Part shown: positions 1 through 64,000 of the stretch, piece by piece | Position numbering within the stretch: the stretch's first letter is position 1 | Layout: the number at the start of each line of letters is the position of its first letter | DNA from: Candidatus Poribacteria bacterium | Lineage (GTDB): Bacteria; Poribacteria; WGA-4E; JAJDTR01 | Reading direction: 5' to 3' | DNA length: 64,000 nt | NCBI GenBank assembly: GCA_965220415.1 | Contig: OZ244829.1 | Span: forward strand, 2,799,483 to 2,863,482 | The notes under the pieces: model-generated | The model's input: only the letters and a program-made list of their open reading frames with translations | Database searches by the model: none | Told to the model about the DNA's origin: nothing | Program-made: the position numbers and the translations under genes

Positions 1-271
1 TTGGGATTTACGTGGTGGATGCAACTAACGGCGCCGTCAACGCTTTGCAACACGATCCCGAGTTCTGGAATTCCGCACCGGATTGGCTTTATCCCGGAGA
101 GCTCTCGGTTTCGCCGCAGCGCAGCCGCATCACAATGTGGGGCAGGTTGAAGAAAGTTGCGTCCAGCCTCCCGTGAGGTGTATGCGGAGCGGGCGATGGG
201 AGAGGATCTCGGTGATTCGTCGATTGCCGGTTGCGCACTGTGTAGTGGATATGTTTTGTGCGTGAAATGAG

Positions 272-296
272 GTCGCGACCTGGAGATCGCTCCTAC
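272..296. repeat. REP family-1 element (GTCGCGAyyyGGAGATCGCTCCTAC; hairpin GCGAT-N6-ATCGC plus terminal CCTAC/GTAGG)
   Basis: Same ~25-nt imperfect palindrome recurs at 28059, 29020-29335, 48518, 49785, 51512, 54804 and 57750. Confidence 0.7.
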
Positions 297-309
297 GCAA
301 GGCTGGTCG

Positions 310-420
310 GAAGGATCTCTATCAGGATTTACTATGGGATCTCTACCGCGGGAACTCCTATCGGTCAGTTGCTCCTTCGCTATCCGCTCAGTTGATCTAT
401 TCGGTCGGTTGATTTACTAC
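310..420. repeat. REP family-2 cluster (units resembling GGGATCTCTATCGCGCTCCTTATTCAGTCGCTTGATC)
   Basis: Degenerate tandem copies of a ~35-nt unit that recurs in more than 20 intergenic spacers of this window. Confidence 0.7.
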
Positions 421-653
421 AGGAGTTGGGTTTCACTCTAATTTTCCGCGTTTTCAGGTAGATTGTAACGTCGGAAGTCCTCTTGCTATGCGGAATCTGT
501 TTTGGATTTTCGTTCAACCCAACCTACGAAGTTAGCTTGACCTATTCACTCGCTTGAGCCTACCATACAGATCCTTGCTGCAGGGGATTTCAGCGCGACT
601 TGGAGAGGGTTGAGGAACGCAAATCTGCGTTCCCTACTGTAAGGAGAACGACC

Positions 654-2843
654 ATGCAGAAAAGAAAAGCGATGTTATTCAAAACCTGCATTCTCTTGCT
701 CTCCATCCTGTTTTCACTCGACGCCCTCGCCCAAAACGCATCGCACTGGGGATTACCGGACGGCGCCAAAATGCGCTTGGGCAAAGGTCGAGTATCTCAG
801 ATTACGTATTCCCCGGACGGACTGCGGCTCGCGGTAGCGAGTACCATCGGGATTTGGCTCTACGATACGGCAGTGAATCAAGAAATCGCGCTATTCACCA
901 CGCATTCCTCCATCTTCACGTGCGTTGCGTTCAGCCCGGACGGAGAGACCCTTGTCAGTGGAACCTACGACGGGCAGATTCATCTGTGGGATGCGGCTAC
1001 GGGTGCACACATTCGCGCGCTTGAGAGGTTCTCGGGTCAAGTGGATAGCGTTGTGTTCAGCCCCGATGGAGAGACGCTTGCCAGTGGAAGTTGGGGCGGC
1101 AGCATCCATCTGTGGGATGCGGCTACAGGCGCGAAGATACAAACGCTTGAGGGGCAGAACTCTTGGATCAATAGCGTAGTGTATAGTCCGGATGGACGTA
1201 CTCTTGCGAATACGAGTTGGCTTGAAATTCGACTGTGGGATGCAAATACAGGTGTACACAAACGCACACTTGAAGGCCATAGGGCGGAAGTCAATAGTGT
1301 GGCATTCAGCCCGGATGGGAAGACGCTCGCGAGCGGGAGTTGGGACCGCACCGTGCGTCTGTGGGATGCGGCTACCGGGGCGCACCTCCGGACGCTTGTG
1401 GGACATACCGCTCTGGTCAATAGCGTGGCGTACAGTCCCGACGGCGAGACGCTTGCCAGTGCGGATTCGGAAGGCAACGTGCTTCTTTGGAATGCCGCAA
1501 CGGGAGCGCATCTGCGAACGCTCCAAGGACATATGTCTTGGACGAATGGCTTGGCGTACAGTCCGGATGGTCTGACGCTCGCCAGCGCAAGCCTGGATGG
1601 CGGCATTCGTCTATGGGACACGAACACTTGGGTGCAGGTATGGACACCTGCGGGATACACCGCCGGGATCAGTAGCACCGCCTACAATCCGGAGGGTTCG
1701 GCTCTTGCCACCGGAAATGAGGATGGCGCTGTTCATGTCTGGGATACGGTTACGGGTGCGCACATGCGAACGCTCCGAGGGCATACGGAGAACGTAACCC
1801 GCGTTGCATACAGTCCGGATGGCTTAATCCTCGCGAGCGGGAGCGAGGACTATACAGTCAGATTGTGGGACGCTGCCACGGGTGCGGGGGTTCGGGTACT
1901 TGAGGGACATACGGTAGATGTGACCTGTGTGGCGTTTAGCCCGGACGGATTGACGCTTGCCAGCGGGGACAAGGGCGGTAGCATCCATCTATGGAATGCG
2001 GTAACGGGGGCGCATGCACGGACGCTTGAGGGGTATGGGAGGGATATCAAGAGCTTGGTCTTCAGCCCGCATGGATTGACGCTTGCTAGTGGGGATAGGA
2101 GCGGAATCCGTTTGTGGGATGTGAAAACAGGTGAGCAACTGCCGATGCTTGAGGAGAGAACGCCTAGAGAACGTTCGTCGAGTGTACACAGCCTAGCCTT
2201 CAGCCCGGATGGTTCGACGCTTGCTGGTGGGGCGTTGGGCAAAATTCGTCTGTGGAGCGCGAATACAGGTACGCAACTGCGGACGCTTGAAGTGCGTACA
2301 TCCAAAGGATACACAGCTCAGGTAAATAGCCTAGCCTTCAGTCCGGACGGTTCGACGCTTGCCGGCGGGAGTGGGGGGTTGGAGGATGTTGTTCGTCTGT
2401 GGGATGCAGAGACCGGCGAACTGCTGCGTACGTTCAAGGGACACACGCTTGATGTTACGAGCGTAGCCTTCAGTCCAGATGGGCTGGCGCTCGCCAGCGG
2501 CAGCATGGACGGAACTGTCCTGCTGTGGGACGTGACCCCGTACACAAACCTCATTCGAGCAAGGGCGGCGGATGTCAATGCCGATGGAATCGTGAATATC
2601 CTGGATCTGGTGTTTGTCGCCGCTAATTTTGGACAGATGGGCCAAATTCGTGCGGATATCAACGGCGATGGGGTGGTGAACCTTCAAGATTTGGATCGGA
2701 TTGCCGAGGCGTTCGGAAACGCCGCCCCGTTTAGTCACGTGGATGGACATGATATCCTCACGGCAGAGGAGATAAGACTGTGGCTGGCTGATGCCAAGCG
2801 GTTAGAAACGGCAAATCCAGCCGTGCAAAAAGGAATGGAATAA
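654..2843 (+). CDS. Secreted WD40 beta-propeller repeat protein with a C-terminal type-I dockerin repeat pair
   Basis: RBS aaggag upstream of ATG 654 (track ORF starts at TTG 600). N-terminal signal peptide MQKRKAMLFKTCILLLSILFSLDALAQ. About 14 WD40 units with a recurring SPDG..LASGS...IRLWD pattern. C-terminus has two Ca-binding dockerin loops, DVNADGIVNILDL and DINGDGVVNLQDL. Confidence 0.85.
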   Translation: MQKRKAMLFKTCILLLSILFSLDALAQNASHWGLPDGAKMRLGKGRVSQITYSPDGLRLAVASTIGIWLYDTAVNQEIALFTTHSSIFTCVAFSPDGETLVSGTYDGQIHLWDAATGAHIRALERFSGQVDSVVFSPDGETLASGSWGGSIHLWDAATGAKIQTLEGQNSWINSVVYSPDGRTLANTSWLEIRLWDANTGVHKRTLEGHRAEVNSVAFSPDGKTLASGSWDRTVRLWDAATGAHLRTLVGHTALVNSVAYSPDGETLASADSEGNVLLWNAATGAHLRTLQGHMSWTNGLAYSPDGLTLASASLDGGIRLWDTNTWVQVWTPAGYTAGISSTAYNPEGSALATGNEDGAVHVWDTVTGAHMRTLRGHTENVTRVAYSPDGLILASGSEDYTVRLWDAATGAGVRVLEGHTVDVTCVAFSPDGLTLASGDKGGSIHLWNAVTGAHARTLEGYGRDIKSLVFSPHGLTLASGDRSGIRLWDVKTGEQLPMLEERTPRERSSSVHSLAFSPDGSTLAGGALGKIRLWSANTGTQLRTLEVRTSKGYTAQVNSLAFSPDGSTLAGGSGGLEDVVRLWDAETGELLRTFKGHTLDVTSVAFSPDGLALASGSMDGTVLLWDVTPYTNLIRARAADVNADGIVNILDLVFVAANFGQMGQIRADINGDGVVNLQDLDRIAEAFGNAAPFSHVDGHDILTAEEIRLWLADAKRLETANPAVQKGME

Positions 2844-2991
2844 GTAGATGGCGACTTTAAGAGTAAAAGCTGGATTCTACTTAATCCGATTCTAAATAAA
2901 GATCGTACACTACAGACTAAAAAATGTCAAAACTAGCTGGTGTATTTTCTAAAAATACATGGTAAGTGTTCGGTGCCGGTGCGGTTAGAAA

Positions 2992-3036
2992 GGGATCTCT
3001 ATCGCGTTCCTTATTCAGTCACTTGATCGCACCTAC
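2992..3036. repeat. REP family-2 element
   Basis: Sequence agggatctctatcgcgttccttattcagtcacttgatcgcacctac; ends in CCTAC. Confidence 0.7.
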
Positions 3037-3152
3037 CGGCGTGGTATAACGGTTTCTTGTGACAGTCTCGTAAGCATTAATTAGTTAGCGAATGAATCAC
3101 TAACTTTAGCCACTACGAAGATTTATAGCCTCAAAATGGGAGGAGACTGAAA

Positions 3153-3932
3153 ATGAAGTGGTTGATGGCAACGCTTATTTGCTTCTCTATTTTTCTGGAA
3201 AGTGCTTTCGGAACCAGTATTGCTGCCACGAAAGCATATATTGAAAATCATGCTTTGTTGAAAGCGATCGAAGGCAGTACATTGGTCGTCGTTGGCGAGG
3301 TTGTAGCCACACAGTTTGTATCCCGCAGTATAACCTTTGATGATTCGGTTAAGGACGCAACGACCGATGTAATAGTAGATGTCCAGACAGTTCTAAAAGG
3401 CAAACCTAACGCTGGCAAATCTACAGTGAAGTTTATGATTGAAGGTGGGAAGGGATTGAATCCAGAGACGGGCAAGATGACGCACACAAGGGTTGTCGGT
3501 ACACCTGAATTTTCTGTGGGAGAGCAAGTTCTATTGTTCCTAACAAATGATTCGAATCCGTTTTTTATGTACTATCCACATGACGGGTATCGCCTGTTTC
3601 ACAATGCTTACGGAAAAGTGGAAATCGAAAAGGGCAACGTCGAGTTGCTTTATTATACGGGAGACTATGAATTTGACACTCGACCAAGAGAAGATGGGTT
3701 AGAAAATCGCACATTCTTCGACATCAGAGTTGTTGTACTCCCATTGGATTTGGTTGTGAAGTTTAGCAAGGCACTTGCCAAAGATAAGAATGCTGCAATA
3801 AAGATAGAAAATGCTATCAAGAGTGTAGCAAAGAAAACGAAACGAAACGATAAAGTAGTCATATCTCCGAAGGGTCTGAAGACACTAGAACAAGCAATAG
3901 ATCGAGTTTTAACAAAAGTGGGAAAGTTTTAG
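3153..3932 (+). CDS. Hypothetical secreted protein
   Basis: RBS gggagga upstream. N-terminal signal peptide MKWLMATLICFSIFLESAFG. 259-aa ORF with no antisense competitor. Confidence 0.6.
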   Translation: MKWLMATLICFSIFLESAFGTSIAATKAYIENHALLKAIEGSTLVVVGEVVATQFVSRSITFDDSVKDATTDVIVDVQTVLKGKPNAGKSTVKFMIEGGKGLNPETGKMTHTRVVGTPEFSVGEQVLLFLTNDSNPFFMYYPHDGYRLFHNAYGKVEIEKGNVELLYYTGDYEFDTRPREDGLENRTFFDIRVVVLPLDLVVKFSKALAKDKNAAIKIENAIKSVAKKTKRNDKVVISPKGLKTLEQAIDRVLTKVGKF

Positions 3933-4077
3933 TCACTCTTATCTTCCGCATTATTGAGCACCTAAAAGTTTAATTTCTCGGTTGGCCGTATCCCGCATCA
4001 TAATTGACAGCACGCAATTATCCCTGTCGGAATAATCCTTTCCGCAAGTAACATTTACTAGTCGAAATCCTTTTCCT

Positions 4078-4145
4078 CGCTCCAGAGGAGCGCAATGTCA
4101 ATAGAATGCGACATGTCCAGAGTCCCGCGCTCCAGAGGAGCGCCA
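4078..4145 (+). terminator. Pair of identical GC hairpins (GCGCTCC-AGA-GGAGCGC), about 47 nt apart, downstream of 3153-3932
   Basis: cgctccagaggagcgc occurs twice, each followed by (c/a)atg. Possibly a terminator or small structured RNA. Confidence 0.25.
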
Positions 4146-4360
4146 TGTGGTGTGTTACTTGGTAAAATGAAGTTGACGATGGAAGGGCAAAACCGGTCAA
4201 TCAATCGGACTCACGGTAGTACCTCGGTGATTTTTGCCCATTTGGGGATATATACCCCAAGATTTTGTATGTGAAAATTTGAGATTGCACAAGTCTATTA
4301 TGCGGAAGATGAGTCACTAACTACTGAATCCGAAAAGGAATCATCGTTCTTGAACAATTC

Positions 4361-4687
4361 GTGGCGTCACCGACCGAGTCTCCGCGTCTTCCGACCGACA
4401 CAGCCTTACTGCCGAATTGCCCCAATCCGTTAAATCCGGAGACGTGGATACCGTATCAGTTGGCGGCGCCAGCAGTGATCGCGTTGGCGATTCATGATGT
4501 GCACGGTCGGGTGGTTGGGAGGTTGGCGGTCGGCTACCAGCAGGCGGGGGTGTATCGGAGCCGGGACCGTGTTGCGTACTGGGATGGACGGAATGAGCGC
4601 GGTGAACCGGTTGCCACAGGCGTGTATTTTTGCACGCTCGCGGCGGGAGATTTCAGGGCGACACGCAGGATGTTGGTCGGTAAGTAA
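4361..4687 (+). pseudogene. Orphan T9SS (Por secretion) C-terminal sorting-domain fragment, duplicated from the 3' end of the downstream WD40 gene
   Basis: 108-aa ORF starting at GTG that contains only LLPNCPNPLNPETWIPYQL...GVYFCTLAAGDFRATRRMLVGK. About 85% identical to the last ~95 aa of 4720-6990. No N-terminal domain or signal peptide. Confidence 0.5.
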
Positions 4688-4719
4688 ACTTCACGTTCGC
4701 CAGCGAGGCGAATTATTCG

Positions 4720-6990
4720 ATGAAAAGACACCTGTTTTTCGTAGTTTGCTTTATATTCTTGTCTGCTCTGTTTCTACCGAGCAGTTTTTCCCAAGATATT
4801 ACTCAGTGGGGGTTGCCCGCGGGCGCCAGAGCACGTCTCGGTAAGGGGGCGGTATCTGAAATCGCGTATTCGCCAGATGGTACGCGACTCGCGGTCGGGA
4901 GTAGCGTCGGTATTTGGCTCTATGATGCGGCTACCGGTACCGAAGTCAACCTTCTCACGGGGCATACATCATCGATAAGATCCATAGCGTTCTCGCCGGA
5001 TGGATTGACGCTTGCCAGTGGAAGTAGGGACAACACGATTCGATTGTGGGATGTTCGCACCGCTCGGCACCTACACATCCTGGAAGGGCATACGGATTTG
5101 GTCGAATCCGTCACGTTCTCACCCGACGGATTAACGATTGCCAGCGGAAGTTTTGACGGCAGCGTTCGACTATGGGATGTTCGCACTGGAGAAGGGCTGA
5201 AAATTCTTGAAGAACACCCGAATACGGTCAATTCCGTAGTGTTCGCGCCCCATGGATTAACGATTGCCAGCGCGAGTAATGAGGAGATTCGGCTATGGGA
5301 TGTGCGTACTGGGGAATTAAAGCAAATTCTCCATGGTCATCGGAGTACTGTCAATTCCATGGCTTTCTCGCGTGATGGGTTGAGGCTTGCGAGCGGAGAA
5401 AGTTACGACACGATCTGGTTGTGGGATGTTCGCACCGGGGCAGCCATGCATACCCTTGAGGGGCATTGGCGTTCGGTCAATTCGGTGGCGTTCTCGCCCG
5501 ATGGATTGACGATTGCCAGTGGAAGCGGGGACGCTATCAACGATGTCCCCGACAATACGGTCCGTCTGTGGGATGCCCGCTCTGGAGAAGCCCTGCAGAT
5601 TCTTGAGGGACATACGGCTCCGGTCGTATCGGTAGTGTTTTCGCCCGATGGATTAACACTCGCCAGCGCGAGCTGGGACGACACGATTCAGTTCTGGAAT
5701 GCCAACACTGGTGAACGCCTACACACGCTTTCTGGACATACGGGCGGAATTCGTTCCATGGTTTTCTCGCCAGATGGACTGACGCTTGCCAGTGCGGGGA
5801 GTTTCGGCAACACGATTCAGTTGTGGGATATCCACGATGGGAGGTATTCTCAGACCATTTCAGGGCATACAGGAGATGTTTATTCCATAGATTTCTCGCC
5901 TGACGGATTTACGCTTGCCAGTGGGAGTACTGATAATACGATTAGACTGTGGAATGTCTATACCGGCCGACACCTGCAAACCTTCGAAGGACATACGAAC
6001 TATGTCTATTCCGTAGCATTTTCCCCGGACGGAACCATGCTTGCTAGTGGCGGAGGTTGGCCAGACTACTCAATCCATTTGTGGGATGCTCGCGCCGGAG
6101 ATCGCCTGCAGACCCTTGAGGGACATATAGGGGAGATTTGGACTGTGGCGTTTTCTCCGGACGGATCACAGTTAGCCAGTGGAAGTGCGGACAGCACGAT
6201 TTGCTTGTGGGATGCCGGCACTGGTGCCCCTCTACGAACCCTTGAGGGGCATACGGGTACGGTCTATACTGTAACGTACTCGCCAGACGGGAGCACACTC
6301 GCCAGTGGAAGTGAGGACTACGCGGTTCGTTTGTGGGAAGTCCGCACTGGGAATCATCTACGAACCCTTGAGGGGCATACGGGTACGGTCCGTTCTGTAG
6401 CGTTTTCGCCCGATGGGTACACGCTTGTAAGTGGTGGAAGTTGGGACAATACGATTCGTTTGTGGGATACCCGAACTAGTGAAGGCTTGCAGGTCCTTGA
6501 AGGAAATACGGGTTATGTCACCTCTGTTGCATTCTCCCCTAACGGGCGCACGCTTGTTAGCGGGAGTTGGGGTTCAGCGATACTACTGTGGGATCTCAGG
6601 CGTGCCATGACTTGGGGAAGTATTAAGCGTGCAGTGGTCGCGGATGGGACTAGACATCCACGAGAGCTTGCTTCCTCCGTCGCTGATTCGACGCTGATGA
6701 CAACGGCGCTTCTGCCGAATTACCCCAATCCGTTCAATCCGGAGACGTGGATACCGTATCAGTTGAAGGAGGCGGCGGATGTCAGACTGACAGTCTATGA
6801 CGTGCACGGTCGGGTGGTTCGGACGTTGGCGGTCGGCTATCAGCCAGCGGGGGTGTATCGGAGCCGGGATCGCGCGGCGTATTGGGACGGACGGAATGAG
6901 CGCGGCGAATCTGTTGCAGCGGGCGTGTATTTTTGCACGCTCGCGGCGGGAGATTTTAGGGCGAGTCGCAGGATGTTGGTCGGTAAGTAG
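4720..6990 (+). CDS. Secreted WD40 beta-propeller repeat protein with a T9SS C-terminal sorting domain (Por_Secre_tail type)
   Basis: Signal peptide MKRHLFFVVCFIFLSALFLPSSFSQ. About 14 WD40 units. C-terminal NYPNPFNPETWIPYQL...YFCTLAAGDF motif. N-terminal ~45 aa after the signal are homologous to 654-2843. Confidence 0.85.
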   Translation: MKRHLFFVVCFIFLSALFLPSSFSQDITQWGLPAGARARLGKGAVSEIAYSPDGTRLAVGSSVGIWLYDAATGTEVNLLTGHTSSIRSIAFSPDGLTLASGSRDNTIRLWDVRTARHLHILEGHTDLVESVTFSPDGLTIASGSFDGSVRLWDVRTGEGLKILEEHPNTVNSVVFAPHGLTIASASNEEIRLWDVRTGELKQILHGHRSTVNSMAFSRDGLRLASGESYDTIWLWDVRTGAAMHTLEGHWRSVNSVAFSPDGLTIASGSGDAINDVPDNTVRLWDARSGEALQILEGHTAPVVSVVFSPDGLTLASASWDDTIQFWNANTGERLHTLSGHTGGIRSMVFSPDGLTLASAGSFGNTIQLWDIHDGRYSQTISGHTGDVYSIDFSPDGFTLASGSTDNTIRLWNVYTGRHLQTFEGHTNYVYSVAFSPDGTMLASGGGWPDYSIHLWDARAGDRLQTLEGHIGEIWTVAFSPDGSQLASGSADSTICLWDAGTGAPLRTLEGHTGTVYTVTYSPDGSTLASGSEDYAVRLWEVRTGNHLRTLEGHTGTVRSVAFSPDGYTLVSGGSWDNTIRLWDTRTSEGLQVLEGNTGYVTSVAFSPNGRTLVSGSWGSAILLWDLRRAMTWGSIKRAVVADGTRHPRELASSVADSTLMTTALLPNYPNPFNPETWIPYQLKEAADVRLTVYDVHGRVVRTLAVGYQPAGVYRSRDRAAYWDGRNERGESVAAGVYFCTLAAGDFRASRRMLVGK

Positions 6991-7087
6991 GGGTATTACA
7001 GGATTATGGAAAGCAGATTTGCGTTCCCTACGCGGTGGCAGCAGTCGATTCACGCTGCCGACGGACATGAAATGCAACAGAAAAGGC

Positions 7088-7109
7088 TGGTGCGCAATGC
7101 GCACCCTAC
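7088..7109. repeat. REP family-4 variant (GGTGCGCAaTGCGCACCCTAC)
   Basis: GC hairpin plus CCTAC; a sister copy lies at 12024-12046. Confidence 0.6.
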
Positions 7110-7413
7110 AGACTTGGAAATATACATATCGCGCGCTTAATGTTCAGTCGTTTGATCTCCTGCACAAAATCTGAACGATAATCCCGACTGTTGCACGATG
7201 CAGGGCACGGAAAACGACAATCCTGCCCTATCCGGTACGCTCAGTGAACGTACTTCGTCGAAATCTCCCATAAAATTGGACTTTCACTGATGGCACGTTC
7301 CTTGCTCTCCCTTTTGACTAATCCAACTAACAATCATCAAACCACGGACGGTGTGGAAAGGAATCTTCCATCCTTACCCCCTTCCATCCAATCTTAAACT
7401 CGGAGGACACATT

Positions 7414-9447
7414 ATGAAATTCAAGAAACTTTCCTGCGCATTAACGGCTTCGCTAATGTTACACACCGCCATCGTGTTGCTTATTGGCGCCTATTGGGTG
7501 ACGAAAACCCCACAGCCGAATGATTCGATGAGCATAGAATTCCTTTCGCCATTCCCCCCTCCTAAACCGAAAATGCGGAAAGCCGAGATGCTACCCGCGT
7601 TCACGCCGAAAAAAATCATCCAAGTGAAGGTAGCCATTCCTCGCGGAGGACTGGCTATGGAGGACGCGATAGGCGCGCAGCCATCGCCGCCCAGTGCCCG
7701 AAGACCCATACTTCCAATGAAGGCAGTTTCCAATTACCAACCGTCTTCGGTATTGGAGTTTTCTTCAAAGGCGGTTCGCATAGATTCCCCGATTGCGATG
7801 AAAATTCCAAAACAGAATGATTCGAGGAACGTAGAAATCCTATCGCCAATCGCGCCTCCTCAACGGAGAGCCCTGACGCAATCTGAGTCCGAGCCGCAAA
7901 AAATCATCCAAGTGAAGGTAGCCGTTCCTCGCAAAGGACTGGCTATGGTGGATGCGATAGGCGCGCAGCCATTGCAGTCGACAACTTTTTCCGCGAAGTC
8001 GCGTGCATCGGCGGTGCCGCTGGAATCGCTCCATCGAATGGCTCCCCAACTCAAACCGCCAAACGCTGCCGCCTACCCGGATATGTACTTCAAGAGCAGC
8101 GGCGTCAATCCCTTCCTTGATACGGAGGACGAACACCTTTCTACCTTTGCGATGGATGTCGACACGGCGTCGTATTCGGTTACCCGCCGATACTTGACGG
8201 AGGGGCACCTGCCCCCGTCGGAAGCGGTGCGCGTCGAGGAGTTCGTCAACGCCTTCAAATACGACTATGCCGCACCGACCGAAGGCGCATTCGCCATCCA
8301 CCTTGAGGGCGCACCGTCAATATTTTCCGATAGCAAGCGTACCCATTTACTGAGAATCGGATTGAAGGGCCGCGTGATTCCCGACGAAGACCGGAAAGAC
8401 GCAACCCTTACCTTTGTGATTGACGTATCCGGCTCAATGGAAATGGAAAACCGTTTGGGGCTGGTGAAGAGGTCGTTGAGGCTGCTTGTGGATCAACTTC
8501 GACCTACCGACAGAGTGGGCATCGTTGTCTACGGCTCTCAAGGAAGGCTGGTGTTGCCGCACACGGCAGTCAACCGACGCGCCGAGATTTTGACAGCCAT
8601 CGATTCCCTGTATCCGGGTGGATCGACCAACGCCGAAGAGGGGTTGCGCATCGGGTACGACCTCGCTTGGCGTAACTCGGAGGTCGATCACATCAACCGC
8701 GTGATTCTTTGCTCGGACGGTGTCGCCAATGTCGGTCAAACGGGACCGGAAGAGATCCTGAAGGAGATACGCGCCCATGTCAAGCGCGGAATCACATTGT
8801 CGACCGTTGGCTTCGGTATGGGAAACTATAACGACATCCTCATGGAGAAACTTGCGAATGCGGGAAACGGGAACTACGCCTATGTTGACACACTCAGTGA
8901 GGCGAGGCGCATTTTCGTGGAAGATTTGACGGGGACGCTGCAGGTCATCGCCAAAGACGCCAAGATTCAGGTGGATTTCAATCCGGAGGTGGTTAGTCGA
9001 TTCCGCCTGCTCGGTTATGAAAACCGTCACCTCGAAAACCACCAGTTCCGCGATGACTCCGTTGACGCCGGCGAGGTTGGCTCGGGTCACTGCGTGACCG
9101 CGCTGTATGAGGTCAAGTTGCACGAGGGAGCGTCCGGAAAAATAGCGACCGCTTCGATTCGTTACGCCGATCCCGATAGCCAGAAAGTCACCGAAGTTGG
9201 AGAAGACATCTTTTCATCGGATCTGCGCGAGTCGTTTGAGACGGCTTCCGCGCCGTTTCGCCTCGCGGCAGCCGTGGCAGAATTCGCCGAAATCCTGCGG
9301 GAGAGCTACTGGGCAAAGGACGGAAGTTTCGAGGACGTGCGCCGAGTGGTCAAGGGTGTCTTCCCGGAATTCGACAACGAACAGGTTGTCGAGTTAATCT
9401 ACTTGCTCGGCAAAGCTATCGAATACAAGGCGCAACTTGATTCGTAG
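7414..9447 (+). CDS. Membrane-anchored von Willebrand factor type-A protein (YfbK-like vWA plus DUF3520-like C-terminal region)
   Basis: RBS ggagga upstream of ATG 7414. N-terminal TM helix, then a Pro-rich linker. vWA motifs: MIDAS DVSGSM, VVYGSQ, STNAEEGL, ILCSDGVANVG. Conserved C-terminal region follows. Confidence 0.8.
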   Translation: MKFKKLSCALTASLMLHTAIVLLIGAYWVTKTPQPNDSMSIEFLSPFPPPKPKMRKAEMLPAFTPKKIIQVKVAIPRGGLAMEDAIGAQPSPPSARRPILPMKAVSNYQPSSVLEFSSKAVRIDSPIAMKIPKQNDSRNVEILSPIAPPQRRALTQSESEPQKIIQVKVAVPRKGLAMVDAIGAQPLQSTTFSAKSRASAVPLESLHRMAPQLKPPNAAAYPDMYFKSSGVNPFLDTEDEHLSTFAMDVDTASYSVTRRYLTEGHLPPSEAVRVEEFVNAFKYDYAAPTEGAFAIHLEGAPSIFSDSKRTHLLRIGLKGRVIPDEDRKDATLTFVIDVSGSMEMENRLGLVKRSLRLLVDQLRPTDRVGIVVYGSQGRLVLPHTAVNRRAEILTAIDSLYPGGSTNAEEGLRIGYDLAWRNSEVDHINRVILCSDGVANVGQTGPEEILKEIRAHVKRGITLSTVGFGMGNYNDILMEKLANAGNGNYAYVDTLSEARRIFVEDLTGTLQVIAKDAKIQVDFNPEVVSRFRLLGYENRHLENHQFRDDSVDAGEVGSGHCVTALYEVKLHEGASGKIATASIRYADPDSQKVTEVGEDIFSSDLRESFETASAPFRLAAAVAEFAEILRESYWAKDGSFEDVRRVVKGVFPEFDNEQVVELIYLLGKAIEYKAQLDS

Positions 9448-9532
9448 GCGAATCGAGGCTATCGTGAGATATGATGAAGGAAGTGGTTCTCTGGGTAGGT
9501 GTTTAGCGCAAGTTTCACCTGTGGGATTTGCT

Positions 9533-9720
9533 ATGGGATTTCTATCGCATTCGCTATCAAGATCTCTATCGCGCTTCCTATCCAGTCGCTTGATCTCATT
9601 TGATCCCGCTCTGGGGCTTAAATCTAGAGTGTTACTATACACCGTCCGCGCCGGTGGCGCTTTTAGAGGCTGGTAAGATCTCTATCGCCCTACTTAATCA
9701 GTCGGTTGATCGCACCCTAC
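9533..9720. repeat. REP family-2 cluster (multiple units)
   Basis: Contains gggatttctatcgcattcgctatcaagatctctatcgcgcttcctatccagtcgcttgatc, then a second copy ending cgcaccctac. Confidence 0.7.
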
Positions 9721-9763
9721 AAATGTACTTTTCAAACAGGTTCTTAAACTTGGAGGACACATT

Positions 9764-11662
9764 ATGAAATTCAAGAAACTGTCGGTCGCTTTATTGGCTT
9801 CGTTGATGACACACACCGCCATCGTGTTGCTTTTTGGCGCCTATTGGGTGACGAAAACCCCACAGCCGGATGATACGATCACTGTTGCATTTTTGTCGGG
9901 ACAGGCTCCCCCGAAACAAAAAATGCGGAAACCTGCCATAGCGGGCAGGGTTTCGGCAATTGGAACGCAGCCATCGCCGCACGCGGAACGCAGACCTCCC
10001 GTTGCGATGAAGGCGGTTTCCAATTACCAGCCAACGTCAGTGTTAGAGTTTTCCTCAAAGGTGGCACGCGTAGATTCCCCGATAGCGATGCGCGTAGACT
10101 CCTTGACGGGTTCACCGGCACCAACACCGGGAGCATCGAGATCGGATAATAACGCACCTTCCAACCTCAAACCACAGACCAGTTCAACACCCACAAATAT
10201 GGTCGCCGCGATGAATCGCGTATCGGCCGATGGACAGCAAGCCGCCTATCGACACGCTCCTCGACTGAAACCGCCAAACGCTGCCGCCTACCCGGATATG
10301 TACTTCAAGGGCAGCGGCGTCAATCCCTTCCTTGATACGGAGGACGAACACCTTTCAACCTTTGCGATGGATGTCGATACCGCCTCCTATTCGGTTGCAC
10401 GCCGGTACTTGGCGGAGGGGCATCTGCCCCCGTCTGAGGCGGTTCGCGTCGAGGAGTTCGTCAACGCCTTCAAATACGACTATGCCGCACCGACCGATGG
10501 CGCATTCGCTATCCATCTTGAGAGCGCGCCGTCAATATTTGCGGATAGCAAGCGTACCCACCTACTGAGAATCGGATTGAAGGGCCGCGTGATTCCCGAC
10601 GAGAATCGAAAAGACGCAATGCTTACCTTTGTGATTGACGTGTCCGGCTCAATGGAAATGGAAAACCGTTTGGGGCTGGTGAAGAGGGCGTTGAGGCTGC
10701 TGGTGGATCAACTTCGACCCACCGACAGCGTGGGCATCGTCGTCTACGGCTCTCAAGGAAGGCTGCTGTTGCCGCACACGGCAGTCAACCGAAGAGCCGA
10801 GATCTTGACAGCCATCGATTCCCTGTATCCGGATGGATCGACCAACGCCGAAGAGGGATTGCGCATCGGGTATGACCTCGCTTGGCGTAACTCGGAGGTC
10901 GATCACATCAACCGCGTGATTCTTTGCTCGGACGGTGTCGCCAATGTCGGTCAAACGGGACCGGAAGAGATCCTGAAGGAGATACGCGCCCATGTCAAGC
11001 GCGGAATCACATTGTCGACCGTCGGCTTCGGTATGGGAAACTATAACGACATCCTCATGGAGAAACTAGCGAACGCGGGGAACGGGAACTACGCCTATGT
11101 TGACACACTCAGCGAGGCGAGGCGCATCTTTGTCGAAGATCTGACGGGGACGTTGCAGGTCATCGCGAAAGACGCAAAGATTCAGGTGGATTTCAATCCG
11201 GATGTGGTTAGTCGATTCCGGTTGCTGGGCTATGAGAACCGATACCTCGAAAACCACCAGTTCCGCGATGATACCGTTGACGCCGGGGAGGTCGGCTCGG
11301 GGCACTGCGTGACCGCGCTGTATGAGGTCAAGTTGCACGAGGGAGCGTCCGGCAAAATCGCGACTGCCTCGATCCGTTACGCCGATCCGGATAGCCAGAA
11401 AGTCACCGAAGTTGGAGAAGACATCTTCTCATCGGATCTGCGCGAGTCGTTCGAGACGGCTTCCGCGCCGTTTCGCCTCACGGCAGCCGTGGCAGAATTC
11501 GCCGAGATCCTGCGGGAGAGCTACTGGGCAAAGGACGGAAGTTTCGAGGACGTGCGCCGGGTGGTCAAGGGTGTCTTTCCGGAATTCGACAACGAACAGG
11601 TTGTGGAATTGATTTACTTGGTCGGCAAAGCTATCGAGTACAAGGCACAGCATGATTCGTAG
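9764..11662 (+). CDS. Membrane-anchored vWA protein, tandem paralog of 7414-9447
   Basis: Identical start context ggaggacacattATGaaattcaagaaact. vWA and C-terminal regions about 90% identical to the upstream copy, with a divergent linker. Confidence 0.8.
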   Translation: MKFKKLSVALLASLMTHTAIVLLFGAYWVTKTPQPDDTITVAFLSGQAPPKQKMRKPAIAGRVSAIGTQPSPHAERRPPVAMKAVSNYQPTSVLEFSSKVARVDSPIAMRVDSLTGSPAPTPGASRSDNNAPSNLKPQTSSTPTNMVAAMNRVSADGQQAAYRHAPRLKPPNAAAYPDMYFKGSGVNPFLDTEDEHLSTFAMDVDTASYSVARRYLAEGHLPPSEAVRVEEFVNAFKYDYAAPTDGAFAIHLESAPSIFADSKRTHLLRIGLKGRVIPDENRKDAMLTFVIDVSGSMEMENRLGLVKRALRLLVDQLRPTDSVGIVVYGSQGRLLLPHTAVNRRAEILTAIDSLYPDGSTNAEEGLRIGYDLAWRNSEVDHINRVILCSDGVANVGQTGPEEILKEIRAHVKRGITLSTVGFGMGNYNDILMEKLANAGNGNYAYVDTLSEARRIFVEDLTGTLQVIAKDAKIQVDFNPDVVSRFRLLGYENRYLENHQFRDDTVDAGEVGSGHCVTALYEVKLHEGASGKIATASIRYADPDSQKVTEVGEDIFSSDLRESFETASAPFRLTAAVAEFAEILRESYWAKDGSFEDVRRVVKGVFPEFDNEQVVELIYLVGKAIEYKAQHDS

Positions 11663-11834
11663 GCAAGTCAGTGAGGGAAAGTGTTTGGTGGCTAGTGAGC
11701 AGTGATTAGTCTCCGTCGAGTTTCACCATGCTTTGCGAAAGGTTGGACACGATTGAGCATTGGTATTAGGTGGAACGCCGCACGATTTTGGTTGGGTAGC
11801 TTAACCCAAGCTACCGGCTGCAAGATATGGTGAT

Positions 11835-11855
11835 GGTGGGCGGTGCCCACCCTAC
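11835..11855. repeat. REP family-4 element (GGTGGGCgGTGCCCACCCTAC)
   Basis: GC hairpin plus CCTAC. Confidence 0.6.
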
Positions 11856-11951
11856 AGGAAGAATCGAGTGACCGAATGGGTAAGGAGCGTGAAACCCAGC
11901 GCTCGTGTCCTGAATCGCGTCTCTGTTGCGTTTCCCAACCGATTGGGCGAG

Positions 11952-12046
11952 GGAAGATCTCTATCAGGATCTCTATCTCGCTTCCTATCCAGTCGCTTGA
12001 TCCCCGCAGGGGCTTTCAAAGGCTGGTGCGCAGTGCGCACCCTACA
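11952..12046. repeat. REP family-2 cluster plus REP family-4 variant
   Basis: Contains gggaagatctctatcaggatctctatctcgcttcctatccagtcgcttgatc and ggtgcgcagtgcgcaccctac. Confidence 0.65.
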
Positions 12047-12118
12047 AACTGTATTTTTCAAACAGGCTCTAAGACGGGCAATGAATTCACTCGAACTGAA
12101 TCCTCGCCATCGTGAGAT

Positions 12119-13591
12119 ATGATGAACTCTAAACGAAGATCACGCGCTCTGATAGCCGTAGTGTTGCTTCACGCGATAATGGCGGCGGTGGGCGGGCTGT
12201 ATCTATTGAATCGGGCACCAACGTTCCAGGAAATTACTAATCCGAGCGTAGCGCCGCCGCAGTCTCCTCCCGCACCCCAAATGGCGGGGCCCGCAATCAC
12301 TATCCCCGCTCCCCCGCGTCCGTCCTTGGACCGCTCCCTAGTGAGAGTGAACGGTCGCCAGACACCGAGACGTGTAACATCTAGCGACCGCGCCCCAGGC
12401 CTTGACCTCCCGTTCTGGGTTTATGCTTCGAGCTACTACCGCTGCTCAATTGGAAAATACTTCCCGATGCGTCATCCGAAAACATCCGTCCGTGCGTTGG
12501 ACGCACCCCCCGCCGCTATCGTTCTTCCCGATGCCCCCGGCGCGTTGGAATTCTCCACGCCGGTGGCGCCGGCATCGAACAGGCGCATTGCCGCGCCCGT
12601 AAAACGTACGGCCGAGGAGGTGGTCAAACTCAAACCAAGCTTCGGGCGCCCCGCCGGACTTGCCATGTTACAGCATGTTGGCGCTGTCCAAGATGCACTG
12701 GCGAAGGTGGTCGAACAGGTGTCGCTCGGCAATGAAGAGGTCCCGCCCTTGCCGCCCGGCGTGCCGGGGGGACGTGTCGTCGGCAGAGGGAAAGACATCC
12801 GCGGCGTTTTCCGATTTTCGCGCGTGCGGCACTGCCTCTCCGATTGGTGGACAGATCCGAGTTCGCTCAATGACCTCGCCGCATGGCTTAACCATCGCAC
12901 AAGAATCAAGACCGACTTGAACGTGGCGGGCGGTTCGCTCAAGTTAACCGACGCCGATCTCATGAAAAGCCCCCTGATCGTGATAACGGGACACGATCCG
13001 GCGATGCTCCGCGCCTACGATTTGATGGGACCTCAATACGGCGGCGGAAAGTTGGATAGCAAACTTCCGGAAACCGAGATTATTGCCTTGCGAAAGTACC
13101 TCGTGGAAAAGGGTGGTTTTCTTTTCTTCGACGATTGCGGCGTCAACGCGCCCGCGCAAGCCATGGTGCGGCTGTTTCTCGCTCAGATGCGGCGTGTGAT
13201 GCCGGAGCACCAGATTGAGCGCATCCCAAACAACCACGAGGTCTACAACAACTTCTACACGCTGGGCGGCCCTCCCATGGGATTCAACGTCTATTGGTGG
13301 GGCACACGTCCGCCGAATCAGCCTTATTTGGAAGGCATCTCCCTTGGCGGCAAGCTGTCTGTTCTGATTAGCCGTCGGGACTACCTGTGCGCCATGCGGA
13401 GCATCAGCCTTCCCGGCTTTGGTGTCCAATACTCCCCCGGCGTTTACCGATTCATGACCAACGTCGCAGTCTATTCCCTGACACACGGCGGAATTTCCGA
13501 CTACTCCGGCTACGTCCCCGAACCTCGCTTCCAAGACCGCCCACTTCCCCGCCGCGCCCCCCAAGTCGCACGCATCCGTGCAATCGAATAG
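12119..13591 (+). CDS. Membrane-anchored DUF4159-like protein (BatA/vWA-operon-associated family)
   Basis: N-terminal TM helix and Pro-rich linker. C-terminal domain (LIVITGHDP...FLFFDDCGVNA...) resembles DUF4159, which accompanies vWA proteins. Confidence 0.5.
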   Translation: MMNSKRRSRALIAVVLLHAIMAAVGGLYLLNRAPTFQEITNPSVAPPQSPPAPQMAGPAITIPAPPRPSLDRSLVRVNGRQTPRRVTSSDRAPGLDLPFWVYASSYYRCSIGKYFPMRHPKTSVRALDAPPAAIVLPDAPGALEFSTPVAPASNRRIAAPVKRTAEEVVKLKPSFGRPAGLAMLQHVGAVQDALAKVVEQVSLGNEEVPPLPPGVPGGRVVGRGKDIRGVFRFSRVRHCLSDWWTDPSSLNDLAAWLNHRTRIKTDLNVAGGSLKLTDADLMKSPLIVITGHDPAMLRAYDLMGPQYGGGKLDSKLPETEIIALRKYLVEKGGFLFFDDCGVNAPAQAMVRLFLAQMRRVMPEHQIERIPNNHEVYNNFYTLGGPPMGFNVYWWGTRPPNQPYLEGISLGGKLSVLISRRDYLCAMRSISLPGFGVQYSPGVYRFMTNVAVYSLTHGGISDYSGYVPEPRFQDRPLPRRAPQVARIRAIE

Positions 13592-13624
13592 ATCAAATGA
13601 GATTTACCGAATGAATAATGAGCA

Positions 13625-13720
13625 GGATTTACTATGGAAGCTCTATCGCATTTGCTATCAAGATCTCTATCGCGCTCCTTATTCAGTCGCTTGATCGTTG
13701 TCCACTCGGTTGATTGATAG
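13625..13720. repeat. REP family-2 cluster
   Basis: Contains ggatttactatggaagctctatcgcatttgctatcaagatctctatcgcgctccttattcagtcgcttgatc. Confidence 0.7.
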
Positions 13721-13892
13721 AACTCCAACCAGCCATTTAAACCCAAAACAGACAACCTATTACTGGCACGCGACACGCAACCAAGAAACTTCCCTCCCCG
13801 TGCGCCCGCACACGCCGCCCATTTCATTGAAACATTCTCCAAAGGATGGGGTAAATCCAAGAAACAACCCTACAGGCCCATAGAGACAATTC

Positions 13893-13976
13893 ATGCGAAG
13901 AATCAACCTTGCCTTAACTATAATCTTGGCAACTTCCCTGCTCCTCTCGCCACTCTCATTCGCGCAAGAGTCGTGA
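13893..13976 (+). other. Stand-alone signal-peptide ORF (MRRINLALTIILATSLLLSPLSFAQES) in frame with 13995-14942, separated only by two TGA codons
   Basis: Textbook Sec signal. Its AQ|ES cleavage context matches other signal peptides in the window. In-frame TGA at 13977 and 13986. Confidence 0.35.
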
Positions 13977-13994
13977 GGCGCGTGAAGTAATCCC

Positions 13995-14942
13995 GTGATT
14001 CCGCGGAGCGGGATTGGCGAAGTCGGTTCGACTTCCGATGATAGCAAACTTCGATTCTCCCTCAACCTACTGCGGGGATTCGATGCCGACGGTGGACATC
14101 TGGAGACAAGAGGGCTTTCTCCAACAGGTGACGTGGTTCAGGTTCCGCTGCATCGGCACCGCGTTTCCTTGGATGTCGTGCGCTTTCAACTAGATATCGC
14201 CTACCGCCATACCGCTGATTGGGATATCGCGTTGAGCCTGCCCTACGACATCAAGGATCAGGACGCCTTCGTCGTCGAGCTTGCTCCCGTGACGTTGGGG
14301 GAACGTGAGGCAATCCTGCGCAACCAAGACATCCACCACCGCGACGAGGTGTACCGCGGATTTTCGGACGCTCGCCTGTTCATCTCCCACAGCCTCCCAA
14401 ACCTGCTGCGCGACACGGACCTTTTGATGGTGTCGATCGGAACAAGCATACCGATCGGCGCGACAGAGGCGGACCCGTTCAAGCTGGGAGACGCCGGCAT
14501 CAAACACCTTCACATCCAGTTTGGCACCGGCACATTCGATCCGTTGGGGGCGCTGCACTATGAAACGATGCTGTCTGACAGGTTCTCGCTCAACGCGTCA
14601 ATACACGGGCAGTTTCCGGTCTACGAGAACGGCAAGACCTATCGCGGCTCCGTAGAGGTCACCGAAACCGTCGGTATACGGTATCAGGTCGGGGATTGGT
14701 TGGTGCTGCACGCTAACCATCTGGGGCTCTTCCAATCCTACGCCCATTGGGACGGAATCCGGGACATCAACTCCGGTCTGATTTTCAACGCCCTACAAAT
14801 CGGCGTGTCGCCCGATCCGCGGTTCGGCGTGCCCATCCGACTTAACGCGACGCTCCCAATCCAAAGCCGAGTCCTGTCTGACGAAGGCGATGCTTTTGAG
14901 GTGGGCCCCATCCTATCAATGACCGTATCCTACCACCTCTAA
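13995..14942 (+). CDS. Hypothetical protein, possibly the disrupted mature part of a secreted protein
   Basis: 315-aa ORF (start GTG as called by the track). No recognisable motifs. The upstream in-frame signal peptide is cut off by two TGA codons. Confidence 0.45.
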   Translation: MIPRSGIGEVGSTSDDSKLRFSLNLLRGFDADGGHLETRGLSPTGDVVQVPLHRHRVSLDVVRFQLDIAYRHTADWDIALSLPYDIKDQDAFVVELAPVTLGEREAILRNQDIHHRDEVYRGFSDARLFISHSLPNLLRDTDLLMVSIGTSIPIGATEADPFKLGDAGIKHLHIQFGTGTFDPLGALHYETMLSDRFSLNASIHGQFPVYENGKTYRGSVEVTETVGIRYQVGDWLVLHANHLGLFQSYAHWDGIRDINSGLIFNALQIGVSPDPRFGVPIRLNATLPIQSRVLSDEGDAFEVGPILSMTVSYHL

Positions 14943-15041
14943 TCCCTGTGTGTAGCGTAGTATGGAGACGCCCTCACGCAGGAAACCCAATTCCAACGCC
15001 CCCCCGACACCATAATCCTCAATAGCCCGGTTGCTTCCCCG

Positions 15042-15620
15042 CTACCGGACATCTCTGTTCTCCAGAGGATCTGCGCCGTAACGGTTTGGGCCTCTTGTGC
15101 CGCGCAGAAACAGCAATTGAATAGTCGTCCAAATGTTGTACAACGGGATAAATTCGGTCAATATCCACCAGCCCGATTTGTCGTGATCATGATAACGCTT
15201 TATCTGTACCATGATACCCGCATAAATAGAAATTAGGAACCACCACAGAAATAGCACTATTCCCAATCCGCGGTCGGCAAGATAAGCAGCCATTGTCACG
15301 ATGAAGATTGTAAAAGATAAGCCGCCATACCCCCATATCCAGGACCGACTGATACGGCCCTTTGGAGAAAACAAGAGGTGGATTAGCGTTGTGGGGGTGA
15401 TGTAGTCTTGATAGCTTAGTTGCTCCAAGCGCTGATCGGGAGGATGTTGCCGGGTTGGCGCCGCACGCTGAGTTGGGATTTTCGTGTCGTCAATGTGGCC
15501 GGCATCAGAGGGCATCTCTGTTCTATTGCCGCACTGGTGGCACTGGGCGAACTCGCCTACTTTGAGGTACTTAACGATGACATTTTCACCGCAATGGGGA
15601 CATCTGAATTGTAATGCCAT
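15042..15620 (-). CDS. DUF805-family inner-membrane protein with an N-terminal zinc ribbon
   Basis: N-terminal CPHCG...CHQCG zinc ribbon. C-terminal TM segments with the DUF805 signature RYHDHDKSGWW...IPLYNIW...GTRGPNRYGADP. Confidence 0.7.
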   Translation of the reverse strand: MALQFRCPHCGENVIVKYLKVGEFAQCHQCGNRTEMPSDAGHIDDTKIPTQRAAPTRQHPPDQRLEQLSYQDYITPTTLIHLLFSPKGRISRSWIWGYGGLSFTIFIVTMAAYLADRGLGIVLFLWWFLISIYAGIMVQIKRYHDHDKSGWWILTEFIPLYNIWTTIQLLFLRGTRGPNRYGADPLENRDVR

Positions 15621-15631
15621 TTATATCCCTG

Positions 15632-17533
15632 TTAGAATTGATTTGCGACAAAGACCAAATCAATCACATTCACTACTCCATCCCCATTCACATCCCCCTC
15701 CAAATTATCCGTCCCGAACCCCCGCGCCACCAGCGTCAAATCCAAGATATTCACAATCCCGTCTCCGTTCACGTCCGCCGGATTCACCGGCGTCACCCGC
15801 AGATAAATCTCGCCGTCAAGGTTGGGGAGCGTGTGCTCCGTCCCTACGTGGCTGCTCGCCACACCCTGCACCTCCTCCGGCAGCGTAATCACCTTCGGCT
15901 CGCCGCTGTGGTTGTGCACCGCCCACCCGTTCGTGTATTCACGGATGTAAAGACCTAGAATATTTTCGTCATAGAGTTGCGATTTTGGCCCTACCGGCTT
16001 GCCCAAATCTGCGTCCCAAAAGTCGTACCAGTTGTGGTGGTTACTTATGAATTTGCTAAAAAGAAAATAGCCGTCTGAATAAGTCAGGCTCATTGTCGTG
16101 ATAGCTCGCATCCACCGAAGATTCGCTGGACTATCAAGTGGTTCGGTCGGGATTGCGTGACCTTTAAGAGCGTTAGTGCGAGGTTCTCGTGTGTTGGATT
16201 CTAACCACCTCAGCGATTCCTCCGCTCTACCTAACCAGTATACAGCTTCATCCTCGGTCAGGTCGCCGGGCACGGGTGTCTCCATCCAGCTTCCGTTCAT
16301 GTGCATGTGTGAACTTGGCAATGAATGTACATTGGTGTTCCCCATTATTATAAAATTGGGGCGAACGGCTTGGCGAATACGTCTAAGAATGTTTTGCCGG
16401 GCGTGGGTCTGCGCTTCTATCGATACGTAGTTTTCAAGGACGTCGCGGCCATCGCGCCAATAGTCAAAAAATATGCCATCGTATAGACCGCACTTCGACA
16501 CGGCCACAGCTTGCTGCACAATTCTGTCCTGCACCTCGGGCTGCGTAAAATCGACTAAATAAGCGCCGGGCCATTTACTGACGCGTTCACCGTTGGCGTC
16601 CCGTATCCAATAGGGCCAATCCTCCGGGGCTTCGTGATCCCAGTACTCACGCATTCTGATATCAACGAGAAATATCATATTGGGATTGATTGCATGGAAT
16701 TCGTCGCGCCTGAGTATCGCCTCATCTAGGCTGCCCCTAATCTTAAACCCATGAGATGTCCCATCCAAATCTAAACCAAATTGTGGAACGCTAAACCACA
16801 AATCATGACTTGCCAAGTTCGCAATGTCTGATGAATCAGGACGATTTAACGTGCGAATCCAACCGGGACCGCCCCACGCAGCGATTAGGGATGGGTACGT
16901 TCGATTGTTCACCCGTGGCTCTAGCGGTAGTGACGGCAGAACGCACGTTTCATCGTATTTATAGTCCCGTAAAGACAATTCATCGAGTGGGGAATGGTCG
17001 CCAATTTTATTGTCCATGAGGTTCAGCACTTCTAACCGTGTCAAATTAGCAAGTGGACGAACATCGCCAATGTCGTTGAATCTAAGTAGTAACTCGATGA
17101 GATTCGTCAATCCAGCGAGTGCACTGATGTCGTCAATGCGATTATAACTGAGATCAAGATATCTCAACTCAGTTAGATTCGTAAGTGGGCTGATATCGGT
17201 TATTTCGCAGTGCCACGCGAAAAGCCAGCGCAACTTGGTTAAGTTAGCCGCGGGTGTGAGGTCGGAAATCGGATTTCGGGCTAACTCGAGATATTCGAGG
17301 TTTGTTGCGAACTCTAAGCCAGTAAGGTCGGTTATTCCGCGGTTACGCGCGTCAATTCTTACGACGTAAAGCATGGCAGCCCGGTTGATGGGAAGGTGCT
17401 CGGGGCGTTGAAGGGATTCGTGGATGGCGGCGCGGAGGTTGGGGTCGGGAATATCGACAACCTGCGCAAACGCAACGCTGCCCAAAACCAAATAGAGCCA
17501 AAGATATAGTGCTATTTTCTGTCCGAAATTCAT
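15632..17533 (-). CDS. Secreted leucine-rich-repeat protein with a TIM-barrel glycoside-hydrolase-like central domain and a C-terminal type-I dockerin pair
   Basis: RBS gggagg upstream of ATG 17533. Signal peptide. LRR units (LTGLEFATNLEYLELARNPISDL...). Central AVSKCGLYDGIFFDYW region. C-terminal DVNGDGIVNILDL / DVNGDGVVNVIDL. Confidence 0.8.
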   Translation of the reverse strand: MNFGQKIALYLWLYLVLGSVAFAQVVDIPDPNLRAAIHESLQRPEHLPINRAAMLYVVRIDARNRGITDLTGLEFATNLEYLELARNPISDLTPAANLTKLRWLFAWHCEITDISPLTNLTELRYLDLSYNRIDDISALAGLTNLIELLLRFNDIGDVRPLANLTRLEVLNLMDNKIGDHSPLDELSLRDYKYDETCVLPSLPLEPRVNNRTYPSLIAAWGGPGWIRTLNRPDSSDIANLASHDLWFSVPQFGLDLDGTSHGFKIRGSLDEAILRRDEFHAINPNMIFLVDIRMREYWDHEAPEDWPYWIRDANGERVSKWPGAYLVDFTQPEVQDRIVQQAVAVSKCGLYDGIFFDYWRDGRDVLENYVSIEAQTHARQNILRRIRQAVRPNFIIMGNTNVHSLPSSHMHMNGSWMETPVPGDLTEDEAVYWLGRAEESLRWLESNTREPRTNALKGHAIPTEPLDSPANLRWMRAITTMSLTYSDGYFLFSKFISNHHNWYDFWDADLGKPVGPKSQLYDENILGLYIREYTNGWAVHNHSGEPKVITLPEEVQGVASSHVGTEHTLPNLDGEIYLRVTPVNPADVNGDGIVNILDLTLVARGFGTDNLEGDVNGDGVVNVIDLVFVANQF

Positions 17534-17621
17534 TGATTCCTCCCTTTGACTTGAAACCAATCTTGATGACCAATCAAGATGGAATCCCGTTCTATCCCTT
17601 CACTGAATTCTAATCCGCGAT

Positions 17622-19391
17622 TCAGAATTGATTCGCCACAAACACCAAATCAATCACATTCACAACCCCATCTCCATTCACATCCCCCTCCAACCTATCC
17701 GTCCCTAAATCTCGGGCAATAATCGTCAAATCTAGAATATTCACCACACCGTCCCCATTGACATCCGCCGGATTCTTCGGTTTCACCCGCAAATACATCT
17801 CCCCGTCAAGGTTTGCCAGCGCGTGCTCCGTGCCGGCTAATCCGCTCGCAACCCCCTGCACCTCCTCCGGCAGCGTGATGACTTGGTGATCGCCGCTGTG
17901 GTTGTAGACAGCCCAGCCGTTCGTGTATTCCCGGATGTAAAGCCCTTCTATCTCTTGATACAGTTGCCGCTTCCCCCCTACCGGCCTTCCTAAATCCGCA
18001 TCCCAGAAATCGTACCAGTAATGATGATGTCCCCCGCGTCCGTCCACAAATAGTACATATCCGTCCGAATGAGTAAGGCTCATCGTCGTAAATACACGCA
18101 TCCAGCGAAGATTTCGTCGACTATCTGGCGGCTCGTCCGGGAATCCCCATCCTTCTAGCGCGTTGATTCGTGGTTCCCTGAGATTAGCTTCTAGCCACGA
18201 CAGCGTAGCTTCGACTTCAACTAAACCATTTTCCACTTGTACTCTTCCGCCCTCCCTATCGTCAATCGATGGCGATAGCGTTTCCATAAATCCGCCGTTT
18301 AGATAGTCTGCCGAACGTGGAATTGTGTGACGATTCACGTTACCGAGAATGAGAAATTCTGGGCGCGTATTAGCGCGTATGGCGCGCACAATATTGAGCA
18401 TCGGCCCAAACCAAGCATCGGGTTCGCCTTCGATGTCGTCCCAGTGATCAAAGAAAAGGCCGTCGTACAGACCACACTTGGAAACGGCGATAGCTGCCTG
18501 AATGACGTCGCGCTCCCAACCTGGCGTAATTGGCACGGTAATCTCAAAAAGACGTATAAAATAAGGATTTTTGGATAAAAGCTCTTCGCGTTCGCGCCGG
18601 GCAGCGGCAGTATTGCCAACTATGGCGTTGCGCGAGCGGCTATAACGCATAATGTTGGCAGGACGAAACCACATATCATGATGCGTGATGTTATCTACCC
18701 ACTGTAGTTCATCCCTATTTACTATGCCTCCCCATGCAGCGAACACAGAGGGATAATTCCTGCCATCAATTCGTTCGCCTAGCGGCAGCGGTGACATATC
18801 GCACACTGCGTCGTAGACCAATTCCTCAAATGGCTGTGCCAACAGGCTTGTGTAATTAATAGCAGGATTGTTGAGGATATGCAACGTGCTTAATTGCGGG
18901 CACCGAGCAAGTGGGTCAACGTCGACAATCTGATTATGATCTAGATTCAGCCACTTTAATTCCGGGAGTGTGGCAAGTGGCTCAACGTCGACAATCTGAT
19001 TCTCGCGCAAATCCACCCATTCCAAACGGGGTAGATGAGATAAGGGGCCGAGGTTTCCAATTCGGCACTTAGCGGCATTCAATCCTTTGAGTTTTCGAAG
19101 TGAAGCAATCGGAGCGAGGTCTGATATAGGATTTCCCCAAATGCTTAAATGCTCCAAGGACTGCGCGAATTCTAGTCCACTCAGATTTGTCACGCCACGC
19201 TCGTATGCATTCAGCCGGGTCAGACGCGTTAAGTCTGTGCGATCAAGAGGCAGGTCTGTTGCTACGTTAAGTGCTTCGTGTACCGCCATACGAAGATTCG
19301 AGTCGGGAATGTGGACAACCTCCGCAAACGCAACGCTGCCCAAAACGATAGTGAGCAAAAGACTCAGTGTGATTTTCTGTCGAAAATTCAT
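17622..19391 (-). CDS. Secreted LRR / hydrolase-like / dockerin protein, tandem paralog of 15632-17533
   Basis: RBS ggagggg upstream of ATG 19391. Same domain order as 15632-17533. C-terminal ~150 aa nearly identical to that gene (...GDVNGDGVVNVIDLVFVANQF). Confidence 0.8.
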   Translation of the reverse strand: MNFRQKITLSLLLTIVLGSVAFAEVVHIPDSNLRMAVHEALNVATDLPLDRTDLTRLTRLNAYERGVTNLSGLEFAQSLEHLSIWGNPISDLAPIASLRKLKGLNAAKCRIGNLGPLSHLPRLEWVDLRENQIVDVEPLATLPELKWLNLDHNQIVDVDPLARCPQLSTLHILNNPAINYTSLLAQPFEELVYDAVCDMSPLPLGERIDGRNYPSVFAAWGGIVNRDELQWVDNITHHDMWFRPANIMRYSRSRNAIVGNTAAARREREELLSKNPYFIRLFEITVPITPGWERDVIQAAIAVSKCGLYDGLFFDHWDDIEGEPDAWFGPMLNIVRAIRANTRPEFLILGNVNRHTIPRSADYLNGGFMETLSPSIDDREGGRVQVENGLVEVEATLSWLEANLREPRINALEGWGFPDEPPDSRRNLRWMRVFTTMSLTHSDGYVLFVDGRGGHHHYWYDFWDADLGRPVGGKRQLYQEIEGLYIREYTNGWAVYNHSGDHQVITLPEEVQGVASGLAGTEHALANLDGEMYLRVKPKNPADVNGDGVVNILDLTIIARDLGTDRLEGDVNGDGVVNVIDLVFVANQF

Positions 19392-19442
19392 AAATTTCCC
19401 CTCCAAATCCACGGAATCCTTTGATTCGTACCCTTGACCTCT

Positions 19443-19620
19443 CGTTGTCCACTCGGTTGATCGATAGAGATCCCCTTGCCCCGAATTTTTGACGAGTAGT
19501 TGTAGGGTACAATCAGACGAATGGATATCGACTGATCAAGTGAGTGAACAACAAACGATCAACTGACTGGTCAGGGAAGGCGATAGTAAATCTTGATAGC
19601 TAATCCCGATAGAGATTCCC
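19443..19620. repeat. REP family-2 cluster (reverse orientation)
   Basis: Contains ...ccactcggttgatcgatagagatcccc..gtagggtacaatcag...cgatagtaaatcttgatagctaatcccgatagagattccc. Confidence 0.6.
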
Positions 19621-19639
19621 TAGCACTGTCTTTTCACTG

Positions 19640-19676
19640 ACCACTGGTCACTAGCCACTGACCACTGCATCTCACC
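19640..19676. repeat. CCACTG-rich palindromic low-complexity element (gaccactggtcactagccactgaccactg)
   Basis: A near copy lies at 52838-52866. Both sit immediately 3' of minus-strand genes. Confidence 0.4.
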
Positions 19677-19677
19677 C

Positions 19678-21051
19678 TCATGGCAACAACCCGTCCGGCG
19701 CTTCGATCAGCCCCTTCAACTCCCCGAGGAACCGAGCACACGGCGCGCCGTCAATCGCCCGATGGTCAAAGGTGAGAACCAACGTCCCGATATCCCGCGC
19801 CACAATCGACTCTCCCGCGAACACGGCAACCCGCCGCACGCGCCCCACACCGAGAATCGCGCACTGCGGCGGATTGAGCACCGGCGTGAACCAGTCCACG
19901 CCAAGCCCGCCGAGGTTGGTGACGGTGAACGTGCCGTCCGCATAATCGTCAACTCGCAGCTTCCCCTCGCGCGCACGCTCCGCAAGCGACCGCACCTGCG
20001 TTGCAATCTCCACGATGCCGAGTGCGTCGGCGCCTCGGATAACCGGCACCACCAAGCCGTCCGGGATGTCGACCGCGACGCCCAAGTTGACATCACGATA
20101 CTGGTGCACCGCCCCGTCAATCAGCGCCGCGTTGAGCCGGGGATGCGCTTTCAACGCCTCGGCGGTGGCTTTCAGCACAAAGTCGTTGATTGTTGGAGCC
20201 ACGCCGTGGGTTTGGCGCCATGCCTCTTCGTTCACCCCGCGAAGGTTTAGGATGGCGCTGAAATCGACTTCGATGCCCTCCGTAACGTGCGGCGCTTGCG
20301 ACCAAATCGTGCCGAGCCGTTCTGCGGTCGTGCGGCGGATGCCGCTAAGCGGAGTGACTTCAACCTCTGATGTTGGTTTCTCGTCAGCCGGTTTTTCCGG
20401 ACGCGCCGCGCCGGTGTCGATAGCGCGTTGCACATCCTCCTTGGTCACCCGTCCGCCAGGACCCGTGCCAGCGAGCGATTCGGCATCTATATTGTGCCGT
20501 TCCGCGAGCCGCTGTGCCACCGGCGTCACACGCGACCCCGAAGGTTTATCTGCCATCGAACTTCTGGATTGCTCCACGGTGCTGGCTGGAGTCTCTTGTG
20601 CAGCCTTTGCCGGCGCCGCCCCGCCCGAGTCGATGGCGCGCTGTACATCCTCCTTCGTCACCCGTCCGCCCGGTCCAGTGCCGGCGAGCGCCTCGGCGTC
20701 TATATTGTGCCGTTGCGCGAGTCGCAGCGCCACCGGAGTCGCACGCGACTCCGCAGGCTGAGCGGCGGCTGGGGTTTTGGGGGCAGCCGCGGGGGCGTCC
20801 GGCACCGCCTCGCCCTCCTCGCCAATCCACGCCAAGGTTTCGCCGACATCGTACTCGCCATCGGCTTGGCCCACGATGCGCAGCAGCACGCCGCTCACCG
20901 GCGACTCCACCTCGACGACAGTTTTGTCTGTCTCAATCGAAACCAGGGGTTGCCCCTCTTCAATTCTGCTCCCTTCGGCGATGTGCCACTCGACGACGCG
21001 GCCCGTTTCCATGGTGTGACCAAACGCCGCTAGACGGAACTGTACTGCCAT
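19678..21051 (-). CDS. Dihydrolipoamide acyltransferase (E2 component of a 2-oxoacid / pyruvate / acetoin dehydrogenase complex)
   Basis: N-terminal lipoyl domain (ETDKTVVEVESP). Two tandem peripheral-subunit-binding domains (TPVA.RLA.RHNIDAE.LAGTGPGGRVTKEDV). C-terminal catalytic domain with DHRAIDGA. Confidence 0.9.
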   Translation of the reverse strand: MAVQFRLAAFGHTMETGRVVEWHIAEGSRIEEGQPLVSIETDKTVVEVESPVSGVLLRIVGQADGEYDVGETLAWIGEEGEAVPDAPAAAPKTPAAAQPAESRATPVALRLAQRHNIDAEALAGTGPGGRVTKEDVQRAIDSGGAAPAKAAQETPASTVEQSRSSMADKPSGSRVTPVAQRLAERHNIDAESLAGTGPGGRVTKEDVQRAIDTGAARPEKPADEKPTSEVEVTPLSGIRRTTAERLGTIWSQAPHVTEGIEVDFSAILNLRGVNEEAWRQTHGVAPTINDFVLKATAEALKAHPRLNAALIDGAVHQYRDVNLGVAVDIPDGLVVPVIRGADALGIVEIATQVRSLAERAREGKLRVDDYADGTFTVTNLGGLGVDWFTPVLNPPQCAILGVGRVRRVAVFAGESIVARDIGTLVLTFDHRAIDGAPCARFLGELKGLIEAPDGLLP

Positions 21052-21100
21052 GACTTCTCCTTTCCTGCGATGCGCATAGATGCGATGTCGGAAAATCCTC

Positions 21101-22072
21101 CTACGCCATTACACGGTTGACCGCCTCGGTGATATTGGGAACTTCGGGCACCACGTGCTTCACGAGCTCCGAGCTAAACGGCATCGGCACATGCGGACTG
21201 CCGATTCGCGTGACCGGCGCCTTGAGCGACGCAAAGCAATTCTCGCCAATCATCGCCGCAATCTCGGAAACCGCCCCGGCAAAACTGGAGTCCTCGCCAC
21301 ACACCACGGCATGACCCGTCCGATTCACCGACTCGCAGATGGTTTCGGTATCCAGCGGCGACAGCGATCTCACATCGACGACCTCGACATCGTAGCCGTC
21401 ATCCTCCAGCAACACCGCCGCTTCCAACGACTTCTGCACCATGGGTCCTATGGCGACGATGGTCGCGTCTTCGCCCTCACGGCTGATATCCGCTTTGCCG
21501 ATGGGCACGGTATGTTCCCCGTCCGGCACCTCCCCCCTGGACGTATAGATACGCTTGTACTCGAAAAACAGCACCGGGTCCGGGCTGCGTACCGCGGATT
21601 TGAGCAATCCTTTGGCGTCGCTCGGCGTTGATGGCACAACCACCTGCAAGCCGGGCACGTGCATAAACCACGATTCCATAATCTGCGAGTGCTGCGCCGC
21701 CAGCAATCGACCGACGCCGCACGGAAGTCGGATAACCATCGGAACGCTGGCTTGACCTCCGGTCATGTAGCGCATCTTCGCCGCTTGGTTAACCACTTCG
21801 TCCATGGCGCACGTCACAAAGTCCATGTACATAATCTCGACGACCGGACTCATTCCCGCCATGGCGGCGCCGACCCCCAATCCGACGATACCTGCCTCGG
21901 CAATCGGCGTCTCGAAGATGCGTTCCGGGAAGCGTTCCGCGATCCCGTCCGTCACCTTGTAGGGTCCGCCGTGCGTAATGACATCTTCCCCCATGACGAA
22001 CACGGATTCGTCACGCTCCATCTCCTCGTGCAGCGCCTCGCACAGCGCCCTGCTAAACGTCAACGTCTTCAT
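21101..22072 (-). CDS. 2-oxoacid dehydrogenase E1 component, beta subunit (transketolase-like)
   Basis: MKTLTFSRAL...ESVFVMGEDV...ETPIAEAGIVG signature. Start overlaps the E1alpha stop. Confidence 0.9.
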   Translation of the reverse strand: MKTLTFSRALCEALHEEMERDESVFVMGEDVITHGGPYKVTDGIAERFPERIFETPIAEAGIVGLGVGAAMAGMSPVVEIMYMDFVTCAMDEVVNQAAKMRYMTGGQASVPMVIRLPCGVGRLLAAQHSQIMESWFMHVPGLQVVVPSTPSDAKGLLKSAVRSPDPVLFFEYKRIYTSRGEVPDGEHTVPIGKADISREGEDATIVAIGPMVQKSLEAAVLLEDDGYDVEVVDVRSLSPLDTETICESVNRTGHAVVCGEDSSFAGAVSEIAAMIGENCFASLKAPVTRIGSPHVPMPFSSELVKHVVPEVPNITEAVNRVMA

Positions 22073-23052
22073 TATGCCACCTCCTGCTCGGGAGCGAGCA
22101 CGTCCGTGGTAACGTTGGCAACCGTCGGGTACGGACTCTCCTCGGCAAACTTCACCGCGTTCGCAATTTCGTCTTTGACCTCTTCCTGAATCGCTGCGTC
22201 CTCGTCATCGGACATCCAGCCCTTGTGGCTCATCACCGTGCGGAAAAGCGTAATCGGGTCGCGCTCCGTCTTCCACGAATCAACCTCATCGCTGGAACGG
22301 TACTGCTCCTCGTCGCCCAAGCTGTGCCCGTGGAAGCGATAGGTTTTCGCTTCGACCAACGTGGGACCGCCCCCGTTGCGGGCGCGTTCGACCGCCTGAC
22401 CAACCACCTCGTAGACCTCGACGATGTCCTGCCCGTCAATGGATACGCCGGGAATGGCATACGACCCCGCCATATCTGCGACCGAATCGAGAACAGCCAC
22501 GTTTGACCGTGGTACCCACTGCTGATACTGGTTATTCTCGCAGACGTAAATCACCGGCAGCTTCCACAACGCGCCGAACCCGATACCCTCGTGGAAGGTG
22601 CCACGCGCGGCGGCGCCGTCCCCGAAGAAACAGACCGACACCTGATCGGTTCCGCGCATCTTGCTGGCGAGCGCCGCGCCGGTGGCGGGCCCAATACCCG
22701 CGCCCACGATGCCGTTGGCGCCTAGCATGTTGAGCGAGAAATCGGCGATGTGCATCGAACCGCCCTTTCCGGCGCAGGTGCCCGTGGATTTGCCGAACAA
22801 CTCCGCCATCATCTCGTTCGGCTTGGCGCCCTTGGCGATGCAGTGCCCGTGACTGCGGTGCGTGCCCAACACATAATCGTCATCCCGCAAATTGCCGCAA
22901 ACACCGACCGCGACCGCCTCCTCGCCGCAATACATGTGGAGTGCTCCTACCACGCTGCCGAGACTCGTCTGGCGATGCGCCTCCTCCTCGAAAAGGCGAA
23001 TGCGCCACATATCTTTGTACATCTTCTTGCACAACTCAGGTGACAGTGCCAT
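22072..23052 (-). CDS. 2-oxoacid dehydrogenase E1 component, alpha subunit (TPP-binding)
   Basis: TPP motif GDGAAARG...ENNQY. Also YRFHGHSLGD. Confidence 0.9.
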   Translation of the reverse strand: MALSPELCKKMYKDMWRIRLFEEEAHRQTSLGSVVGALHMYCGEEAVAVGVCGNLRDDDYVLGTHRSHGHCIAKGAKPNEMMAELFGKSTGTCAGKGGSMHIADFSLNMLGANGIVGAGIGPATGAALASKMRGTDQVSVCFFGDGAAARGTFHEGIGFGALWKLPVIYVCENNQYQQWVPRSNVAVLDSVADMAGSYAIPGVSIDGQDIVEVYEVVGQAVERARNGGGPTLVEAKTYRFHGHSLGDEEQYRSSDEVDSWKTERDPITLFRTVMSHKGWMSDDEDAAIQEEVKDEIANAVKFAEESPYPTVANVTTDVLAPEQEVA

Positions 23053-23199
23053 AAATCAATCTCCTTGGAGTTGATAGTTGAATACGTCGTGAAATATCGT
23101 TTTGAAAGTCGCCGCGAAGAATCCAATTTCTTTGTAAATCACTTGTACCATTTTACGCAGTAGGCACTGTTCGGTCAAGGACAATCTCTGTATTGCTGT

Positions 23200-23288
23200 A
23201 GAAGCGATCAAACGAATGAACAATGACTGCGACAACCTTATGTAGGGTGGGATCAAGCGACTGAATAAGGAGCGCGATAGAGATCCCC
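23200..23288. repeat. REP family-2 element (reverse orientation)
   Basis: Contains gtagggtgggatcaagcgactgaataaggagcgcgatagagatcccc. Confidence 0.7.
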
Positions 23289-23350
23289 TGCCCACCAGCC
23301 TTTTTCAATCCGAACGGAAACAGAGAACCCCTTGCCCTGCGTGCTTTCCC

Positions 23351-23375
23351 GTAGGGGCGAGGTTCCCTCGTCCCC
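23351..23375. repeat. REP family-3 element (GTAGGGGCGAGGTTCCCTCGyCC)
   Basis: Hairpin GGGCGAGG-TTCC-CTCGtCC preceded by GTAGG. Family copies at 34541-34700 and 40430-40456. Confidence 0.65.
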
Positions 23376-23530
23376 CTCACAATCACACGTGCAACGCCGT
23401 ATCAACCGACTGCATATCGCGCGCGAAAGTAAATCCAGCGCCATAGCGATCTTTCTTGTCCCGCATCGGAGGGGCTCAATCGACCTTAATAATGCACTGC
23501 AAATATATAGAAATGGTATAATATTTCCAC

Positions 23531-24538
23531 ATGAATGATCTAGAACTCACTCATCTACTCGGTAAAGCCTTCGGGAAAACGGTAGAAATCCTTAATGTGG
23601 AAATTCTGCCCCGCGGCAACAGTGGCTTATTCAAAGCCCGAATCACCGGCAGCGCAAATCGCCGACGCTTCTCAGCCGTGGTAAAGGCTCGACAGGACAC
23701 AGCGGTTCATGGAGCGTTGTGGTACGCCAAGGACAGCCGAATCGCTGACCGTGAATACCACGTATACGAACTGTTGGAGCATCTCCGGGTGCCGCATGCG
23801 CGGATCCTAGCGCGATATTATGACGCGCCGGCGAGGTGGGCGCTCCTTATGGAAGATCTCTGCGAACGGTACGTGATGCTCGCCGACGATTACCGATTCA
23901 GCACGGTAGAGCAAGAGACTATCGCTAGCACCTATGCCACGATCCATAACGCTAGCCGTTCGGCGCCGCAATTGATGGTTGTGGCGGAAGATTTTTTGGC
24001 TCCTGAGGAAGGCTCACAGGTGCATGCTGGGTCTATCGAAAAAATGTGGGAGGTTTTAAGAGAGGCGCAAATCGGAGGGCATCGGCTCTCGCGGCAGGAC
24101 TTCTTGAATGCGTGTTCCGTTCTCTTTGAAGGTCGTGAGCGGTGGAAAGGGGAGTCACGGGTACTCGTCTATAATGATTTTCACCCAAGCAACGTTGCTT
24201 TGCCGAAGTTGGAACAGGAGTACGCGGTTCTGTTTGATTGGGAACTTGCCGGGATAGGTTTCCCCCAATTTGATTTGCAGAACTTTTGGACAGATCGCGA
24301 TGTCGACAGAGAACGGATCCTGAGCGTCTATCTCGACCACTCGAAAGGAATCGATTTCGACCGTTTCATGTCCGTCATGCCTTATGCGGAACTCTGCCGG
24401 CAGTTCTACACGCTTTGGCTGCTGTATCTCAAACTGGAGGCAGACCCCGGCGGCAAGCTACCGTCGTGGTTGAGATTGCATTCGGAGCGGCTGTTCAGTG
24501 GTGAACTGGCTAGGTTAGCAGGGGAAGTCTTGTTGTAA
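23531..24538 (+). CDS. Phosphotransferase-family kinase (aminoglycoside/choline-kinase-like APH fold)
   Basis: Catalytic loop VYNDFHPSNV (Brenner H.D....N motif). DFG-like LFDWELAGIGFPQFD. AT-rich upstream region with a TATAAT-like box. Confidence 0.65.
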   Translation: MNDLELTHLLGKAFGKTVEILNVEILPRGNSGLFKARITGSANRRRFSAVVKARQDTAVHGALWYAKDSRIADREYHVYELLEHLRVPHARILARYYDAPARWALLMEDLCERYVMLADDYRFSTVEQETIASTYATIHNASRSAPQLMVVAEDFLAPEEGSQVHAGSIEKMWEVLREAQIGGHRLSRQDFLNACSVLFEGRERWKGESRVLVYNDFHPSNVALPKLEQEYAVLFDWELAGIGFPQFDLQNFWTDRDVDRERILSVYLDHSKGIDFDRFMSVMPYAELCRQFYTLWLLYLKLEADPGGKLPSWLRLHSERLFSGELARLAGEVLL

Positions 24539-24873
24539 CATGCTAGTATCGCGCGGCAGAAGCCTTCTGCCATTCGGCAACAGGGCAATCGTCTATCGCC
24601 CATTTTCCCTCTTGCACAAAAAATGAACATTGGCGTTCACTTGTTGGATAGGAAAATATGAAACATCATTGCGTTTCCGTAACATATCGGAGAACAGTGC
24701 CGATGAAATTCGTGCGGTAGTGCTAATACAGGGCAGATTATAGACAAGGACAGCCTTGGTGCGTGATAGTTAGTGGCACACAACTTGCTTAAAGTAAAAC
24801 CAATAGTCATTTATACAATGCGGTGGGTTTGGACTTAACCAAGCTGTCACAAAGTAATAGAATGGAGAAAAAC

Positions 24874-24963
24874 ATGAAATGCCTAATCCTGCTCTCCTCA
24901 TGCAGCCACGACCACCCGCATGAACACCCACTCGCAGACCACGGCCACGAACACGCGGGCTAA
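24874..24963 (+). CDS. Small His-rich putative lipopeptide (MKCLILLSSCSHDHPHEHPLADHGHEHAG)
   Basis: RBS ggagaaaaac upstream. 29 codons. Its 5' end is a diverged duplicate of the start of 25069-26115. Confidence 0.3.
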   Translation: MKCLILLSSCSHDHPHEHPLADHGHEHAG

Positions 24964-25068
24964 ACCGCTTTTCGAGCCACCTAGGACACTGGCGCCGAAG
25001 TCGACTTTGTGTATAAATGTCCCGAAGAGGACTAACGAATCCTACTCTAGTCGAATGAAAGGAAAAAC

Positions 25069-26115
25069 ATGAAACGCCTCATCCTGCTCCTACCCCTCAT
25101 CCTCATCTCCGCTGTCGCACACGCCGAGTGGGAACTCATCCTCGACGAGGAAACCTACTCGATCGCCAGCGACGGCGAACGACTCTACGCCGGCACCGCC
25201 CGAGGCATCCTCTACTCGCGTGACGACGGCGACACCTGGCGCCTGAGCGATTTTAAGCAGCCCGCCGTAAACCTAACCGCATCGCCCGATGCCATTTACG
25301 CATCCACTTGGGGGCTCGGCATCATACGTTCCGTCACCAAAGGCAACACCTGGCACCTGAAAAACAACGGCTTCGATCCCCGATCCGATTATCCGAGAGT
25401 CCGCCAATTCCTCGTCACAAGTTTCGGCATGGTCATCGCCGTCAGCAATGCCGGCACCTGGATCTCCCGCGACCGCGGCGATAGGTGGCACTCGATAATC
25501 GGCGAATGGGAAGTAAAAGACCAATATGGTGACGGCTTCCGTTTTGGCGACCGCATCTGGTCGATGGGCGAGTTCGGCGGCTATCTCTGGGCGCTCTACC
25601 AGGGCCAACGCGCCCTGCGTTCCCCCGACGAGGGCGCCACCTGGGAAACCATTCCCGACTGGGTACACGGCCGCACTATCGGGCAGTTCGGCTGGGCAGA
25701 GGTTTGGATCACATTCAGAGGAGAGTTCTACGTCGCCGAAGGCCGCGGCTTCGGACGTTGGCGCGAAGAGGGGCTCGAATGGGAGAATCTCAGTCACGGC
25801 CTCCCGGAGGTGCCCGGCCTACGTTCCGGCGTCGTGTATCGTGACCGCATCTACGCCGGTTCGTGGCGGCATGACGGCGTGTTGCGGGGTGACAGCGTGT
25901 TCGTGTTTGATCATCATGCCGAGACTTGGTATCCGGCGGGGCTGTCCGACAGGTCTATTCGCCCCGGCGGGCTCGTGTCCCACCGCGGGAGTCTCTACGC
26001 TAACGTTACGTCCCACGGACATCAGGGCGTATACCGCGCCAAGCGTCCCATCGTGTCTCCCGAAGGCAAAGCCGCCACCACTTGGGGCGCCGTAAAGCGA
26101 GGTAAGCTGCCATGA
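25069..26115 (+). CDS. Secreted BNR/Asp-box repeat (sialidase/Ycf48-like beta-propeller) protein
   Basis: Signal peptide. Four S/T-x-D-x-G-x-T/R-W motifs (RDDGDTWR, TKGNTWH, RDRGDRWH, PDEGATWE). C-terminal tag ...GKAATTWGAVKRGKLP. Confidence 0.65.
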   Translation: MKRLILLLPLILISAVAHAEWELILDEETYSIASDGERLYAGTARGILYSRDDGDTWRLSDFKQPAVNLTASPDAIYASTWGLGIIRSVTKGNTWHLKNNGFDPRSDYPRVRQFLVTSFGMVIAVSNAGTWISRDRGDRWHSIIGEWEVKDQYGDGFRFGDRIWSMGEFGGYLWALYQGQRALRSPDEGATWETIPDWVHGRTIGQFGWAEVWITFRGEFYVAEGRGFGRWREEGLEWENLSHGLPEVPGLRSGVVYRDRIYAGSWRHDGVLRGDSVFVFDHHAETWYPAGLSDRSIRPGGLVSHRGSLYANVTSHGHQGVYRAKRPIVSPEGKAATTWGAVKRGKLP

Positions 26116-26573
26116 AAATTGCCATGCTCCTACTCATCGCCGCCTGCCTCGCCGGCTGCGGCGCCGACGATAACGAGCCCGAACCCTGCTGGGAGCCGTT
26201 CGGCCCTTCGTATTGCATTGCGCCGCCGGACTGTCGTGTGCCCCCGGAGTGCCGCTACATCATCGGGCCAGACTTTGCCGCTGTCGATTTAGATGCCGTC
26301 AAACCCCAACTCACTTTCGAAAAAGAGGGATTAAACACCCTCGTGATTCCTTTCACCAGCGAGCCGGTGGGGCTCACTGTTGAGACGAGGCACTACGATC
26401 CCCCAAAAAGCAACAGCCGTCTCATCGGGTGGAGGTTGGACAAAACAATCTTGACCATCGAACTGTTCTGCGATCAGGCGCCTGAACACGAGGAGGCGCT
26501 AACTGACTGGGGCCTGCGCCTCGAGTGGCGCGACGGCTACCTAACCATCGGCGGCTTATGTGGCCCCATCTAA
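26112..26573 (+). CDS. Hypothetical lipoprotein
   Basis: ATGA overlap with the upstream gene. Lipobox LAGC in MKIAMLLLIAACLAGCG. Confidence 0.55.
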   Translation: MKIAMLLLIAACLAGCGADDNEPEPCWEPFGPSYCIAPPDCRVPPECRYIIGPDFAAVDLDAVKPQLTFEKEGLNTLVIPFTSEPVGLTVETRHYDPPKSNSRLIGWRLDKTILTIELFCDQAPEHEEALTDWGLRLEWRDGYLTIGGLCGPI

Positions 26574-26639
26574 AACTTCGGGCATAAAAAAAGTCGCTCC
26601 GGAAAGGACTACTGATGAAAACAGCCGCCAAACAAGCTT

Positions 26640-26660
26640 GTAGGGTGGGCATTGCCCACC
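26640..26660. repeat. REP family-4 element (GTAGGGTGGGCATTGCCCACC)
   Basis: GTAGG plus hairpin GGTGGGCA-TTGCCCACC. Copies at 26984, 52639 and 11835. Confidence 0.65.
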
Positions 26661-26832
26661 AGCATAGGGATCAAGTTAAGCGTTTTGGGTCGCAAGTCAC
26701 GCGGTTTCTAATGTCTTAAACTGTTAATCGCCATGTAGACATGGGCGATGGAATACCAACCCATTCGTTGATGGGTGCACCACAGAAGATGACTCATGAC
26801 GCTGGTTTCCGTGGGGACCGGTGCGGTTGGAA

Positions 26833-26878
26833 AGGGATCTCTATCGCACTCATTATCCATTCGCTTGATCGCACCTAA
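26833..26878. repeat. REP family-2 element
   Basis: Sequence gggatctctatcgcactcattatccattcgcttgatcgcacctaac. Confidence 0.7.
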
Positions 26879-26983
26879 CGTATGGGGTGAGATTGAGATT
26901 TACTCCTCGCCTAATGGGGACCAAGTTACGGGTTTTGCGGCGAAGAACTCACCAATACTAGACGAACTCCCTTAACTTGATCC

Positions 26984-27006
26984 GTATGGGGTGGGCATTG
27001 CCCACC
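26984..27006. repeat. REP family-4 element
   Basis: Sequence gtatggggtgggcattgcccacc. Confidence 0.6.
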
Positions 27007-27144
27007 AGCCTCTTGAAAACACCAGGAAACGCACATCCTCCCCCTACTCAAACTTTTCTCTTGATCTCGTGACGGAATCCGCGTTATATTGACGAGGGGC
27101 AACTATGAGGACTAAAACGGTAGGGAAGAAACACAGGAGGTGGC

Positions 27145-28062
27145 ATGGCAGGACTGGAAACACGTAGGATGGGGCGCACCGAGATGATGCCCGCATCGCT
27201 TGGACTCGGCGCTGCATGGCTGGGTCAAGGCTCGGAACACGAGACGATAGAAGGGATTCATCGTGCGATTGATTTGGGCATCAACTACATCGACACCTAC
27301 CCCAGAGGGCAGGAAGATCGCTGGGGAAAAGCGTTGGAGGGCGGCTTGCGCCAAAAGGTCTACCTGCAAGCCAAGGTCAGTCCGCTTGAGAAAGACGGCA
27401 AGAAAGACTTCTCCGCTGCGACGACCCGCCGCAGCGTGGAGAATAGCCTCAAATACCTCAAGACGGACTATCTGGATTCCGTGTTAATTCACGATGCCAT
27501 CGACATTGAAGATCCGCTCGCTCCCGGTCATGCTCTGGACGAGCTGATAAAGATGAAAGAGGAGGGGTTCATCCGACACCTCGGTCTCGGCGTGCGTCAA
27601 CACGAGTTTCATCGACGCGCCATCGAAACCGGACATATCGACATTGTACTCACCTTTTTGGACTACACCCTGCTTGACCAATCGGTTGCGGAAACCACGC
27701 TTCCTCTGGCGCGGGAACATGATGTCGGAATAATCCTCGCCAGCCCGATGGCGATGGGCACACTCACCGGCGTGGAGCCGAATCAGGAGGATGAACTCCG
27801 CCGCGCGAGAAAAGAAAACCTGGACGCCAAGCCGCAAGCGCACGATATGTGGAAGTGGTGTCAAGCGCGGGGCGTGAACATCCGTCACTTGGCGGTGCAG
27901 TTCTGCCTCGCCGCACCGGTTGACGGCATTGTCATGTTCGGTCCAGCGGACAAACGCGAGGTCGAGGAGGGCTATGAAGCCGCCACCGCAGATGTGCCGC
28001 CCGAAATCTGGCACGACTTTGAAGCGGAATTCGGCGTCACCGCCCTCCACGAACTACGGTAG
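27145..28062 (+). CDS. Aldo/keto reductase family oxidoreductase
   Basis: AKR N-terminal region (RRMGRTEM...LGLGAAWLG). IDTYPRGQ and HDAIDIEDP motifs. Its stop codon TAG lies inside the first REP GTAGG. Confidence 0.85.
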   Translation: MAGLETRRMGRTEMMPASLGLGAAWLGQGSEHETIEGIHRAIDLGINYIDTYPRGQEDRWGKALEGGLRQKVYLQAKVSPLEKDGKKDFSAATTRRSVENSLKYLKTDYLDSVLIHDAIDIEDPLAPGHALDELIKMKEEGFIRHLGLGVRQHEFHRRAIETGHIDIVLTFLDYTLLDQSVAETTLPLAREHDVGIILASPMAMGTLTGVEPNQEDELRRARKENLDAKPQAHDMWKWCQARGVNIRHLAVQFCLAAPVDGIVMFGPADKREVEEGYEAATADVPPEIWHDFEAEFGVTALHELR

Positions 28063-28370
28063 GAGCGATTTCCAAATCGCGACATATCAACGGGAATTGA
28101 AGCGTCGGGAATCGGAATTCCCTCCTACAAAAGCGATTGTCTTTGCCGAAAGCAAATTCACACTTCCACGAACTACGGTAGGAGCGATCTCCGAATCGCG
28201 ACATATCGGCAGGAATTGGCGTGTCGGGAATCGGAATTCCCTCCTACAAAAGCGATTGTCTTTGCCGAAAGCAAATTCACACTTCCACGAACTACGGTAG
28301 GAGCGATCTCCGAATCGCGACATATCGGCAGGAGTTGGCGTGTCGGGAATCGGAGTTCCCTCCTACTGCA
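28048..28370. repeat. BIME-like tandem array of ~120-bp units, each holding two inverted REP family-1 hairpins (downstream side of the RAYT gene)
   Basis: About 2.7 copies of cacgaactacGGTAGGAGCGATCTCCGAATCGCGAC...GTCGGGAATCGGAATTCCCTCCTAC...aaattcacacttc. Confidence 0.85.
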
Positions 28371-28836
28371 TGTCGAATTTACACCGCCAATGAGGATAAT
28401 CCTGTGGTTGTTTGACAAGTCCTTTTCTGACGGGGTTCTCGTAGCAGTAACGAATAATCTTATTCAAAGATTCATCGCGACGAATCCCGTGGTCATAATA
28501 GTTTGCTTGCCAGAGGGGACCGGTTCGCATGAGACGCGCGTTAATCTGGTTCGCCGTGAATCTCCTGAAGGATTGGACAAGCCTAGACAAGGTCTGTTTA
28601 TGTCCAAGTTGTAAGACTGCGTGGACATGGTCTGGCATAACCATTATGCACACCCATTGCAGACGTTCGTCGGTTTCGAGCCAGTCGAAGCATCTAAAAA
28701 TAATATCCGGAATGCCCGCAAGTTTCAGGACGGACGCTCTATTGTGGGTAGCGAACGTAACGAAGTAGTATGCACCAGGTATAGATTTTCTGCCTTTCCG
28801 CAACTGGCGGTGTCCCTTATTGGAAGTTTGGTTCAC
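28363..28836 (-). CDS. REP-associated tyrosine transposase (RAYT, IS200/IS605-like Y1 TnpA_REP)
   Basis: 157 aa. HuH motif in VMPDHVHAVLQ. Catalytic Tyr region LWQANYYDHGIRRDE. Size and flanking REP arrays are typical of RAYTs. Confidence 0.8.
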   Translation of the reverse strand: MNQTSNKGHRQLRKGRKSIPGAYYFVTFATHNRASVLKLAGIPDIIFRCFDWLETDERLQWVCIMVMPDHVHAVLQLGHKQTLSRLVQSFRRFTANQINARLMRTGPLWQANYYDHGIRRDESLNKIIRYCYENPVRKGLVKQPQDYPHWRCKFDMQ

Positions 28837-28959
28837 GTTCTTGCTCGCTCCGTGACATGATTCGGAAATAGGCTATGTGACATACGGTCGCGCCCTGTGT
28901 CCATCTGCGCGCTTCCACACATAACGACATATCGACGGGAATGGAAGCGTCGGGAATTG

Positions 28960-29400
28960 GGAGGAATCTCTATCGTTCTCGTTATCCTATCGGTTGATCC
29001 CTCGTACACGCGCTTTTGGTAGGAGCGATCTCCGAATCGCGACAGATTAGCGGGAACTGGAAAGTCGGGAATCGGAATTCCCTCCTACGGGAGATTTTTG
29101 TGTGTGTCAAACGTAATTTTCAAATCCGCAAACCACGGTAGGAGCGATCTCCAAATCGCGACATATCAACGGGAACTGGAGAGTCGGGAATCGGAATTCC
29201 CTCCTACGGGAAGTTTTTGTTTGTTGCCAAACGTAATTTGCACGTCCGCAAACCACGGTGGGAGCGATCTCCGAATCGCGACGCATTGGCGGGAATGGAA
29301 GCGTCGCGATTCGGAGGGGAATCTCTATCGTGGTCGCTGTTCGCTCCCTTAATCCCTCTTACATCAATCGCGGTGCAATCGCTTGATGGAAAGGTATTTC
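28960..29400. repeat. Composite REP array (one family-2 unit plus three family-1 REP pairs) on the upstream side of the RAYT gene
   Basis: ggtaggagcgatctccgaatcgcgac...gtcgggaatcggaattccctcctac is repeated three times at ~120-bp spacing, with family-2 units at both ends. Confidence 0.8.
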
Positions 29401-29440
29401 CTCATCTTTCAAGGCGTTGATAACCGCGCTTCCAATCATG

Positions 29441-30310
29441 CTACCACGGCATGGTGCGCTTGGTGTATTCCCTGCCAATTTTGGCGGATTCTTCGCCTCC
29501 CGCTCCAATCATGACCCCCTCGTCAATCATCTCGGTGATGTCGTCCGGAGCCATCCGGTTCAAAAAGGCGATATTTACCGCGTCGCATGCCGCCTTGACC
29601 CGCGCTCGGGCGTTCGCCATAGGTTCGGGGTACGGCGCGTCGTGCGGCGGCGGCGATCCGAACGACATCCCCATGTCGGACGGTCCCCATTCCGCGTATG
29701 CGATGCCGGGCACGCTGGTGCTGGCTTCAACGTTGGAAAGCGCCCGCCGATTCTCGATCTTCAACCCCAACATTAACTCGCCCTTGGGATTCAACGGCCA
29801 CGGGTCCGCCAGTTGGAGGTACTCTTGCACCGATACCCCCCAGACATCCGCCGCTCTGCCCTGTCCACCCGAACCGCGGCGCCCGACATCCAGCCCCTCG
29901 CCGACGCCAATCGTCTGGAACGGGTAACGCGCCGATTCTACCAGCGCCTTCGCGGCGCCCGGAGTTTCCGCATGACAGAGCAGGATGCCGTGAACACCCG
30001 TCGCCAACACCTGCTTAATCATCCACGCATTGGCGCGTACCACATCCTCGTTCGTGCCGTCGGTCGGCAGCGTTACAATCACCGTCGGCGTCCGGTGTCC
30101 GCTCCGCGTCGGACCGCCCGCGGCGAGACCGCGCATGAACTCCTGGAGCGCGGGTACGTCATACACGCCGTGTTCCATTTCATACATGATATAGTCCGCC
30201 CATGTCCCGACGGCTTCGATGCCTCCCTCATAACTGCACTCCTTGGGGGACGTGTAGTAGAGCGGTTGTCCTTGTTCAAGCAACTCGATTGCACGATTGA
30301 TTCTTGCCAT
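29441..30310 (-). CDS. HpcH/HpaI-family aldolase (2-keto-3-deoxy acid aldolase / citrate-lyase-beta-like)
   Basis: Motifs LMLGLKIE and GIAYAEWGPSDMGMSFG fit the family pattern. Confidence 0.6.
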   Translation of the reverse strand: MARINRAIELLEQGQPLYYTSPKECSYEGGIEAVGTWADYIMYEMEHGVYDVPALQEFMRGLAAGGPTRSGHRTPTVIVTLPTDGTNEDVVRANAWMIKQVLATGVHGILLCHAETPGAAKALVESARYPFQTIGVGEGLDVGRRGSGGQGRAADVWGVSVQEYLQLADPWPLNPKGELMLGLKIENRRALSNVEASTSVPGIAYAEWGPSDMGMSFGSPPPHDAPYPEPMANARARVKAACDAVNIAFLNRMAPDDITEMIDEGVMIGAGGEESAKIGREYTKRTMPW

Positions 30311-30420
30311 ATTTCGCCTCGTAAATTGTAGTTAGTGTAAATGAGTCAAAGGCTCAGATAGGGATTAACAAATCATTCGACCAAATGTCGTTATAAATTA
30401 GATGATGCCTGTGAGTAATC

Positions 30421-30466
30421 GTAGGGATCAAGCGAGAGATTAGCGAGTGCGATAGAGATCCCCCCT
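30421..30466. repeat. REP family-2 element (reverse orientation)
   Basis: Sequence gtagggatcaagcgagagattagcgagtgcgatagagatccccc. Confidence 0.65.
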
Positions 30467-30671
30467 CGCCCAATGGGTTTCCCAATCCATTGGTACGTTT
30501 CCCGGAGCACGTACACACCAAACATAAGTGTCAACAGAACCTAGTGATTGTGTCAATATCTTTCTTGTCAAGTTGGTTGAATGAGGTTACAATTTCATCT
30601 GCCGACGTGGAACGAAACACAAGATTGATCCATAGAACTATTTTTGCCTTACCATACGGAGGATGGTTATA

Positions 30672-30902
30672 ATGGAACTACAGATAGCGGCTACACTAGG
30701 AGTGGGAATTCTAACAACGGCGCTAGGTATTTTCATGAAACTGGGGTTTAACGGCATCCAGAAGCAATTTGATGGCATTCAGAAACAATTTGACGCGATC
30801 AATACTCGGCTCACCGACATCCACAACGATTTGAACAACATCAAAACGGATGTGCGTGCCACCAATCAAAACCTGATTGACCATCTGGCACAACATGACT
30901 AA
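30672..30902 (+). CDS. Small membrane-anchored coiled-coil protein
   Basis: RBS ggagg about 10 nt upstream of ATG 30672. One TM helix, then repeated GIQKQFD heptad-like region. Sits in a local AT-rich island. Confidence 0.35.
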   Translation: MELQIAATLGVGILTTALGIFMKLGFNGIQKQFDGIQKQFDAINTRLTDIHNDLNNIKTDVRATNQNLIDHLAQHD

Positions 30903-30922
30903 GAGCCTGCATAATCGTAACC

Positions 30923-32287
30923 TCATTTCGCGGCTGATGTGATTCTATAGATTTTCGCATCCCGCAGGAAGAAACGAATCCTCACCTGTTGCCCCGCGAG
31001 TTCGCCCCCGTTCTTCCCGTCCCAAACCAGTGGCAATTCTCTCCCGTCACAATCCTCGAAAAGACACTTCGTCCGTTCATAACCCGCAATTACTTCCCCA
31101 TCCCCATCGCGCAACTCCGCCATGATGTACGCCTGTCCATTCGGTCGCTCCACTTCGCGGTACATCGCGTAAGCGTTGAGAAACAATCCCTCCGCCGGCA
31201 TCGAAAAGGTCGGCGTCGAGAATTCACCGTTCGCGCGGCAAGTCGCATAGAAGATCCGATCCGAAGGAAGACCGGCGATTCTGCCGTCCGGATGGTAGAA
31301 CCGGAGTACCCCGTCGCGAACCAGCGGCCCCTGAAGCGCCATCCAGAACTGAGAGGTGTACGCGTTCGTGTCCCGAAAACTGCGCTTCCAGTTTAGACCG
31401 TCCCGGCTAATCGCCCATTCCGCCATATAAGACGGCCCGTGTTTCGTGGTGGCGCGCCGCGAGTTGGCTTCCGCCGGGGGCGGCATGTAATCCGAAATTA
31501 GCATGGCGTAACGCCCCAGATGGGGAAAAACCACAACTCGATAAAACTCCAAATCTGCAGGATCGGCTGAATCCGGCAGCCACAGCTTTTCACTCCCGAG
31601 AAACGTTGGAGAAAAGGATTCCCAACTGACGCCATCCGCCGACCGCCGGAAGGACAGCACGCGGCGCAAGGCGCCGATATTGTCGGGGTAACGCTTTGGA
31701 TAAGGCTGCGTCACTGTCTGGTAATTGAGAAACTGACCAAAGGGCGGATACCACGTGACACACATGGCGTCGTGTCCGGCATACGCCTCCTTTGTCAACA
31801 GCGTAAAGTTTTCTCCGTCATCGCTCCGGAAAACATACAGGCGGCCGGCAGCCCACGAAAAGAGAAATATCGCTCCGTTGTCCGGACGGCGGACGATATT
31901 CGCGAAACCCTGCCAAGCCGTTCCGCCGTAAGAATACACGACGTGCTCATCGAAGAACGTCACTCCGTCTTCCGTCGCGCACCGGACCACCTCAAGCACC
32001 CGGTCGTCCGTTTCCGCCCAATTTTGAACGCGCCACCCATAGATAAAACTGCCGCCCTCGGCTCTTGGGACTTGGCAGCCGTACTGCATGTGAGGATAAC
32101 CGGACGCGGCTCCAAGATTCCGCAGGGGCTCGGCGCGGAACTCAATCCTGCCGAACGGGTCGGCAATGTCTTCCGGCTCCCAGAAGAGAAGGGGAAATTC
32201 AAGTTTGGACATGTCGTCTTGGTTTTGGATTTCGGGTAGGTTACATGCCATGGTCGTCATCAGCACTGCCGCAATAAAAGGTCTCAT
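30923..32287 (-). CDS. Hypothetical secreted protein (possible beta-propeller/hydrolase fold)
   Basis: Signal peptide MRPFIAAVLMTTMA. 454-aa ORF. The antisense ORFs are shorter. Confidence 0.55.
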   Translation of the reverse strand: MRPFIAAVLMTTMACNLPEIQNQDDMSKLEFPLLFWEPEDIADPFGRIEFRAEPLRNLGAASGYPHMQYGCQVPRAEGGSFIYGWRVQNWAETDDRVLEVVRCATEDGVTFFDEHVVYSYGGTAWQGFANIVRRPDNGAIFLFSWAAGRLYVFRSDDGENFTLLTKEAYAGHDAMCVTWYPPFGQFLNYQTVTQPYPKRYPDNIGALRRVLSFRRSADGVSWESFSPTFLGSEKLWLPDSADPADLEFYRVVVFPHLGRYAMLISDYMPPPAEANSRRATTKHGPSYMAEWAISRDGLNWKRSFRDTNAYTSQFWMALQGPLVRDGVLRFYHPDGRIAGLPSDRIFYATCRANGEFSTPTFSMPAEGLFLNAYAMYREVERPNGQAYIMAELRDGDGEVIAGYERTKCLFEDCDGRELPLVWDGKNGGELAGQQVRIRFFLRDAKIYRITSAAK

Positions 32288-32366
32288 GAACCGCCTCCGG
32301 TTCGTTACACATCTTTGCCATTGTCAACTCAAGCCGGACAATTTGCTACTATGTTCCAACCGCACC

Positions 32367-33164
32367 TCAATCCGTTTTGGAGGCCGCGACCGTTAGCCAA
32401 GCAGGCAATCCGGCACGGGGATTTACCCTCCAATCAAGCAACGATTCATCAACACGTGACTCATCACCGGTTACCTTCCAAAATCCGGGCTCATCCGCCG
32501 CACTTTCGAGGACCTTGTTCAATGTCAACCCCGCCTGTGCCAGAGGATTCAGCAAATCTGCCAAGGTCCAGTTGAACTCATACGATTCATCACTCGACAA
32601 TCGAAACGGTCCGGTGTCCCAATAAGGCTTCGCCATTTCAATAGGCATCACCTGTTCCTTCCACGGACGCATGAACGGATGAATGTCGTAGAAAACGTAT
32701 GCGCCTCCCGGTTTCAGAATTCTAGAAACCTCGCGAAATACCCCACCGAGATCGGCAATCCACACGAAAAAGCCCTCTGTGGAACACACCAGATCGAAAG
32801 TCGAGTCGGCCGCAAATCCGAGATCGGCGGCATCGGAGCGCACAAAATCAATTGAAACGCCGAGTGCTTCTGCGCGGCGTGCTGCCAGGTCCAATCGTTC
32901 CTCCGAAATATCCGTGGAAGTCACGACTGCCCCTAATCCCGAAAGAGCATAAGCCGCCAAATTATCTCCGCTGCCAATGATACACACGCGCTTGTCCCGA
33001 AGATTGCCGACCATCTCTCGAATGATGGCAAGTACGTCGACCTTAAATGCCAATTCGGGCTCTTTATGGCACCGGTGCCAACGGTCGGCACGATTCAAGC
33101 GGTCTTCCCACCATGTTGCCTGATTATTCCAGCGCCGGCGATTGGCTTCATGAATTTTATTCAT
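32367..33164 (-). CDS. Class I SAM-dependent methyltransferase
   Basis: RBS gaggtgg upstream of ATG 33164. Motif I VCIIGSGDNLAAYALSGLG. Acidic loop TSTDISEE. Confidence 0.75.
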   Translation of the reverse strand: MNKIHEANRRRWNNQATWWEDRLNRADRWHRCHKEPELAFKVDVLAIIREMVGNLRDKRVCIIGSGDNLAAYALSGLGAVVTSTDISEERLDLAARRAEALGVSIDFVRSDAADLGFAADSTFDLVCSTEGFFVWIADLGGVFREVSRILKPGGAYVFYDIHPFMRPWKEQVMPIEMAKPYWDTGPFRLSSDESYEFNWTLADLLNPLAQAGLTLNKVLESAADEPGFWKVTGDESRVDESLLDWRVNPRAGLPAWLTVAASKTD

Positions 33165-33254
33165 AGACGATTCCACCTCGCCATCTCCGTCATTCACATT
33201 GGCGCTAAGAACCTGCTTGAAAAAGTGGTGACAAAGCGATTCTTGTGTGTTCAA

Positions 33255-33350
33255 GTTACTGACACCTGTCGCCCCTCTGGGGCTCTTAATATGTAGTGGA
33301 TTGCTATTTCTACACACCTTCCGCCCCTCCGGGGCTTACAAACGCCGATG
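33255..33350. repeat. Two tandem GC hairpins (GCCCCTCtGGGGC / GCCCCTCcGGGGC), each followed by ATGTAGTG
   Basis: Seen directly in the spacer between the GH172 gene end and the methyltransferase start. Confidence 0.4.
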
Positions 33351-33474
33351 TAGTGTTTTCATCTTAATTTTGGGAACAAGATTGGTCTCAGGAATACGGC
33401 TCTATCCAAAATGGCTTATCAAACAAGCTCTAAAACGTGCAACCTCCGTCAACATTCCCTCCGATACCGCCAAC

Positions 33475-34512
33475 TCAACTCGGGTATTCATGCTGCCTCG
33501 GCAAGCGCTGCTCCATCTCCGGTAACGGCAACGCCTCGACAATCGGATGCTGATACCAATACGCCACGGATGAATAATCGTCGCTTCGATGATTGTTGTG
33601 ACCGTTCTCTATCGTCGCTCGCAACGATTTTGTAAACGGAATCGGATCCTGAATATGATATCGGTACATCGACCATTGCCCCTCCCAGTTCGCATGACCG
33701 GTGTTGAACAACGGCGTGCCCGCATACGGATAGCAGCAGTTCTGCATACCCCACGCTTGATTGAAATAATCCTCGCTGCCGGTGCCGTGGAACGACGGTG
33801 GAAACGGTTCATCGTCGATGAAGATCATGTCGTCTCCCTCGCCCCACCAGCCGCCGCTGAAGTTGTCCACGCTCAGGCTGCACCCCAAGAAATTCCCCTC
33901 GCCCCTCGTGTCCAAGATACAGTAATTGTCGTCACCGGTGAGGTTGGGACCCTCCTTCCCGTCGATTAGCGGCGTCGCACGGCGCGGCATCTCCGCCCGC
34001 CAATTCGAATGAAAGTAGTATAACCGTTCGGGAAGGCTCTCCAGTTCCCGATAATCAAAGTAGTGAAAGAGTCGAATCTCCGCCTCGGATTCGTTATTGA
34101 CGACCACTTTGGCGCGTTCTCGAAACGGCATCTTCACCCAGCAGTTAAACGCGGCTGTCGCCGAGCCGGGATTCAGCGACATCTCGAACAACGCCGAAGT
34201 ATAATCCCGAATCTTCCCGTGTCCGACCCCGAAGAAGTCGCCGAACGGCACCCGCACGCTCGGAAATTCGTTGTCATCCCAATAAAACTCCAAGCTGTTC
34301 TTCCTCAGAAAAAGCGGCTCCTCGGCATTGTAATTGCTGAGCGCGAACCAAATGTGCACAATCATCCCCGGTCCCGGAATCTCCGCGAGAACACTTGCCT
34401 GAGAGGCGGGATACACCTTCCCGTCCCGGTTATATCCTTCGCGGTCCCAACTTGACTCACGCTTCGCCTTAAACGGCAGCGACGCGTACAATACATCGCT
34501 ATTCATGCTCAT
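33475..34512 (-). CDS. DUF2961 / GH172-family protein (difructose-dianhydride-hydrolase-like glycosidase)
   Basis: GEGDDMIFIDDEP...PSFHGTGSEDYF matches the DUF2961 signature. Confidence 0.7.
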   Translation of the reverse strand: MSMNSDVLYASLPFKAKRESSWDREGYNRDGKVYPASQASVLAEIPGPGMIVHIWFALSNYNAEEPLFLRKNSLEFYWDDNEFPSVRVPFGDFFGVGHGKIRDYTSALFEMSLNPGSATAAFNCWVKMPFRERAKVVVNNESEAEIRLFHYFDYRELESLPERLYYFHSNWRAEMPRRATPLIDGKEGPNLTGDDNYCILDTRGEGNFLGCSLSVDNFSGGWWGEGDDMIFIDDEPFPPSFHGTGSEDYFNQAWGMQNCCYPYAGTPLFNTGHANWEGQWSMYRYHIQDPIPFTKSLRATIENGHNNHRSDDYSSVAYWYQHPIVEALPLPEMEQRLPRQHEYPS

Positions 34513-34540
34513 ATCAACTCCTATGTCATCTGTTCCAACC

Positions 34541-34700
34541 CCGTAGGGGCGCGGTTACCGCGCCCTTTCCCTCACGATCACACACATAACTCGGGATTTG
34601 CTGTAGGGGCGAGGTTTCCTCGCCCTCTCCTTCATCATCGCACACATAACTCGGGAGTGCCCGTGTGGGCGTGGTTAACGCGCCCTCTCATTCGCGAAAG
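34541..34700. repeat. Three tandem ~60-bp units of REP family-3 (GTAGGGGCGnGGTTnCCnCGCCC + cacacataactcggga)
   Basis: Unit starts near 34543, 34603 and 34664. Confidence 0.75.
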
Positions 34701-34873
34701 CCCTGGGCAATCCAAGAAATCACCCAGAACACTCCGTGCCCGATAGCCATGACGATGATGAAAGTCAGAACTGCTGACTTGGCACCATTGAGAAACCAAG
34801 CAAAGGCCCCCAGCAAGAATGACAGCACCAGCCAAAAGCGGCTGAATCCCCTGTACATTGTCTTCAATTTCAT
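34688..34873 (-). CDS. Possible small 2-TM membrane protein
   Basis: 61-64 aa hydrophobic ORF with a weak RBS. Its 3' end overlaps a REP unit. Confidence 0.2.
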   Translation of the reverse strand: MKLKTMYRGFSRFWLVLSFLLGAFAWFLNGAKSAVLTFIIVMAIGHGVFWVISWIAQGFRE

Positions 34874-34919
34874 GTACGCCAACCGTCTTTCAAGTTCGTA
34901 GTTCGTAGGTTGGGTTGAG

Positions 34920-35040
34920 CACAGCGAAACCCAACGACGTAAATCCTTTCATTCCCGCCTTCCATCCTGCCCCCTTCCACTCTTCCCATCTTCCATCCAT
35001 CCTCTCTTCCGCCCTTCCAATCCTACCCTACTCTGTTCGC
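34920..35040 (-). other. GGA-rich polypurine tract (minus-strand sense), about 12 GGA motifs in ~100 nt
   Basis: Plus strand reads ccttccatcctgcccccttccactcttcccatcttccatccatcc... Similar tracts at 38690-38760 and 52700-52830, each next to a REP. Confidence 0.3.
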
Positions 35041-35046
35041 TTGAAA

Positions 35047-35150
35047 GAATCTCTATCGCTTTGGGATTTCTATCGCACGTGCTATTCGCGTGCTTGATCT
35101 GTTCGTTCGTTTGATTGTTTGTTATTCACTCACTCGATCTCATTTGATTC
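35047..35150. repeat. REP family-2 cluster
   Basis: Contains gaatctctatcgctttgggatttctatcgcacgtgctattcgcgtgcttgatc. Confidence 0.65.
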
Positions 35151-35899
35151 AACAAATACTCCCCGCCGCGACCCCGCCAAACGTCCGAAAGCTGATGATT
35201 CCTCTCCGGCACGACATGCAACACGAACCGTGACGACGAACACCCCTCCTCCGCTTCTGCTCGTACCACCGCTTCCGCAAAGCGCAGGCACGCATCCGTT
35301 CCAACCCGCGCGTCGCAATTCCCGATTGCCATCCAGACAGGGCGCCCCGCGAACGACCCGGCGAACTGGGTCAACGCCAGATCTGCGATTTCGGGCGCAT
35401 CCTTGACTTCCGCGAACTCGTTCAGAATCCGCCAGTCGGTCACCGGAGCAAACGCCGCCACGGCCCCGATGCGCTCGTCCGCCGCCATCAAACGCAACGC
35501 GCAATAACCGCCCCGCGAGGTGCCGGAAACAAAGATGCGGCCCGGCTCGGCAAGCTGGCGCTCAATCAGTGCATCAATAACGGCGCGCCCCTCGTCGACG
35601 AATCCCGCGAACACATCGACCCCTCTCTGCCACTCCGCACAGAATCCCGCAATCCCTCGGGGTTCCCCCGGAACCTCCCGGCCGCCGTGACACGGCAGAT
35701 CAAAACTCGCGGCGCGGTGCCCGGCGTCGAGGAACATCCGCGGCGTGATGTTGTAAGGCTCCGTATTTAGCGTAGCGGATTTGTCCGCCGCAAAATTCAG
35801 CAGCAGCGCCGGACGGTCTGACAATTCGTTCGGTTCCGCCAGCAAGCAAGTCAGCGGTTGTCCATTTACCTCAACGGAGAACTCTCTGATATTGAGCAT
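35126..35899 (-). CDS. Alpha/beta-hydrolase (dienelactone-hydrolase/esterase-like)
   Basis: Nucleophile elbow GTSRGG. Fold-typical length of 257 aa. Confidence 0.7.
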   Translation of the reverse strand: MLNIREFSVEVNGQPLTCLLAEPNELSDRPALLLNFAADKSATLNTEPYNITPRMFLDAGHRAASFDLPCHGGREVPGEPRGIAGFCAEWQRGVDVFAGFVDEGRAVIDALIERQLAEPGRIFVSGTSRGGYCALRLMAADERIGAVAAFAPVTDWRILNEFAEVKDAPEIADLALTQFAGSFAGRPVWMAIGNCDARVGTDACLRFAEAVVRAEAEEGCSSSRFVLHVVPERNHQLSDVWRGRGGEYLLNQMRSSE

Positions 35900-35957
35900 C
35901 GCGTTGTTTTACGATTTTTCTATCGAAATGTTACAGCCACTCCAGGACGCGCAATGA

Positions 35958-36000
35958 AGGGATTTCTATCGCGCTCGCTATTCACTCGCTTGGTTGCTAC
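35958..36000. repeat. REP family-2 element
   Basis: Sequence gggatttctatcgcgctcgctattcactcgcttggttgctac. Confidence 0.65.
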
Positions 36001-36119
36001 TACGAACCCTCGGTTCTTGTTATTTACGGATTACGAATTTGTATTAAAATTCTCACTTCCAGATTGGGTTGAGCGAAGTGAAACGCAGCGATAGGGCCGT
36101 CGCGAATCGGGCATTGCGC

Positions 36120-36944
36120 TTACGGCATGAATAGACCGCCGCTCACGTGCAACGTCTGACCGGTGACAAACTCAGCGGCGTCCGACGCGAAAAAACTTAC
36201 CGCGTGCGCAATATCCTCCGCCGTTCCTCTCCGGTTGACCAAAAACGGTATCCCGAGCCAACTCTGGGGTTCATCCTCCTGAATCGCTATCGGCTTCGTT
36301 CTGTCTTCCACCAAATCCTTGTTCGTCGGACCCGGGCAGATCGCGTTCGCCGTGACAAAAGGTCCACCCTCATGGGCAATCCCTTTGGTCAGCGCAATCA
36401 TCGCCGCCTTCGACGCGCCGTAGGTCGCGAACGAACCGCCGCCGCGCCCGTACACCGCGATGTTTGACGAAATCGAAACCACACGTCCGAACTTCCGCTC
36501 CATCATACCCGGCAGCAACTCGCGGGCAAGCGAAAACATGGCGCGAGCATTGACGTTCATCACGCGGTCCCATTCCTCGTCGGACGTATCAACTATTTTG
36601 TTCGGCTGACCCATCCCGGCGTTGTTCACCAAGATATCCACCCTCCCGAACGCCTCGGTTGCGCCCTGAGCCAATGCCTTGCACTGTGCGCTATACCCGA
36701 CATCCGCGCCAATGACAACGGCACGTCTGCCCATCGCCTCGACCTTGCCCCGAATCCGTTCCGATTCTTCCGGGCTTTTGCTATGGTTGATGACGATGTC
36801 CGCGCCCGCCTGCGCCAGCACCAGCGAGATTGTGGCGCCGATGCCGCGTCCTCCGCCCGTGACCAGCGCCACCTTTCCGGAGAGGTCGATCTTCCCTGCC
36901 TGCGTATATCCCGGCTGTGAACCAGAGTTATCTCTATTTTCCAT
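36120..36944 (-). CDS. Short-chain dehydrogenase/reductase (SDR, 3-oxoacyl-ACP-reductase-like)
   Basis: Cofactor motif TGGGRGIG. Catalytic YGASK motif. NNAG present. Confidence 0.85.
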   Translation of the reverse strand: MENRDNSGSQPGYTQAGKIDLSGKVALVTGGGRGIGATISLVLAQAGADIVINHSKSPEESERIRGKVEAMGRRAVVIGADVGYSAQCKALAQGATEAFGRVDILVNNAGMGQPNKIVDTSDEEWDRVMNVNARAMFSLARELLPGMMERKFGRVVSISSNIAVYGRGGGSFATYGASKAAMIALTKGIAHEGGPFVTANAICPGPTNKDLVEDRTKPIAIQEDEPQSWLGIPFLVNRRGTAEDIAHAVSFFASDAAEFVTGQTLHVSGGLFMP

Positions 36945-36959
36945 CTTCGTGCCCCCTGT

Positions 36960-38501
36960 TTACCGTTTACGGAATGTGAAACTGTACAACTTGCTCCGAT
37001 TCAGAACGAACCGGAGTTTCACATCCCCGTTGATTGTTGAAATATCGGCGGCTTTCCATCTGACCCGCCACCGCAAGTCATCGCCGCTCAACGGGTGACA
37101 CTCCTCCCGCGAGAAACCGTCCAATACCCGTCCGTCCGCCCCGCAAAGTTCAACCCGCACCTGCCCGCCTTCCGCATCCGCGTTCACCTCCAAATCACCC
37201 GCATCGTCCGGCAGAGGCACTGCTTTCGTAGTGACCACACCGTCGTCCTGTGCGCTAAGCGCGACGAACCGCTGCCGTTTCCACGTGGCGCGACCCACGC
37301 GGGTCATCTTCCTGTCCAGATCAACTTCGCCGTGCGTGTAGTCGCAGCCGGTGTAGTACCAGTGAACGTCGTCTCCATCGATTATCGGTTGCGTGGCGGT
37401 TCCAGCGATCATGCCGCTGTCGAATGCGTCCCTGTCGCCGCGGGGAATTGCGGGCGTCCGATCCCGGTCGGCGTGCGCCCAATTTATCCCGTCCCGGCTG
37501 TACACAATCTGCGAATCAATCGGTCCGTTGCACGGCATCTGGTTCTTCTCTCCGGGAATCTGCTCCGCCGTCACGTACAAAGCGCCCACCAAACCGAGAT
37601 ACAGATTATGGTACCGAAACGCGGACATGTTGTGAAATTCCGCACGCAGAGCGCCGTATTTGCAGCGCCCGACCTCATCGTCCCAGTGCGTCGGTTCCAG
37701 CATGGGGTGGGAGTCCTTCCAAGGCCCCTCAAGAGAAGGGCTTTCAGTATAACAGATTACGCGGCGCTTGTCTCTGTCATCGAACCGGACAATCGAATAC
37801 GCGCGGAATATCCGGCTATGAGCATCCCAAATCACATTGAACGTGCCCTCGTTCTGACGAATCGCGGCAGGTTCGAGGTAGTCCTTGTCGTCCCAATGGA
37901 TCCCATCCGGCGACGTAATCACGAAAATGTTCCGGTAGCGGCGGCAAAACCCGATAGCCTTGTATCTCTTGTTAGCATCTATCTCCTCCCGGTCAATAAA
38001 CACAGAGGCGCCGTGAAGATCCCAGACGATGTTGTTATCGGGACTCCCGTCGAAGGTAAAAACGCCGAGATTCGGTTTGACCCAGTTGATTCCGTCGTCG
38101 CTCTCCGCATAGCACGTCAGATCGCCCCGGTCGTTGTCCACAAAGGCTCGCCCGTACTTGTCGTGAGTCACGCCGTTGCAGTTGTACGGTTTCTCGTCGG
38201 TGCGCGGCACGTTCAAGCCCGGAATCTGATAGTTTCCGCTCTCAAAGCGCCAGTGCGGTCCCATCCGACCGGCATACCACATCCGGTACTTCCCCGTCAG
38301 ATCATCGTAAAGCGTGGTTCCGTAAATACAAACGCATTTGCTCATCCCCGCCCCGCAATACTCCCACGGTTTGTCCCTGTCGGGCTGCATGAGGCAGTCG
38401 CTTTTCTTCCCGGGCTGTACCTCTCGTTGGATACCGCTCTCTGCGTCAATCAGAGCCTCGTCGAGCAGCAGCATACTCTCGCTATAGTCATTTACAGTCA
38501 T
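36960..38501 (-). CDS. Beta-propeller glycoside-hydrolase-like protein with a C-terminal beta-sandwich (paralog A)
   Basis: 513 aa. Motifs WYAGR, SDDGINW and TSPDGIHW resemble furanosidase-superfamily propellers. Tandem paralog at 38808-40343, distant paralog at 42562-43986. Confidence 0.55.
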   Translation of the reverse strand: MTVNDYSESMLLLDEALIDAESGIQREVQPGKKSDCLMQPDRDKPWEYCGAGMSKCVCIYGTTLYDDLTGKYRMWYAGRMGPHWRFESGNYQIPGLNVPRTDEKPYNCNGVTHDKYGRAFVDNDRGDLTCYAESDDGINWVKPNLGVFTFDGSPDNNIVWDLHGASVFIDREEIDANKRYKAIGFCRRYRNIFVITSPDGIHWDDKDYLEPAAIRQNEGTFNVIWDAHSRIFRAYSIVRFDDRDKRRVICYTESPSLEGPWKDSHPMLEPTHWDDEVGRCKYGALRAEFHNMSAFRYHNLYLGLVGALYVTAEQIPGEKNQMPCNGPIDSQIVYSRDGINWAHADRDRTPAIPRGDRDAFDSGMIAGTATQPIIDGDDVHWYYTGCDYTHGEVDLDRKMTRVGRATWKRQRFVALSAQDDGVVTTKAVPLPDDAGDLEVNADAEGGQVRVELCGADGRVLDGFSREECHPLSGDDLRWRVRWKAADISTINGDVKLRFVLNRSKLYSFTFRKR

Positions 38502-38596
38502 AGATAGATTGGTTATATTGTGGTACGAAGGAATCTAATCTCCTACAAAATCGGACACGCCCCTGTAGCGCAAACTGTTAGTTTGCGCATGCCACG

Positions 38597-38630
38597 ATCT
38601 AACAAATCAAGCGAGCGAATAGAAATCCTT
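38597..38630. repeat. REP family-2 element (reverse orientation)
   Basis: Sequence gatctaacaaatcaagcgagcgaatagaaatcc. Confidence 0.55.
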
Positions 38631-38807
38631 CAGCATGTTCTTAGAATCACATCAGCACCATCATCTGCTCCGTAGGTACGACCCATTTCGCGCCGCGCGG
38701 CAGGAAATCTTCCGCCCTTCCACTCTTCCATCCTTCCAATCCTAGTTTTCCTAGTCGATGCTAAAGCATAACGTTTAATTCCAAACTCGCTAAATGAAAC
38801 CCCTCGT

Positions 38808-40343
38808 TTACCGACTGAGGAATGTGAAACTGTACAGTTTGCTCCGATTCATCACGAACCGAAGTTTCACCTCTCCCTCGATTCTTGAGATATCCCCGGC
38901 TCTCCATTTGACCTGCCACCGCAACTCATCGCCGCTCAACGGAAGACAATCCTCCCGAGAAAAACCGTCCAACACTCGTCCATCCGCCCCGTAAAGTTCG
39001 ACTCGCACCTGCCCGCCTGCGGCATTCGCGTTCACTTCCAATCCAGCCGCATCCTCAGGCAGAGGGACAGTCTTTGTCGTGACCTCAGCGTCGTCCTGTG
39101 CGCTCAGCGCGACGAACCGGTGGCGTTTCCACGTGGCGCGCGCCAAACGCTTCACCCGTTTTTCCATGTTGACTTCGCCGTGCGTGTGCTCGCAGCCGGT
39201 GTAGTACCAGTGCACGTCGTCTCCATCGATTATCGGTTCCTTGGCAGTTCCGATAATCATGCCCCGGTCGAAGGCGTCCCCCTCCCCGCGCGGGATGACC
39301 GCTGTCCGCTCCCGGTCGGCGTGCGCCCAATTTATCCCGTCGCGGCTGCACACGATTTGCGAATCGATTGGCCCATCGCACGGCACCTGATTCCTCTGAC
39401 CGGAAATCTGCTCCGCCGTCACATACAAGGCGCCCACCAAGCCGAGATACAGGTTGTTGTACCGAAAACCGGACAGATTGTGAAATTCGGCACGTAACGC
39501 GCCGTATCTGCGGTGCCCAATCTCATCGTCCCAGTGCGTCGGCTCCAGCATAGGCAGCGAGTCCTTCCATGGTCCTTCGAGGGAGGGACTTTCGGTGTAG
39601 CAAATCACTCGGCGTTTGTCCTTGTCATCGAACCGCATAATCGAATACGCCCGAAAAATTTGGCTGTGGGGATCCCAAATCACATTGAACGTGCCCTCGT
39701 TCCCTCGATCCGAGACAGGCTCTATGTTGTCCTTGTCGTCCCAGTGGATGCCGTCCGGCGAGGTGATAAGGAAGATGTTGCGGTAGCGCCGGCAAAACCC
39801 GATAGCTTTGTATCTCTTGTTCGGATCCGCCTCCTCCCGATCGATAAACACCGATGCGCCGTGGAGATCCCAGATGATGTTGTTGTCGGGACTGCCGTCG
39901 AAGGTGAAGATGCCGAGATTCGGTTTGACCCAGTTGATTCCGTCATCGCTCTCCGCATAACACGTCAGGTCGCCCCGGTCGTTGTCCACAAAGGCTCGCC
40001 CATATTTGTCGTGTGTCACGCCGTTGCAGTTGTGCGGTTTCTCGTCGGTACGCGGCACGTACAAGCCCGGAATCTGATAGTTTCCCGCCGCCTCGCGCCA
40101 ATGCGGTCCCATCCGGGCGAAGTACCACATCCGGTATTTCCCCATGAGATCGTCGTAAAGCGTCGTGCCGTAGAGGTGGATGCGTTTGCTCATCCCGGGT
40201 CCGCAATACTCCCACGGCTTGTCCTTGTCTGGCTCCATGAGAATACCACTCTTCTTCCCGGGATGCACCTCTCTTTGAATGCCGCTCTCGGCGTCAATCA
40301 GTGCTTCGTCAAGCAGCAGCATACTCTCGTCAATTGACATCAA
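38808..40343 (-). CDS. Beta-propeller glycoside-hydrolase-like protein (paralog B, about 85% identical to paralog A)
   Basis: Collinear with 36960-38501, including the C-terminal KLYSFTF tail. Confidence 0.55.
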   Translation of the reverse strand: MMSIDESMLLLDEALIDAESGIQREVHPGKKSGILMEPDKDKPWEYCGPGMSKRIHLYGTTLYDDLMGKYRMWYFARMGPHWREAAGNYQIPGLYVPRTDEKPHNCNGVTHDKYGRAFVDNDRGDLTCYAESDDGINWVKPNLGIFTFDGSPDNNIIWDLHGASVFIDREEADPNKRYKAIGFCRRYRNIFLITSPDGIHWDDKDNIEPVSDRGNEGTFNVIWDPHSQIFRAYSIMRFDDKDKRRVICYTESPSLEGPWKDSLPMLEPTHWDDEIGHRRYGALRAEFHNLSGFRYNNLYLGLVGALYVTAEQISGQRNQVPCDGPIDSQIVCSRDGINWAHADRERTAVIPRGEGDAFDRGMIIGTAKEPIIDGDDVHWYYTGCEHTHGEVNMEKRVKRLARATWKRHRFVALSAQDDAEVTTKTVPLPEDAAGLEVNANAAGGQVRVELYGADGRVLDGFSREDCLPLSGDELRWQVKWRAGDISRIEGEVKLRFVMNRSKLYSFTFLSR

Positions 40344-40429
40344 ATAAAACTCCTCGTTATAAGCTTACGACGGATCGATAATAATTCCTCGCCAATCATG
40401 AAATCCAAAAAGGGCGGCGTAACGTCATC

Positions 40430-40545
40430 GTAGGGGCGAGGTTCCCTCGCCCAACGGGTTGGGGGGATCTCTATGGGATTTCTATCGCAGTCATTGTACA
40501 TTCCTTTGATCCTTCCTTACCCAGTCAGTTGATCCCATCCCTACG
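40430..40545. repeat. REP family-3 element followed by a REP family-2 cluster
   Basis: gtaggggcgaggttccctcgccc, then ggggggatctctatgggatttctatcgcagtc...cagtcagttgatcccatccctac. Confidence 0.65.
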
Positions 40546-40560
40546 GATGCCGGTGCGTGC

Positions 40561-41256
40561 CTATACGCAACTCGTCATTTCTTGCAAACGCGCCGGCAGC
40601 TTTTCATAAACGCTTTGCTTCACCAAGGGCCACGAATCTTTGGGACGGTGGATGTACCGCGGCAGGTAAAAGACGTTGACCGTACCTCGATGCCGGTCCC
40701 GGCTGGTGTTCTGTCCGCGCCCGTGCCAGACGCCTGGACGCATGAGGAATACGGATCCCTTGCTGCCGAGCACCGGAACCTCCTGCGGATAGCTGGATCG
40801 CGTCGGGGGCCGCCGCGTGTGGTGACTGAACGGTACGACCACGGTTGCTCCGTTGTCCGGCGTGTAATCGGTGAGCATCCAGAACACCTGCAACGCGGTG
40901 GGAAATGCGGGCCACGGTTGAGGCATCCAGGACAACGGAACGTCCGCGTGCAGTCCTTGGGGCGGGGCACCGGGTTCGGTCAGTGTAACATCCACGTTGT
41001 TGGCGAGGATAAACCCCTCGCCAAGCTCGTGTTCCGCAATCTCAAGGATTGTCGGGTGGATACACAGCGGCGCGAGTTGAGGCACGTCGTTGAGTGCGCC
41101 TCCCAGATGATAGAATTTCGGTTCGGGCATCTTCATCCAAGGACGCGACAATTCGGCGAGTCGGTCCGCCTCCGCCGGATCCAATAGCCCCTCCAACACA
41201 CAGTAGCCCTCTTCTGCCAACCGAATTGTGGCTTCTTCCGCGCCAATCACGACCAC
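40561..41256 (-). CDS. Phytanoyl-CoA dioxygenase (PhyH) family Fe(II)/2-oxoglutarate oxygenase
   Basis: GLHADVP (H.D). DNGATVVVPFSH. GVWHGRGQNTSRDRHRG, which supplies the second His and the Arg. Confidence 0.6.
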   Translation of the reverse strand: MVVIGAEEATIRLAEEGYCVLEGLLDPAEADRLAELSRPWMKMPEPKFYHLGGALNDVPQLAPLCIHPTILEIAEHELGEGFILANNVDVTLTEPGAPPQGLHADVPLSWMPQPWPAFPTALQVFWMLTDYTPDNGATVVVPFSHHTRRPPTRSSYPQEVPVLGSKGSVFLMRPGVWHGRGQNTSRDRHRGTVNVFYLPRYIHRPKDSWPLVKQSVYEKLPARLQEMTSCV

Positions 41257-41594
41257 AGAATCTCCTCGTTCCGTCTAAGTACGACTTTGTATAGTCGTAG
41301 AATACGCACTACGATCAAGGAAATCGCGGGATGCACTAGCAGTTGTAGGGGTTGGGTCCCCCAACCCGTTGGACACCTTCCTTGATATATGCGCCCGCCT
41401 AACATAAATGTCAACAGTGCCATACAAACATGTAGGTTGGGTTGAACGGAAATCCGAAAGAAATCGCGCACAGAATGAAGATTTCAAATCTTTCATTCTA
41501 TCCGAAAACGGAAGTGACTCAAGTGAAACCCAACGCTTCATTGGCCGCACGTTCAGTCTTTGCATCAATACACTTGAATCTCAGAGAAACAGCA

Positions 41595-42461
41595 CTAAAA
41601 CCTACGCTTCAACTTACCCCAGGTGGTCGCCAACTTCCCCGCCGGATTAACCGCGAACGAACCGTGCACATCTTGCTCAATTTCAGCGTCGCTTAACGCC
41701 TGATCATACACTCGGTAGACAGATATTGAACAATTGCAAGTTCGATGCGCTTCCGGCCGGCTATGAGAGAAGATGGCGTGCAAGTTCATATGATGCTTTT
41801 TGTTCCACTTTACCGTCGTCCGGCTCTCGGAAACCTTCTCGCCATTGATGTAACAGGTGAGGCTATCCCCGCTTCTGAACACCAGATGCACCCAGTGCCA
41901 CTTGCCTTGATCAAATGACATCTGCGTCTGACCGACCCGAAGATCGGCGCGTGCCCCGATAGCGCCCTGGGCGATGCTAACGTTTTGGAAGCCCCCGCCG
42001 TTTTGGTCTAACCATATTCGCACGTTTTGCACCTGTTCTCTCGGATTCGCCTGCAGCCCGACTAGATGGTGTTCCTCTCGGATTAAGCCGCCGTTAATTC
42101 TCAGCAGCAGTCCCATTGTGAAGTCCTCAAGGTTGACAATAGGGACATCACCTCCCGGTGCGGCATTGCTGAATGTCGAACCGGATTTCTCCGCCGTATA
42201 CCATTTGGTGTCCTGTTTGAATCGGATAGCTGGAATCTCGATAAAACCCTCTTCCAATTTCGGGTTTCCCGTCCGTTCCACTTCGCCGCCAGCAGTGCCC
42301 GCATTTCTCCAAGCTTTATCGCCGCCTTTCTGATCGGTTTTTAGGGCGTCAAAGTCGAGCACAGGCGCAGGACCTGCCTGAGCGTGCGCCGCTGAGAATG
42401 ATAGGATAAGGTTTAACGCCATGCCAAGCACGGCAATTATGCATACCGTGTAGTTTCGCAT
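41595..42461 (-). CDS. Hypothetical secreted protein (possible jelly-roll/lectin-like fold)
   Basis: Signal peptide MRNYTVCIIAVLGMALNLILSFSAAHAQ. C-terminal tag ...PAGKLATTWGKLKRRF, shared with 25069-26115. Confidence 0.55.
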   Translation of the reverse strand: MRNYTVCIIAVLGMALNLILSFSAAHAQAGPAPVLDFDALKTDQKGGDKAWRNAGTAGGEVERTGNPKLEEGFIEIPAIRFKQDTKWYTAEKSGSTFSNAAPGGDVPIVNLEDFTMGLLLRINGGLIREEHHLVGLQANPREQVQNVRIWLDQNGGGFQNVSIAQGAIGARADLRVGQTQMSFDQGKWHWVHLVFRSGDSLTCYINGEKVSESRTTVKWNKKHHMNLHAIFSHSRPEAHRTCNCSISVYRVYDQALSDAEIEQDVHGSFAVNPAGKLATTWGKLKRRF

Positions 42462-42561
42462 CTAATAACCTCCGTTATGGTTGTTTCGACTGTTGTCAAG
42501 ATGTTCGAGTGATGCTCGGTTAAATTTCCTCACAATATTTACTTCAATACGAAAACTCGCT

Positions 42562-43986
42562 TTACGTGCTTAAATCAAACCCGAACGAATACAATTTTGC
42601 GCCGTTCATGCTGAACTCAACGCGCAACTCTTCATTCTCCACAGAACCAAGCGAAAAACCGTTCCGCCACGCGGCAACCCCGTCCGTAACTGTCTCCTCT
42701 ATCGGCTCGCTCTCGGCGACCAGCCCGTCGTCGGCTTTATTCAAAAAGCGCACCTTCACCGACCCGACGCCGTAAACATCCGCGCTCAGGTGAAGTTCGC
42801 TTCCCGTGATCGCCATCGGCTTGGTGGTGACAACCGCGGGCACTTTGGCAGAGATTTGCTCGTATCCCGCGAACCCGTCCGGGCGCAGCCGAGCCAAGCA
42901 GAGAAACCCGTCACGCCAGCCGAAATGCAGCCAGTTGCTCGCGCCGTAGTAGAGACGGATCTCGTTTTCAAGGATGATTGGGTAGGCGGACGAATAGGCG
43001 CACCCCCAGTCGTACGTTCCCACCTCATCGCTGTTCGGTATGAGCGGCGATCCCGGACACACAAAACTCCAGTTAATCGTGTCGGGACTCCACGCCAACT
43101 CCGTCCACGCCCTGTCCGTCCGTTGGTTGTGGATGACCGGCAGCCCAAGATACACGTTCCCATGGCGGAAGACCGGCATGGAGTATATTTGCAAGTTCTC
43201 GTCCACTCCCTGCATGACCGCAGTGGCCTGCGTCCAATTGACAAAATCCTTGCTCCCAGTCCGTCCCACCTGCCGCGGCGGCCACGCGCCGTGAAGCGCC
43301 ATCACCTCCTTTGGACCATCGTCGCACGGGTCGCGCATCCGTGTGAACCCGGCATACTCCCCCAACTCCTCGACCCACAGGACATTATAATGCGTGCCGT
43401 CAACCCGATAGGGGTTAATCGTCGGGCACAAGGTTGACGGCGTCCACCTAACTCCGTCTGGCGAGAACGAGACACCCAACCCCTTCCGTCCGCACGAGGT
43501 GAGTATCTTGTAGCGCTTCGCCGGATCCGGTTCACGATCCTCCTTCAAAACGCCCGATCCGTGCACGGTGCGGATGACGAGATTATTCTCCGTGCTCCGG
43601 TCAAATTCGACGAGCCCGAGTTCCGGCTTGTCCCACACGATTCCGTCATCGGAGGTGGCATAGCACAATCCCATCTCCCTACCCTTCGGAGGGTTGTACT
43701 CCCTCCGCTGCCGCTCCGCCAAGCCGATGTCCTTGGCTGGAAGATCGGAGATGAAAGGGCTGTACCAGCATTTGTATAACCCTTCTTCCCGGTCATACAT
43801 CACATTCGGGTACAGGTTGTCGAACCGTTGCTCCCACGGCTTATCCTCGCCGAAGAGAGGATTGCGCGTATCCTTCTCCGTCGGCGAAACGACCAGCTTC
43901 GCATTCTTCGCCCTCTCCGTGATGCGCGTGTCTAGTAATAGGTGTCTGCTACCCAATTCGACCTCCGCTCCAAATACATTCTTCAA
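42562..43986 (-). CDS. Beta-propeller glycoside-hydrolase-like protein (distant paralog C of 36960/38808)
   Basis: Shares motifs WYSPF, CYATSDDGIVW, PAKRYKIL and FSPDGVRW. C-terminal KLYSFGF tail. Confidence 0.55.
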   Translation of the reverse strand: MKNVFGAEVELGSRHLLLDTRITERAKNAKLVVSPTEKDTRNPLFGEDKPWEQRFDNLYPNVMYDREEGLYKCWYSPFISDLPAKDIGLAERQRREYNPPKGREMGLCYATSDDGIVWDKPELGLVEFDRSTENNLVIRTVHGSGVLKEDREPDPAKRYKILTSCGRKGLGVSFSPDGVRWTPSTLCPTINPYRVDGTHYNVLWVEELGEYAGFTRMRDPCDDGPKEVMALHGAWPPRQVGRTGSKDFVNWTQATAVMQGVDENLQIYSMPVFRHGNVYLGLPVIHNQRTDRAWTELAWSPDTINWSFVCPGSPLIPNSDEVGTYDWGCAYSSAYPIILENEIRLYYGASNWLHFGWRDGFLCLARLRPDGFAGYEQISAKVPAVVTTKPMAITGSELHLSADVYGVGSVKVRFLNKADDGLVAESEPIEETVTDGVAAWRNGFSLGSVENEELRVEFSMNGAKLYSFGFDLST

Positions 43987-44055
43987 TCATGAAATAATAA
44001 GTCTGCTGGCGACAATCTCTCGATTGTTCATCTGCTAATTGTCCGTCAACTTACA

Positions 44056-44076
44056 GGGCTGTCGGTGAAGGTGTTG
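44056..44076. repeat. Conserved 21-nt element GGGCTGTCGGTGAAGGTGTTG, 3' of nuclease gene 1
   Basis: Identical copy at 46338-46358, 3' of nuclease gene 2. Confidence 0.6.
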
Positions 44077-44112
44077 GCAGTTCTGAAATCCATCTTGGGT
44101 AACTACCACGAT

Positions 44113-44637
44113 TTATCGTTTCGCTCTGATTGAGGCAGTCGTGAAGGATCTCAGGCTTCTTTTTAAGGCGCTCGCTAAGTTTTTAGGGTCATCGCAGCGC
44201 GCTGTTTCAATAGTCATGGGGGTGCCGCCGAAGTTGACCTTTTTGACGTTAAGCACTTTGAACTGTTTCTTGTGCATACCTCGATCGTGGATTAGGACGG
44301 GTAGACAACAAATGGGGGATGGAACTTCCGGAGCAAAACGACTGACAAAATCAGCGCCTCGTTGCAATTGCTCAAACGCCTCGGATGTGTCGACACTGCC
44401 GCTCTTAAGTTCAATCGGAACGGTAATTAACATGTCCTCCGCGATATTCATGAAAAAGAGGATGCAGTCACATCGCTTGCCTTCAATCTTATGACTCGGG
44501 AATGCCTTATTTGCGTCAACGATAACTCGAGGGAAAGGCACACCGTCCATTGATGCTTTGCACCCACTTTCCTCACACGAATCACAAAGGTTTTCTTGTC
44601 TCACTCTGGTCCGAATCTCTTCAAGAATCTCATTCAC
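44113..44637 (-). CDS. Small zinc-ribbon protein with a putative PD-(D/E)xK nuclease motif (partner of ATPase 44630-46225)
   Basis: The track ORF extends to 44709. The GTG at 44637 gives an N-terminus collinear with paralog 46390-46854 and the overlap GTGAATGA with the ATPase stop. Cys cluster CDSCEESGC. Candidate PD-(D/E)xK residues: D in KRCDCILF, then ITVPIELK. Confidence 0.5.
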   Translation of the reverse strand: MNEILEEIRTRVRQENLCDSCEESGCKASMDGVPFPRVIVDANKAFPSHKIEGKRCDCILFFMNIAEDMLITVPIELKSGSVDTSEAFEQLQRGADFVSRFAPEVPSPICCLPVLIHDRGMHKKQFKVLNVKKVNFGGTPMTIETARCDDPKNLASALKRSLRSFTTASIRAKR

Positions 44638-46225
44638 CCCGGTATTTCGCTCCTGCCGCTGTTTCCGCGAGTTGGTTCTGCAGGCCTGCCGACCGTTTGT
44701 AAAGTTCATCAGCTACATCTTCGTATTCTCTAGGTTCCACCCCTTCGATGCGGTCAAACGGGATTTCCTCCACCGTTGAGCCCGCGGAGGATCTATCCTT
44801 GCGGAACAACCAAACTCCCACGTCGTTCCGCTGGAGCGAACTTGGAAGGGGTTGCTCGTTGATGGGCTCACCGATCTTTTCTTCCAACTCCCCTTCACGT
44901 ATCAGGTTTCCAATTTCCATAAGCAACCAGTCGCTGTGTGTCGTAACCACTACCTGCACCCCGGCACGCACCAAACGCCCCAGCGTCTTCGCCATCTCGG
45001 TCTGGGCAGCGGGATGAAGATGCGCTTCCGGCTCTTCAATGATGAGCATATCGCCGCGGGAAATGGTGCTGCGAAGGAGTAGCACAACAGGGGCGAGTTC
45101 CGACACCATGGACGACGCACGAGCCAAGCGGATATTCTCCTCCGTTTTCTGTGGCCGATATACGAAGTCTGGATACCCGCCTGCTGAGGCTCTGTTGGTT
45201 TGGATCTGCCCGTCAAGCACCTCGCGTTCAAGTGTATTGGCCAGGTCCTTCATGAGATTGTCGGATACAAGTTTCTCTTCGTAAAGGATAAGTTGCTGCA
45301 GGAAATCTGCCATTACGCCAGAGAACGTCGGGACTTCCGGAAAGCCTTCCAGCCCAACGCGAGTGGCACGTGCCACAAGCGAACTCGCGATGACGCGATG
45401 GCTCTGCATGATTCCGCTTCGGGCCGCTGGTAGGTAATGTGCTGTCCCTTGTCCGTTTACGGCACCGACAGCGATCAAGAGGTGCAAAACGAAGTCTTCA
45501 AATATGGCCCCACCGTCCGACGATGCGTTGTCTTCCAACTTTTCTCGTATCGACTCCCGAACGTGGTTGGTGACCCACTGGTGTTTTGAATCTGACCATG
45601 TTGCAGGAAGGAGGTCCATATTCTCAATACTCCCATTCGTGGTGATACGCGATTCTGAAATGTCCATGTGCAAATGCCAGAGAGGTTGTCCTCCTTTGGC
45701 CGCAGCCAGTGCCAATTTCATCTTGTCGGAGTGCCTTGTTAATCGAAACAGATCCACTATTGACTCAAGATCAAAACAGCGCTTAAGTTCGGCCTGCAGA
45801 AGCGTACCCCACAACTTCGGATCCTTGTGCGCAGACTGCCAGATGTCGCGCATGCCTAGAGGTAGATCTGAAAAACAAAATGGCCGTCCCTCCACATCTA
45901 GTTTAGTAAGAACATCATGGAACTCTTCCTTTCGCACGTTGATGTCCTTCATTGACGCTTTAGCATGTCTGAAGCGCCGCCAAAGGTGAAATCGATGGTC
46001 CTCTACAATTGGAAGCAGTGAGAATCCATTGAGAATTTTGTGCAATGCGTATATCAACGTGGCAAAATAAGTCTTACCGGTGTTGCTCGGACCGACGAAC
46101 ACAGTCAGCGGCCTCAGGTCTATACTGCCATTCACGATAGGGCCGAAATCCTCCGCCGAAATCCGAACGTTTGGAAGTGTCGAAATCTGCGTTCCCCTAG
46201 TCTTGGTATTCCTACCAGTTTTCAT
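44630..46225 (-). CDS. ABC-type AAA_15/AAA_21-family ATPase (Septu PtuA / PARIS AriA-like defense ATPase)
   Basis: RBS gggag upstream. N-terminus NFGPIV..DLRPLTVFVGPSNTGKTY (Walker A). C-terminal Walker B/D-loop LIIEEPEAHLHP and H-loop VVTTHS. Confidence 0.75.
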   Translation of the reverse strand: MKTGRNTKTRGTQISTLPNVRISAEDFGPIVNGSIDLRPLTVFVGPSNTGKTYFATLIYALHKILNGFSLLPIVEDHRFHLWRRFRHAKASMKDINVRKEEFHDVLTKLDVEGRPFCFSDLPLGMRDIWQSAHKDPKLWGTLLQAELKRCFDLESIVDLFRLTRHSDKMKLALAAAKGGQPLWHLHMDISESRITTNGSIENMDLLPATWSDSKHQWVTNHVRESIREKLEDNASSDGGAIFEDFVLHLLIAVGAVNGQGTAHYLPAARSGIMQSHRVIASSLVARATRVGLEGFPEVPTFSGVMADFLQQLILYEEKLVSDNLMKDLANTLEREVLDGQIQTNRASAGGYPDFVYRPQKTEENIRLARASSMVSELAPVVLLLRSTISRGDMLIIEEPEAHLHPAAQTEMAKTLGRLVRAGVQVVVTTHSDWLLMEIGNLIREGELEEKIGEPINEQPLPSSLQRNDVGVWLFRKDRSSAGSTVEEIPFDRIEGVEPREYEDVADELYKRSAGLQNQLAETAAGAKYRGE

Positions 46226-46337
46226 TGTGAGTCTCCCGTTTTTGAGCGAGTCTTCAGCAGTAACATTTTCTCCTGATGTATTTGAAGATTAATGGCCGTG
46301 GTTGTCACTTTTTTCTACTCTTGCCCGGCAGCTTGAT

Positions 46338-46358
46338 GGGGCTGTCGGTGAAGGTGTT
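46338..46358. repeat. Conserved 21-nt element GGGCTGTCGGTGAAGGTGTTG, 3' of nuclease gene 2
   Basis: Identical to 44056-44076. Confidence 0.6.
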
Positions 46359-46389
46359 GAAAACTCAAAAGTCCAAGAGTCTTAGGGAG

Positions 46390-46854
46390 CTAGAGGTCTT
46401 TCTCCAAACTTATTACGCGTTCACGCAAGAGAATAAACTCCCGGTGTTGCCGAAACTTTACTCTATTCCTCTTTTCCCTGAAAGAAATCACCTCAGCCCG
46501 CCTGAATTGACCGTCGTAGACTGCAACGGGTTTGAATTTAACCTTTACGCCGTTGGGAACAATCTTTTCCGCAACGGAGGCGCCAGCGCGAAGTTGTGAC
46601 ACAATCTTACTTGCCTTGGGTCTGCCCTTCAATTCGATGGGTACAACCCAATCGTCGCCGCTGCACTCGCCGATGAAGAGAAAATCACAGTGTTCTCGAT
46701 CCTTTGGAGCCGGCGATTTCGAACAATCCATGTTAATAACGACGAATAAACACGGATTGTTTGGGAGGCCTACTTTGCACTGTCTGTTTTCACACTTGGT
46801 CGTGAGACATTCCTCCGAGACCCTAGCGCGGACGGCGTTTGCGAGACTGCTCAT
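46390..46854 (-). CDS. Small zinc-ribbon protein with a putative PD-(D/E)xK nuclease motif (partner of ATPase 46851-48401)
   Basis: ATGA start/stop overlap with the upstream ATPase. N-terminus RARVSEECLTTKCENRQCK aligns with nuclease 1. Candidate PD-(D/E)xK residues: D in HCDFLF, then VVPIELK. Confidence 0.5.
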   Translation of the reverse strand: MSSLANAVRARVSEECLTTKCENRQCKVGLPNNPCLFVVINMDCSKSPAPKDREHCDFLFIGECSGDDWVVPIELKGRPKASKIVSQLRAGASVAEKIVPNGVKVKFKPVAVYDGQFRRAEVISFREKRNRVKFRQHREFILLRERVISLEKDL

Positions 46855-48401
46855 TCGCCTTCCCTTTTATCCGTGAGGCTTGTCATCTCGGCCCACCGGT
46901 TGTAGTTATTGACAGCGACCTTGTCATAGCCGGCAGCAAAGGTTCCCGATTCCCGATTCAGCGGAATCTCCTCCACGACTGAACCCTTGGGGCGTTTCTT
47001 GGGCCGGAACAACCATGCTCCCACCTCATTCTCGTTGAGTGCGATGTCACTACTGTTGATTTCTTTCCGCTGGGTTTTAGTTAATGCCGAGGCTTGGACC
47101 AGATTGGCGAGTTCCTCAAGCACCCACTCGCTATGGGTTGTCATGATTACCCTAATACCTGACCTCACAGCGGTCGCTAGAATGCGTGTGAACTCGACCT
47201 GCATTTCTGGGTGCAGGTGCGATTCCGGCTCCTCAATAATTAGGACGTCACCTTTCCGGACAACATGACGCAGGTACAACACCACCGGTGCTAACTCGGA
47301 AACCATTGACGAGGTGCGCATCATCGGCAGACTTTCCTTCCAACCGCGCGGACGATAGAAAAAGGATGAATAGGGAGTCTCCAGTTTCGCCCTTTCTTCA
47401 TGATGCACAGCACCTCCGAGTAGCGTTTTTTCGAGGTGGGATGCAAGGTGTTCACTGCGTCGACGTCGATCGCGCGGTAGATCGTCCAACGCTATCAGTT
47501 GCTCCAAGAAATCAGCTAAGACACCGGAGAGCATCGGTACTGGCGACGCCGATCGGATGCCGGCACTTGCCGCGCGTTCGACTAGAGCGCTGACTACCAC
47601 CCGATGTGCGTGCATCACTCCCGCACGGTCCGCAGGGAGGTAATGAGCGGGGGAACCTACTGGACCGACGATATAAGGGAAAACGGCGTCTATGAGTGTC
47701 TTAGGCAGTATGACTCCCACATGTCCTTCTATCGCGGAACTGGTATACTCCCAATCCATTTCGTAGACATCGCTACCATAATATAGCGGCCGTTCTGCGT
47801 GCATTGATGTCGAAAGACGAGTTGCGCCTCCCTTGGATAGGTCGAGTTTGTAGACAAAGAGGTTTTCTCTTTCCCTCTTTGTTCCCACGTATCTGCGAAG
47901 AGAAACCTGTGCGGCGGTTGTACCGGGACTACGAACCAACTGGCCAGGTGATTGAAGACCGAAACAACGGGAGATTTCATCTCGAGCAATCTCGTCCGAA
48001 ACACCCTCGGTGTCAAACAGAGGTCGAACTAAAGCAGCAACGCTTTCCGGCATTGCATACCAAAGTCTGCGTTGGCCTCGTGCCGGTCTTTCCTCGTTGA
48101 ATAATCCGTGTACCCATTCAGTCAATTCTCCGAGGCCTTTACTTGAGGACAGTATCCGCTCCTTCCGCGGACTTCTCCATACGTGAGGTGGATAGCGTTC
48201 AAAGGCACTGTGTCGCCAAGAAGGCCGCCTCGTCGCTGACCCACCAAATAAGCGATGCAACGCATAAATCATTATGGCAAGATACGATTTGCCAGTGTTG
48301 CTCGGGCCAACGAACAGTGTAAATGGCCGCAAGTCAACATTAGCTTCAACGATAGGACCGAAATTCGTCACCTCTATTTCAAGGGCGTCTGAAATTTTCA
48401 T
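46851..48401 (-). CDS. ABC-type AAA_15/AAA_21-family ATPase, paralog of 44630-46225 (about 60-65% identity)
   Basis: NFGPIVEANVDLRPFTLFVGPSNTGKSY. C-terminal LIIEEPESHLHP...VIMTTHS. Confidence 0.75.
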   Translation of the reverse strand: MKISDALEIEVTNFGPIVEANVDLRPFTLFVGPSNTGKSYLAIMIYALHRLFGGSATRRPSWRHSAFERYPPHVWRSPRKERILSSSKGLGELTEWVHGLFNEERPARGQRRLWYAMPESVAALVRPLFDTEGVSDEIARDEISRCFGLQSPGQLVRSPGTTAAQVSLRRYVGTKRERENLFVYKLDLSKGGATRLSTSMHAERPLYYGSDVYEMDWEYTSSAIEGHVGVILPKTLIDAVFPYIVGPVGSPAHYLPADRAGVMHAHRVVVSALVERAASAGIRSASPVPMLSGVLADFLEQLIALDDLPRDRRRRSEHLASHLEKTLLGGAVHHEERAKLETPYSSFFYRPRGWKESLPMMRTSSMVSELAPVVLYLRHVVRKGDVLIIEEPESHLHPEMQVEFTRILATAVRSGIRVIMTTHSEWVLEELANLVQASALTKTQRKEINSSDIALNENEVGAWLFRPKKRPKGSVVEEIPLNRESGTFAAGYDKVAVNNYNRWAEMTSLTDKREGE

Positions 48402-48500
48402 GGTTTATGCCTCGTATTGTATCTGCCCATTGTCATTGTTTGTTCACACTCGTGATATATGAAACACCCATGCAATATCAAGTTCTAACTGATAATGGAC

Positions 48501-49682
48501 TTACACTGCAACAGGAGGTCGCGATTCGGAGATCGCTCCTACATGCTCGGGAGCCGGTCGTCCGCCAAGCTCATTCTTCTCCCAGAGTTGACCGAGGCTA
48601 TAATCCTCAAGCCAATTCTTCAGTTTCTCTCCATCCAGTCTGGTAAATTGCGTTGCTCCCTCCACGCGTTCAGTCACGAGCACATCTTCCGGCTCGAAAT
48701 GATCCAAGAGCAAGGAAGACTGAGTGGCGACGACAATCTGGGTATCCACGGAAACCTGCTTGATGAGGGCGGCAAGAATCGTGATTGCGGCGGGATGCAA
48801 TCCCAACTCCGGCTCGTCCAATAGAATCACCGAAGGGCGCAATTCTCTCGGTTGCAGCAATAATGTCGCTAAAGCGATAAACCGAAGCGAACCGTCAGAT
48901 AGTGACGCGGCATCAAAATAGTTGTCTGACCCCCGATGACGCCATTCAAGCCGAATCGTATCCTCGTTCAGCACACGCGGCTCTAAGAAAAAGTCGTCGA
49001 AAAACGGCGCAACGAGTTGTACCGTGCGTCGTATCATGTTGTACGAATCACCGTGTATTTCACGCAGATGATACAGGAATGCTGCGAGATTTGAGCTGTC
49101 GTGCCGCAAGAAACGATTGTCGTTTAGTGCCGTAGTTTTCTTTACGGGTGACGACGCGCTTGTGTCGTGGAAGTGGTACACTCGCCATTGAAGAAGGTGT
49201 TCTCGAACGTAAGGAATTGCGCTGGATTTGTCCTTTGAGTTGTAAATACCCGCCTCGCCGCCCCGCCCGCCGATCCCGTAATCTGTCGAATCGAATCCTT
49301 CGAAAATCTGCTCCTGTTTAACCGAAGTTCTAACCCCCTCACTAGAAGGAATTAATCTCTCCTTTGACGGAAACATGCCATCGGCATCGTTCGGCGCCAA
49401 CACTATATTGTACTCTCGCTTTTCATTCTCAAAACTGATTCCAAGATTTAGAAACTGAGTTTTCTTTGAACCGAAGTGAAGTATCTTGTCAGCACCGCCG
49501 GCCCTCATGACATAGTCTCGAAGTCCTCCTAAGCGCATAGCGTTAAGGAACGAGAAAACCTCCATGAAGTTCGACTTTCCGGCGCCGTTCGCACCAATCA
49601 AGACGTTGATTGGAAGGAGTTCCACGTCAGCAGATTTGATGCTCTTAAATCCTTTTACGGTAATCCAGTCAAGTGTAGACAT
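48501..49682 (-). CDS. AAA_21-type ATP-binding protein (OLD/AbiLi-like), standalone
   Basis: RBS gagagg upstream of ATG 49682. Walker A LIGANGAGKSN. Walker B ILLDEPELGLHP. The last ~12 codons run through a REP family-1 copy (...GAISESRP...). Confidence 0.75.
   Translation of the reverse strand: MSTLDWITVKGFKSIKSADVELLPINVLIGANGAGKSNFMEVFSFLNAMRLGGLRDYVMRAGGADKILHFGSKKTQFLNLGISFENEKREYNIVLAPNDADGMFPSKERLIPSSEGVRTSVKQEQIFEGFDSTDYGIGGRGGEAGIYNSKDKSSAIPYVREHLLQWRVYHFHDTSASSPVKKTTALNDNRFLRHDSSNLAAFLYHLREIHGDSYNMIRRTVQLVAPFFDDFFLEPRVLNEDTIRLEWRHRGSDNYFDAASLSDGSLRFIALATLLLQPRELRPSVILLDEPELGLHPAAITILAALIKQVSVDTQIVVATQSSLLLDHFEPEDVLVTERVEGATQFTRLDGEKLKNWLEDYSLGQLWEKNELGGRPAPEHVGAISESRPPVAV
48518..48542. 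repeat. REP family-1 element embedded in the 3' end of ATPase gene 48501-49682
   Basis: Sequence gtcgcgattcggagatcgctcctac. Confidence 0.7.
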
Positions 49683-49784
49683 GGTAACCTCTCTATTCCC
49701 CAGCGCAATCGCCCCCGAGTCTAGAGGTGTAAAAATCTGCAATTATCAAATCGAATATGGAATCCTCTTTGCTCCCGACAGGAA

Positions 49785-49809
49785 GTCGCGACCTGGAGAT
49801 CGCTCCTAC
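49785..49809. repeat. REP family-1 element between the sulfatase stop and the ATPase-3 start
   Basis: Sequence gtcgcgacctggagatcgctcctac. Its CTAC (GTAG on the minus strand) provides the sulfatase TAG stop. Confidence 0.7.
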
Positions 49810-51404
49810 ATTTCCGGCTTCTCCCGCGACTCCAGAATATCCTTCCACGGCTGAACATGGCATCGATCCGTCCAATCATCGTGCAGCCCCCTCAACTCTT
49901 CGACGATGTCCGGACACTTACCGCTTAAATCTTCCAACTCGGTGCGGTCAGCTTCCATATCGTACAGTTCCCAATCGCCCGGATACTTCATGACCAGCTT
50001 CCAATTCTCCCGCCGCACCGCTTTGTTCCCCTCGTGCTCCCAATACAGCACACCTTTGCCGTTGTCCCGGTTATCGAAAACGGGCACCAAACTCGTGCCC
50101 TCCAGCGGATAAACCGGATTCCCATCGTTCTCTTTGGGATACGCCGCGCCAGAGACCTCGAGACACGTCGCCATCACGTCCGTCAACTGCCCCGGCTGAT
50201 GCCGAAACTCGCCCGCCGATGTAATGCGCTCGGGCCAATGCGCGATTAAAGGCGTGCTGATGCCGCCCTCATGCACCCAGTGCTTGTATTCGCGGAACGG
50301 CGTATTTGACAGGTTCGCCCACGGCACGCCGTAGCTTTGATACGTGGTTTCCGGTCCCGGCATAATCGCCGGGTCGTTGCCCTTACTGACCGGTGTCCCG
50401 TCGCGCGTCAATGGCGGTGAGACGGGACGATCTCGCCCGGTACGCGTGTTGGGCCCGCCCAACTCTTCGGCGCACCCACCGTTATCCGCCAAAAAAAGAA
50501 TCAGCGTGTTATCCCGTTGACCCGTGGCTTTCAACGTGCTGATGATCCGTCCAATCCCCTGATCCATGCGATCAATCTGCGCCGCGTACACTTCCATCCG
50601 CCGCTGATTCCATTCTTTGTGTTGCGCGTCTCCCCAAGGTGGCTGTGACGGATCCCGATCACTTAATTCCCAGCAATCCTCCAAGATTCCCATCTCCCGC
50701 ATACGCAGCAGGCGTTCCTCGCGCAGCGCATCCCAGCCGGCGGAGAACCGACCCTCATAACGCGCGATATCCTCCTCATGCGCATGCAGCGGCCAATGCG
50801 GCGACGTATAAGCGACATACGTGAAGAAGGGGTCGTCGGGCGATTTCGCATGATGGTCTCGGATGAAACCGGATGCTTCATCGCTAATCGCATCGGTCAA
50901 GAAGAAGCCGTCCGCGAGGTCGTCGTGCAAAACATGATCGTTGTCCCGCGTGAGCGTATGCGGCTGCCAGTAATTAGCACCGCCGCCGCGGAGACCGAAA
51001 TACCGGCCAAAACCCCGCTGGCACGGCCAGCTATGCTTTGGGCCTTCCGCCCCCAAGTGGCGCGAAATATGCCACTTGCCGCTCATATAGGTGCGATAAC
51101 CCGACCCTCCAAGCGCCTCGGCAATCGTCACGCAGCGATGATTCAAATCCCCGCGATAACCCTCCAATCCGTCGTCAACCATCATGTGTCCGACACCGGT
51201 TTGGTGAGGGTGCAACCCGGTCAACAACGACGCGCGCGACGGACAGCAACGCGCCGTGTTGTAGAACTGCGTGAATCGCAGTCCGCCGTTCGCCAGCTTG
51301 TCAAGGTTCGGCGTCCGCACCTCGCCGCCGTAGCAGCCGAGGTCGGAATAGCCCATGTCATCGTTCAGAATCAGCAGAATATTCGGTCGCTTCTCTTCGC
51401 TCAT
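49806..51404 (-). CDS. Arylsulfatase (formylglycine-dependent sulfatase family)
   Basis: Sulfatase signature CCPSRASLLTGLHPHQTG (C-x-P-x-R). N-terminal NILLILNDDMGYSDLGCYG. 532 aa. Confidence 0.9.
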   Translation of the reverse strand: MSEEKRPNILLILNDDMGYSDLGCYGGEVRTPNLDKLANGGLRFTQFYNTARCCPSRASLLTGLHPHQTGVGHMMVDDGLEGYRGDLNHRCVTIAEALGGSGYRTYMSGKWHISRHLGAEGPKHSWPCQRGFGRYFGLRGGGANYWQPHTLTRDNDHVLHDDLADGFFLTDAISDEASGFIRDHHAKSPDDPFFTYVAYTSPHWPLHAHEEDIARYEGRFSAGWDALREERLLRMREMGILEDCWELSDRDPSQPPWGDAQHKEWNQRRMEVYAAQIDRMDQGIGRIISTLKATGQRDNTLILFLADNGGCAEELGGPNTRTGRDRPVSPPLTRDGTPVSKGNDPAIMPGPETTYQSYGVPWANLSNTPFREYKHWVHEGGISTPLIAHWPERITSAGEFRHQPGQLTDVMATCLEVSGAAYPKENDGNPVYPLEGTSLVPVFDNRDNGKGVLYWEHEGNKAVRRENWKLVMKYPGDWELYDMEADRTELEDLSGKCPDIVEELRGLHDDWTDRCHVQPWKDILESREKPEM

Positions 51405-51486
51405 AACTCGCTCCAGTGAGATGGATAGATGATGTCATGCACCCCCCACCCGGTAGACGGGAATCAACCGACCGAATAGGGATGGT

Positions 51487-51536
51487 GAATTTCTCGGAAT
51501 CGCGACTCCGATTCCCAACAGGTCGCGATTCGGAGA
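51487..51536. repeat. Two REP family-1 units (one partial and inverted, one complete)
   Basis: Sequence ggaatcgcgactccgattccc..ggtcgcgattcggagatcgctcctac. Confidence 0.7.
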
Positions 51537-51564
51537 TCGCTCCTACGGGTGGCGAGAACAACAA

Positions 51565-52428
51565 TCACTTCAAGTCCTCTCCCGGCGTCCACTGCTGCGG
51601 GATGGGTTCCGCATCACCCTCATACACAATTCGGAGAGGCTCCATCAGGTGCTGCGTCCGTCCCGGTGAGCGCCTCGTGATCTGGGTCTTGGTTTCCAAT
51701 GACACCACCGTGGCTTGGGTGGACTCGGGCAGGTCGACAAAATCAGGATAGTACCACATCGTGAGTCCCGTCCGACGCTGATCCGTGCGGTTGGCGTGGG
51801 CGGAGTGAAACAGCGTGCCGTAACCCATCACCGCATCGCCCGCCTTAAGCGGCACGTCAATCTCTCCTTCCGCATATTGGAAAGCGGTGTGATCCGGGTC
51901 GGCGTAGGTCGACAGCTTCTCAGTGTGCCGCTCCGGAACTTGGTCGTGCAGTGCGTGGCGTTTCAGGTGCGATCCCGGAATCACGCGCAAGCAGCCATTC
52001 TCCGGCGTGGTGTCCACGAGATAGTACATCAGAAAACACTGGATAGGCTGCGGTGTATAGCTGACCGGGTCGTCCCAGAACCTGCCATCCTCGTGCCAAA
52101 ACAACCGCGGGCTGTGCGGCGGCTTGCTGATGACTCTGCCATGCCCGAACTTCGGCTGCGTGAATCCCAATTCAGCCAGCCCCTTTAGCATTTTTGGGTG
52201 CACGATGAGTTCGGCGAAAACGTCGTACCGGTACGCCATATCCCAATCAATCATCAACATGCTGCCCGGTGCACGCTGCTGTTCGAAGTGCGTCTCCTCC
52301 TGCTGGTCGAGCACCTCATCGGTGATTCGCCTCAACTTATCGATTAGCTCAGGCTCAAGAAGATTTCTGAAGACACAAAATCCATCATTCTTAAACTGTT
52401 TCTGCATATCCGAATCAGTGATTTTCAT
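51565..52428 (-). CDS. Phytanoyl-CoA dioxygenase (PhyH) family oxygenase
   Basis: RBS aagggg upstream. Motifs WHEDGRFW, LRVIPGSH and LFHSAHANRTDQRR. Confidence 0.75.
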   Translation of the reverse strand: MKITDSDMQKQFKNDGFCVFRNLLEPELIDKLRRITDEVLDQQEETHFEQQRAPGSMLMIDWDMAYRYDVFAELIVHPKMLKGLAELGFTQPKFGHGRVISKPPHSPRLFWHEDGRFWDDPVSYTPQPIQCFLMYYLVDTTPENGCLRVIPGSHLKRHALHDQVPERHTEKLSTYADPDHTAFQYAEGEIDVPLKAGDAVMGYGTLFHSAHANRTDQRRTGLTMWYYPDFVDLPESTQATVVSLETKTQITRRSPGRTQHLMEPLRIVYEGDAEPIPQQWTPGEDLK

Positions 52429-52638
52429 ACACGAACCCCTTGTGTGCGGTATTAGGTGTTGGTCGAGCGATCAATAGTGGGTCGGCGAGAGGCGGTATTT
52501 CAGTTGCGCCGATTGGCTAGAGATAGGCAGCCCTTCCCTTTGTCAAAATGCGTCAGCTTCTTGACAAACATCATAGCGGCGCACGAGTCAAAAGTCAAGG
52601 ACATTGTGTTGGAAGACAGTGTAACGAGCGGGTTACCC

Positions 52639-52659
52639 GTAGGGTGGGCACTGCCCACC
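52639..52659. repeat. REP family-4 element
   Basis: Sequence gtagggtgggcactgcccacc. Confidence 0.65.
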
Positions 52660-52699
52660 GGTGGAGAGTTTCTGCAGGGTGCGATAGAGATTCCACCGA

Positions 52700-52830
52700 A
52701 ATAAATCTCCCCTATTCACTGCTTTCCCCGTCTTCTCGTGCACCCGTTTTCCCGTTTTCTGCCTTCCCTCTTCCATCCTTCCTTCCTTCCAATCTTGCAC
52801 CCTTGCCCCTACCCCTCTCACTACCCCTCT
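52700..52830 (-). other. GGA-rich polypurine tract (minus-strand sense)
   Basis: Plus strand reads ...cttccctcttccatccttccttccttccaatcttgcacccttgcccctacccctct... Third copy of this tract type. Confidence 0.3.
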
Positions 52831-52837
52831 ACTGACC

Positions 52838-52866
52838 ACTAGCCACTGGTTACTGGCCACTGCTTC
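52838..52866. repeat. CCACTG-rich palindromic element (ccactagccactggttactggccactg)
   Basis: Paralog of 19640-19676. Sits immediately 3' of the 52870-54771 gene. Confidence 0.4.
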
Positions 52867-52869
52867 TCC

Positions 52870-54771
52870 CTACATATCGATCGTAATATACGTCGACTGT
52901 CCGGTGATAATGCCGAACACGCCCCAAAACGTCGTGACCACAAATTCGCCAAGCACCAACCCCAGAAAAAACGGCGCCGCCCTCCGAAAACTTCTTAACC
53001 CGCCGTGCTTTACAATCACCCATTTCAGCACAAAGCTGACGAAGATAGAGAACCAGAAAAAGTTCATCGTCCACGTCGTCGTGACGGCGTAGCCAGCCGC
53101 GTGCAACGGCATCCAAAGAAACTGACCCCGCATCAACGTCAGCGCAACCGACACCAGAAACCCCGCTCCAATCGCCGTGATAACCGATCCATCCGTTCCC
53201 GAGGGATGTGTCAACCAACCCTCAAGCCGCTGAAACGCCTCCTCACCCGCCCAACCGGTATTTATCTCGCCCCGGTAGGCGAAATGCAGATACGCCCAGA
53301 TGGACACAACGATGCCCAGAACGGTTGCAAAAGCCATCACACGCCCAAACTGTCGATAGCGAATGTCCGCACGCTCCGCTATCTTGAGTCCTTCAAGCTG
53401 ATGCGGCATCAGCAGGCAGTCGTAAGCCCGATTAAAGAAATAGAAGTAAGACAGCATCGTCATATTGGTCGTGCCAAGCGGCTTGGCACCCGCGAAGGCA
53501 TACGTCATCTCATCCGCCCCCGCGAAGTGCTGGTCATGCACCGGCGAACCGAGTTCCGCCCGCACCCGCGTAATCCCGATAGCCAACATATAATACAGCC
53601 CGAAGAACAGGACGATGACCCAGTATGACATCCCCGTCCGATGACAGAACCCGAACAGGAACGCCAAACTCGACAGCAGCCAGATAACCGTTCCGCGGTA
53701 CGACATCGGTTCGTCGGTATCGTTGACGACCGCCCCCACGCCCAAACACTTCCTGGCGACCTGAACCAGATGCCGCCGCGCCGCCCATAGCCCCATCACC
53801 CCGATGCCGACGTAAGCCCCGAACGACTGCTCCGAGGCGTACGGAAACCCGTGCGGCAACGCAAAGGCGCTCCCCAAGACCCGTTGCAGTTTCCAGTACA
53901 AGTAAAACACCCAGACCGAGAACGACAAATCCAGCGGGATAAAGAACGCCAAGCCGACGGCAAACGGGTAGACCCCCACCGGCAACCAATCAATCGCATC
54001 CCAAGGGTGAACGGTAAACAGGTCGGCGAGGTCGTTTTCCCGAGAGCGCGTGAGACCGATACGCGGGAACTGCGGAAAGAGGTGATTGAACCCGTTGAGC
54101 AGATCGACAAAAGCGGCGGCGCCAAAACCGATCCACATCGCCCTGCTCCGAAAAAATCGCTTACGCCCGCTCGTCATCGCCAGCGGCAACTGAATCAACG
54201 GATAGCTCAGCCTCTCGTTTTCCGTCCACTGTTTCCGTAGGATGAAGTTGATAGCCAGCATTACCGAAAACAGGGCAAACAGAAAACAACCCCATACGAG
54301 CATCGGCGGCAGCCACGCCCCGATGTGCGGTTCAAGGTACAACGTTGAGTCCCACCGATACAGATTGTCGAGCGCTCCCTTGTCTCTGACCGACACCCAT
54401 TCCGGGATATAGTTCCAGAACAGCGCCTGCCAGTCGTTCTCCGGCGTCGCGAACGCAAAGGCGTAGCTGATGACGGAAATCATAATTTGCACGCACATGT
54501 GCCCGCCGATCGCCGTGGACAGGGAGACCGCCACGTAGAGCGCGAGCAATTCGGCGCGGGAAAGCGCAAGTTTCGGTAGGAATTTTTCGATGAGGCGGCT
54601 TAACGCCGCCAGGAGGAAAAGAATCGTCACCGCATTATAGAGCAGCGAGATCATCGACATATGCGCCAAGCCCGGCTGCATCTGGAATACTGCGTTCAGT
54701 GGAATCAGCAGCGCGACGAGGAGGGTGGTTCTAAGTCTAAGCTGGGCTGGGGAATTGGATTTCATCAACAC
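52870..54771 (-). CDS. Polytopic integral membrane protein (more than 12 predicted TM helices), function unknown
   Basis: 633-aa ORF rich in W/F/L/I hydrophobic segments. No recognisable catalytic motif. Confidence 0.6.
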   Translation of the reverse strand: MLMKSNSPAQLRLRTTLLVALLIPLNAVFQMQPGLAHMSMISLLYNAVTILFLLAALSRLIEKFLPKLALSRAELLALYVAVSLSTAIGGHMCVQIMISVISYAFAFATPENDWQALFWNYIPEWVSVRDKGALDNLYRWDSTLYLEPHIGAWLPPMLVWGCFLFALFSVMLAINFILRKQWTENERLSYPLIQLPLAMTSGRKRFFRSRAMWIGFGAAAFVDLLNGFNHLFPQFPRIGLTRSRENDLADLFTVHPWDAIDWLPVGVYPFAVGLAFFIPLDLSFSVWVFYLYWKLQRVLGSAFALPHGFPYASEQSFGAYVGIGVMGLWAARRHLVQVARKCLGVGAVVNDTDEPMSYRGTVIWLLSSLAFLFGFCHRTGMSYWVIVLFFGLYYMLAIGITRVRAELGSPVHDQHFAGADEMTYAFAGAKPLGTTNMTMLSYFYFFNRAYDCLLMPHQLEGLKIAERADIRYRQFGRVMAFATVLGIVVSIWAYLHFAYRGEINTGWAGEEAFQRLEGWLTHPSGTDGSVITAIGAGFLVSVALTLMRGQFLWMPLHAAGYAVTTTWTMNFFWFSIFVSFVLKWVIVKHGGLRSFRRAAPFFLGLVLGEFVVTTFWGVFGIITGQSTYITIDM

Positions 54772-54803
54772 AGGAAGGAATTAACCGAGTGAATGGGGAA
54801 TAT

Positions 54804-54828
54804 GTAGGAGCAATCTCCTTATCGCGAC
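54804..54828. repeat. REP family-1 element (diverged)
   Basis: Sequence gtaggagcaatctccttatcgcgac. Confidence 0.55.
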
Positions 54829-55010
54829 CTGCCGGGTGCCGGGTAGGCCCTATTACAAACCAGTATTGCTGCGAAAACAAGCGCAATATTACCCAACGCA
54901 AGGCATACATCAAGCGAAACTCATCGACTCTGTTTGCAAGGATGAGGGTAAGGTCAACCAGTGACCATCAAAGGGAGATATAGATGCTATTGACTTTGGG
55001 AACTTTATTA

Positions 55011-55039
55011 TTGACATCTGATTTTCTCTTGAGTAAGAT
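55011..55039 (+). promoter_or_regulatory. Sigma70-like promoter candidate (TTGACA - 17 nt - TAAGAT) upstream of 55121
   Basis: ttgacatctgattttctcttgagtaagat lies in an AT-rich spacer about 80 nt upstream of the start codon. Confidence 0.3.
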
Positions 55040-55120
55040 TTTAGAAGTAGCGATTCACCTTGGATGGTCATGTCGTGAGACAACTAGGACACTCAACTAT
55101 ATCTGTCCGAGAAACGTTTT

Positions 55121-55627
55121 ATGGTAAACACCCGAATTGATAACGATAAGGGTGCCGAGATTGTGCCCTTGATAGGCATCCCCCGTAAGTGGGCGAACCC
55201 TACCTTAAAGTGCTACTCGTTCATCTTTTTGGGATATACGATATGGGTCACGTATCAAGAGTTCGGCACCGCCGCCAAAACCCTCAAAGCAAAGTTGACA
55301 TTTCTGGTTCCGCATCTGGGCGCGTTTAGTGTCTTTGAAGCAATCACCATCATCGCGCTTATCCAAGTTTGGGATATTATTATGTATTTGACAAACAGAT
55401 TCAAAACCGATATTGAGAAGATTAAAGCCACAAGTGAAGCACGGGGTAGAGCCGAGGGCAAAGCCGCGGGTAGAGCCGAAGGTAAAGCTGAGGGTAAAGC
55501 CGAAGGTAAAGCCGAGGCGTTCCAAGTTTGGGCAGATTGGTACCATCGGCAAGAAAACGCAAGAGCGCAGGGAGTACCCTTTGACGAACCCCCACCTTCT
55601 CTGAACGGCGACAAGACCAAGGGATAG
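55121..55627 (+). CDS. Small 2-TM membrane protein with a C-terminal (E/R)GKAEG repeat tract
   Basis: Hydrophobic segments CYSFIFLGYTIWVTY and AFSVFEAITIIALIQVW. Seven EGKA/AGRA repeats. Tandem paralog directly downstream. Confidence 0.5.
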   Translation: MVNTRIDNDKGAEIVPLIGIPRKWANPTLKCYSFIFLGYTIWVTYQEFGTAAKTLKAKLTFLVPHLGAFSVFEAITIIALIQVWDIIMYLTNRFKTDIEKIKATSEARGRAEGKAAGRAEGKAEGKAEGKAEAFQVWADWYHRQENARAQGVPFDEPPPSLNGDKTKG

Positions 55628-55685
55628 CGTTTTAGGCGCTAGCCGGCGACATGCGTACATTGATGACGATAAGGGTGCCGAGATT

Positions 55686-56126
55686 GTGCCCTTGATAGGC
55701 ATCCCCCGTAAGTGGGCGAACCCTACCTTAAAGTGCTACTCGTTCATCTTTTTGGGATACACGATATGGGTTACGTATCAAGAGTTTGGCAGCGCCGCAA
55801 AAACCCTCAAGACAAAGTTGACATTTCTCGTTCCGCATCTGGGCGCGTTTAGTGTCTTTGAAGCAATCACCATCATCCCGCTTATCCAAGTTTGGGATGT
55901 TATTATGTATTTGACGAACAGATTCAAAACCGATATTGAGAAGATTAGAGCCACAAGTGAAGCACGGGGTAGAGCCGAAGGTAAAGCCGAGGGTAAGTTT
56001 GAGGGTAAAGCCGAGGCGTTCCAAGTTTGGGCAGATTGGTACCATCGGCAAGAAAACGCAAGAGCGCAGGGAGTACCCTTTGACGAACCCCCACCTTCTC
56101 TAAACGGCGACAAGACCAAGGGATAG
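55686..56126 (+). CDS. Tandem paralog of 55121-55627 (about 95% identical, shorter repeat tract). Start possibly shifted to GTG, or the gene is N-terminally disrupted
   Basis: The ATG homologous to that of copy 1 (55651) is out of frame because of a ~7-nt deletion. The in-frame homology IDDDKGAEIV precedes the first usable start codon. Confidence 0.45.
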   Translation: MPLIGIPRKWANPTLKCYSFIFLGYTIWVTYQEFGSAAKTLKTKLTFLVPHLGAFSVFEAITIIPLIQVWDVIMYLTNRFKTDIEKIRATSEARGRAEGKAEGKFEGKAEAFQVWADWYHRQENARAQGVPFDEPPPSLNGDKTKG

Positions 56127-56366
56127 CGTTTTAGGCGTCAGCCGGCGATATGCGTACGAAGAAGCAGCGGGGGAATTGCAAGTTATTTCAGCGGAGTAGA
56201 GAACGGATGGTTACCTTCTTCTCGAGGGTATGAATCACAGGACGTAAGAGACACGATGAACCCCGTGCGATTGCGAATCGGAACGGAGCAGCAAATGCCC
56301 GGCTAAATATGGGTTTGCTCTTGTACCGAGTAGTTACTGGCGTCCAACTCTGAATCGCATGATATA

Positions 56367-64000: not shown

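Follow-up and report, generated by a model that had tools for sequence, protein, structure and literature searches.

An interrupted gene in an array of WD40 proteins

The region described here, from a Candidatus Poribacteria genome, belongs to a tandem array of genes whose products are secreted WD40 proteins of 14 blades, and was analysed within a 64-kb stretch of DNA (the window). Taken as a whole, it is very probably best read as one array member (gene A) split by an insertion, a composite tail cassette of dockerin, linker and C-terminal domain (CTD), a neighboring gene (gene B) of a dockerin-less subtype, and recombination among CTD-coding ends. Judging from the sequence, ORF C, an "orphan CTD" lying between the two genes, is gene A's own 3′ end cut off by the insertion, and not a duplicate of the gene B CTD.

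The truncated gene A (654..2843, forward strand, 729 aa) encodes a signal peptide, 14 WD40 blades, a type-I dockerin and half of a linker, and gene B (4720..6990, forward strand, 756 aa) encodes a signal peptide, 14 WD40 blades, a connector without dockerin and a CTD. Both N-termini are signal-peptide-like and continue into a homologous segment, and the two proteins, which are paralogues, share 48% identity over 654 aligned residues. The 14 blades of each were read from the xLWD motifs, with 13 WD40 stretches assigned by Pfam in A and 13 in B. The dockerin of gene A (2568..2732, forward strand, tblastn coordinates) has two Ca-binding loops of the form DxNxDGxVNxxD (DVNADGIVNILD and DINGDGVVNLQD), and the gene A tail scores 37 bits against Dockerin_1 PF00404 (cut-off 22.9). 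The shared architecture of the paralogues and the dockerin pair had both been described in an earlier note on this DNA and are confirmed.

In gene B, a short connector (RRAMTWGSIKRAVVADGTRHPRE…) leads from the propeller to the CTD at 6709-6987. This tail scores 39.6 bits against FlgD_ig PF13860 (cut-off 27) and 24.4 bits against TIGR04183 (cut-off 23), but its 24.4 bits against PF18962 are under that model's cut-off of 27, and the T9SS-type assignment made previously is borne out by the one T9SS model and not by the other. Dockerin-less relatives occupy the same position in two other loci (L001 8087-10390, 58% identity; L002 8225-10390, 55% identity), and gene B is a member of a second, conserved subtype. 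The order of an A-type gene, a B-type gene and a VWA gene is kept in relatives.

The usual tail in Poribacteria

Close relatives of the CTD were found in 79 loci, every one of them from a Candidatus Poribacteria record. These loci yielded 143 CTD-bearing ORFs, 102 of which have a dockerin about 58 aa upstream of the CTD, the distance from dockerin end to CTD start being 53-69 aa in nearly all of them. Since the query used to fetch the loci did not contain the dockerin, this co-occurrence is free of selection bias. Both PF00404 and PF13860 were found by Pfam in 10/10 sampled relatives, and TIGR04183 in 10/10 family members (26.7-39.3 bits, cut-off 23). Cohesin PF00963 was found in 4/10 sampled relatives, and an ad hoc cohesin model gave 46 cohesin ORFs in the 79 loci. 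In 40 of these 46 the order is cohesin-dockerin-CTD, with the cohesin just before the dockerin, and some proteins have 2-3 cohesins and a dockerin.

The usual tail in Poribacteria is, therefore, normally one cassette, (cohesin)–dockerin–helical linker–CTD, whose modules are not alternatives to one another. It consists of the type-I dockerin, a conserved linker of ~58 aa predicted to form a helical hairpin, and an Ig-like beta-sandwich of ~93 aa, and it follows WD40, LRR, Ig-like, VWA and protease passenger domains. An AlphaFold2 model of one cassette (pLDDT 85.8) has the dockerin helices, the helical hairpin and the beta-sandwich, and its Foldseek matches are FlgD Ig domains, PorU, PorZ and T9SS substrate CTDs.

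The break in gene A

The first half of the gene A dockerin-to-CTD linker (2733..2836, forward strand, ending in …ILTAEEIRLWLADAKRLETANPAVQKG) fits the consensus of intact cassettes, …LTxxDVxxWLxxAxxLxLTDxxxxQRG, after which two foreign codons (ME) and a stop, contributed by the insertion, end the reading frame. The break falls halfway through the linker, and the frame of ORF C opens with the other half. ORF C (4361-4687, forward strand, GTG start, 108 aa) is the part past an internal GTG of a longer segment (4328..4687, forward strand) that holds the second linker half (IRKGIIVLEQFVASPTESPRLPTDTALL) and a CTD at 4406-4684. The family homology extends in frame upstream of the GTG, up to the stop codon at 4325-4327. 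When gene A up to …QKG was joined in silico to IIVLEQF…, residues 1-842 of the resulting 842-aa protein aligned with three intact genes, each in a different genome, namely L003 8435-10975 (846 aa, 79.4% identity), L002 5628-8165 (845 aa, 75.2%) and L001 2167-4686 (839 aa, 66.5%). These gene A orthologues (839-846 aa) are single genes with dockerin, linker and CTD.

The earlier note had instead proposed that sorting modules were swapped between A and B, giving two export or anchoring routes, with ORF C as a recent extra copy of the CTD of B. As annotated, A does end in a dockerin without CTD and B in a CTD without dockerin, CTD ends do travel among paralogues (see below), and ORF C is 85.3% identical to the gene B CTD as DNA over 278 nt (4409-4686 versus 6712-6989), which is the 85% of the note; the proteins are 81% identical across the 93-aa CTD and 75% identical when all 108 aa are counted. 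However, dockerin and CTD occur in one gene in all three A orthologues, the frame upstream of ORF C is the second half of a dockerin-type linker that is absent from B, and the CTD closest to ORF C is that of L003 11291-13789 (88%), versus 81% for gene B. Moreover, a 9-bp duplication and the single-copy site of the orthologues show insertion and not duplication, and we regard the module swap as very improbable.

The insertion and its nested elements

The insertion that splits gene A (2837..4332, 1,496 bp, GC about 47%, lower than the flanks) lies between two copies of AAAAGGAAT, at 2828..2836 and 4333..4341. In the DNA of the orthologues, the homologous site is present just once (CAAAAGGGAATCATTGCACTTGAACGA in L001). 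The intact orthologues, their single-copy site and the 9-bp duplication show that gene A originally carried the complete dockerin–linker–CTD cassette. No uninterrupted gene A allele from the same species was found.

A 9-bp direct target duplication is a classic footprint of DDE transposition, and the region attracts small elements with terminal inverted repeats (TIRs) and target-site duplications. Transposition as the origin is nonetheless not proven, since the insertion has no transposase gene, its ends form a weak terminal inverted repeat (GGAATAAGTAG… / …CTACTGAATCC, about 9/11), and searches of the window, the 79 loci and the JGI metagenomes gave no second copy. A possible though less favored origin is therefore illegitimate or microhomology-mediated integration of a DNA circle sharing AAAAGGAAT, or the action of a site-specific recombinase, with which it also agrees that homologues of the carried ORF sit in ordinary chromosomal clusters. 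This ORF (3153..3932, forward strand, 259 aa) has a signal-peptide-like N-terminus and no Pfam or NCBIfam family, and its AlphaFold2 model is unusable (pLDDT 43). Only five clusters of homologues were found, and the ~50%-identical ones belong to an ordinary gene cluster, next to a gene for a BBP2 outer-membrane protein.

Two pieces are nested in the insertion. The first, of about 160 bp (2939..3098), includes one copy of a dispersed intergenic repeat (2976-3038) and is absent from L084, which aligns to the window at 659-2938 and then at 3099-3937. The second is a MITE-like element of 374 bp (3938..4311) with 20-nt TIRs (3938-3957 / 4294-4313) and a 7-bp duplication, AGTCACT (3931-3937 / 4312-4318); L083 and L084 have empty sites with a single AGTCACT. 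Both of these independent assemblies, from different samples (L083, ERZ23495317; L084, ERZ23495235), share the left junction of the insertion, with strain-level differences, and in their insertions the nested pieces are absent. A chimeric contig, produced in assembly or binning, would be conceivable, as the sequence probably comes from a metagenome-assembled genome and the GC of the insert is below that of its flanks, but the shared junction makes such an artefactual split extremely improbable.

Fate of the severed end and exchange among CTDs

The severed end is an open frame of 119 codons in the window, and in another strain, L084, gene calling gives a 108-aa ORF at this position (P0011). The severed end could, thus, be a stand-alone CTD protein with a function of its own (as a decoy, or as a chaperone-like or regulatory partner of the machinery that recognizes CTDs), kept by selection after the split, and the protein database does hold many short CTD-only entries. 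However, it has no signal peptide, no evident ribosome-binding site precedes its GTG at the normal spacing, and the family homology runs past that GTG to the stop codon. It scores 20.5 bits against TIGR04183, under the cut-off of 23, and has four deviations at CTD columns conserved in ≥95%, the most among 137 CTDs, versus none in gene B. Among the four is F->L in the NPFNPETW motif, which also carries a Y->C at a column under the 95% threshold. In L084, the 3′ part of the ORF is the CTD of B following a deletion, and the short database entries inspected, from a search listing short proteins only, begin within dockerins or linkers and are fragment-like. We consider a stand-alone function improbable; the severed end is most likely a decaying pseudogene fragment.

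CTD similarity is at odds with the orthology of the propellers, and within gene A the identity between strains is a mosaic. The ~280-bp CTD-coding ends of neighboring paralogues are alike enough for recombination, by which they are homogenized or exchanged. In L084, the relic is joined straight to the DNA downstream of gene B, where recombination between the relic and the gene B CTD has deleted gene B. Shuffling of the sorting module, as suggested previously, is retained for the CTD ends, but ORF C itself is not a B duplicate.

Other dockerin genes and a proposed model

A further cassette gene (62902..64000, forward strand), cut at the window end, encodes an LRR region, two Big_1 domains, a dockerin and the start of the linker (…LTARDVREWLTQAQELDVMDATSRRGV). 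An LRR + GHL15 protein with a C-terminal dockerin and no CTD is encoded at 15632..17560 (reverse strand), with paralogues at 17622-19412 (reverse strand) and 60238-62109 (forward strand); these are candidate clients of cohesin-bearing proteins. The 64-kb window encodes no T9SS component and no cohesin, so that the cohesins anticipated earlier are present in the relatives and not in the window itself.

In the sequence of events read from the DNA, the 1,496-bp piece entered the gene A linker, doubling its 9-bp target and giving a stop after two codons, and left a WD40-dockerin ORF (654-2843) and a linker/CTD relic (4328-4687) without start or signal. The insertion afterwards gained at least two small nested elements. 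The WD40 cassette proteins probably pass the inner membrane via Sec, and the CTD may guide outer-membrane passage and/or surface attachment through a T9SS-like or an as yet undescribed machinery. The dockerin would bind cohesins on sister cassette proteins, and this binding could cross-link proteins with WD40, LRR and Ig-like repeats so that they form a coat at the surface. The truncated A, if made, would lack the CTD, like the natural dockerin-terminal proteins of the window.

Comparison with known systems

Like insertion elements and MITEs with target-site duplication, the insert has a 9-bp duplication around it and a nested 374-bp element with 20-nt inverted ends; unlike typical ones, the outer insert carries a secreted-protein gene, with no transposase, weak inverted ends and no other copies known.

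Like Bacteroidota T9SS type A cargo (P. gingivalis RgpB, PorU and PorZ; F. johnsoniae substrates), the poribacterial proteins have an N-terminal Sec signal and an Ig-like beta-sandwich of ~90 aa at the extreme C-terminus, and the family as a whole exceeds the TIGR04183 cut-off. In fold, the domain matches PorU (6za2) and PorZ (5m11) as well as substrate CTDs from SprA-PorV complexes (8glk_D, TM 0.70), and its motifs YPNPFNP and GVYFYTL and its basic C-terminal strand resemble T9SS CTD motifs B, D and E. In contrast, the poribacterial domain is closer to FlgD Ig-like domains in sequence and fold and is coupled to a dockerin and a helical linker, and in B it stays below the PF18962 gathering score. 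Poribacteria, a phylum of sponge symbionts, are assigned no superphylum by NCBI and lie outside the FCB group. No T9SS genes are reported for them (PMC3909097), and the FCB-group-like T9SS organism suggested by the earlier note is not supported.

The combination of WD40 and TIGR04183 without T9SS genes was already published for this phylum in 2014. Kamke et al. (2014, PLoS One; PMC3909097), the only paper found on Por/T9SS structural genes in Poribacteria, described WD40 and other eukaryote-like repeat proteins with TIGR04183, the same phenomenon as in the window, found no Por structural genes and stated that the secretion pathway "remains to be revealed". Dockerin and cohesin do not occur in that paper, and it describes neither the fixed dockerin-linker-CTD cassette, with or without a cohesin, nor the split gene or the recombination of CTD ends. 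We found no published account of cohesin/dockerin coupling to a TIGR04183-type CTD in Poribacteria.

With the cellulosomes of Clostridia (C. thermocellum, R. flavefaciens), the poribacterial proteins share cohesin modules (PF00963) and the type-I dockerin with its duplicated Ca-binding loop-helix (PF00404), both of which pass the Pfam thresholds, and those with 2-3 cohesins and a dockerin are like small scaffoldins. Adaptor scaffoldins also carry both modules. Unlike in cellulosomes, the host is diderm, the passengers are not mainly carbohydrate-active enzymes, cohesin and dockerin are usually adjacent in one polypeptide, their binding is putative, and the presumed anchor is a T9SS-like CTD in place of an SLH domain or a sortase signal. 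Outside cellulosomes, cohesin- and dockerin-like modules are reported to occur across the bacterial and archaeal domains (Peer et al. 2009, FEMS Microbiol Lett), in proteins that have no role in breaking down plant cell walls and, in some cases, with the two modules together in a single protein. Unlike those modules, the poribacterial ones are combined throughout the phylum in a fixed cassette that includes a secretion-type CTD.

Two WD40 genes with different C-terminal ends

Gene A (654-2843, + strand; 729 aa with the ATG at 654 as its start) and gene B (4720-6990, + strand; 756 aa) encode proteins that are 48% identical across 654 aligned residues. Both leaders are first basic and then hydrophobic, resembling signal peptides, and the two share the segment (H/Q)WGLP.GA..RLGKG.VS.I.YSPDG. 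The WD40 profile PF00400 scored 409 bits for A and 491 bits for B, with 13 stretches assigned per gene by Pfam, and 14 xLWD-type repeat ends were counted in each sequence. Both proteins thus carry the tandem repeats of WD40 beta-propellers, and 14 repeats per gene fit two seven-bladed propellers. The ORFs, the dockerin of A and the match between the C-terminal domains (CTDs, T9SS-type-A/FlgD-Ig-like) reported in the earlier note were all recovered.

That note had named three profiles for the tails. The tail of A alone matched Dockerin_1 (PF00404) with 37 bits (cut-off 22.9) and contains the duplicated calcium-binding loops DVNADGIVNILD and DINGDGVVNLQD, that is, the repeated loop-helix unit of a type I dockerin; the same profile is passed by four further dockerins in the window and by 10/10 relatives. 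The tail of B reached 24.4 bits against TIGR04183 (NCBIfam), above the cut-off of 23, and also 24.4 bits against Por_Secre_tail (PF18962), under the cut-off of 27. Its score against FlgD_ig (PF13860), 39.6 bits with a cut-off of 27, exceeds that for TIGR04183, and CHU_C gave 22.2 bits. The 108-aa ORF between the two genes (4361-4687, + strand, GTG start) scored 20.5 bits against TIGR04183, under the cut-off of 23, and is 85.3% identical to the CTD of B over 278 nt of DNA (in protein, 81% for the 93-aa CTD alone and 75% for the full 108 aa).

Gene A is split by an insertion

After its dockerin, gene A reads …ILTAEEIRLWLADAKRLETANPAVQKG-ME-stop, which is the first half of a linker. The frame of the 108-aa ORF extends beyond its GTG at 4361 in the upstream direction, as far as a stop at 4325-4327, and there encodes IRKGIIVLEQFVASPTESPRLPTDTALLPN…, which supplies the other half of the same linker. 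Joining both in silico (A …QKG + IIVLEQF…) yields a product of 842 aa, which aligns from end to end (residues 1-842) with intact single genes in three other Poribacteria genomes: L003 8435-10975 (846 aa, 79.4% identity), L002 5628-8165 (845 aa, 75.2%) and L001 2167-4686 (839 aa, 66.5%). The orthologue DNA has …CAAAAGGGAATCATTGCACTTGAACGA… just once, while in the window …GTGCAAAAAGGAAT runs into foreign DNA and …CCGAAAAGGAATCATCGTTCTTGAACAA… comes 1.5 kb later; therefore the 9-bp sequence AAAAGGAAT is duplicated, at 2828-2836 and 4333-4341, on the two sides of a 1,496-bp insert (2837-4332). With the site present as a single copy in L001, L002 and L003, all relatives of other species, this is a target-site duplication. 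A scan of JGI metagenomes for the empty-site junction of the uninterrupted allele gave no match, and an empty site within the species did not turn up.

The gene order around the locus is kept as well. In L002, the A-type gene, ending at 8165, is followed at 8225 by a B-type gene that lacks a dockerin, and a VWA gene lies a few kb past the WD40 array in L001, L002 and the window. The window encodes two tandem paralogues (7351-9447 and 9764-11662), which are 80% identical and combine vWF_A, VWA and YfbK_C domains with an N-terminal membrane segment; in L001 and L002, related genes follow the WD40 array at a distance of a few kb.

The 108-aa ORF had been taken for a duplicated, orphan copy of the CTD. 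As the joined product matches intact orthologues, it is instead gene A's own severed end (4328-4687, + strand; hereafter the relic). The locus is one disrupted gene within a known class of poribacterial WD40-CTD proteins, split by an ordinary insertion, and what looked like module swapping and CTD duplication should be annotated accordingly, as a single disrupted gene. The relic has no signal peptide. At CTD columns with at least 95% conservation it shows four deviations, the highest number in the 137 CTDs compared and against none in B, including F to L in the NPFNPETW motif; the Y to C change in this motif sits in a column below the 95% threshold. Together with the score under the profile cut-off, these deviations fit relaxed constraint, though the frame is still open. 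The truncated A is an intact ORF both in the window and in L084, an assembly of another strain with the same insertion.

The insert and its nested elements

The insert has a GC content of ~47% versus ~55% for its flanks. Its sole ORF (3153-3932, 259 aa) has a signal-peptide-like start, matched no family in Pfam or NCBIfam, and has homologues in only five clusters among 5.8 billion proteins. Homologues with ~50% identity sit among the hypothetical genes of an ordinary, conserved cluster (L080 2349-5329 and L081 2324-8283), after which comes the gene of a BBP2 (PF07642) outer-membrane protein. A fragment of a DDE_5 transposase is located 1.3 kb downstream in L080. The structure model of the 259-aa protein (pLDDT 43) was too poor for a fold search.

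The ends of the insert, GGAATAAGTAG… and …CTACTGAATCC (also delimited as GGAATAAGTAGATGGCG… and …CACTAACTACTGAATCC), are weakly inverted, with ~9/11 bases matching. No transposase is encoded in the insert, and no second copy was found in the window, the related loci or the JGI metagenomes (the last queried with the left end). In inverted repeats, transposase and copy number it lacks these further marks of a transposable element, and transposition in trans and illegitimate recombination are both candidate routes for its arrival.

The same insertion is present in two other assemblies. L083 matches window positions 2673-3937 at 98.4% and then 4312-4446, and L084 matches 659-2938, 3099-3937 and 4312-4686. 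Since three independent assemblies share the insertion, mis-assembly as the source of the split is ruled out. The gaps in these alignments delimit two younger-looking pieces nested in the insert. The first is a MITE-like element of 374 bp (3938-4311) with 20-nt terminal inverted repeats (3938-3957 and 4294-4313) and a 7-bp duplication, AGTCACT, for which L083 and L084 represent empty sites; two CGCTCCAGAGGAGCGC hairpins in its middle resemble short pieces of L002, L003, L043 and L055. The second, of ~160 bp (2939-3098), is missing in the L084 alignment and holds one copy of a dispersed intergenic repeat with the core GGATCTCTATCGCnnnCCTTATTCAGTC. Seven copies of this repeat occur in the window (2993-3020, 9676-9703, 13661-13688, 23259-23286 on the - strand, 26835-26862, 57836-57863 and 59278-59305 on the - strand) versus none expected by chance, and it may be a REP-like element. 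It was also seen in many Poribacteria loci, at times in tandem (L084 8420-8510). An Rfam scan gave no match for the whole window, nor for the repeat itself.

Between strains, the insert is 98% identical and gene A 91%, a difference that could be taken as a sign of independent or recent transfer of the insert. In a sliding window, however, gene A proved to be a mosaic in which tracts of 96-100% identity are mixed with patches of 79-87%, on a background of ~98%, and the transfer reading was rejected. Judging from the pattern of tracts, the mosaic fits gene conversion.

Dockerin and CTD are parts of one tail

With the last 129 residues of B as the query against one genome per species, at least 578 matches were confirmed; among these species representatives, which do not include the window's own genome, the best match is at 76%. 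All 79 loci kept (79/79) are records of Candidatus Poribacteria, and relatives in the protein database are titled 'T9SS type A sorting domain-containing protein [Candidatus Poribacteria bacterium]'. NCBI taxonomy places Poribacteria among the candidate phyla, outside the FCB group, so the suggestion of an FCB-group-like organism does not hold.

Because the homologues listed from the protein database were limited to ~230 aa or less, and many are evident fragments starting within dockerins or linkers, architectures were counted on ORFs called in six frames from the 79 loci and the window, which were searched with CTD and dockerin profiles built from these data. Dockerin and CTD occur together in 102/143 CTD-bearing ORFs, and in nearly all of these 102 the distance from the dockerin end to the CTD is 53-69 residues (mode 58). 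The co-occurrence is not a selection effect, since the query that fetched the loci held no dockerin. An artefact of the ad hoc dockerin profile was likewise considered and is ruled out by Pfam, in which both PF00404 and PF13860 were above threshold in 10/10 sampled proteins. Thus, by their arrangement in these ORFs, dockerin and CTD are parts of a single tail, and not alternative modules swapped between genes A and B as had been proposed.

In 4/10 of the sampled relatives, all from other Poribacteria genomes, a cohesin (PF00963) above the Pfam threshold lies directly upstream of the dockerin. An ad hoc cohesin profile made from these four proteins identified 46 cohesin ORFs in the 79 loci, 40 of which show the order cohesin-dockerin-linker-CTD. 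Some ORFs have two or three cohesins, e.g., L074 8252-10312 (686 aa) with three cohesins, a dockerin and a CTD, and these proteins look like small scaffoldins. Two- or three-cohesin proteins were also seen at L010 14571-16199, L013 5618-10288, L040 5639-10288 and L050 7784-10288; one variant consists of two cohesins alone (542 aa). WD40 repeats are combined with cohesin in the database matches P0154 and P0172.

The passengers of this cassette, the (cohesin)-dockerin-linker-CTD tail, comprise LRR, WD40 and Ig-like domains (Big_9, He_PIG, fn3, LTD), VWA with an LDL-receptor-type propeller, and a trypsin-like protease. The linker has the conserved consensus …LTxxDVxxWLxxAxxLxLTDxxSxQRGIxFLEQLLxxLxPKETALL, the CTD terminates at the final residue in nearly all 143 ORFs, and by a crude rule 84/120 complete ORFs have a signal-peptide-like N-terminus. 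TIGR04183 was above its cut-off in 10/10 family members (26.7-39.3 bits, model positions 2-71 of 72). An AlphaFold2 model of one cassette (database protein P0015, 98 aligned sequences; pLDDT 85.8, pTM 0.69) predicts dockerin helices, next a helical hairpin (80-92 and 98-118), and then a beta-sandwich at 138-216. In a Foldseek search of the PDB with this model, FlgD Ig-like domains ranked first, and the next matches were PorU (6za2), PorZ (5m11) and translocon-bound T9SS substrate CTDs (8glk_D, TM 0.70; 8gl8_D, TM 0.62). The PDB sequence search gave FlgD at 6e-7 and a T9SS CTD at just 0.098. The family thereby fits the T9SS type A CTDs by profile, with the caveats of the PF18962 score of B, its higher FlgD_ig score and the TIGR04183 score of the relic, and also, although FlgD leads the fold matches, by the combination of a C-terminal beta-sandwich with an N-terminal Sec-type signal.

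Further dockerins occur elsewhere in the window. Three LRR + GHL15 (putative glycosyl hydrolase-like) paralogues (15632-17560 and 17622-19412 on the - strand, 60238-62109 on the + strand) have a dockerin at their exact end and no CTD, and are natural dockerin-terminal proteins of the same genome. The product of a gene running off the window end (62902-64000) has LRR, two Big_1/invasin-type Ig domains and a dockerin, reaches into the conserved linker, and presumably continues into a CTD.

Gene B and the exchange of CTD ends

The connector of gene B, RRAMTWGSIKRAVVADGTRHPRE…, is found again in other genomes (database proteins P0007 and P0012). The relatives that take the place of B in L001 and L002 likewise have no dockerin, and arrays of dockerin-less genes are present in L004 and L005. 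Since such relatives recur, B represents an established subtype and not a recent swap.

The similarity of the CTDs is out of step with the orthology of the propellers. The CTD of the relic is closest to that of L003 11291-13789 (88%) and just 74% identical to the CTD of the A orthologue, which in turn is 91% identical to the CTD of B. In a sliding comparison, propeller residues 1-600 of A are mostly 78-98% identical to L003:8435 and L002:5628, with one 60-residue block at 62-65%, and the cassette of A is about equally similar to all paralogues. In L084, from another strain of the same species, the relic CTD joins the DNA downstream of B (L084 8049-8891 corresponds to window 6712-7539), and therefore recombination between the 85%-identical CTD repeats deleted B. 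Comparing L084 8001-8891 with window 4312-7539, gene B is missing and the relic CTD is fused to the B CTD and its downstream DNA. In the database protein P0009 (173 aa, on 2 contigs), the first WD40 blade, preceded by signal peptide and N-terminal segment, runs straight into the CTD (…FYDTTTFQETALLPNYPNPF…), the whole propeller having been deleted internally. These sequence comparisons point to a WD40-CTD family in rapid turnover through recombination; the highly conserved CTD-coding ends serve as its substrates, which helps explain the fast change in copy number of the arrays.

Other genes of the window

Three consecutive genes on the - strand (44630-46225, 46851-48401 and 48501-49742) encode AAA_15/AAA_21 ATPases of AbiEii/OLD-like families and may form a defence island. 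An operon at 19678-23052 (- strand) encodes the E1 alpha, E1 beta and E2 subunits of a 2-oxoacid dehydrogenase.

A putative surface network and its relation to known systems

The export and display of the many eukaryote-like repeat proteins in sponge-symbiont Poribacteria have posed a question since 2014, because T9SS genes were not found. Kamke et al. 2014 (PMC3909097) described the TIGR04183-type domain on poribacterial eukaryote-like proteins, 'especially WD40 repeats', and reported no Por structural genes in the (incomplete) single-cell genomes, stating that the pathway 'remains to be revealed'. In the annotation of the 64-kb window, neither T9SS genes (PorK/L/M/N, SprA/Sov, PorV, PorU) nor cohesin genes are present.

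To the observed domain architecture, gene split, nested elements and recombination, the likeliest mechanism can be added. The proteins would cross the inner membrane by Sec, and the CTD would direct outer-membrane passage and/or attachment via a T9SS-like or other system. The dockerins are predicted to bind cohesins on sister proteins, such that CTD-anchored cohesin-dockerin proteins, together with dockerin-terminal ones, could assemble at the surface into a non-covalent network of repeat proteins; candidates for the latter are the three LRR-GHL15-dockerin genes and, if expressed, the truncated A. Such a network of WD40, LRR and Ig-like proteins is what one would predict from a T9SS-like tail that in most cases is joined to a dockerin and in many also to a cohesin. 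We put forward, tentatively and as a rather doubtful proposal, that a phylum-wide cassette exports these proteins and cross-links them into a self-assembling, cellulosome-like coat, with the CTD handled by machinery other than a canonical T9SS, as no T9SS has been reported in the phylum. If true, a new outer-membrane export or anchoring route tied to cohesin-dockerin assembly would exist in a diderm symbiont.

In the literature accessible without subscription, no work tying Poribacteria to dockerin or cohesin was found, and on T9SS just Kamke et al. 2014 was relevant. While that study already covers the CTD on WD40 proteins, it does not mention dockerin or cohesin (PMC3909097), and the fixed coupling of the CTD to both across the phylum appears to be the new part.

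Follow-up and report, generated by a model that had tools for sequence, protein, structure and literature searches.

What kind of locus is formed by a small gene enclosed between two arrays of short palindromic repeats in Candidatus Poribacteria, an uncultured sponge symbiont, and do the gene and the repeats belong together? We examined it within the 64-kb stretch of Poribacteria DNA that was analysed as a whole (hereafter, the window). There is little doubt in our minds that the region 28046-29362 is a canonical RAYT/REP-BIME locus, in which cognate REPs are laid out in BIME-like arrays, and that its protein, a RAYT (also called TnpA_REP), is by sequence a class-2 Y1 HuH single-strand DNA endonuclease and a domesticated transposase. 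The kind of locus is already known, and this example is ordinary but well preserved; the extension lies in the host phylum.

The RAYT gene (28363..28836, minus strand) is intact, starts with GTG and encodes 157 amino acids. The initial annotation, made from the sequence alone, had assigned the protein to the TnpA_REP class of Y1 transposases, and profile searches agree: the NCBIfam model REP_Tyr_transpos (NF047646) matches residues 13-150 over the whole of its 146 positions with 125.9 bits (cutoff 80), and Pfam Y1_Tnp also scores above its cutoff (E 5.4e-10, score 39.9 vs 23). The HuH motif that it had read, DHVH, is present in the protein and corresponds to H70-V71-H72. The segment NYYDHGIRRDE, which it took for the region of the catalytic tyrosine, is likewise present, but alignment to the Escherichia coli TnpA_REP places that tyrosine at Y130, within IIRYCYENP, a class-2 Y---NP motif (Y130-x-x-x-N134-P135). 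Y113 and Y114 were rejected as candidates, NYYDH being aligned with the WQPRFWEHAIR motif of the E. coli protein. The published active site of the latter comprises Y115, H59/M60/H61 and N119 (PMC3479197), and RAYT residues H70, H72, Y130 and N134 align to H59, H61, Y115 and N119, respectively. The RAYT-specific motif NP(L/V)(R/K)xG follows the Y130 motif in the form NPVRKG, and the N-terminal threonine is T27.

The arrays on either side of the gene share one architecture. The downstream array (28046..28366) fills the gap between RAYT and the convergent aldo/keto reductase gene (27145..28062) with the 2.7 tandem units already counted in the initial annotation (Tandem Repeats Finder: period 119, 2.7 copies, 95% matches, score 572), and the upstream array (29018..29315) holds 2.5 units of 119 bp (period 119, 2.5 copies, 85% matches, score 440), so that the earlier picture of a RAYT lying between two REP arrays stands. 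Each unit consists of REP1, a 20-nt spacer, an inverted REP2 and a 49-nt linker, REP1 and REP2 being the two inverted GTAG hairpins of about 25 nt that had been recognized per unit. The linker of the upstream array is a diverged form of the downstream one, and units are 66-72% identical between the arrays. The features by which a BIME is recognized are all found here, namely alternately oriented REPs, conserved linkers and tandem reiteration, 2.7-fold on one side and 2.5-fold on the other. Both REPs are 25 nt long, with a GTAGGA head, a stem of 5-6 bp, a loop of 4-6 nt and a GAC tail, and their stems are preserved through compensatory changes; REP1 and the inverted REP2 fold jointly into a 70-nt REPIN-like hairpin (-20.3 kcal/mol as ssDNA, z = -4.8). 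REP1, GTAGGAGCGATCTCCGAATCGCGAC, matches the window at 12 sites when up to 3 mismatches are allowed, the expectation from shuffles being 0.00. REP2, which reads GTAGGAGGGAATTCCGATTCCCGAC when taken from the opposite strand, matches at 5 sites, all of them within the two arrays, and again 0.00 are expected. REP1 on the plus strand and REP2 on the minus strand, with GTAG or GTGG heads, are found on both sides of RAYT.

In the downstream array, plus-strand REP1 copies at 28059..28083 (2 mismatches), 28178..28202 (exact) and 28297..28321 (exact) alternate with minus-strand REP2 copies at 28104..28128, 28223..28247 (exact) and 28342..28366 (1 mismatch). Upstream, where the initial annotation had counted three such units, repeat units do occur but are not equal: two are full (29019-29137 and 29138-29257), one is terminal (29258-29362) and one is degenerate (about 28904..29007). 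The full units carry REP1 on the plus strand at 29019..29043 (exact) and 29138..29162 (1 mismatch), and exact REP2 copies on the minus strand at 29064..29088 and 29183..29207. The terminal unit has a GTGG-headed REP1 (29258..29282, plus strand) and, as its inverted partner, a REP1-type hairpin (29303..29362, minus strand), the right arm of which, CTCCGAATCGCGAC, is exact and the left arm of which is followed by a D-like insert of ~35 nt. The degenerate unit, nearest to the RAYT start, is made up of a decayed REP1 remnant, a spacer and a REP2-type hairpin with a D cassette inside (28949-29007). The genome had also been described as high-GC, which the 54.3% GC of the window does not bear out.

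The hairpin family was expected to recur elsewhere, and it does so, within the window as well as in genomes across the Poribacteria. Outside the RAYT locus, the window contains six dispersed REP1 copies against 0 expected. Three are exact and lie on the minus strand, at 48518..48542, at 51522-51546, where a partial inverted partner (51493-51506) extends the element to 51493..51546, and at 57750..57774, adjoining D-bearing elements; the variants are found at 272..296 (minus strand, GTAGGAGCGATCTCCAGGTCGCGAC), 49785..49809 (minus strand) and 54804..54828 (plus strand, 3 mismatches). These copies are mostly singlets, not REPIN doublets. At least 118 blocks of 8 kb, from dozens of Candidatus Poribacteria MAGs, contain the REP1 25-mer without a mismatch; wherever the record carries a taxonomic label it is Candidatus or uncultured Poribacteria, and a small number of contigs bear only the name 'uncultured bacterium'. 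A tblastn search with RAYT of the 118 REP1-bearing blocks (935 kb) returned no ortholog, and hence the REP1 copies are not linked to the gene. Among 165 REP1 copies, the position -2 relative to GTAG is C in 73% and the position -1 is T in 67%; the copies of this window have no CT before GTAG, and in other genomes it is common. CT cleavage sites have been reported in E. coli (PMC3479197), and by analogy the CT directly 5' of GTAG is a possible cleavage site.

The REPs that flank RAYT change as the protein diverges, and, as far as the sequences indicate, REP type tracks RAYT clade. REP1/REP2 flank the homologs at 92, 82, 79, 73 and 69% identity, GTAGGAGCGAGCTnTGCTCGCGAT flanks those at 66 and 64%, GTAGGAGCGACCTCCTGGTCGCGAC the one at 58%, and a repeat beginning with GTAGGCGGGGCA the one at 55%; inverted REPs with a GT(A/G)G head also surround RAYT in nine homolog loci. 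JGI metagenome contigs scanned with RAYT yielded only relatives of at most 40% identity, which were of no help for the comparison of flanks. That the REP sequence follows the RAYT clade speaks against the alternative that survives best, in which RAYT is inactive on these repeats and the REPs are maintained and reshaped solely by host recombination, slippage and selection for host functions such as termination, the stabilisation of mRNA or, beside stop codons, the attenuation of translation. Slippage or unequal recombination can indeed yield 119-bp arrays, the difference in unit number between the window and the ortholog locus L167, and the 92-bp duplication that covers the RAYT 3' end in another locus, L120. 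Moreover, three genes end in a stop codon that overlaps a REP head: the TAG of the aldo/keto reductase gene is supplied by the GTAG head of REP1 28059-28083, the TAG of RAYT itself (28363-28365, minus strand) falls within the GTAG at the head of REP2 28342-28366, and the TAG of the ORF 49806..51404 (minus strand) is part of the head of the dispersed variant at 49785..49809. REPs of E. coli that are located next to stop codons affect translation. A scan of 27900-29500 for promoter and terminator consensus sequences found nothing above shuffles. Against a RAYT without activity on its repeats, none of 26 Poribacteria homologs (54-92% identity) departs from H70, H72, Y130 or N134, T27 and P135 are kept in at least 90%, and the invariance of length and of all catalytic residues down to 54% identity argues for selection on catalysis. 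Furthermore, the exact 25-mer is kept across dozens of species, whereas intergenic DNA of the ordinary kind can no longer be aligned where coding identity is ~90%, which points to active homogenisation or spread. On balance, we consider maintenance of the repeats by the host alone to be improbable.

Still less probable is that the locus represents an autonomous insertion sequence of the IS200/IS605 type, bounded on the left and on the right by the flanking hairpins and mobile as a whole. The Pfam Y1_Tnp match and the fold held in common with the TnpA proteins of IS200, IS608 and ISDra2 are compatible with such an origin, and so is the variation of genomic neighbours among the more distant RAYT homologs. 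However, the NCBIfam IS200 model (transpos_IS200, NF033573) reaches only 31.7 bits on RAYT, under its cutoff of 55, whereas the RAYT model clears its cutoff by a wide margin, and the tyrosine motif is Y---NP (class 2) rather than Y---Q (class 1). The best PDB sequence match is 4er8, the E. coli TnpA_REP, and the same structure is the top Foldseek match (4er8_A) of an AF2 model of RAYT with a pLDDT of 86, at TM 0.73/0.70 and an rmsd of 2.8 A, as compared with TM ~0.57 and an rmsd of 6-13 A for the TnpA dimers of IS200, IS608 and ISDra2. The predicted fold is therefore closest to that of the monomeric E. coli TnpA_REP, a much better fit in which the tyrosine-bearing helix of the model is placed as in the monomer. 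RAYT is present in one copy in the 64-kb window, and its neighbours are the aldo/keto reductase and an HpcH/HpaI aldolase, with no tnpB among the adjacent genes. In L167, the nearest relative, the order HpcH - RAYT - AKR is the same, the neighbours are 94-97% identical and RAYT is 92% identical, and the 180 nt upstream of RAYT, including the degenerate unit, are 98.9% identical; the conserved synteny and the similar identities of the neighbours support vertical inheritance of RAYT at this locus, as judged from sequence. Most clusters of RAYT homologs are found on just 1-2 contigs, and, against their being the ends of an element, the flanking hairpins are dispersed alone, without the gene. What remains in common with the IS200/IS605 enzymes is the HuH/Y1 fold and, by analogy, a single-strand DNA chemistry that would recognize hairpins.

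Some other repeat locus, such as a CRISPR-like array or a cluster of structured RNA genes, with the transposase adjacent by coincidence, might be suggested by the regular 119-bp spacing and the short palindromic repeats, but its probability is negligible. The stretches between the hairpins recur from unit to unit (95% unit identity) as conserved linkers and are not unique spacers, on which ground the CRISPR-like reading was rejected; the RAYT-REP pairing recurs as well, the same hairpins being found beside RAYT homologs whose genomic contexts are unrelated; and Rfam at gathering thresholds gave no match in the window.

For the RAYT/REP-BIME locus thus preferred, the closest characterized counterpart in both PDB sequence and fold is the E. 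coli K-12 TnpA_REP (YafM/RayT; PDB 4er8; Nunvar 2010, Ton-Hoang 2012, Messing 2012). The two systems have in common the HuH motif, catalytic tyrosine and asparagine in equivalent positions, GTAG-headed REPs, the location of the gene between arrays of alternately oriented REPs with linkers (E. coli rayt lies by BIME-2), and a CT that adjoins GTAG in most REP1 copies. They differ in host phylum, the proteins are only ~21% identical, and the Poribacteria protein has DHVH in place of EHMH, K138 in place of H123 and 157 instead of 165 amino acids; given K138 and the shorter C-terminal tail, metal coordination may differ. The E. coli REPs are also longer (~35 nt), compared with 25 nt and a stem of 5-6 bp in Poribacteria. 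A second relative is the RAYT-REPIN system of Pseudomonas fluorescens SBW25, which belongs to group 3 of Bertels and, in the scheme of Quentin et al. 2018, to subclass 2.5. There too, a small protein (~151-157 aa) bears D-H-u-H and WQ motifs, the REPs are short and are repeated as doublets (REPINs), and the gene, low in copy number, has its own REPINs on either side. Compared by motifs only, subclass 2.5 has DH[LF]H, WQ and YI[VI]ANP in ~151 aa, and the Poribacteria protein has DHVH, WQ and YCYENP in 157 aa, a set that resembles the former without matching it fully. In contrast to SBW25, the Poribacteria doublet is built of two distinct REP types, REP1 and REP2, with compensatory differences in their stems.

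The E. coli and IS200/IS605 paradigms allow a mechanism to be proposed. RAYT would bind REP hairpins extruded on single-stranded DNA by reading the GTAG foot, and H70/H72 with a metal ion, together with Y130, would cut and rejoin the DNA beside the hairpin; the CT seen just before GTAG in the majority of REP1 copies may be the point of cutting. Such cleavage and rejoining would spread and homogenise the REP/REPIN copies, with the RAYT gene itself remaining single-copy and vertically inherited, and the tandem arrays would probably lengthen or shorten via REP-to-REP recombination or slippage. Binding by RAYT, the site of cleavage and the mobilisation of REPs are all predicted here from homology alone.

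The arrays contain more than plain REPs, namely the D cassette. It is 35-38 nt long, with the consensus ATCAAGCGACTGAATAAGGAGCGCGATAGAGATCC, is placed just after the left arm of a hairpin, and occurs in the two capping hairpins of the upstream array, at 28949-29007 and 29303-29362. Copies located by nhmmer are also found in the loops of other GTAG-REP families, in this genome and in other Poribacteria. Two families, REP-C and the CCCCAGAGGGG hairpins, each include copies with and without the cassette, and it is on this family-level comparison of filled with empty copies that the case for insertion is built, not on flank complementarity. The longest complementary run in the flanks of D averages 4.0 as against 3.7 in the control, a difference that is not significant, so that nesting in a hairpin is true of a subset only. 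A search for orthologous filled and empty sites led to 20476-24789 of the window, which is 87-90% identical to the locus L022 and in which the intergenic region does not align.

A tentative reading, which we would rate as rather unlikely, is that D is a second-order element colonising Poribacteria REP hairpins, either as a miniature insertion cassette with REP loops as its target, for whose movement a RAYT-type enzyme may be responsible, or as a docking module for a nucleoid protein, which could be analogous to the IHF site of the E. coli RIP/BIME-1. In the E. coli BIME-1/RIP, an IHF-binding 'L' motif is enclosed by inverted REPs, and the resemblance lies in a conserved ~35-nt module in the middle of a REP palindrome. 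D begins with ATCAAnnnnCTG, which we take to be close to the IHF core WATCAANNNNTTR, the match being imperfect and putative only. It differs from the E. coli arrangement in being located inside a single REP hairpin, not between two REPs, and in its occurrence in several unrelated REP families and, in addition, where a GTAG head is lacking.

In the literature library searched, there was no published description of RAYT/REP in Poribacteria; the matches that combined the two terms are likely false positives, one that was checked being due to the author name Raytselis. RAYT/REP systems have so far been characterized almost entirely in Proteobacteria, and the locus described here brings the canonical form to Poribacteria. 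For annotation, it follows that the Poribacteria genes of this kind called 'transposase' should read RAYT. REPs build many intergenic regions of Poribacteria, as well as some of their stop codons. A by-product of the analysis is a data set in which species-level MAGs by the dozen share an invariant 25-nt REP and each of several RAYT clades has its own, and which is usable for the study of long-term RAYT-REPIN co-evolution and of repeat turnover in symbiont genomes.

The gene for the REP-associated tyrosine transposase (RAYT, or TnpA_REP; 28363..28836, minus strand, GTG start, 157 aa) lies, as the initial annotation had proposed, between two REP arrays that Tandem Repeats Finder resolves at a period of 119 bp, one downstream (28046-28366, 2.7 copies, 95% matches) and one upstream (29018-29315, 2.5 copies, 85% matches). 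Each 119-bp unit consists of REP1 (GTAGGAGCGATCTCCGAATCGCGAC), a ~20-nt spacer, an inverted REP2 (GTAGGAGGGAATTCCGATTCCCGAC, opposite strand) and a ~49-nt linker. At up to 3 mismatches, the window contains 12 matches to the REP1 25-mer and 5 to the REP2 25-mer, against 0.00 expected from shuffles for each. Units of the upstream and downstream arrays are 66-72% identical, and their linkers are diverged forms of one sequence; the RAYT gene therefore sits within a single family of 119-bp units. The upstream side is non-uniform, with an insert of ~35 nt placed after the left arm of a hairpin in both the RAYT-proximal unit (~28904-29007) and the terminal unit (29258-29362). The same architecture is seen at E. 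coli yafM, which has BIME-2 (clusters of alternately oriented REPs) on both sides, an arrangement found in about a third of RAYTs (PMC2817692). At 54.3% GC, the window does not bear out the earlier description of the genome as high-GC. The GTAG head of a REP also provides the TAG stop of three genes, namely the aldo/keto reductase gene on the RAYT 3' side (27145..28062, plus strand; GTAG at 28059-28062), RAYT itself (28363-28366) and a minus-strand ORF at 49806..51404 (49806-49809). The RAYT stop/REP overlap recurs in the Poribacteria loci L167, L119 and L120, where the final residue is Q or R; relatives lacking it have a C-terminal E followed by TGA or TAA.

REP1 folds into a GCGAT/ATCGC stem with a 6-nt loop and REP2 into a GGGAAT/ATTCCC stem with a 4-nt loop, and the two share a GTAGGA head, a TCCGA core and a GAC tail. 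Their differences fall at paired stem positions (C8-G21 versus G8-C21; T11-A18 versus A11-T18), so that the stem, as read directly from the sequence, has been retained through compensatory changes. The REP1-spacer-REP2 doublet (70 nt) forms an imperfect hairpin at -20.3 kcal/mol, compared with -9.6 +/- 2.2 for shuffles (z = -4.8), which is the REPIN (inverted REP doublet) type of structure. Rfam yielded no match in the window.

The protein matches Pfam Y1_Tnp (E 5.4e-10), as anticipated from its sequence, and the NCBIfam equivalog for REP-associated tyrosine transposases over the whole profile (125.9 bits, cutoff 80), whereas the IS200 transposase model remains below its cutoff (31.7 versus 55 bits). 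The NCBI model would name this gene correctly, as JGI already does for its relatives. By sequence, the closest PDB entry is 4er8, E. coli TnpA_REP with a bound REP hairpin. An AlphaFold model built from 26 homologs (pLDDT 86, pTM 0.80) likewise retrieved 4er8_A first in Foldseek (TM 0.73/0.70, rmsd 2.8 A over 142 columns), followed by the IS200, IS608 and ISDra2 transposases (TM ~0.57, rmsd 6-13 A). The E. coli active site comprises Y115, H59-M60-H61, N119, H123 and E161 (Messing et al., PMC3479197). Alignment to 4er8 transfers these residues to H70-V71-H72, Y130 and N134, with K138 in the position of H123. The HuH motif (DHVH) had thus been correctly recognized; NYYDHGIRRDE, previously taken for the catalytic Tyr region, is a conserved motif corresponding in the alignment to E. 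coli WQPRFWEHAIR, and the predicted catalytic tyrosine is Y130. The segment Y130-C-Y-E-N-P conforms to Y---NP, the signature that every class-2 TnpA_REP shares (PMC6006769), while NPVRKG and T27 correspond to the RAYT-specific motif NP(L/V)(R/K)xG and the conserved N-terminal Thr (PMC2817692). Among the 26 aligned Poribacteria homologs (54-92% identity), nearly all of them 157 aa long, H70, H72, Y130, Y132, N134, W109 and Y113 are invariant. C63, C131 (between Y130 and Y132) and C152 are invariant or nearly so, and may make a putative metal or redox site. On the strength of its DHVH, WQ and YCYENP motifs, its length of 157 aa and its short REPs, the protein is tentatively placed nearest to subclass 2.5 / Bertels group 3.

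A protein database search at E <= 1e-5 recovered 348 homologs. Those with a name are from Candidatus Poribacteria or carry the label 'REP element-mobilizing transposase RayT', and most of the homolog clusters are represented by one or two contigs each. We compared the genomic contexts of nine homologs and read their flanks. The nearest relative (L167, 92%) has the same neighbours, an HpcH/HpaI aldolase and the aldo/keto reductase (94% and 97% protein identity), and the same REP1/REP2 units, fewer of them upstream. The 180 nt preceding the RAYT start (28837-29016 versus L167 1690-1869), including the degenerate unit bearing the insert, are 98.9% identical, which exceeds RAYT (94.7% nt) and the neighbour genes (96.6%, 90.6%); this may be a constrained regulatory region. 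Homologs at 82, 79, 73 and 69% occupy unrelated neighbourhoods and retain REP1/REP2 flanks. More distant ones have other repeats beside the gene: GTAGGAGCGAGCTnTGCTCGCGAT arrays at 66% and 64% identity, GTAGGAGCGACCTCCTGGTCGCGAC at 58%, and hairpins of the GTAGGCGGGGCA type at 55%. All these REPs retain GTAGG at the head and a GC-rich stem whose sequence varies, the pattern of RAYT-REP co-variation reported by Nunvar et al. (PMC2817692). In the 79% homolog locus (L120, 4471-4706), a 92-bp unit containing the final ~22 RAYT codons and REP2 is repeated in tandem ~2.5x downstream of RAYT, which indicates REP-anchored duplication. Our literature search found no paper joining Poribacteria with REPs, REPINs, RAYTs or IS200.

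The hairpin family is also present elsewhere. Six further REP1 sites (272, 48518, 49785, 51522, 54804, 57750), mainly singlets at gene ends, are dispersed through the window, where REP2 occurs only in the two arrays. A scan for the exact REP1 25-mer in one genome per GTDB species gave at least 118 blocks, nearly all of them labelled Candidatus or uncultured Poribacteria and a few only 'uncultured bacterium' (MAGs from SRP109090); they contain REP1 and REP2 as head-to-head and tail-to-tail doublets, and a RAYT ortholog is encoded in 0/118. A contig of a Candidatus Poribacteria MAG matches 20476-24789 at 87-90% identity, which places the window in this lineage. Over 165 REP1 copies the two bases preceding GTAG are, in order, C (73%) and T (67%), reminiscent of the CT at which E. 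coli TnpA_REP is reported to cleave (PMC3479197); CT before GTAG is absent from the window copies. A ~38-bp tandem array of ~10 direct REP1 copies, several headed GTCC and not GTAG, lies on Poribacteria chromosome OZ250160.1 (L031, 4066-4429).

The two upstream inserts belong to a 35-38-nt cassette, D (consensus ATCAAGCGACTGAATAAGGAGCGCGATAGAGATCC), composed of two kinds of sub-repeat that are at times reiterated. With nhmmer, D has 23 matches in the 64-kb window and 51 in ~970 kb of other Poribacteria DNA (L024, L082, L086, L053, L043 and others); starts in the window, on both strands, include 2993, 9560, 9677, 11967, 13661, 19558, 23252, 26835, 28966, 30427, 35064, 35960, 40476, 57793, 57836, 59236, 59272, 62125 and 62165. 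On a crude ORF map, the full-length matches read lie outside long ORFs, except two at one ORF's 5' end, and orientation relative to genes is mixed. D frequently directly follows the GTAGG head within hairpins of REP families B, C, E, REP1 and REP2. In REP-C, the empty form GTAGGGTGGG-CATT-GCCCACC contrasts with the filled GTAGGGTGGG[D]GCCCACC at 23242 and GTAGGGTGCG[D]GCGCACC in L082, and the same contrast is seen in the family GCCCCAGAGGGG-CGG-AAGGTGT and in REP-B. Not every copy of D is in a hairpin, and taken together the copies have flanks no more complementary than the control. No orthologous filled/empty site was found; intergenic DNA cannot be aligned at ~90% coding identity. D could be a cassette whose insertion targets REP hairpins, or a module for protein binding comparable to the IHF site of E. 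coli RIP elements; its start, ATCAAnnnnCTG, appears similar to the IHF core.

At least three further GTAG-headed hairpin families occur in the window: B (GTAGGGGCGAGGTTCCCTCGCCC; 34543-34689, which includes a 60-bp x2.5 tandem array at 34543, 23351-23375, 40430-40455), C (GTAGGGTG[GC]GCAyTGC[GC]CACC; 26640-26665, 7091-7110, 12020-12045) and a third (GTAGGTTGGGTT...AACCCAAC; 11800-11822, 34905-34935). They suggest several RAYT/REP systems in the genome, although the window has only one RAYT. Two adjacent ~300-bp segments (55136-55435, 55659-55958) are 96% identical, overlap two small ORFs (55121..55627, 55686..56126) and are each followed by a 12-bp tandem repeat, GGGTAAAGCCGA (55444-55517, 55946-56016). 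Eukaryote-like repeat proteins, in keeping with a sponge-symbiont genome, are encoded at 600-2843, 4720-6990 and 62359-64000: large WD40 beta-propellers of 747 and 756 aa, with 126-bp repeats in their coding sequence, and an LRR/Big_1/dockerin protein.

It is difficult to regard RAYT as an inactive relic, given that its catalytic residues are invariant and that the REP1 25-mer is exact in dozens of species, when ordinary intergenic DNA has already diverged beyond alignment at ~90% coding identity. An autonomous IS200/IS605 element formed by RAYT and its hairpins is contradicted by the profile scores, the Y---NP motif and the fold, and also by a RAYT that is single-copy in the window, neighbours other than tnpB and synteny kept with L167. 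A CRISPR-like locus fails, since the segments between the hairpins are themselves repeated.

The locus encodes a TnpA_REP-type enzyme that is intact and conserved, and has cognate GTAG hairpins on both sides and in both orientations; these hairpins are dispersed without the RAYT gene, and enzyme and hairpin co-vary. Because unit number differs between the window and L167, and given the 92-bp duplication in L120, tandem array length probably changes by REP-to-REP recombination or slippage. By analogy with E. coli and with IS608/ISDra2, RAYT would bind REP hairpins on single-stranded DNA and read the GTAG foot, Y130 would cleave and rejoin with an HuH-bound metal, and REP or REPIN copies would be spread or homogenised while the RAYT gene stays in place.

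Follow-up and report, generated by a model that had tools for sequence, protein, structure and literature searches.

The window analyzed here is a stretch of 64,000 nucleotides from a Candidatus Poribacteria bacterium. On its minus strand lie five co-oriented open reading frames whose coordinates and lengths, first given in an earlier note on this DNA, were reproduced, and public gene calls draw identical boundaries for all five (393, 516, 154, 531, and 174 aa). They are ATPase-3 (48501..49682), an AAA_21 ABC ATPase that PADLOC, Pfam, and synteny place as an orphan HEC-01A; ATPase-2 (46851..48401; assigned by Pfam and PADLOC) and small protein 2 (46390..46854), which form cassette 2; and ATPase-1 (44630..46225) and small protein 1 (44113..44637; GTG start), which form cassette 1. 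In each cassette, the SMC-head-like ABC ATPase is a putative sensor/regulator, and the Cys-rich, PD-(D/E)xK-like small protein is a putative nuclease. The stop/start overlaps that the note had described are both present, at 4 nt (ATGA; ATPase-2/small protein 2) and 8 nt (GTGAATGA; ATPase-1/small protein 1). Also on the minus strand are two REP copies (48511..48544, at the 3' end of ATPase-3, and 49778..49811, between a sulfatase gene and ATPase-3) and two stumps of a UvrD-like helicase gene (46274..46376, between cassettes 2 and 1, and 44031..44093, downstream of small protein 1). The upstream sulfatase gene stood as described; the 474-aa downstream gene, which had been called "glycoside-hydrolase-like," is without Pfam support. 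The G+C content is ~0.51 in the island versus 0.55 to 0.61 in the flanks.

The small proteins had been proposed to be neither HNH nor TOPRIM but PD-(D/E)xK-like, and profile searches, the predicted fold, and a D...ExK motif all agree with that proposal. Neither protein matched HNH, DUF4435, or TOPRIM in profile searches, and the C21/C26 pair and the RCD...(19 aa)...VPIELK arrangement were found. The structure model is confident (pLDDT 90), has a restriction-endonuclease-like alpha/beta core, and returns structural neighbor lists made up mostly of PD-(D/E)xK nucleases; in it, D57 sits just ahead of strand 2 (residues 58 to 64) and E76-x-K78 lies inside strand 3 (residues 69 to 78). Across 114 diverse family members, E76 is found in all 114, D57 in 112, and K78 in 106, with Q90, C26, and C56 nearly invariant as well. 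Both window proteins keep the D, E, and K; small protein 2 also keeps the Q90 equivalent, and an arginine replaces the fourth conserved cysteine, C148. Based on the model and the motif, we regard the small proteins as putative nucleases that would belong to the PD-(D/E)xK superfamily, in a family that is large and unannotated (1,573 clusters).

The Walker A (FVGPSNTGK[ST]), Walker B (LIIEEPE.HLHP), and TTHS motifs were all found in the ATPases. ATPase-2 matches AAA_15 and AAA_21 in Pfam, and the best PADLOC models for ATPase-1 and ATPase-2 are PD-T4-4_A, PDC-M47A, NsnB, and AriA. Structure comparison returns an SMC/Rad50/PtuA-like fold, which, together with the PADLOC profile search, bears out the earlier view of these proteins as defense-type ABC ATPases. 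The two cassettes had been thought to share 60 to 65% identity, a figure that must be revised to 34% for the ATPases (E 8e-87) and 30% over 96 aa for the small proteins (E 1e-8); the duplication is far older than first stated. The two cassettes would be old paralogues, probably differing in specificity.

The pairing itself, whose conservation the note had proposed to check, is widespread: of 80 species-level loci, mostly from Poribacteria and other uncultured lineages, 76 have the ATPase followed by an intact small gene, in the same A-then-B order. In two of the relatives (loci L061 and L009), the small gene is pseudogenised or IS-replaced. Recurrent neighbors include Type III/N6_N4 methylases, complete HEC-01 pairs, IetA, and ThsB-TIR. 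The proposed defense-island context survives in part: defense genes do recur nearby, but the site is vertically conserved among metabolic genes and is no classic mobile island.

Which known systems do the cassettes resemble? The closest is PD-T4-4, an ATPase plus nuclease from E. coli ECOR58 that Table S1 of Vassallo 2022 (PMC9519451) gives as validated. Its partner has been described as a PD-(D/E)xK nuclease, and its proteins form higher-order complexes (bioRxiv 10.1101/2025.07.10.664194); the purified system gave no DNA cleavage in vitro. As a reference we used the pair on plasmid pSCU-105-5 (NZ_CP051743.1), whose PD-T4-4_A matches its own model at 3e-123. The cassette ATPases match PD-T4-4_A (PADLOC PDLC04033) at E values of 1.2e-37 (ATPase-2) and 1.2e-35, and hhalign aligns their family with PD-T4-4_A over nearly the full length (99.5%, E 1e-22, 429 columns, 26% identity). 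As in pSCU-105-5, the operon has two genes, the small protein being encoded directly after the ATPase; a CD...(E/D)LK core occupies the same place in the partner, and the sizes are similar (462 plus 198 aa versus 516 to 531 plus 154 to 174 aa). The sequences are nevertheless very distant. The window ATPases are 55 to 70 aa longer and match the PD-T4-4_A model in two stretches alone, the window nuclease is shorter and has a conserved cysteine cluster (C21/C26/C56/C148) that is missing from the two PD-T4-4_B-type proteins examined (E. coli and Bernardetia), and PD-T4-4 belongs to enterobacterial mobile elements, whereas the cassettes come from metagenome-assembled genomes (MAGs) of Poribacteria, Latescibacterota, and others. 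PDC-M47, an untested two-gene candidate (A and B) in PADLOC-DB v2 for which we found no mention in the literature searched, is matched clearly in gene A alone: the window ATPases score 1e-29 (ATPase-2, 1.1e-29) and 1e-25 against PDC-M47A, and the small proteins score no better than 0.029 and 0.003 against PDC-M47B, at the catalytic core alone (positions 61 to 116 of 186). Because a Bernardetia pair matches the models of both PD-T4-4 and PDC-M47, these two can be seen as one continuum.

For the small proteins, the relationship is fainter. At an E value of ≤1, 60 of 67 family members match PDC-M47B, and at ≤0.01, 56 of 114 do so (best, 2e-8); the three PD-T4-4_B models are matched by 4, 1, and 1 of the 114 relatives at ≤0.01 (best, 3e-5), and the window proteins match none of them at ≤0.1. 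By hhalign, the family aligns with PD-T4-4_B at 32 to 38% probability, with the CD...(E/D)LK cores in register; the true PD-T4-4_B gives an E value of 4.7e-4 at 32%, over the core only. These comparisons suggest, weakly but repeatedly, a kinship of the family with PDC-M47B and PD-T4-4_B. The composition attributed to PD-T4-4 is precisely an ABC ATPase with a small PD-(D/E)xK nuclease, and both genes are remote homologues of that system and of PDC-M47, so that the effector partner is not the unusual one it had been taken for.

Other systems are further removed. Septu and retron-associated PtuAB have an HNH partner, and the window ATPases score 19 to 25 bits against NF041760 PtuA, where the cut-off is 500. 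In PARIS, the AriB effector is TOPRIM/DUF4435 rather than PD-(D/E)xK, the AriA matches are partial, and the window has no AriB match. HEC-02, an ABC ATPase with a NERD (PD-(D/E)xK) protein, pairs the same classes and its HEC-02A is matched at 1e-13 to 1e-15, but the small partner in the window has no NERD match. In some cassette relatives there is a third gene, for a GajB-like UvrD helicase, which recalls the ATPase-nuclease plus helicase make-up of Gabija; GajA, however, is an ATPase fused to TOPRIM, the window has GajA matches around Walker B alone and no TOPRIM, and its helicases are merely stumps.

ATPase-3 is of a different kind. It matches HEC-01A (PADLOC PDLC04175) at 8.3e-137 over positions 5 to 362 of 363 and Pfam AAA_21 at 6.5e-31, and it has the Walker B region alone in common with ATPase-1. 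HEC-01 (Payne et al. 2024 preprint) is an ABC ATPase plus TOPRIM/DUF4276 system for which the published assay showed no protection. The syntenic loci L006 and L007 carry the whole pair, in L006 as a 239-aa DUF4276 gene after HEC-01A (L006:5234-5953; HEC-01B, 6e-72), whereas a phmmer search of the window ORFs with the L006 DUF4276 protein returned nothing and the gap between ATPase-3 and ATPase-2 is a mere 99 nt. We rejected ATPase-3 as a free-standing novelty: it is the ATPase that remains of a separate HEC-01 system whose TOPRIM (DUF4276) gene was deleted, and selection still keeps it intact. At its 3' end, a REP occupies the HEC-01B site of L006/L007. ATPase-3 is 80 to 82% identical to the syntenic L005 and L006 proteins, its C terminus diverges, and its last ~10 codons are REP-derived replacement sequence. 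The REP (GTAGGAGCGATCTCC) occurs 13 times in the window versus 0.09 expected; true copies flank ATPase-3 (48528-48542 and 49795-49809), as had been claimed for the island, but flank no other island gene.

Between cassettes 2 and 1, most of the spacer is filled by the longer helicase stump (~35 codons with in-frame stops), whose translation, LDF*VFNTFTDSPIKLPGKSRKK*QPRPLIFKYI, compares with MDFRIANTFTDSLAKLTGNEQKGAKTTAFDLQMNP in the helicase of relative L001; the DNA alignment agrees. The second, shorter stump of the same gene (MDFRTANTFTDSPVS*) contains the 21-mer at 44056-44076 that had been taken for a REP, an assignment we rejected; it is a helicase-gene remnant with an exact repeat at 46339-46359. 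Each cassette would once have been followed by a UvrD-like helicase gene, of which the stumps alone persist. With HEC-01B gone as well, these losses could mean a partly decayed island.

Taken together, we think it probable that cassettes 1 and 2 are translationally coupled pairs on a distant PD-T4-4/PDC-M47 branch and that the region is a cluster of candidate anti-phage modules, with ATPase-3 as an orphan HEC-01A. The cassettes are plausibly a new branch of an already known ATPase-nuclease defense type, and homology points to defense as their candidate function. In this model, an ATPase oligomer would bind the nuclease and hold it inactive, probably through the N-terminal strand and the C-terminal ~140 residues of the ATPase, which would be co-inherited with the nuclease type; in the mosaic ATPase of L006, the termini stay matched to the nuclease type of its cassette. 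The variable middle insert may sense an infection cue, and an ATP-dependent rearrangement would then free or activate the nuclease, which may cut nucleic acid (DNA, possibly tRNA/RNA) and so stop the phage or the infected cell. PARIS AriA holds, and then releases, its nuclease (PMC11464382).

An unlikely alternative is that the cassettes are not a diverged PD-T4-4 but a system with a mechanism of its own, of which the Cys-cluster nuclease would be the mark. The four conserved cysteines might hold Zn or an Fe-S cluster and so gate the nuclease; the tandem cassettes and the partner-less HEC-01A might act as a multisensor unit in which sensor inserts are shuffled, as in the L006 mosaic, and effectors shared. 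Were this so, the helicase-bearing three-gene relatives would amount to a Gabija-like system with a PD-(D/E)xK nuclease in trans.

Could the two cassettes and the orphan HEC-01A instead cooperate as one integrated system, for instance with HEC-01A borrowing the PD-(D/E)xK nucleases? The window, L005, and L006/L007 all have the order HEC-01A, cassette 2, cassette 1, the partner-less HEC-01A is under purifying selection (dN/dS, 0.18 to 0.22), complete HEC-01 pairs adjoin a cassette in MAGs of Acidobacteriota, Latescibacterota, Poribacteria, and Alphaproteobacteria, and L058 and L062 also have cassettes in tandem. However, single cassettes are the rule, with neither a nearby HEC-01 pair nor a second cassette in ~70 of 80 loci; the position of HEC-01 varies between upstream and downstream from locus to locus, one Poribacteria MAG has the two small-protein types on separate contigs, and ATPase-3 resembles ATPase-1 in the Walker B region alone. 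We consider cooperation quite improbable.

We are similarly doubtful that the cassettes serve housekeeping DNA repair or recombination, with an SMC/Rad50/RecF-like ATPase and its own nuclease acting, SbcCD-like, on the cell's DNA. SMC and Rad50 heads are the best structural matches, the island is chromosomal and syntenic in related genomes with metabolic genes on both sides, most neighbors in a census of 40 loci are metabolic, no relatives were found among 2.9 million viral contigs, and one relative (L004) lies near DNA ligase, HhH-GPD, and AP endonuclease genes. But the ATPase model is without a long coiled coil, NCBIfam scores for RecF, SMC, and Rad50 fall far under their cut-offs while PD-T4-4_A is a full-length homologue, and HEC-01, methylase, and TIR genes recur beside the cassette. 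The family is also scattered, with mosaic recombination, over MAGs of many phyla, several genomes hold two or more copies, some in tandem, and the cassettes diverge faster than their flanks, at a lower G+C content.

That the remaining genes are relics of a decaying island, left after the loss of both helicase genes and HEC-01B, also seems quite unlikely to us: the stop codons in the stumps, the DUF4276 gene present in L006/L007 and missing here, the rewritten C terminus of ATPase-3, the lost C148 of small protein 2, and the disrupted small genes of L061 and L009 fit decay, but none of the five ORFs is disrupted, their catalytic motifs are complete, and dN/dS values of 0.09 to 0.25 (0.16 to 0.25 for small protein 2), near those of the flanking housekeeping genes, indicate that purifying selection is acting on all five. 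The two-gene unit is moreover the norm, since at least 69 of the 80 loci are without a nearby helicase of the UvrD-like family, and L005 independently retains the same five genes.

We read the two cassettes of the island, in each of which an ATPase gene precedes the gene of a small, nuclease-like protein, as a third, distant branch of one superfamily that takes in PD-T4-4, an E. coli anti-phage system of an ATPase and a nuclease, and the PADLOC candidate PDC-M47; on this reading, the branch stands out by the greater length of its ATPase and by a nuclease that is shorter and rich in cysteine. The five minus-strand open reading frames (ORFs) described in an earlier note are present, with identical boundaries in public gene calls: ATPase-3 (48501-49682; 393 aa from ATG), ATPase-2 (46851-48401; 516 aa) and small protein 2 (46390-46854; 154 aa), which make up cassette 2, and ATPase-1 (44630-46225; 531 aa) and small protein 1 (44113-44637; 174 aa from GTG), which make up cassette 1. 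The MNEIL start also occurs in homologues of small protein 1, and the proposed stop/start overlaps, ATGA and GTGAATGA, were found in the sequence. The G+C content of the island is about 0.51 versus 0.55-0.61 in the flanks, and promoter and terminator scans returned counts at or under shuffle expectation. The same note had put the cassettes at 60-65% protein identity, which proved far too high: identity is 34% between ATPase-1 and ATPase-2 (E 8e-87) and, across 96 residues, 30% between the small proteins (E 1e-8).

Both cassette ATPases contain AAA_15 and AAA_21 (Pfam), and their top PADLOC model is PD-T4-4_A (1e-37 and 1e-35), followed by PDC-M47A, NsnB and AriA. A tblastn search of plasmids led to pSCU-105-5, a 4.8-kb E. 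coli plasmid on which a 462-aa ATPase and then a 198-aa protein form a bona fide pair of PD-T4-4_A (3e-123) and PD-T4-4_B (1e-43). The profile of the window ATPase family aligns with this PD-T4-4_A over 429 columns (99.5% probability, E 1e-22), and the cassette ATPases are therefore remote, full-length homologues of PD-T4-4_A. Phage and plasmid tblastn otherwise gave partial matches only, at 29-46% identity, one of them leading to the true PD-T4-4 pair. A sequence search found no solved structure of a close ATPase relative. When an AlphaFold2 model of ATPase-1 (pLDDT 75.6, pTM 0.80) was compared with solved structures, the closest, with their values, were an SMC head (18.7), Rad50 (18.1), Septu PtuA (18.1), Retron PtuA (17.9), GajA (14.3) and AriA (13.8).

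The small proteins belong to a large and nameless family. They matched nothing in Pfam or NCBIfam beyond weak HSDR_N hits, and their profiles found nothing meaningful among PDB sequences, the best being myosin heavy chain kinase (E 0.06-0.3). Word-indexed searches returned 47 and 30 clusters, every one unnamed or “hypothetical,” and a profile run against 1.84 billion representatives returned 1,573 clusters, defined at 50% identity, with E<=1e-3, of which 963 reached E<=1e-10; among the 150 matches listed, nearly all were full length, at about 155 aa. Across 114 diverse members, E76 and C26 are invariant (114/114 each), with C56 kept in 113, D57 and Q90 in 112, C148 and D43 in 107, K78 and D41 in 106 and C21 in 82. 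A confident model of small protein 1 (pLDDT 89.7, pTM 0.87) places D57 immediately before strand 58-64 and E76-x-K78 within strand 69-78. Foldseek brought up proteins of the PD-(D/E)xK class (EcoO109I, Can2, MunI, HamA, MspJI and the Cas4-like ACE1), none of them significantly (best E 0.017, TM <=0.39); the putative assignment to this class is therefore based on the motif together with the consistency of the fold class, with no close structural match.

How, then, do these small proteins relate to the nucleases of the superfamily? When family members were run one by one against PADLOC, PDC-M47B models were matched by 60/67 at E<=1 and by 56/114 at E<=0.01 (best 2e-8), and PD-T4-4_B was matched by few (best 3e-5); the window proteins themselves match PDC-M47B in the catalytic core only (E 0.003 and 0.029). 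An hhalign comparison of the family with true PD-T4-4_B (E 4.7e-4, probability 32%) pairs RCDyLf...VPiELK.G...QLQ with SCDLVIV...VVLDLKSK...QIE, and a comparable alignment (E 3.4e-4) was obtained with the 206-aa B protein that accompanies an ATPase on the Bernardetia plasmid NZ_CP147018.1 (L089:3110-5119). That B protein matches both PD-T4-4_B (1e-12) and PDC-M47B (7e-10), and the PADLOC entries PD-T4-4 and PDC-M47 therefore look like one continuous family. The small family has an N-terminal CxxxxC and a C-terminal cysteine, whereas the two PD-T4-4_B-type proteins, from pSCU-105-5 and Bernardetia, lack them. Homology to PD-T4-4_A is established for the ATPase; for the nuclease, homology is weak and seen at the level of the family.

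Table S1 of Vassallo 2022 (PMC9519451) gives PD-T4-4 (“ATPase, nuclease”) as a validated system. Its components are described elsewhere as a P-loop NTPase and a PD-(D/E)xK nuclease (PMC10952713; bioRxiv 10.1101/2025.07.10.664194), and it assembles into higher-order complexes (bioRxiv 10.1101/2025.07.10.664194). The purified complex showed no DNA cleavage in vitro. No mention of PDC-M47 was found in the literature searched. We posit a mechanism in which the ATPase and nuclease of each cassette would form a complex, the ATPase would detect infection and control the nuclease, as AriA controls AriB in PARIS (PMC11464382), and the outcome would be anti-phage. If functional, the family would extend the known ATPase-nuclease defence systems by a large branch (1,573 nuclease clusters, at least 537 loci among species-representative genomes), one that current catalogues miss, the family being without a Pfam entry and the nuclease falling below the PADLOC models. 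The architecture is not new; the cassettes are nonetheless worth considering as a candidate, both in defence catalogues and in biochemical work on the poorly understood PD-T4-4 group, and the Cys cluster offers a biochemical handle on a group whose reference member has no known substrate.

When the ATPase alignment was used to scan a single genome of each species, at least 537 stretches with relatives turned up. The best 80 of these loci lie mostly in Candidatus Poribacteria MAGs, with others in MAGs of Latescibacterota, Caldilineaceae, Acidobacteriota, Nitrospirales, Spirochaetia and Alpha- and Gammaproteobacteria. Uncultured lineages, Poribacteria above all, account for most of the family; several genomes hold two copies, and tandem cassettes recur at two loci (L058, L062). 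The proposed pairing is conserved: an intact small-family ORF lies directly 3' of the ATPase at 76/80 species-level loci. Among the others, one is at a contig end, one has a pseudogene, and one has an apparent IS transposase instead (L009:9747-10940, where, judging from its sequence, an IS-transposase-like ORF holds the small-gene position). At L067 the small gene is missing, and a convergent 227-aa ORF there (9420-10103, minus strand) has its own D…(x18)…ECK motif. Judging from bin names, many host lineages look like sponge or coral symbionts; an abundance of defence genes is reported for sponge microbiomes (PMC5099237).

The earlier note proposed checking whether homologues sit next to known defence genes, and a census of 126 proteins (two genes on each side at 40 loci) bears this out in part. 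N6_N4/Type III methylases (6-7/126), HEC-01A-like ATPases (4-5/126) and IetA (at least 1) recur, but metabolic families (GFO_IDH_MocA, Laminin_G_3, DUF1611, AP_endonuc_2 and PhyH) are equally common. One Poribacteria locus lies amid ThsB-TIR, a methylase, DUF4411/M78 and a UvrD helicase. No cassette relatives were found in viral contigs. The genomic context is therefore mixed; our impression is that defence genes recur more often than chance would give. Another Poribacteria cassette lies amid repair and housekeeping genes, a setting in which a repair function instead of defence might be entertained; the cassette ATPases score far under the NCBIfam cut-offs for RecF, SMC and Rad50, as for PtuA, and we regard repair as improbable.

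The 21-mer CAACACCTTCACCGACAGCCC has an exact copy 3' of each small gene. At L001, a Poribacteria MAG locus, the cassette is followed after 41 nt by a 689-aa UvrD-type helicase (8551-10620) that matches GajB models at 2e-27 and whose coding sequence starts MDFRIANTFTDSLAKLTGNEQKGAKTTAFDLQMNP. The window translates as MDFRTANTFTDSPVS* 3' of small protein 1 (44031-44093, minus strand) and as LDF*VFNTFTDSPIKLPGKSRKK*QPRPLIFKYI 3' of small protein 2. In DNA alignment the latter stump (46274-46376, minus strand) is most of the spacer between cassettes 2 and 1, and versions in the syntenic loci L005 and L006 have decayed independently. Since the stumps align to the helicase start, both cassettes once had a helicase gene 3'. 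An intact family helicase follows the cassette at L008 and L011 (L011:10184-12256) and lies 1.7-5 kb away at L013, L025 and L035; because it is absent from at least 69/80 loci, we treat the helicase as an optional third gene. The resulting order of ATPase, PD-(D/E)xK nuclease and helicase in some relatives is reminiscent of Gabija. The 21-mer is identical between stumps, whereas identity between the cassettes is only 30-34%; our guess is gene conversion between stumps. Its alignment to the helicase start disposes of a terminator, small RNA, attC-like site or micro-ORF, and a RelE/ParE-like helicase N terminus, guessed from sequence, was dropped (no Pfam match in residues 1-230).

ATPase-3 is HEC-01A over its full length (PADLOC, 8e-137). 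On the metagenome contigs L006/L007, the order is that of the window, from the sulfatase through HEC-01A and cassette 2 to cassette 1, and a 239-aa DUF4276 gene after HEC-01A is HEC-01B (6e-72). HEC-01B is absent from the window and from L005; the window gap 3' of ATPase-3 is 99 nt and holds a REP. Besides L006/L007 (L006:4071-5953), complete HEC-01 pairs adjoin the cassette, up- or downstream, in four more species-level genome loci from several phyla (L013:10196-12132, L019:10784-12588, L021:6064-7895 and L055:6261-7633), the MAGs being of Acidobacteriota, Latescibacterota, Poribacteria and Alphaproteobacteria. This co-localisation is recurrent, as it would be if the island were one integrated multi-gene system; with pairs on either side of the cassette, we think such a system unlikely. 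HEC-01, an ABC ATPase with a TOPRIM protein, gave no protection in a published test (bioRxiv 10.1101/2024.01.29.577857).

The true REP core GTAGGAGCGATCTCC occurs in 13 copies in the window versus 0.09 expected, in tandem arrays at 28046-28366 and 29018-29315 (119-nt unit, 2.5-2.7 copies) and singly at 282, 48528, 49795, 51532, 54804 and 57760; each 119-nt unit joins the core to an inverted partner (…CCCTCCTAC). The island had been described as bracketed by REP elements, which holds for ATPase-3 only, the element at the 3' edge being a helicase stump. A REP copy encodes the last ~10 codons of ATPase-3 (…HVGAISESRPPVAV; 48501-48545). The peptide-like string VGAISESRP recurs in a spurious ORF across the REP at 51532.

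Given the stumps and the missing HEC-01B, is the island simply decayed? Comparison of the window with L005 and L006 gave dN/dS of 0.09-0.25 for the five island genes (0.18-0.22 for the partner-less HEC-01A) and 0.10-0.15 for the flanking sulfatase and a 464-474-aa flanking gene. All five genes are under purifying selection, and we attach little probability to decay. Both dN and dS are higher in the cassette genes than in the flanks, and HEC-01A dS is similar to that of the flanks. Selection on the orphan HEC-01A prompts the question what role such ATPases play without their nuclease.

In the cassette-2 position of L006 (6211-7707; same in L007) lies a mosaic ATPase. Alignment columns 1-60 and 421-563, roughly 45 residues at the N terminus and 140 at the C terminus, are of the cassette-2 type, and columns 61-420 (the middle ~350 residues) are far nearer the cassette-1 type; up to column 540 the type-2 parts are 74-93% identical to type 2, and the short tail is still nearer type 2. 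This arrangement suggests domain shuffling between tandem paralogues. The termini, kept with the nuclease type, are a candidate nuclease-binding surface and the exchangeable middle a candidate sensor, a testable hint at which parts hold the nuclease and which sense.

Two flanking minus-strand proteins of ~470-510 aa (42562-43986 and 38808-40343), one of them previously called glycoside-hydrolase-like, have no Pfam match and by eye share the motifs …WYF/WYSPF… and …SDDGI.W.KP….
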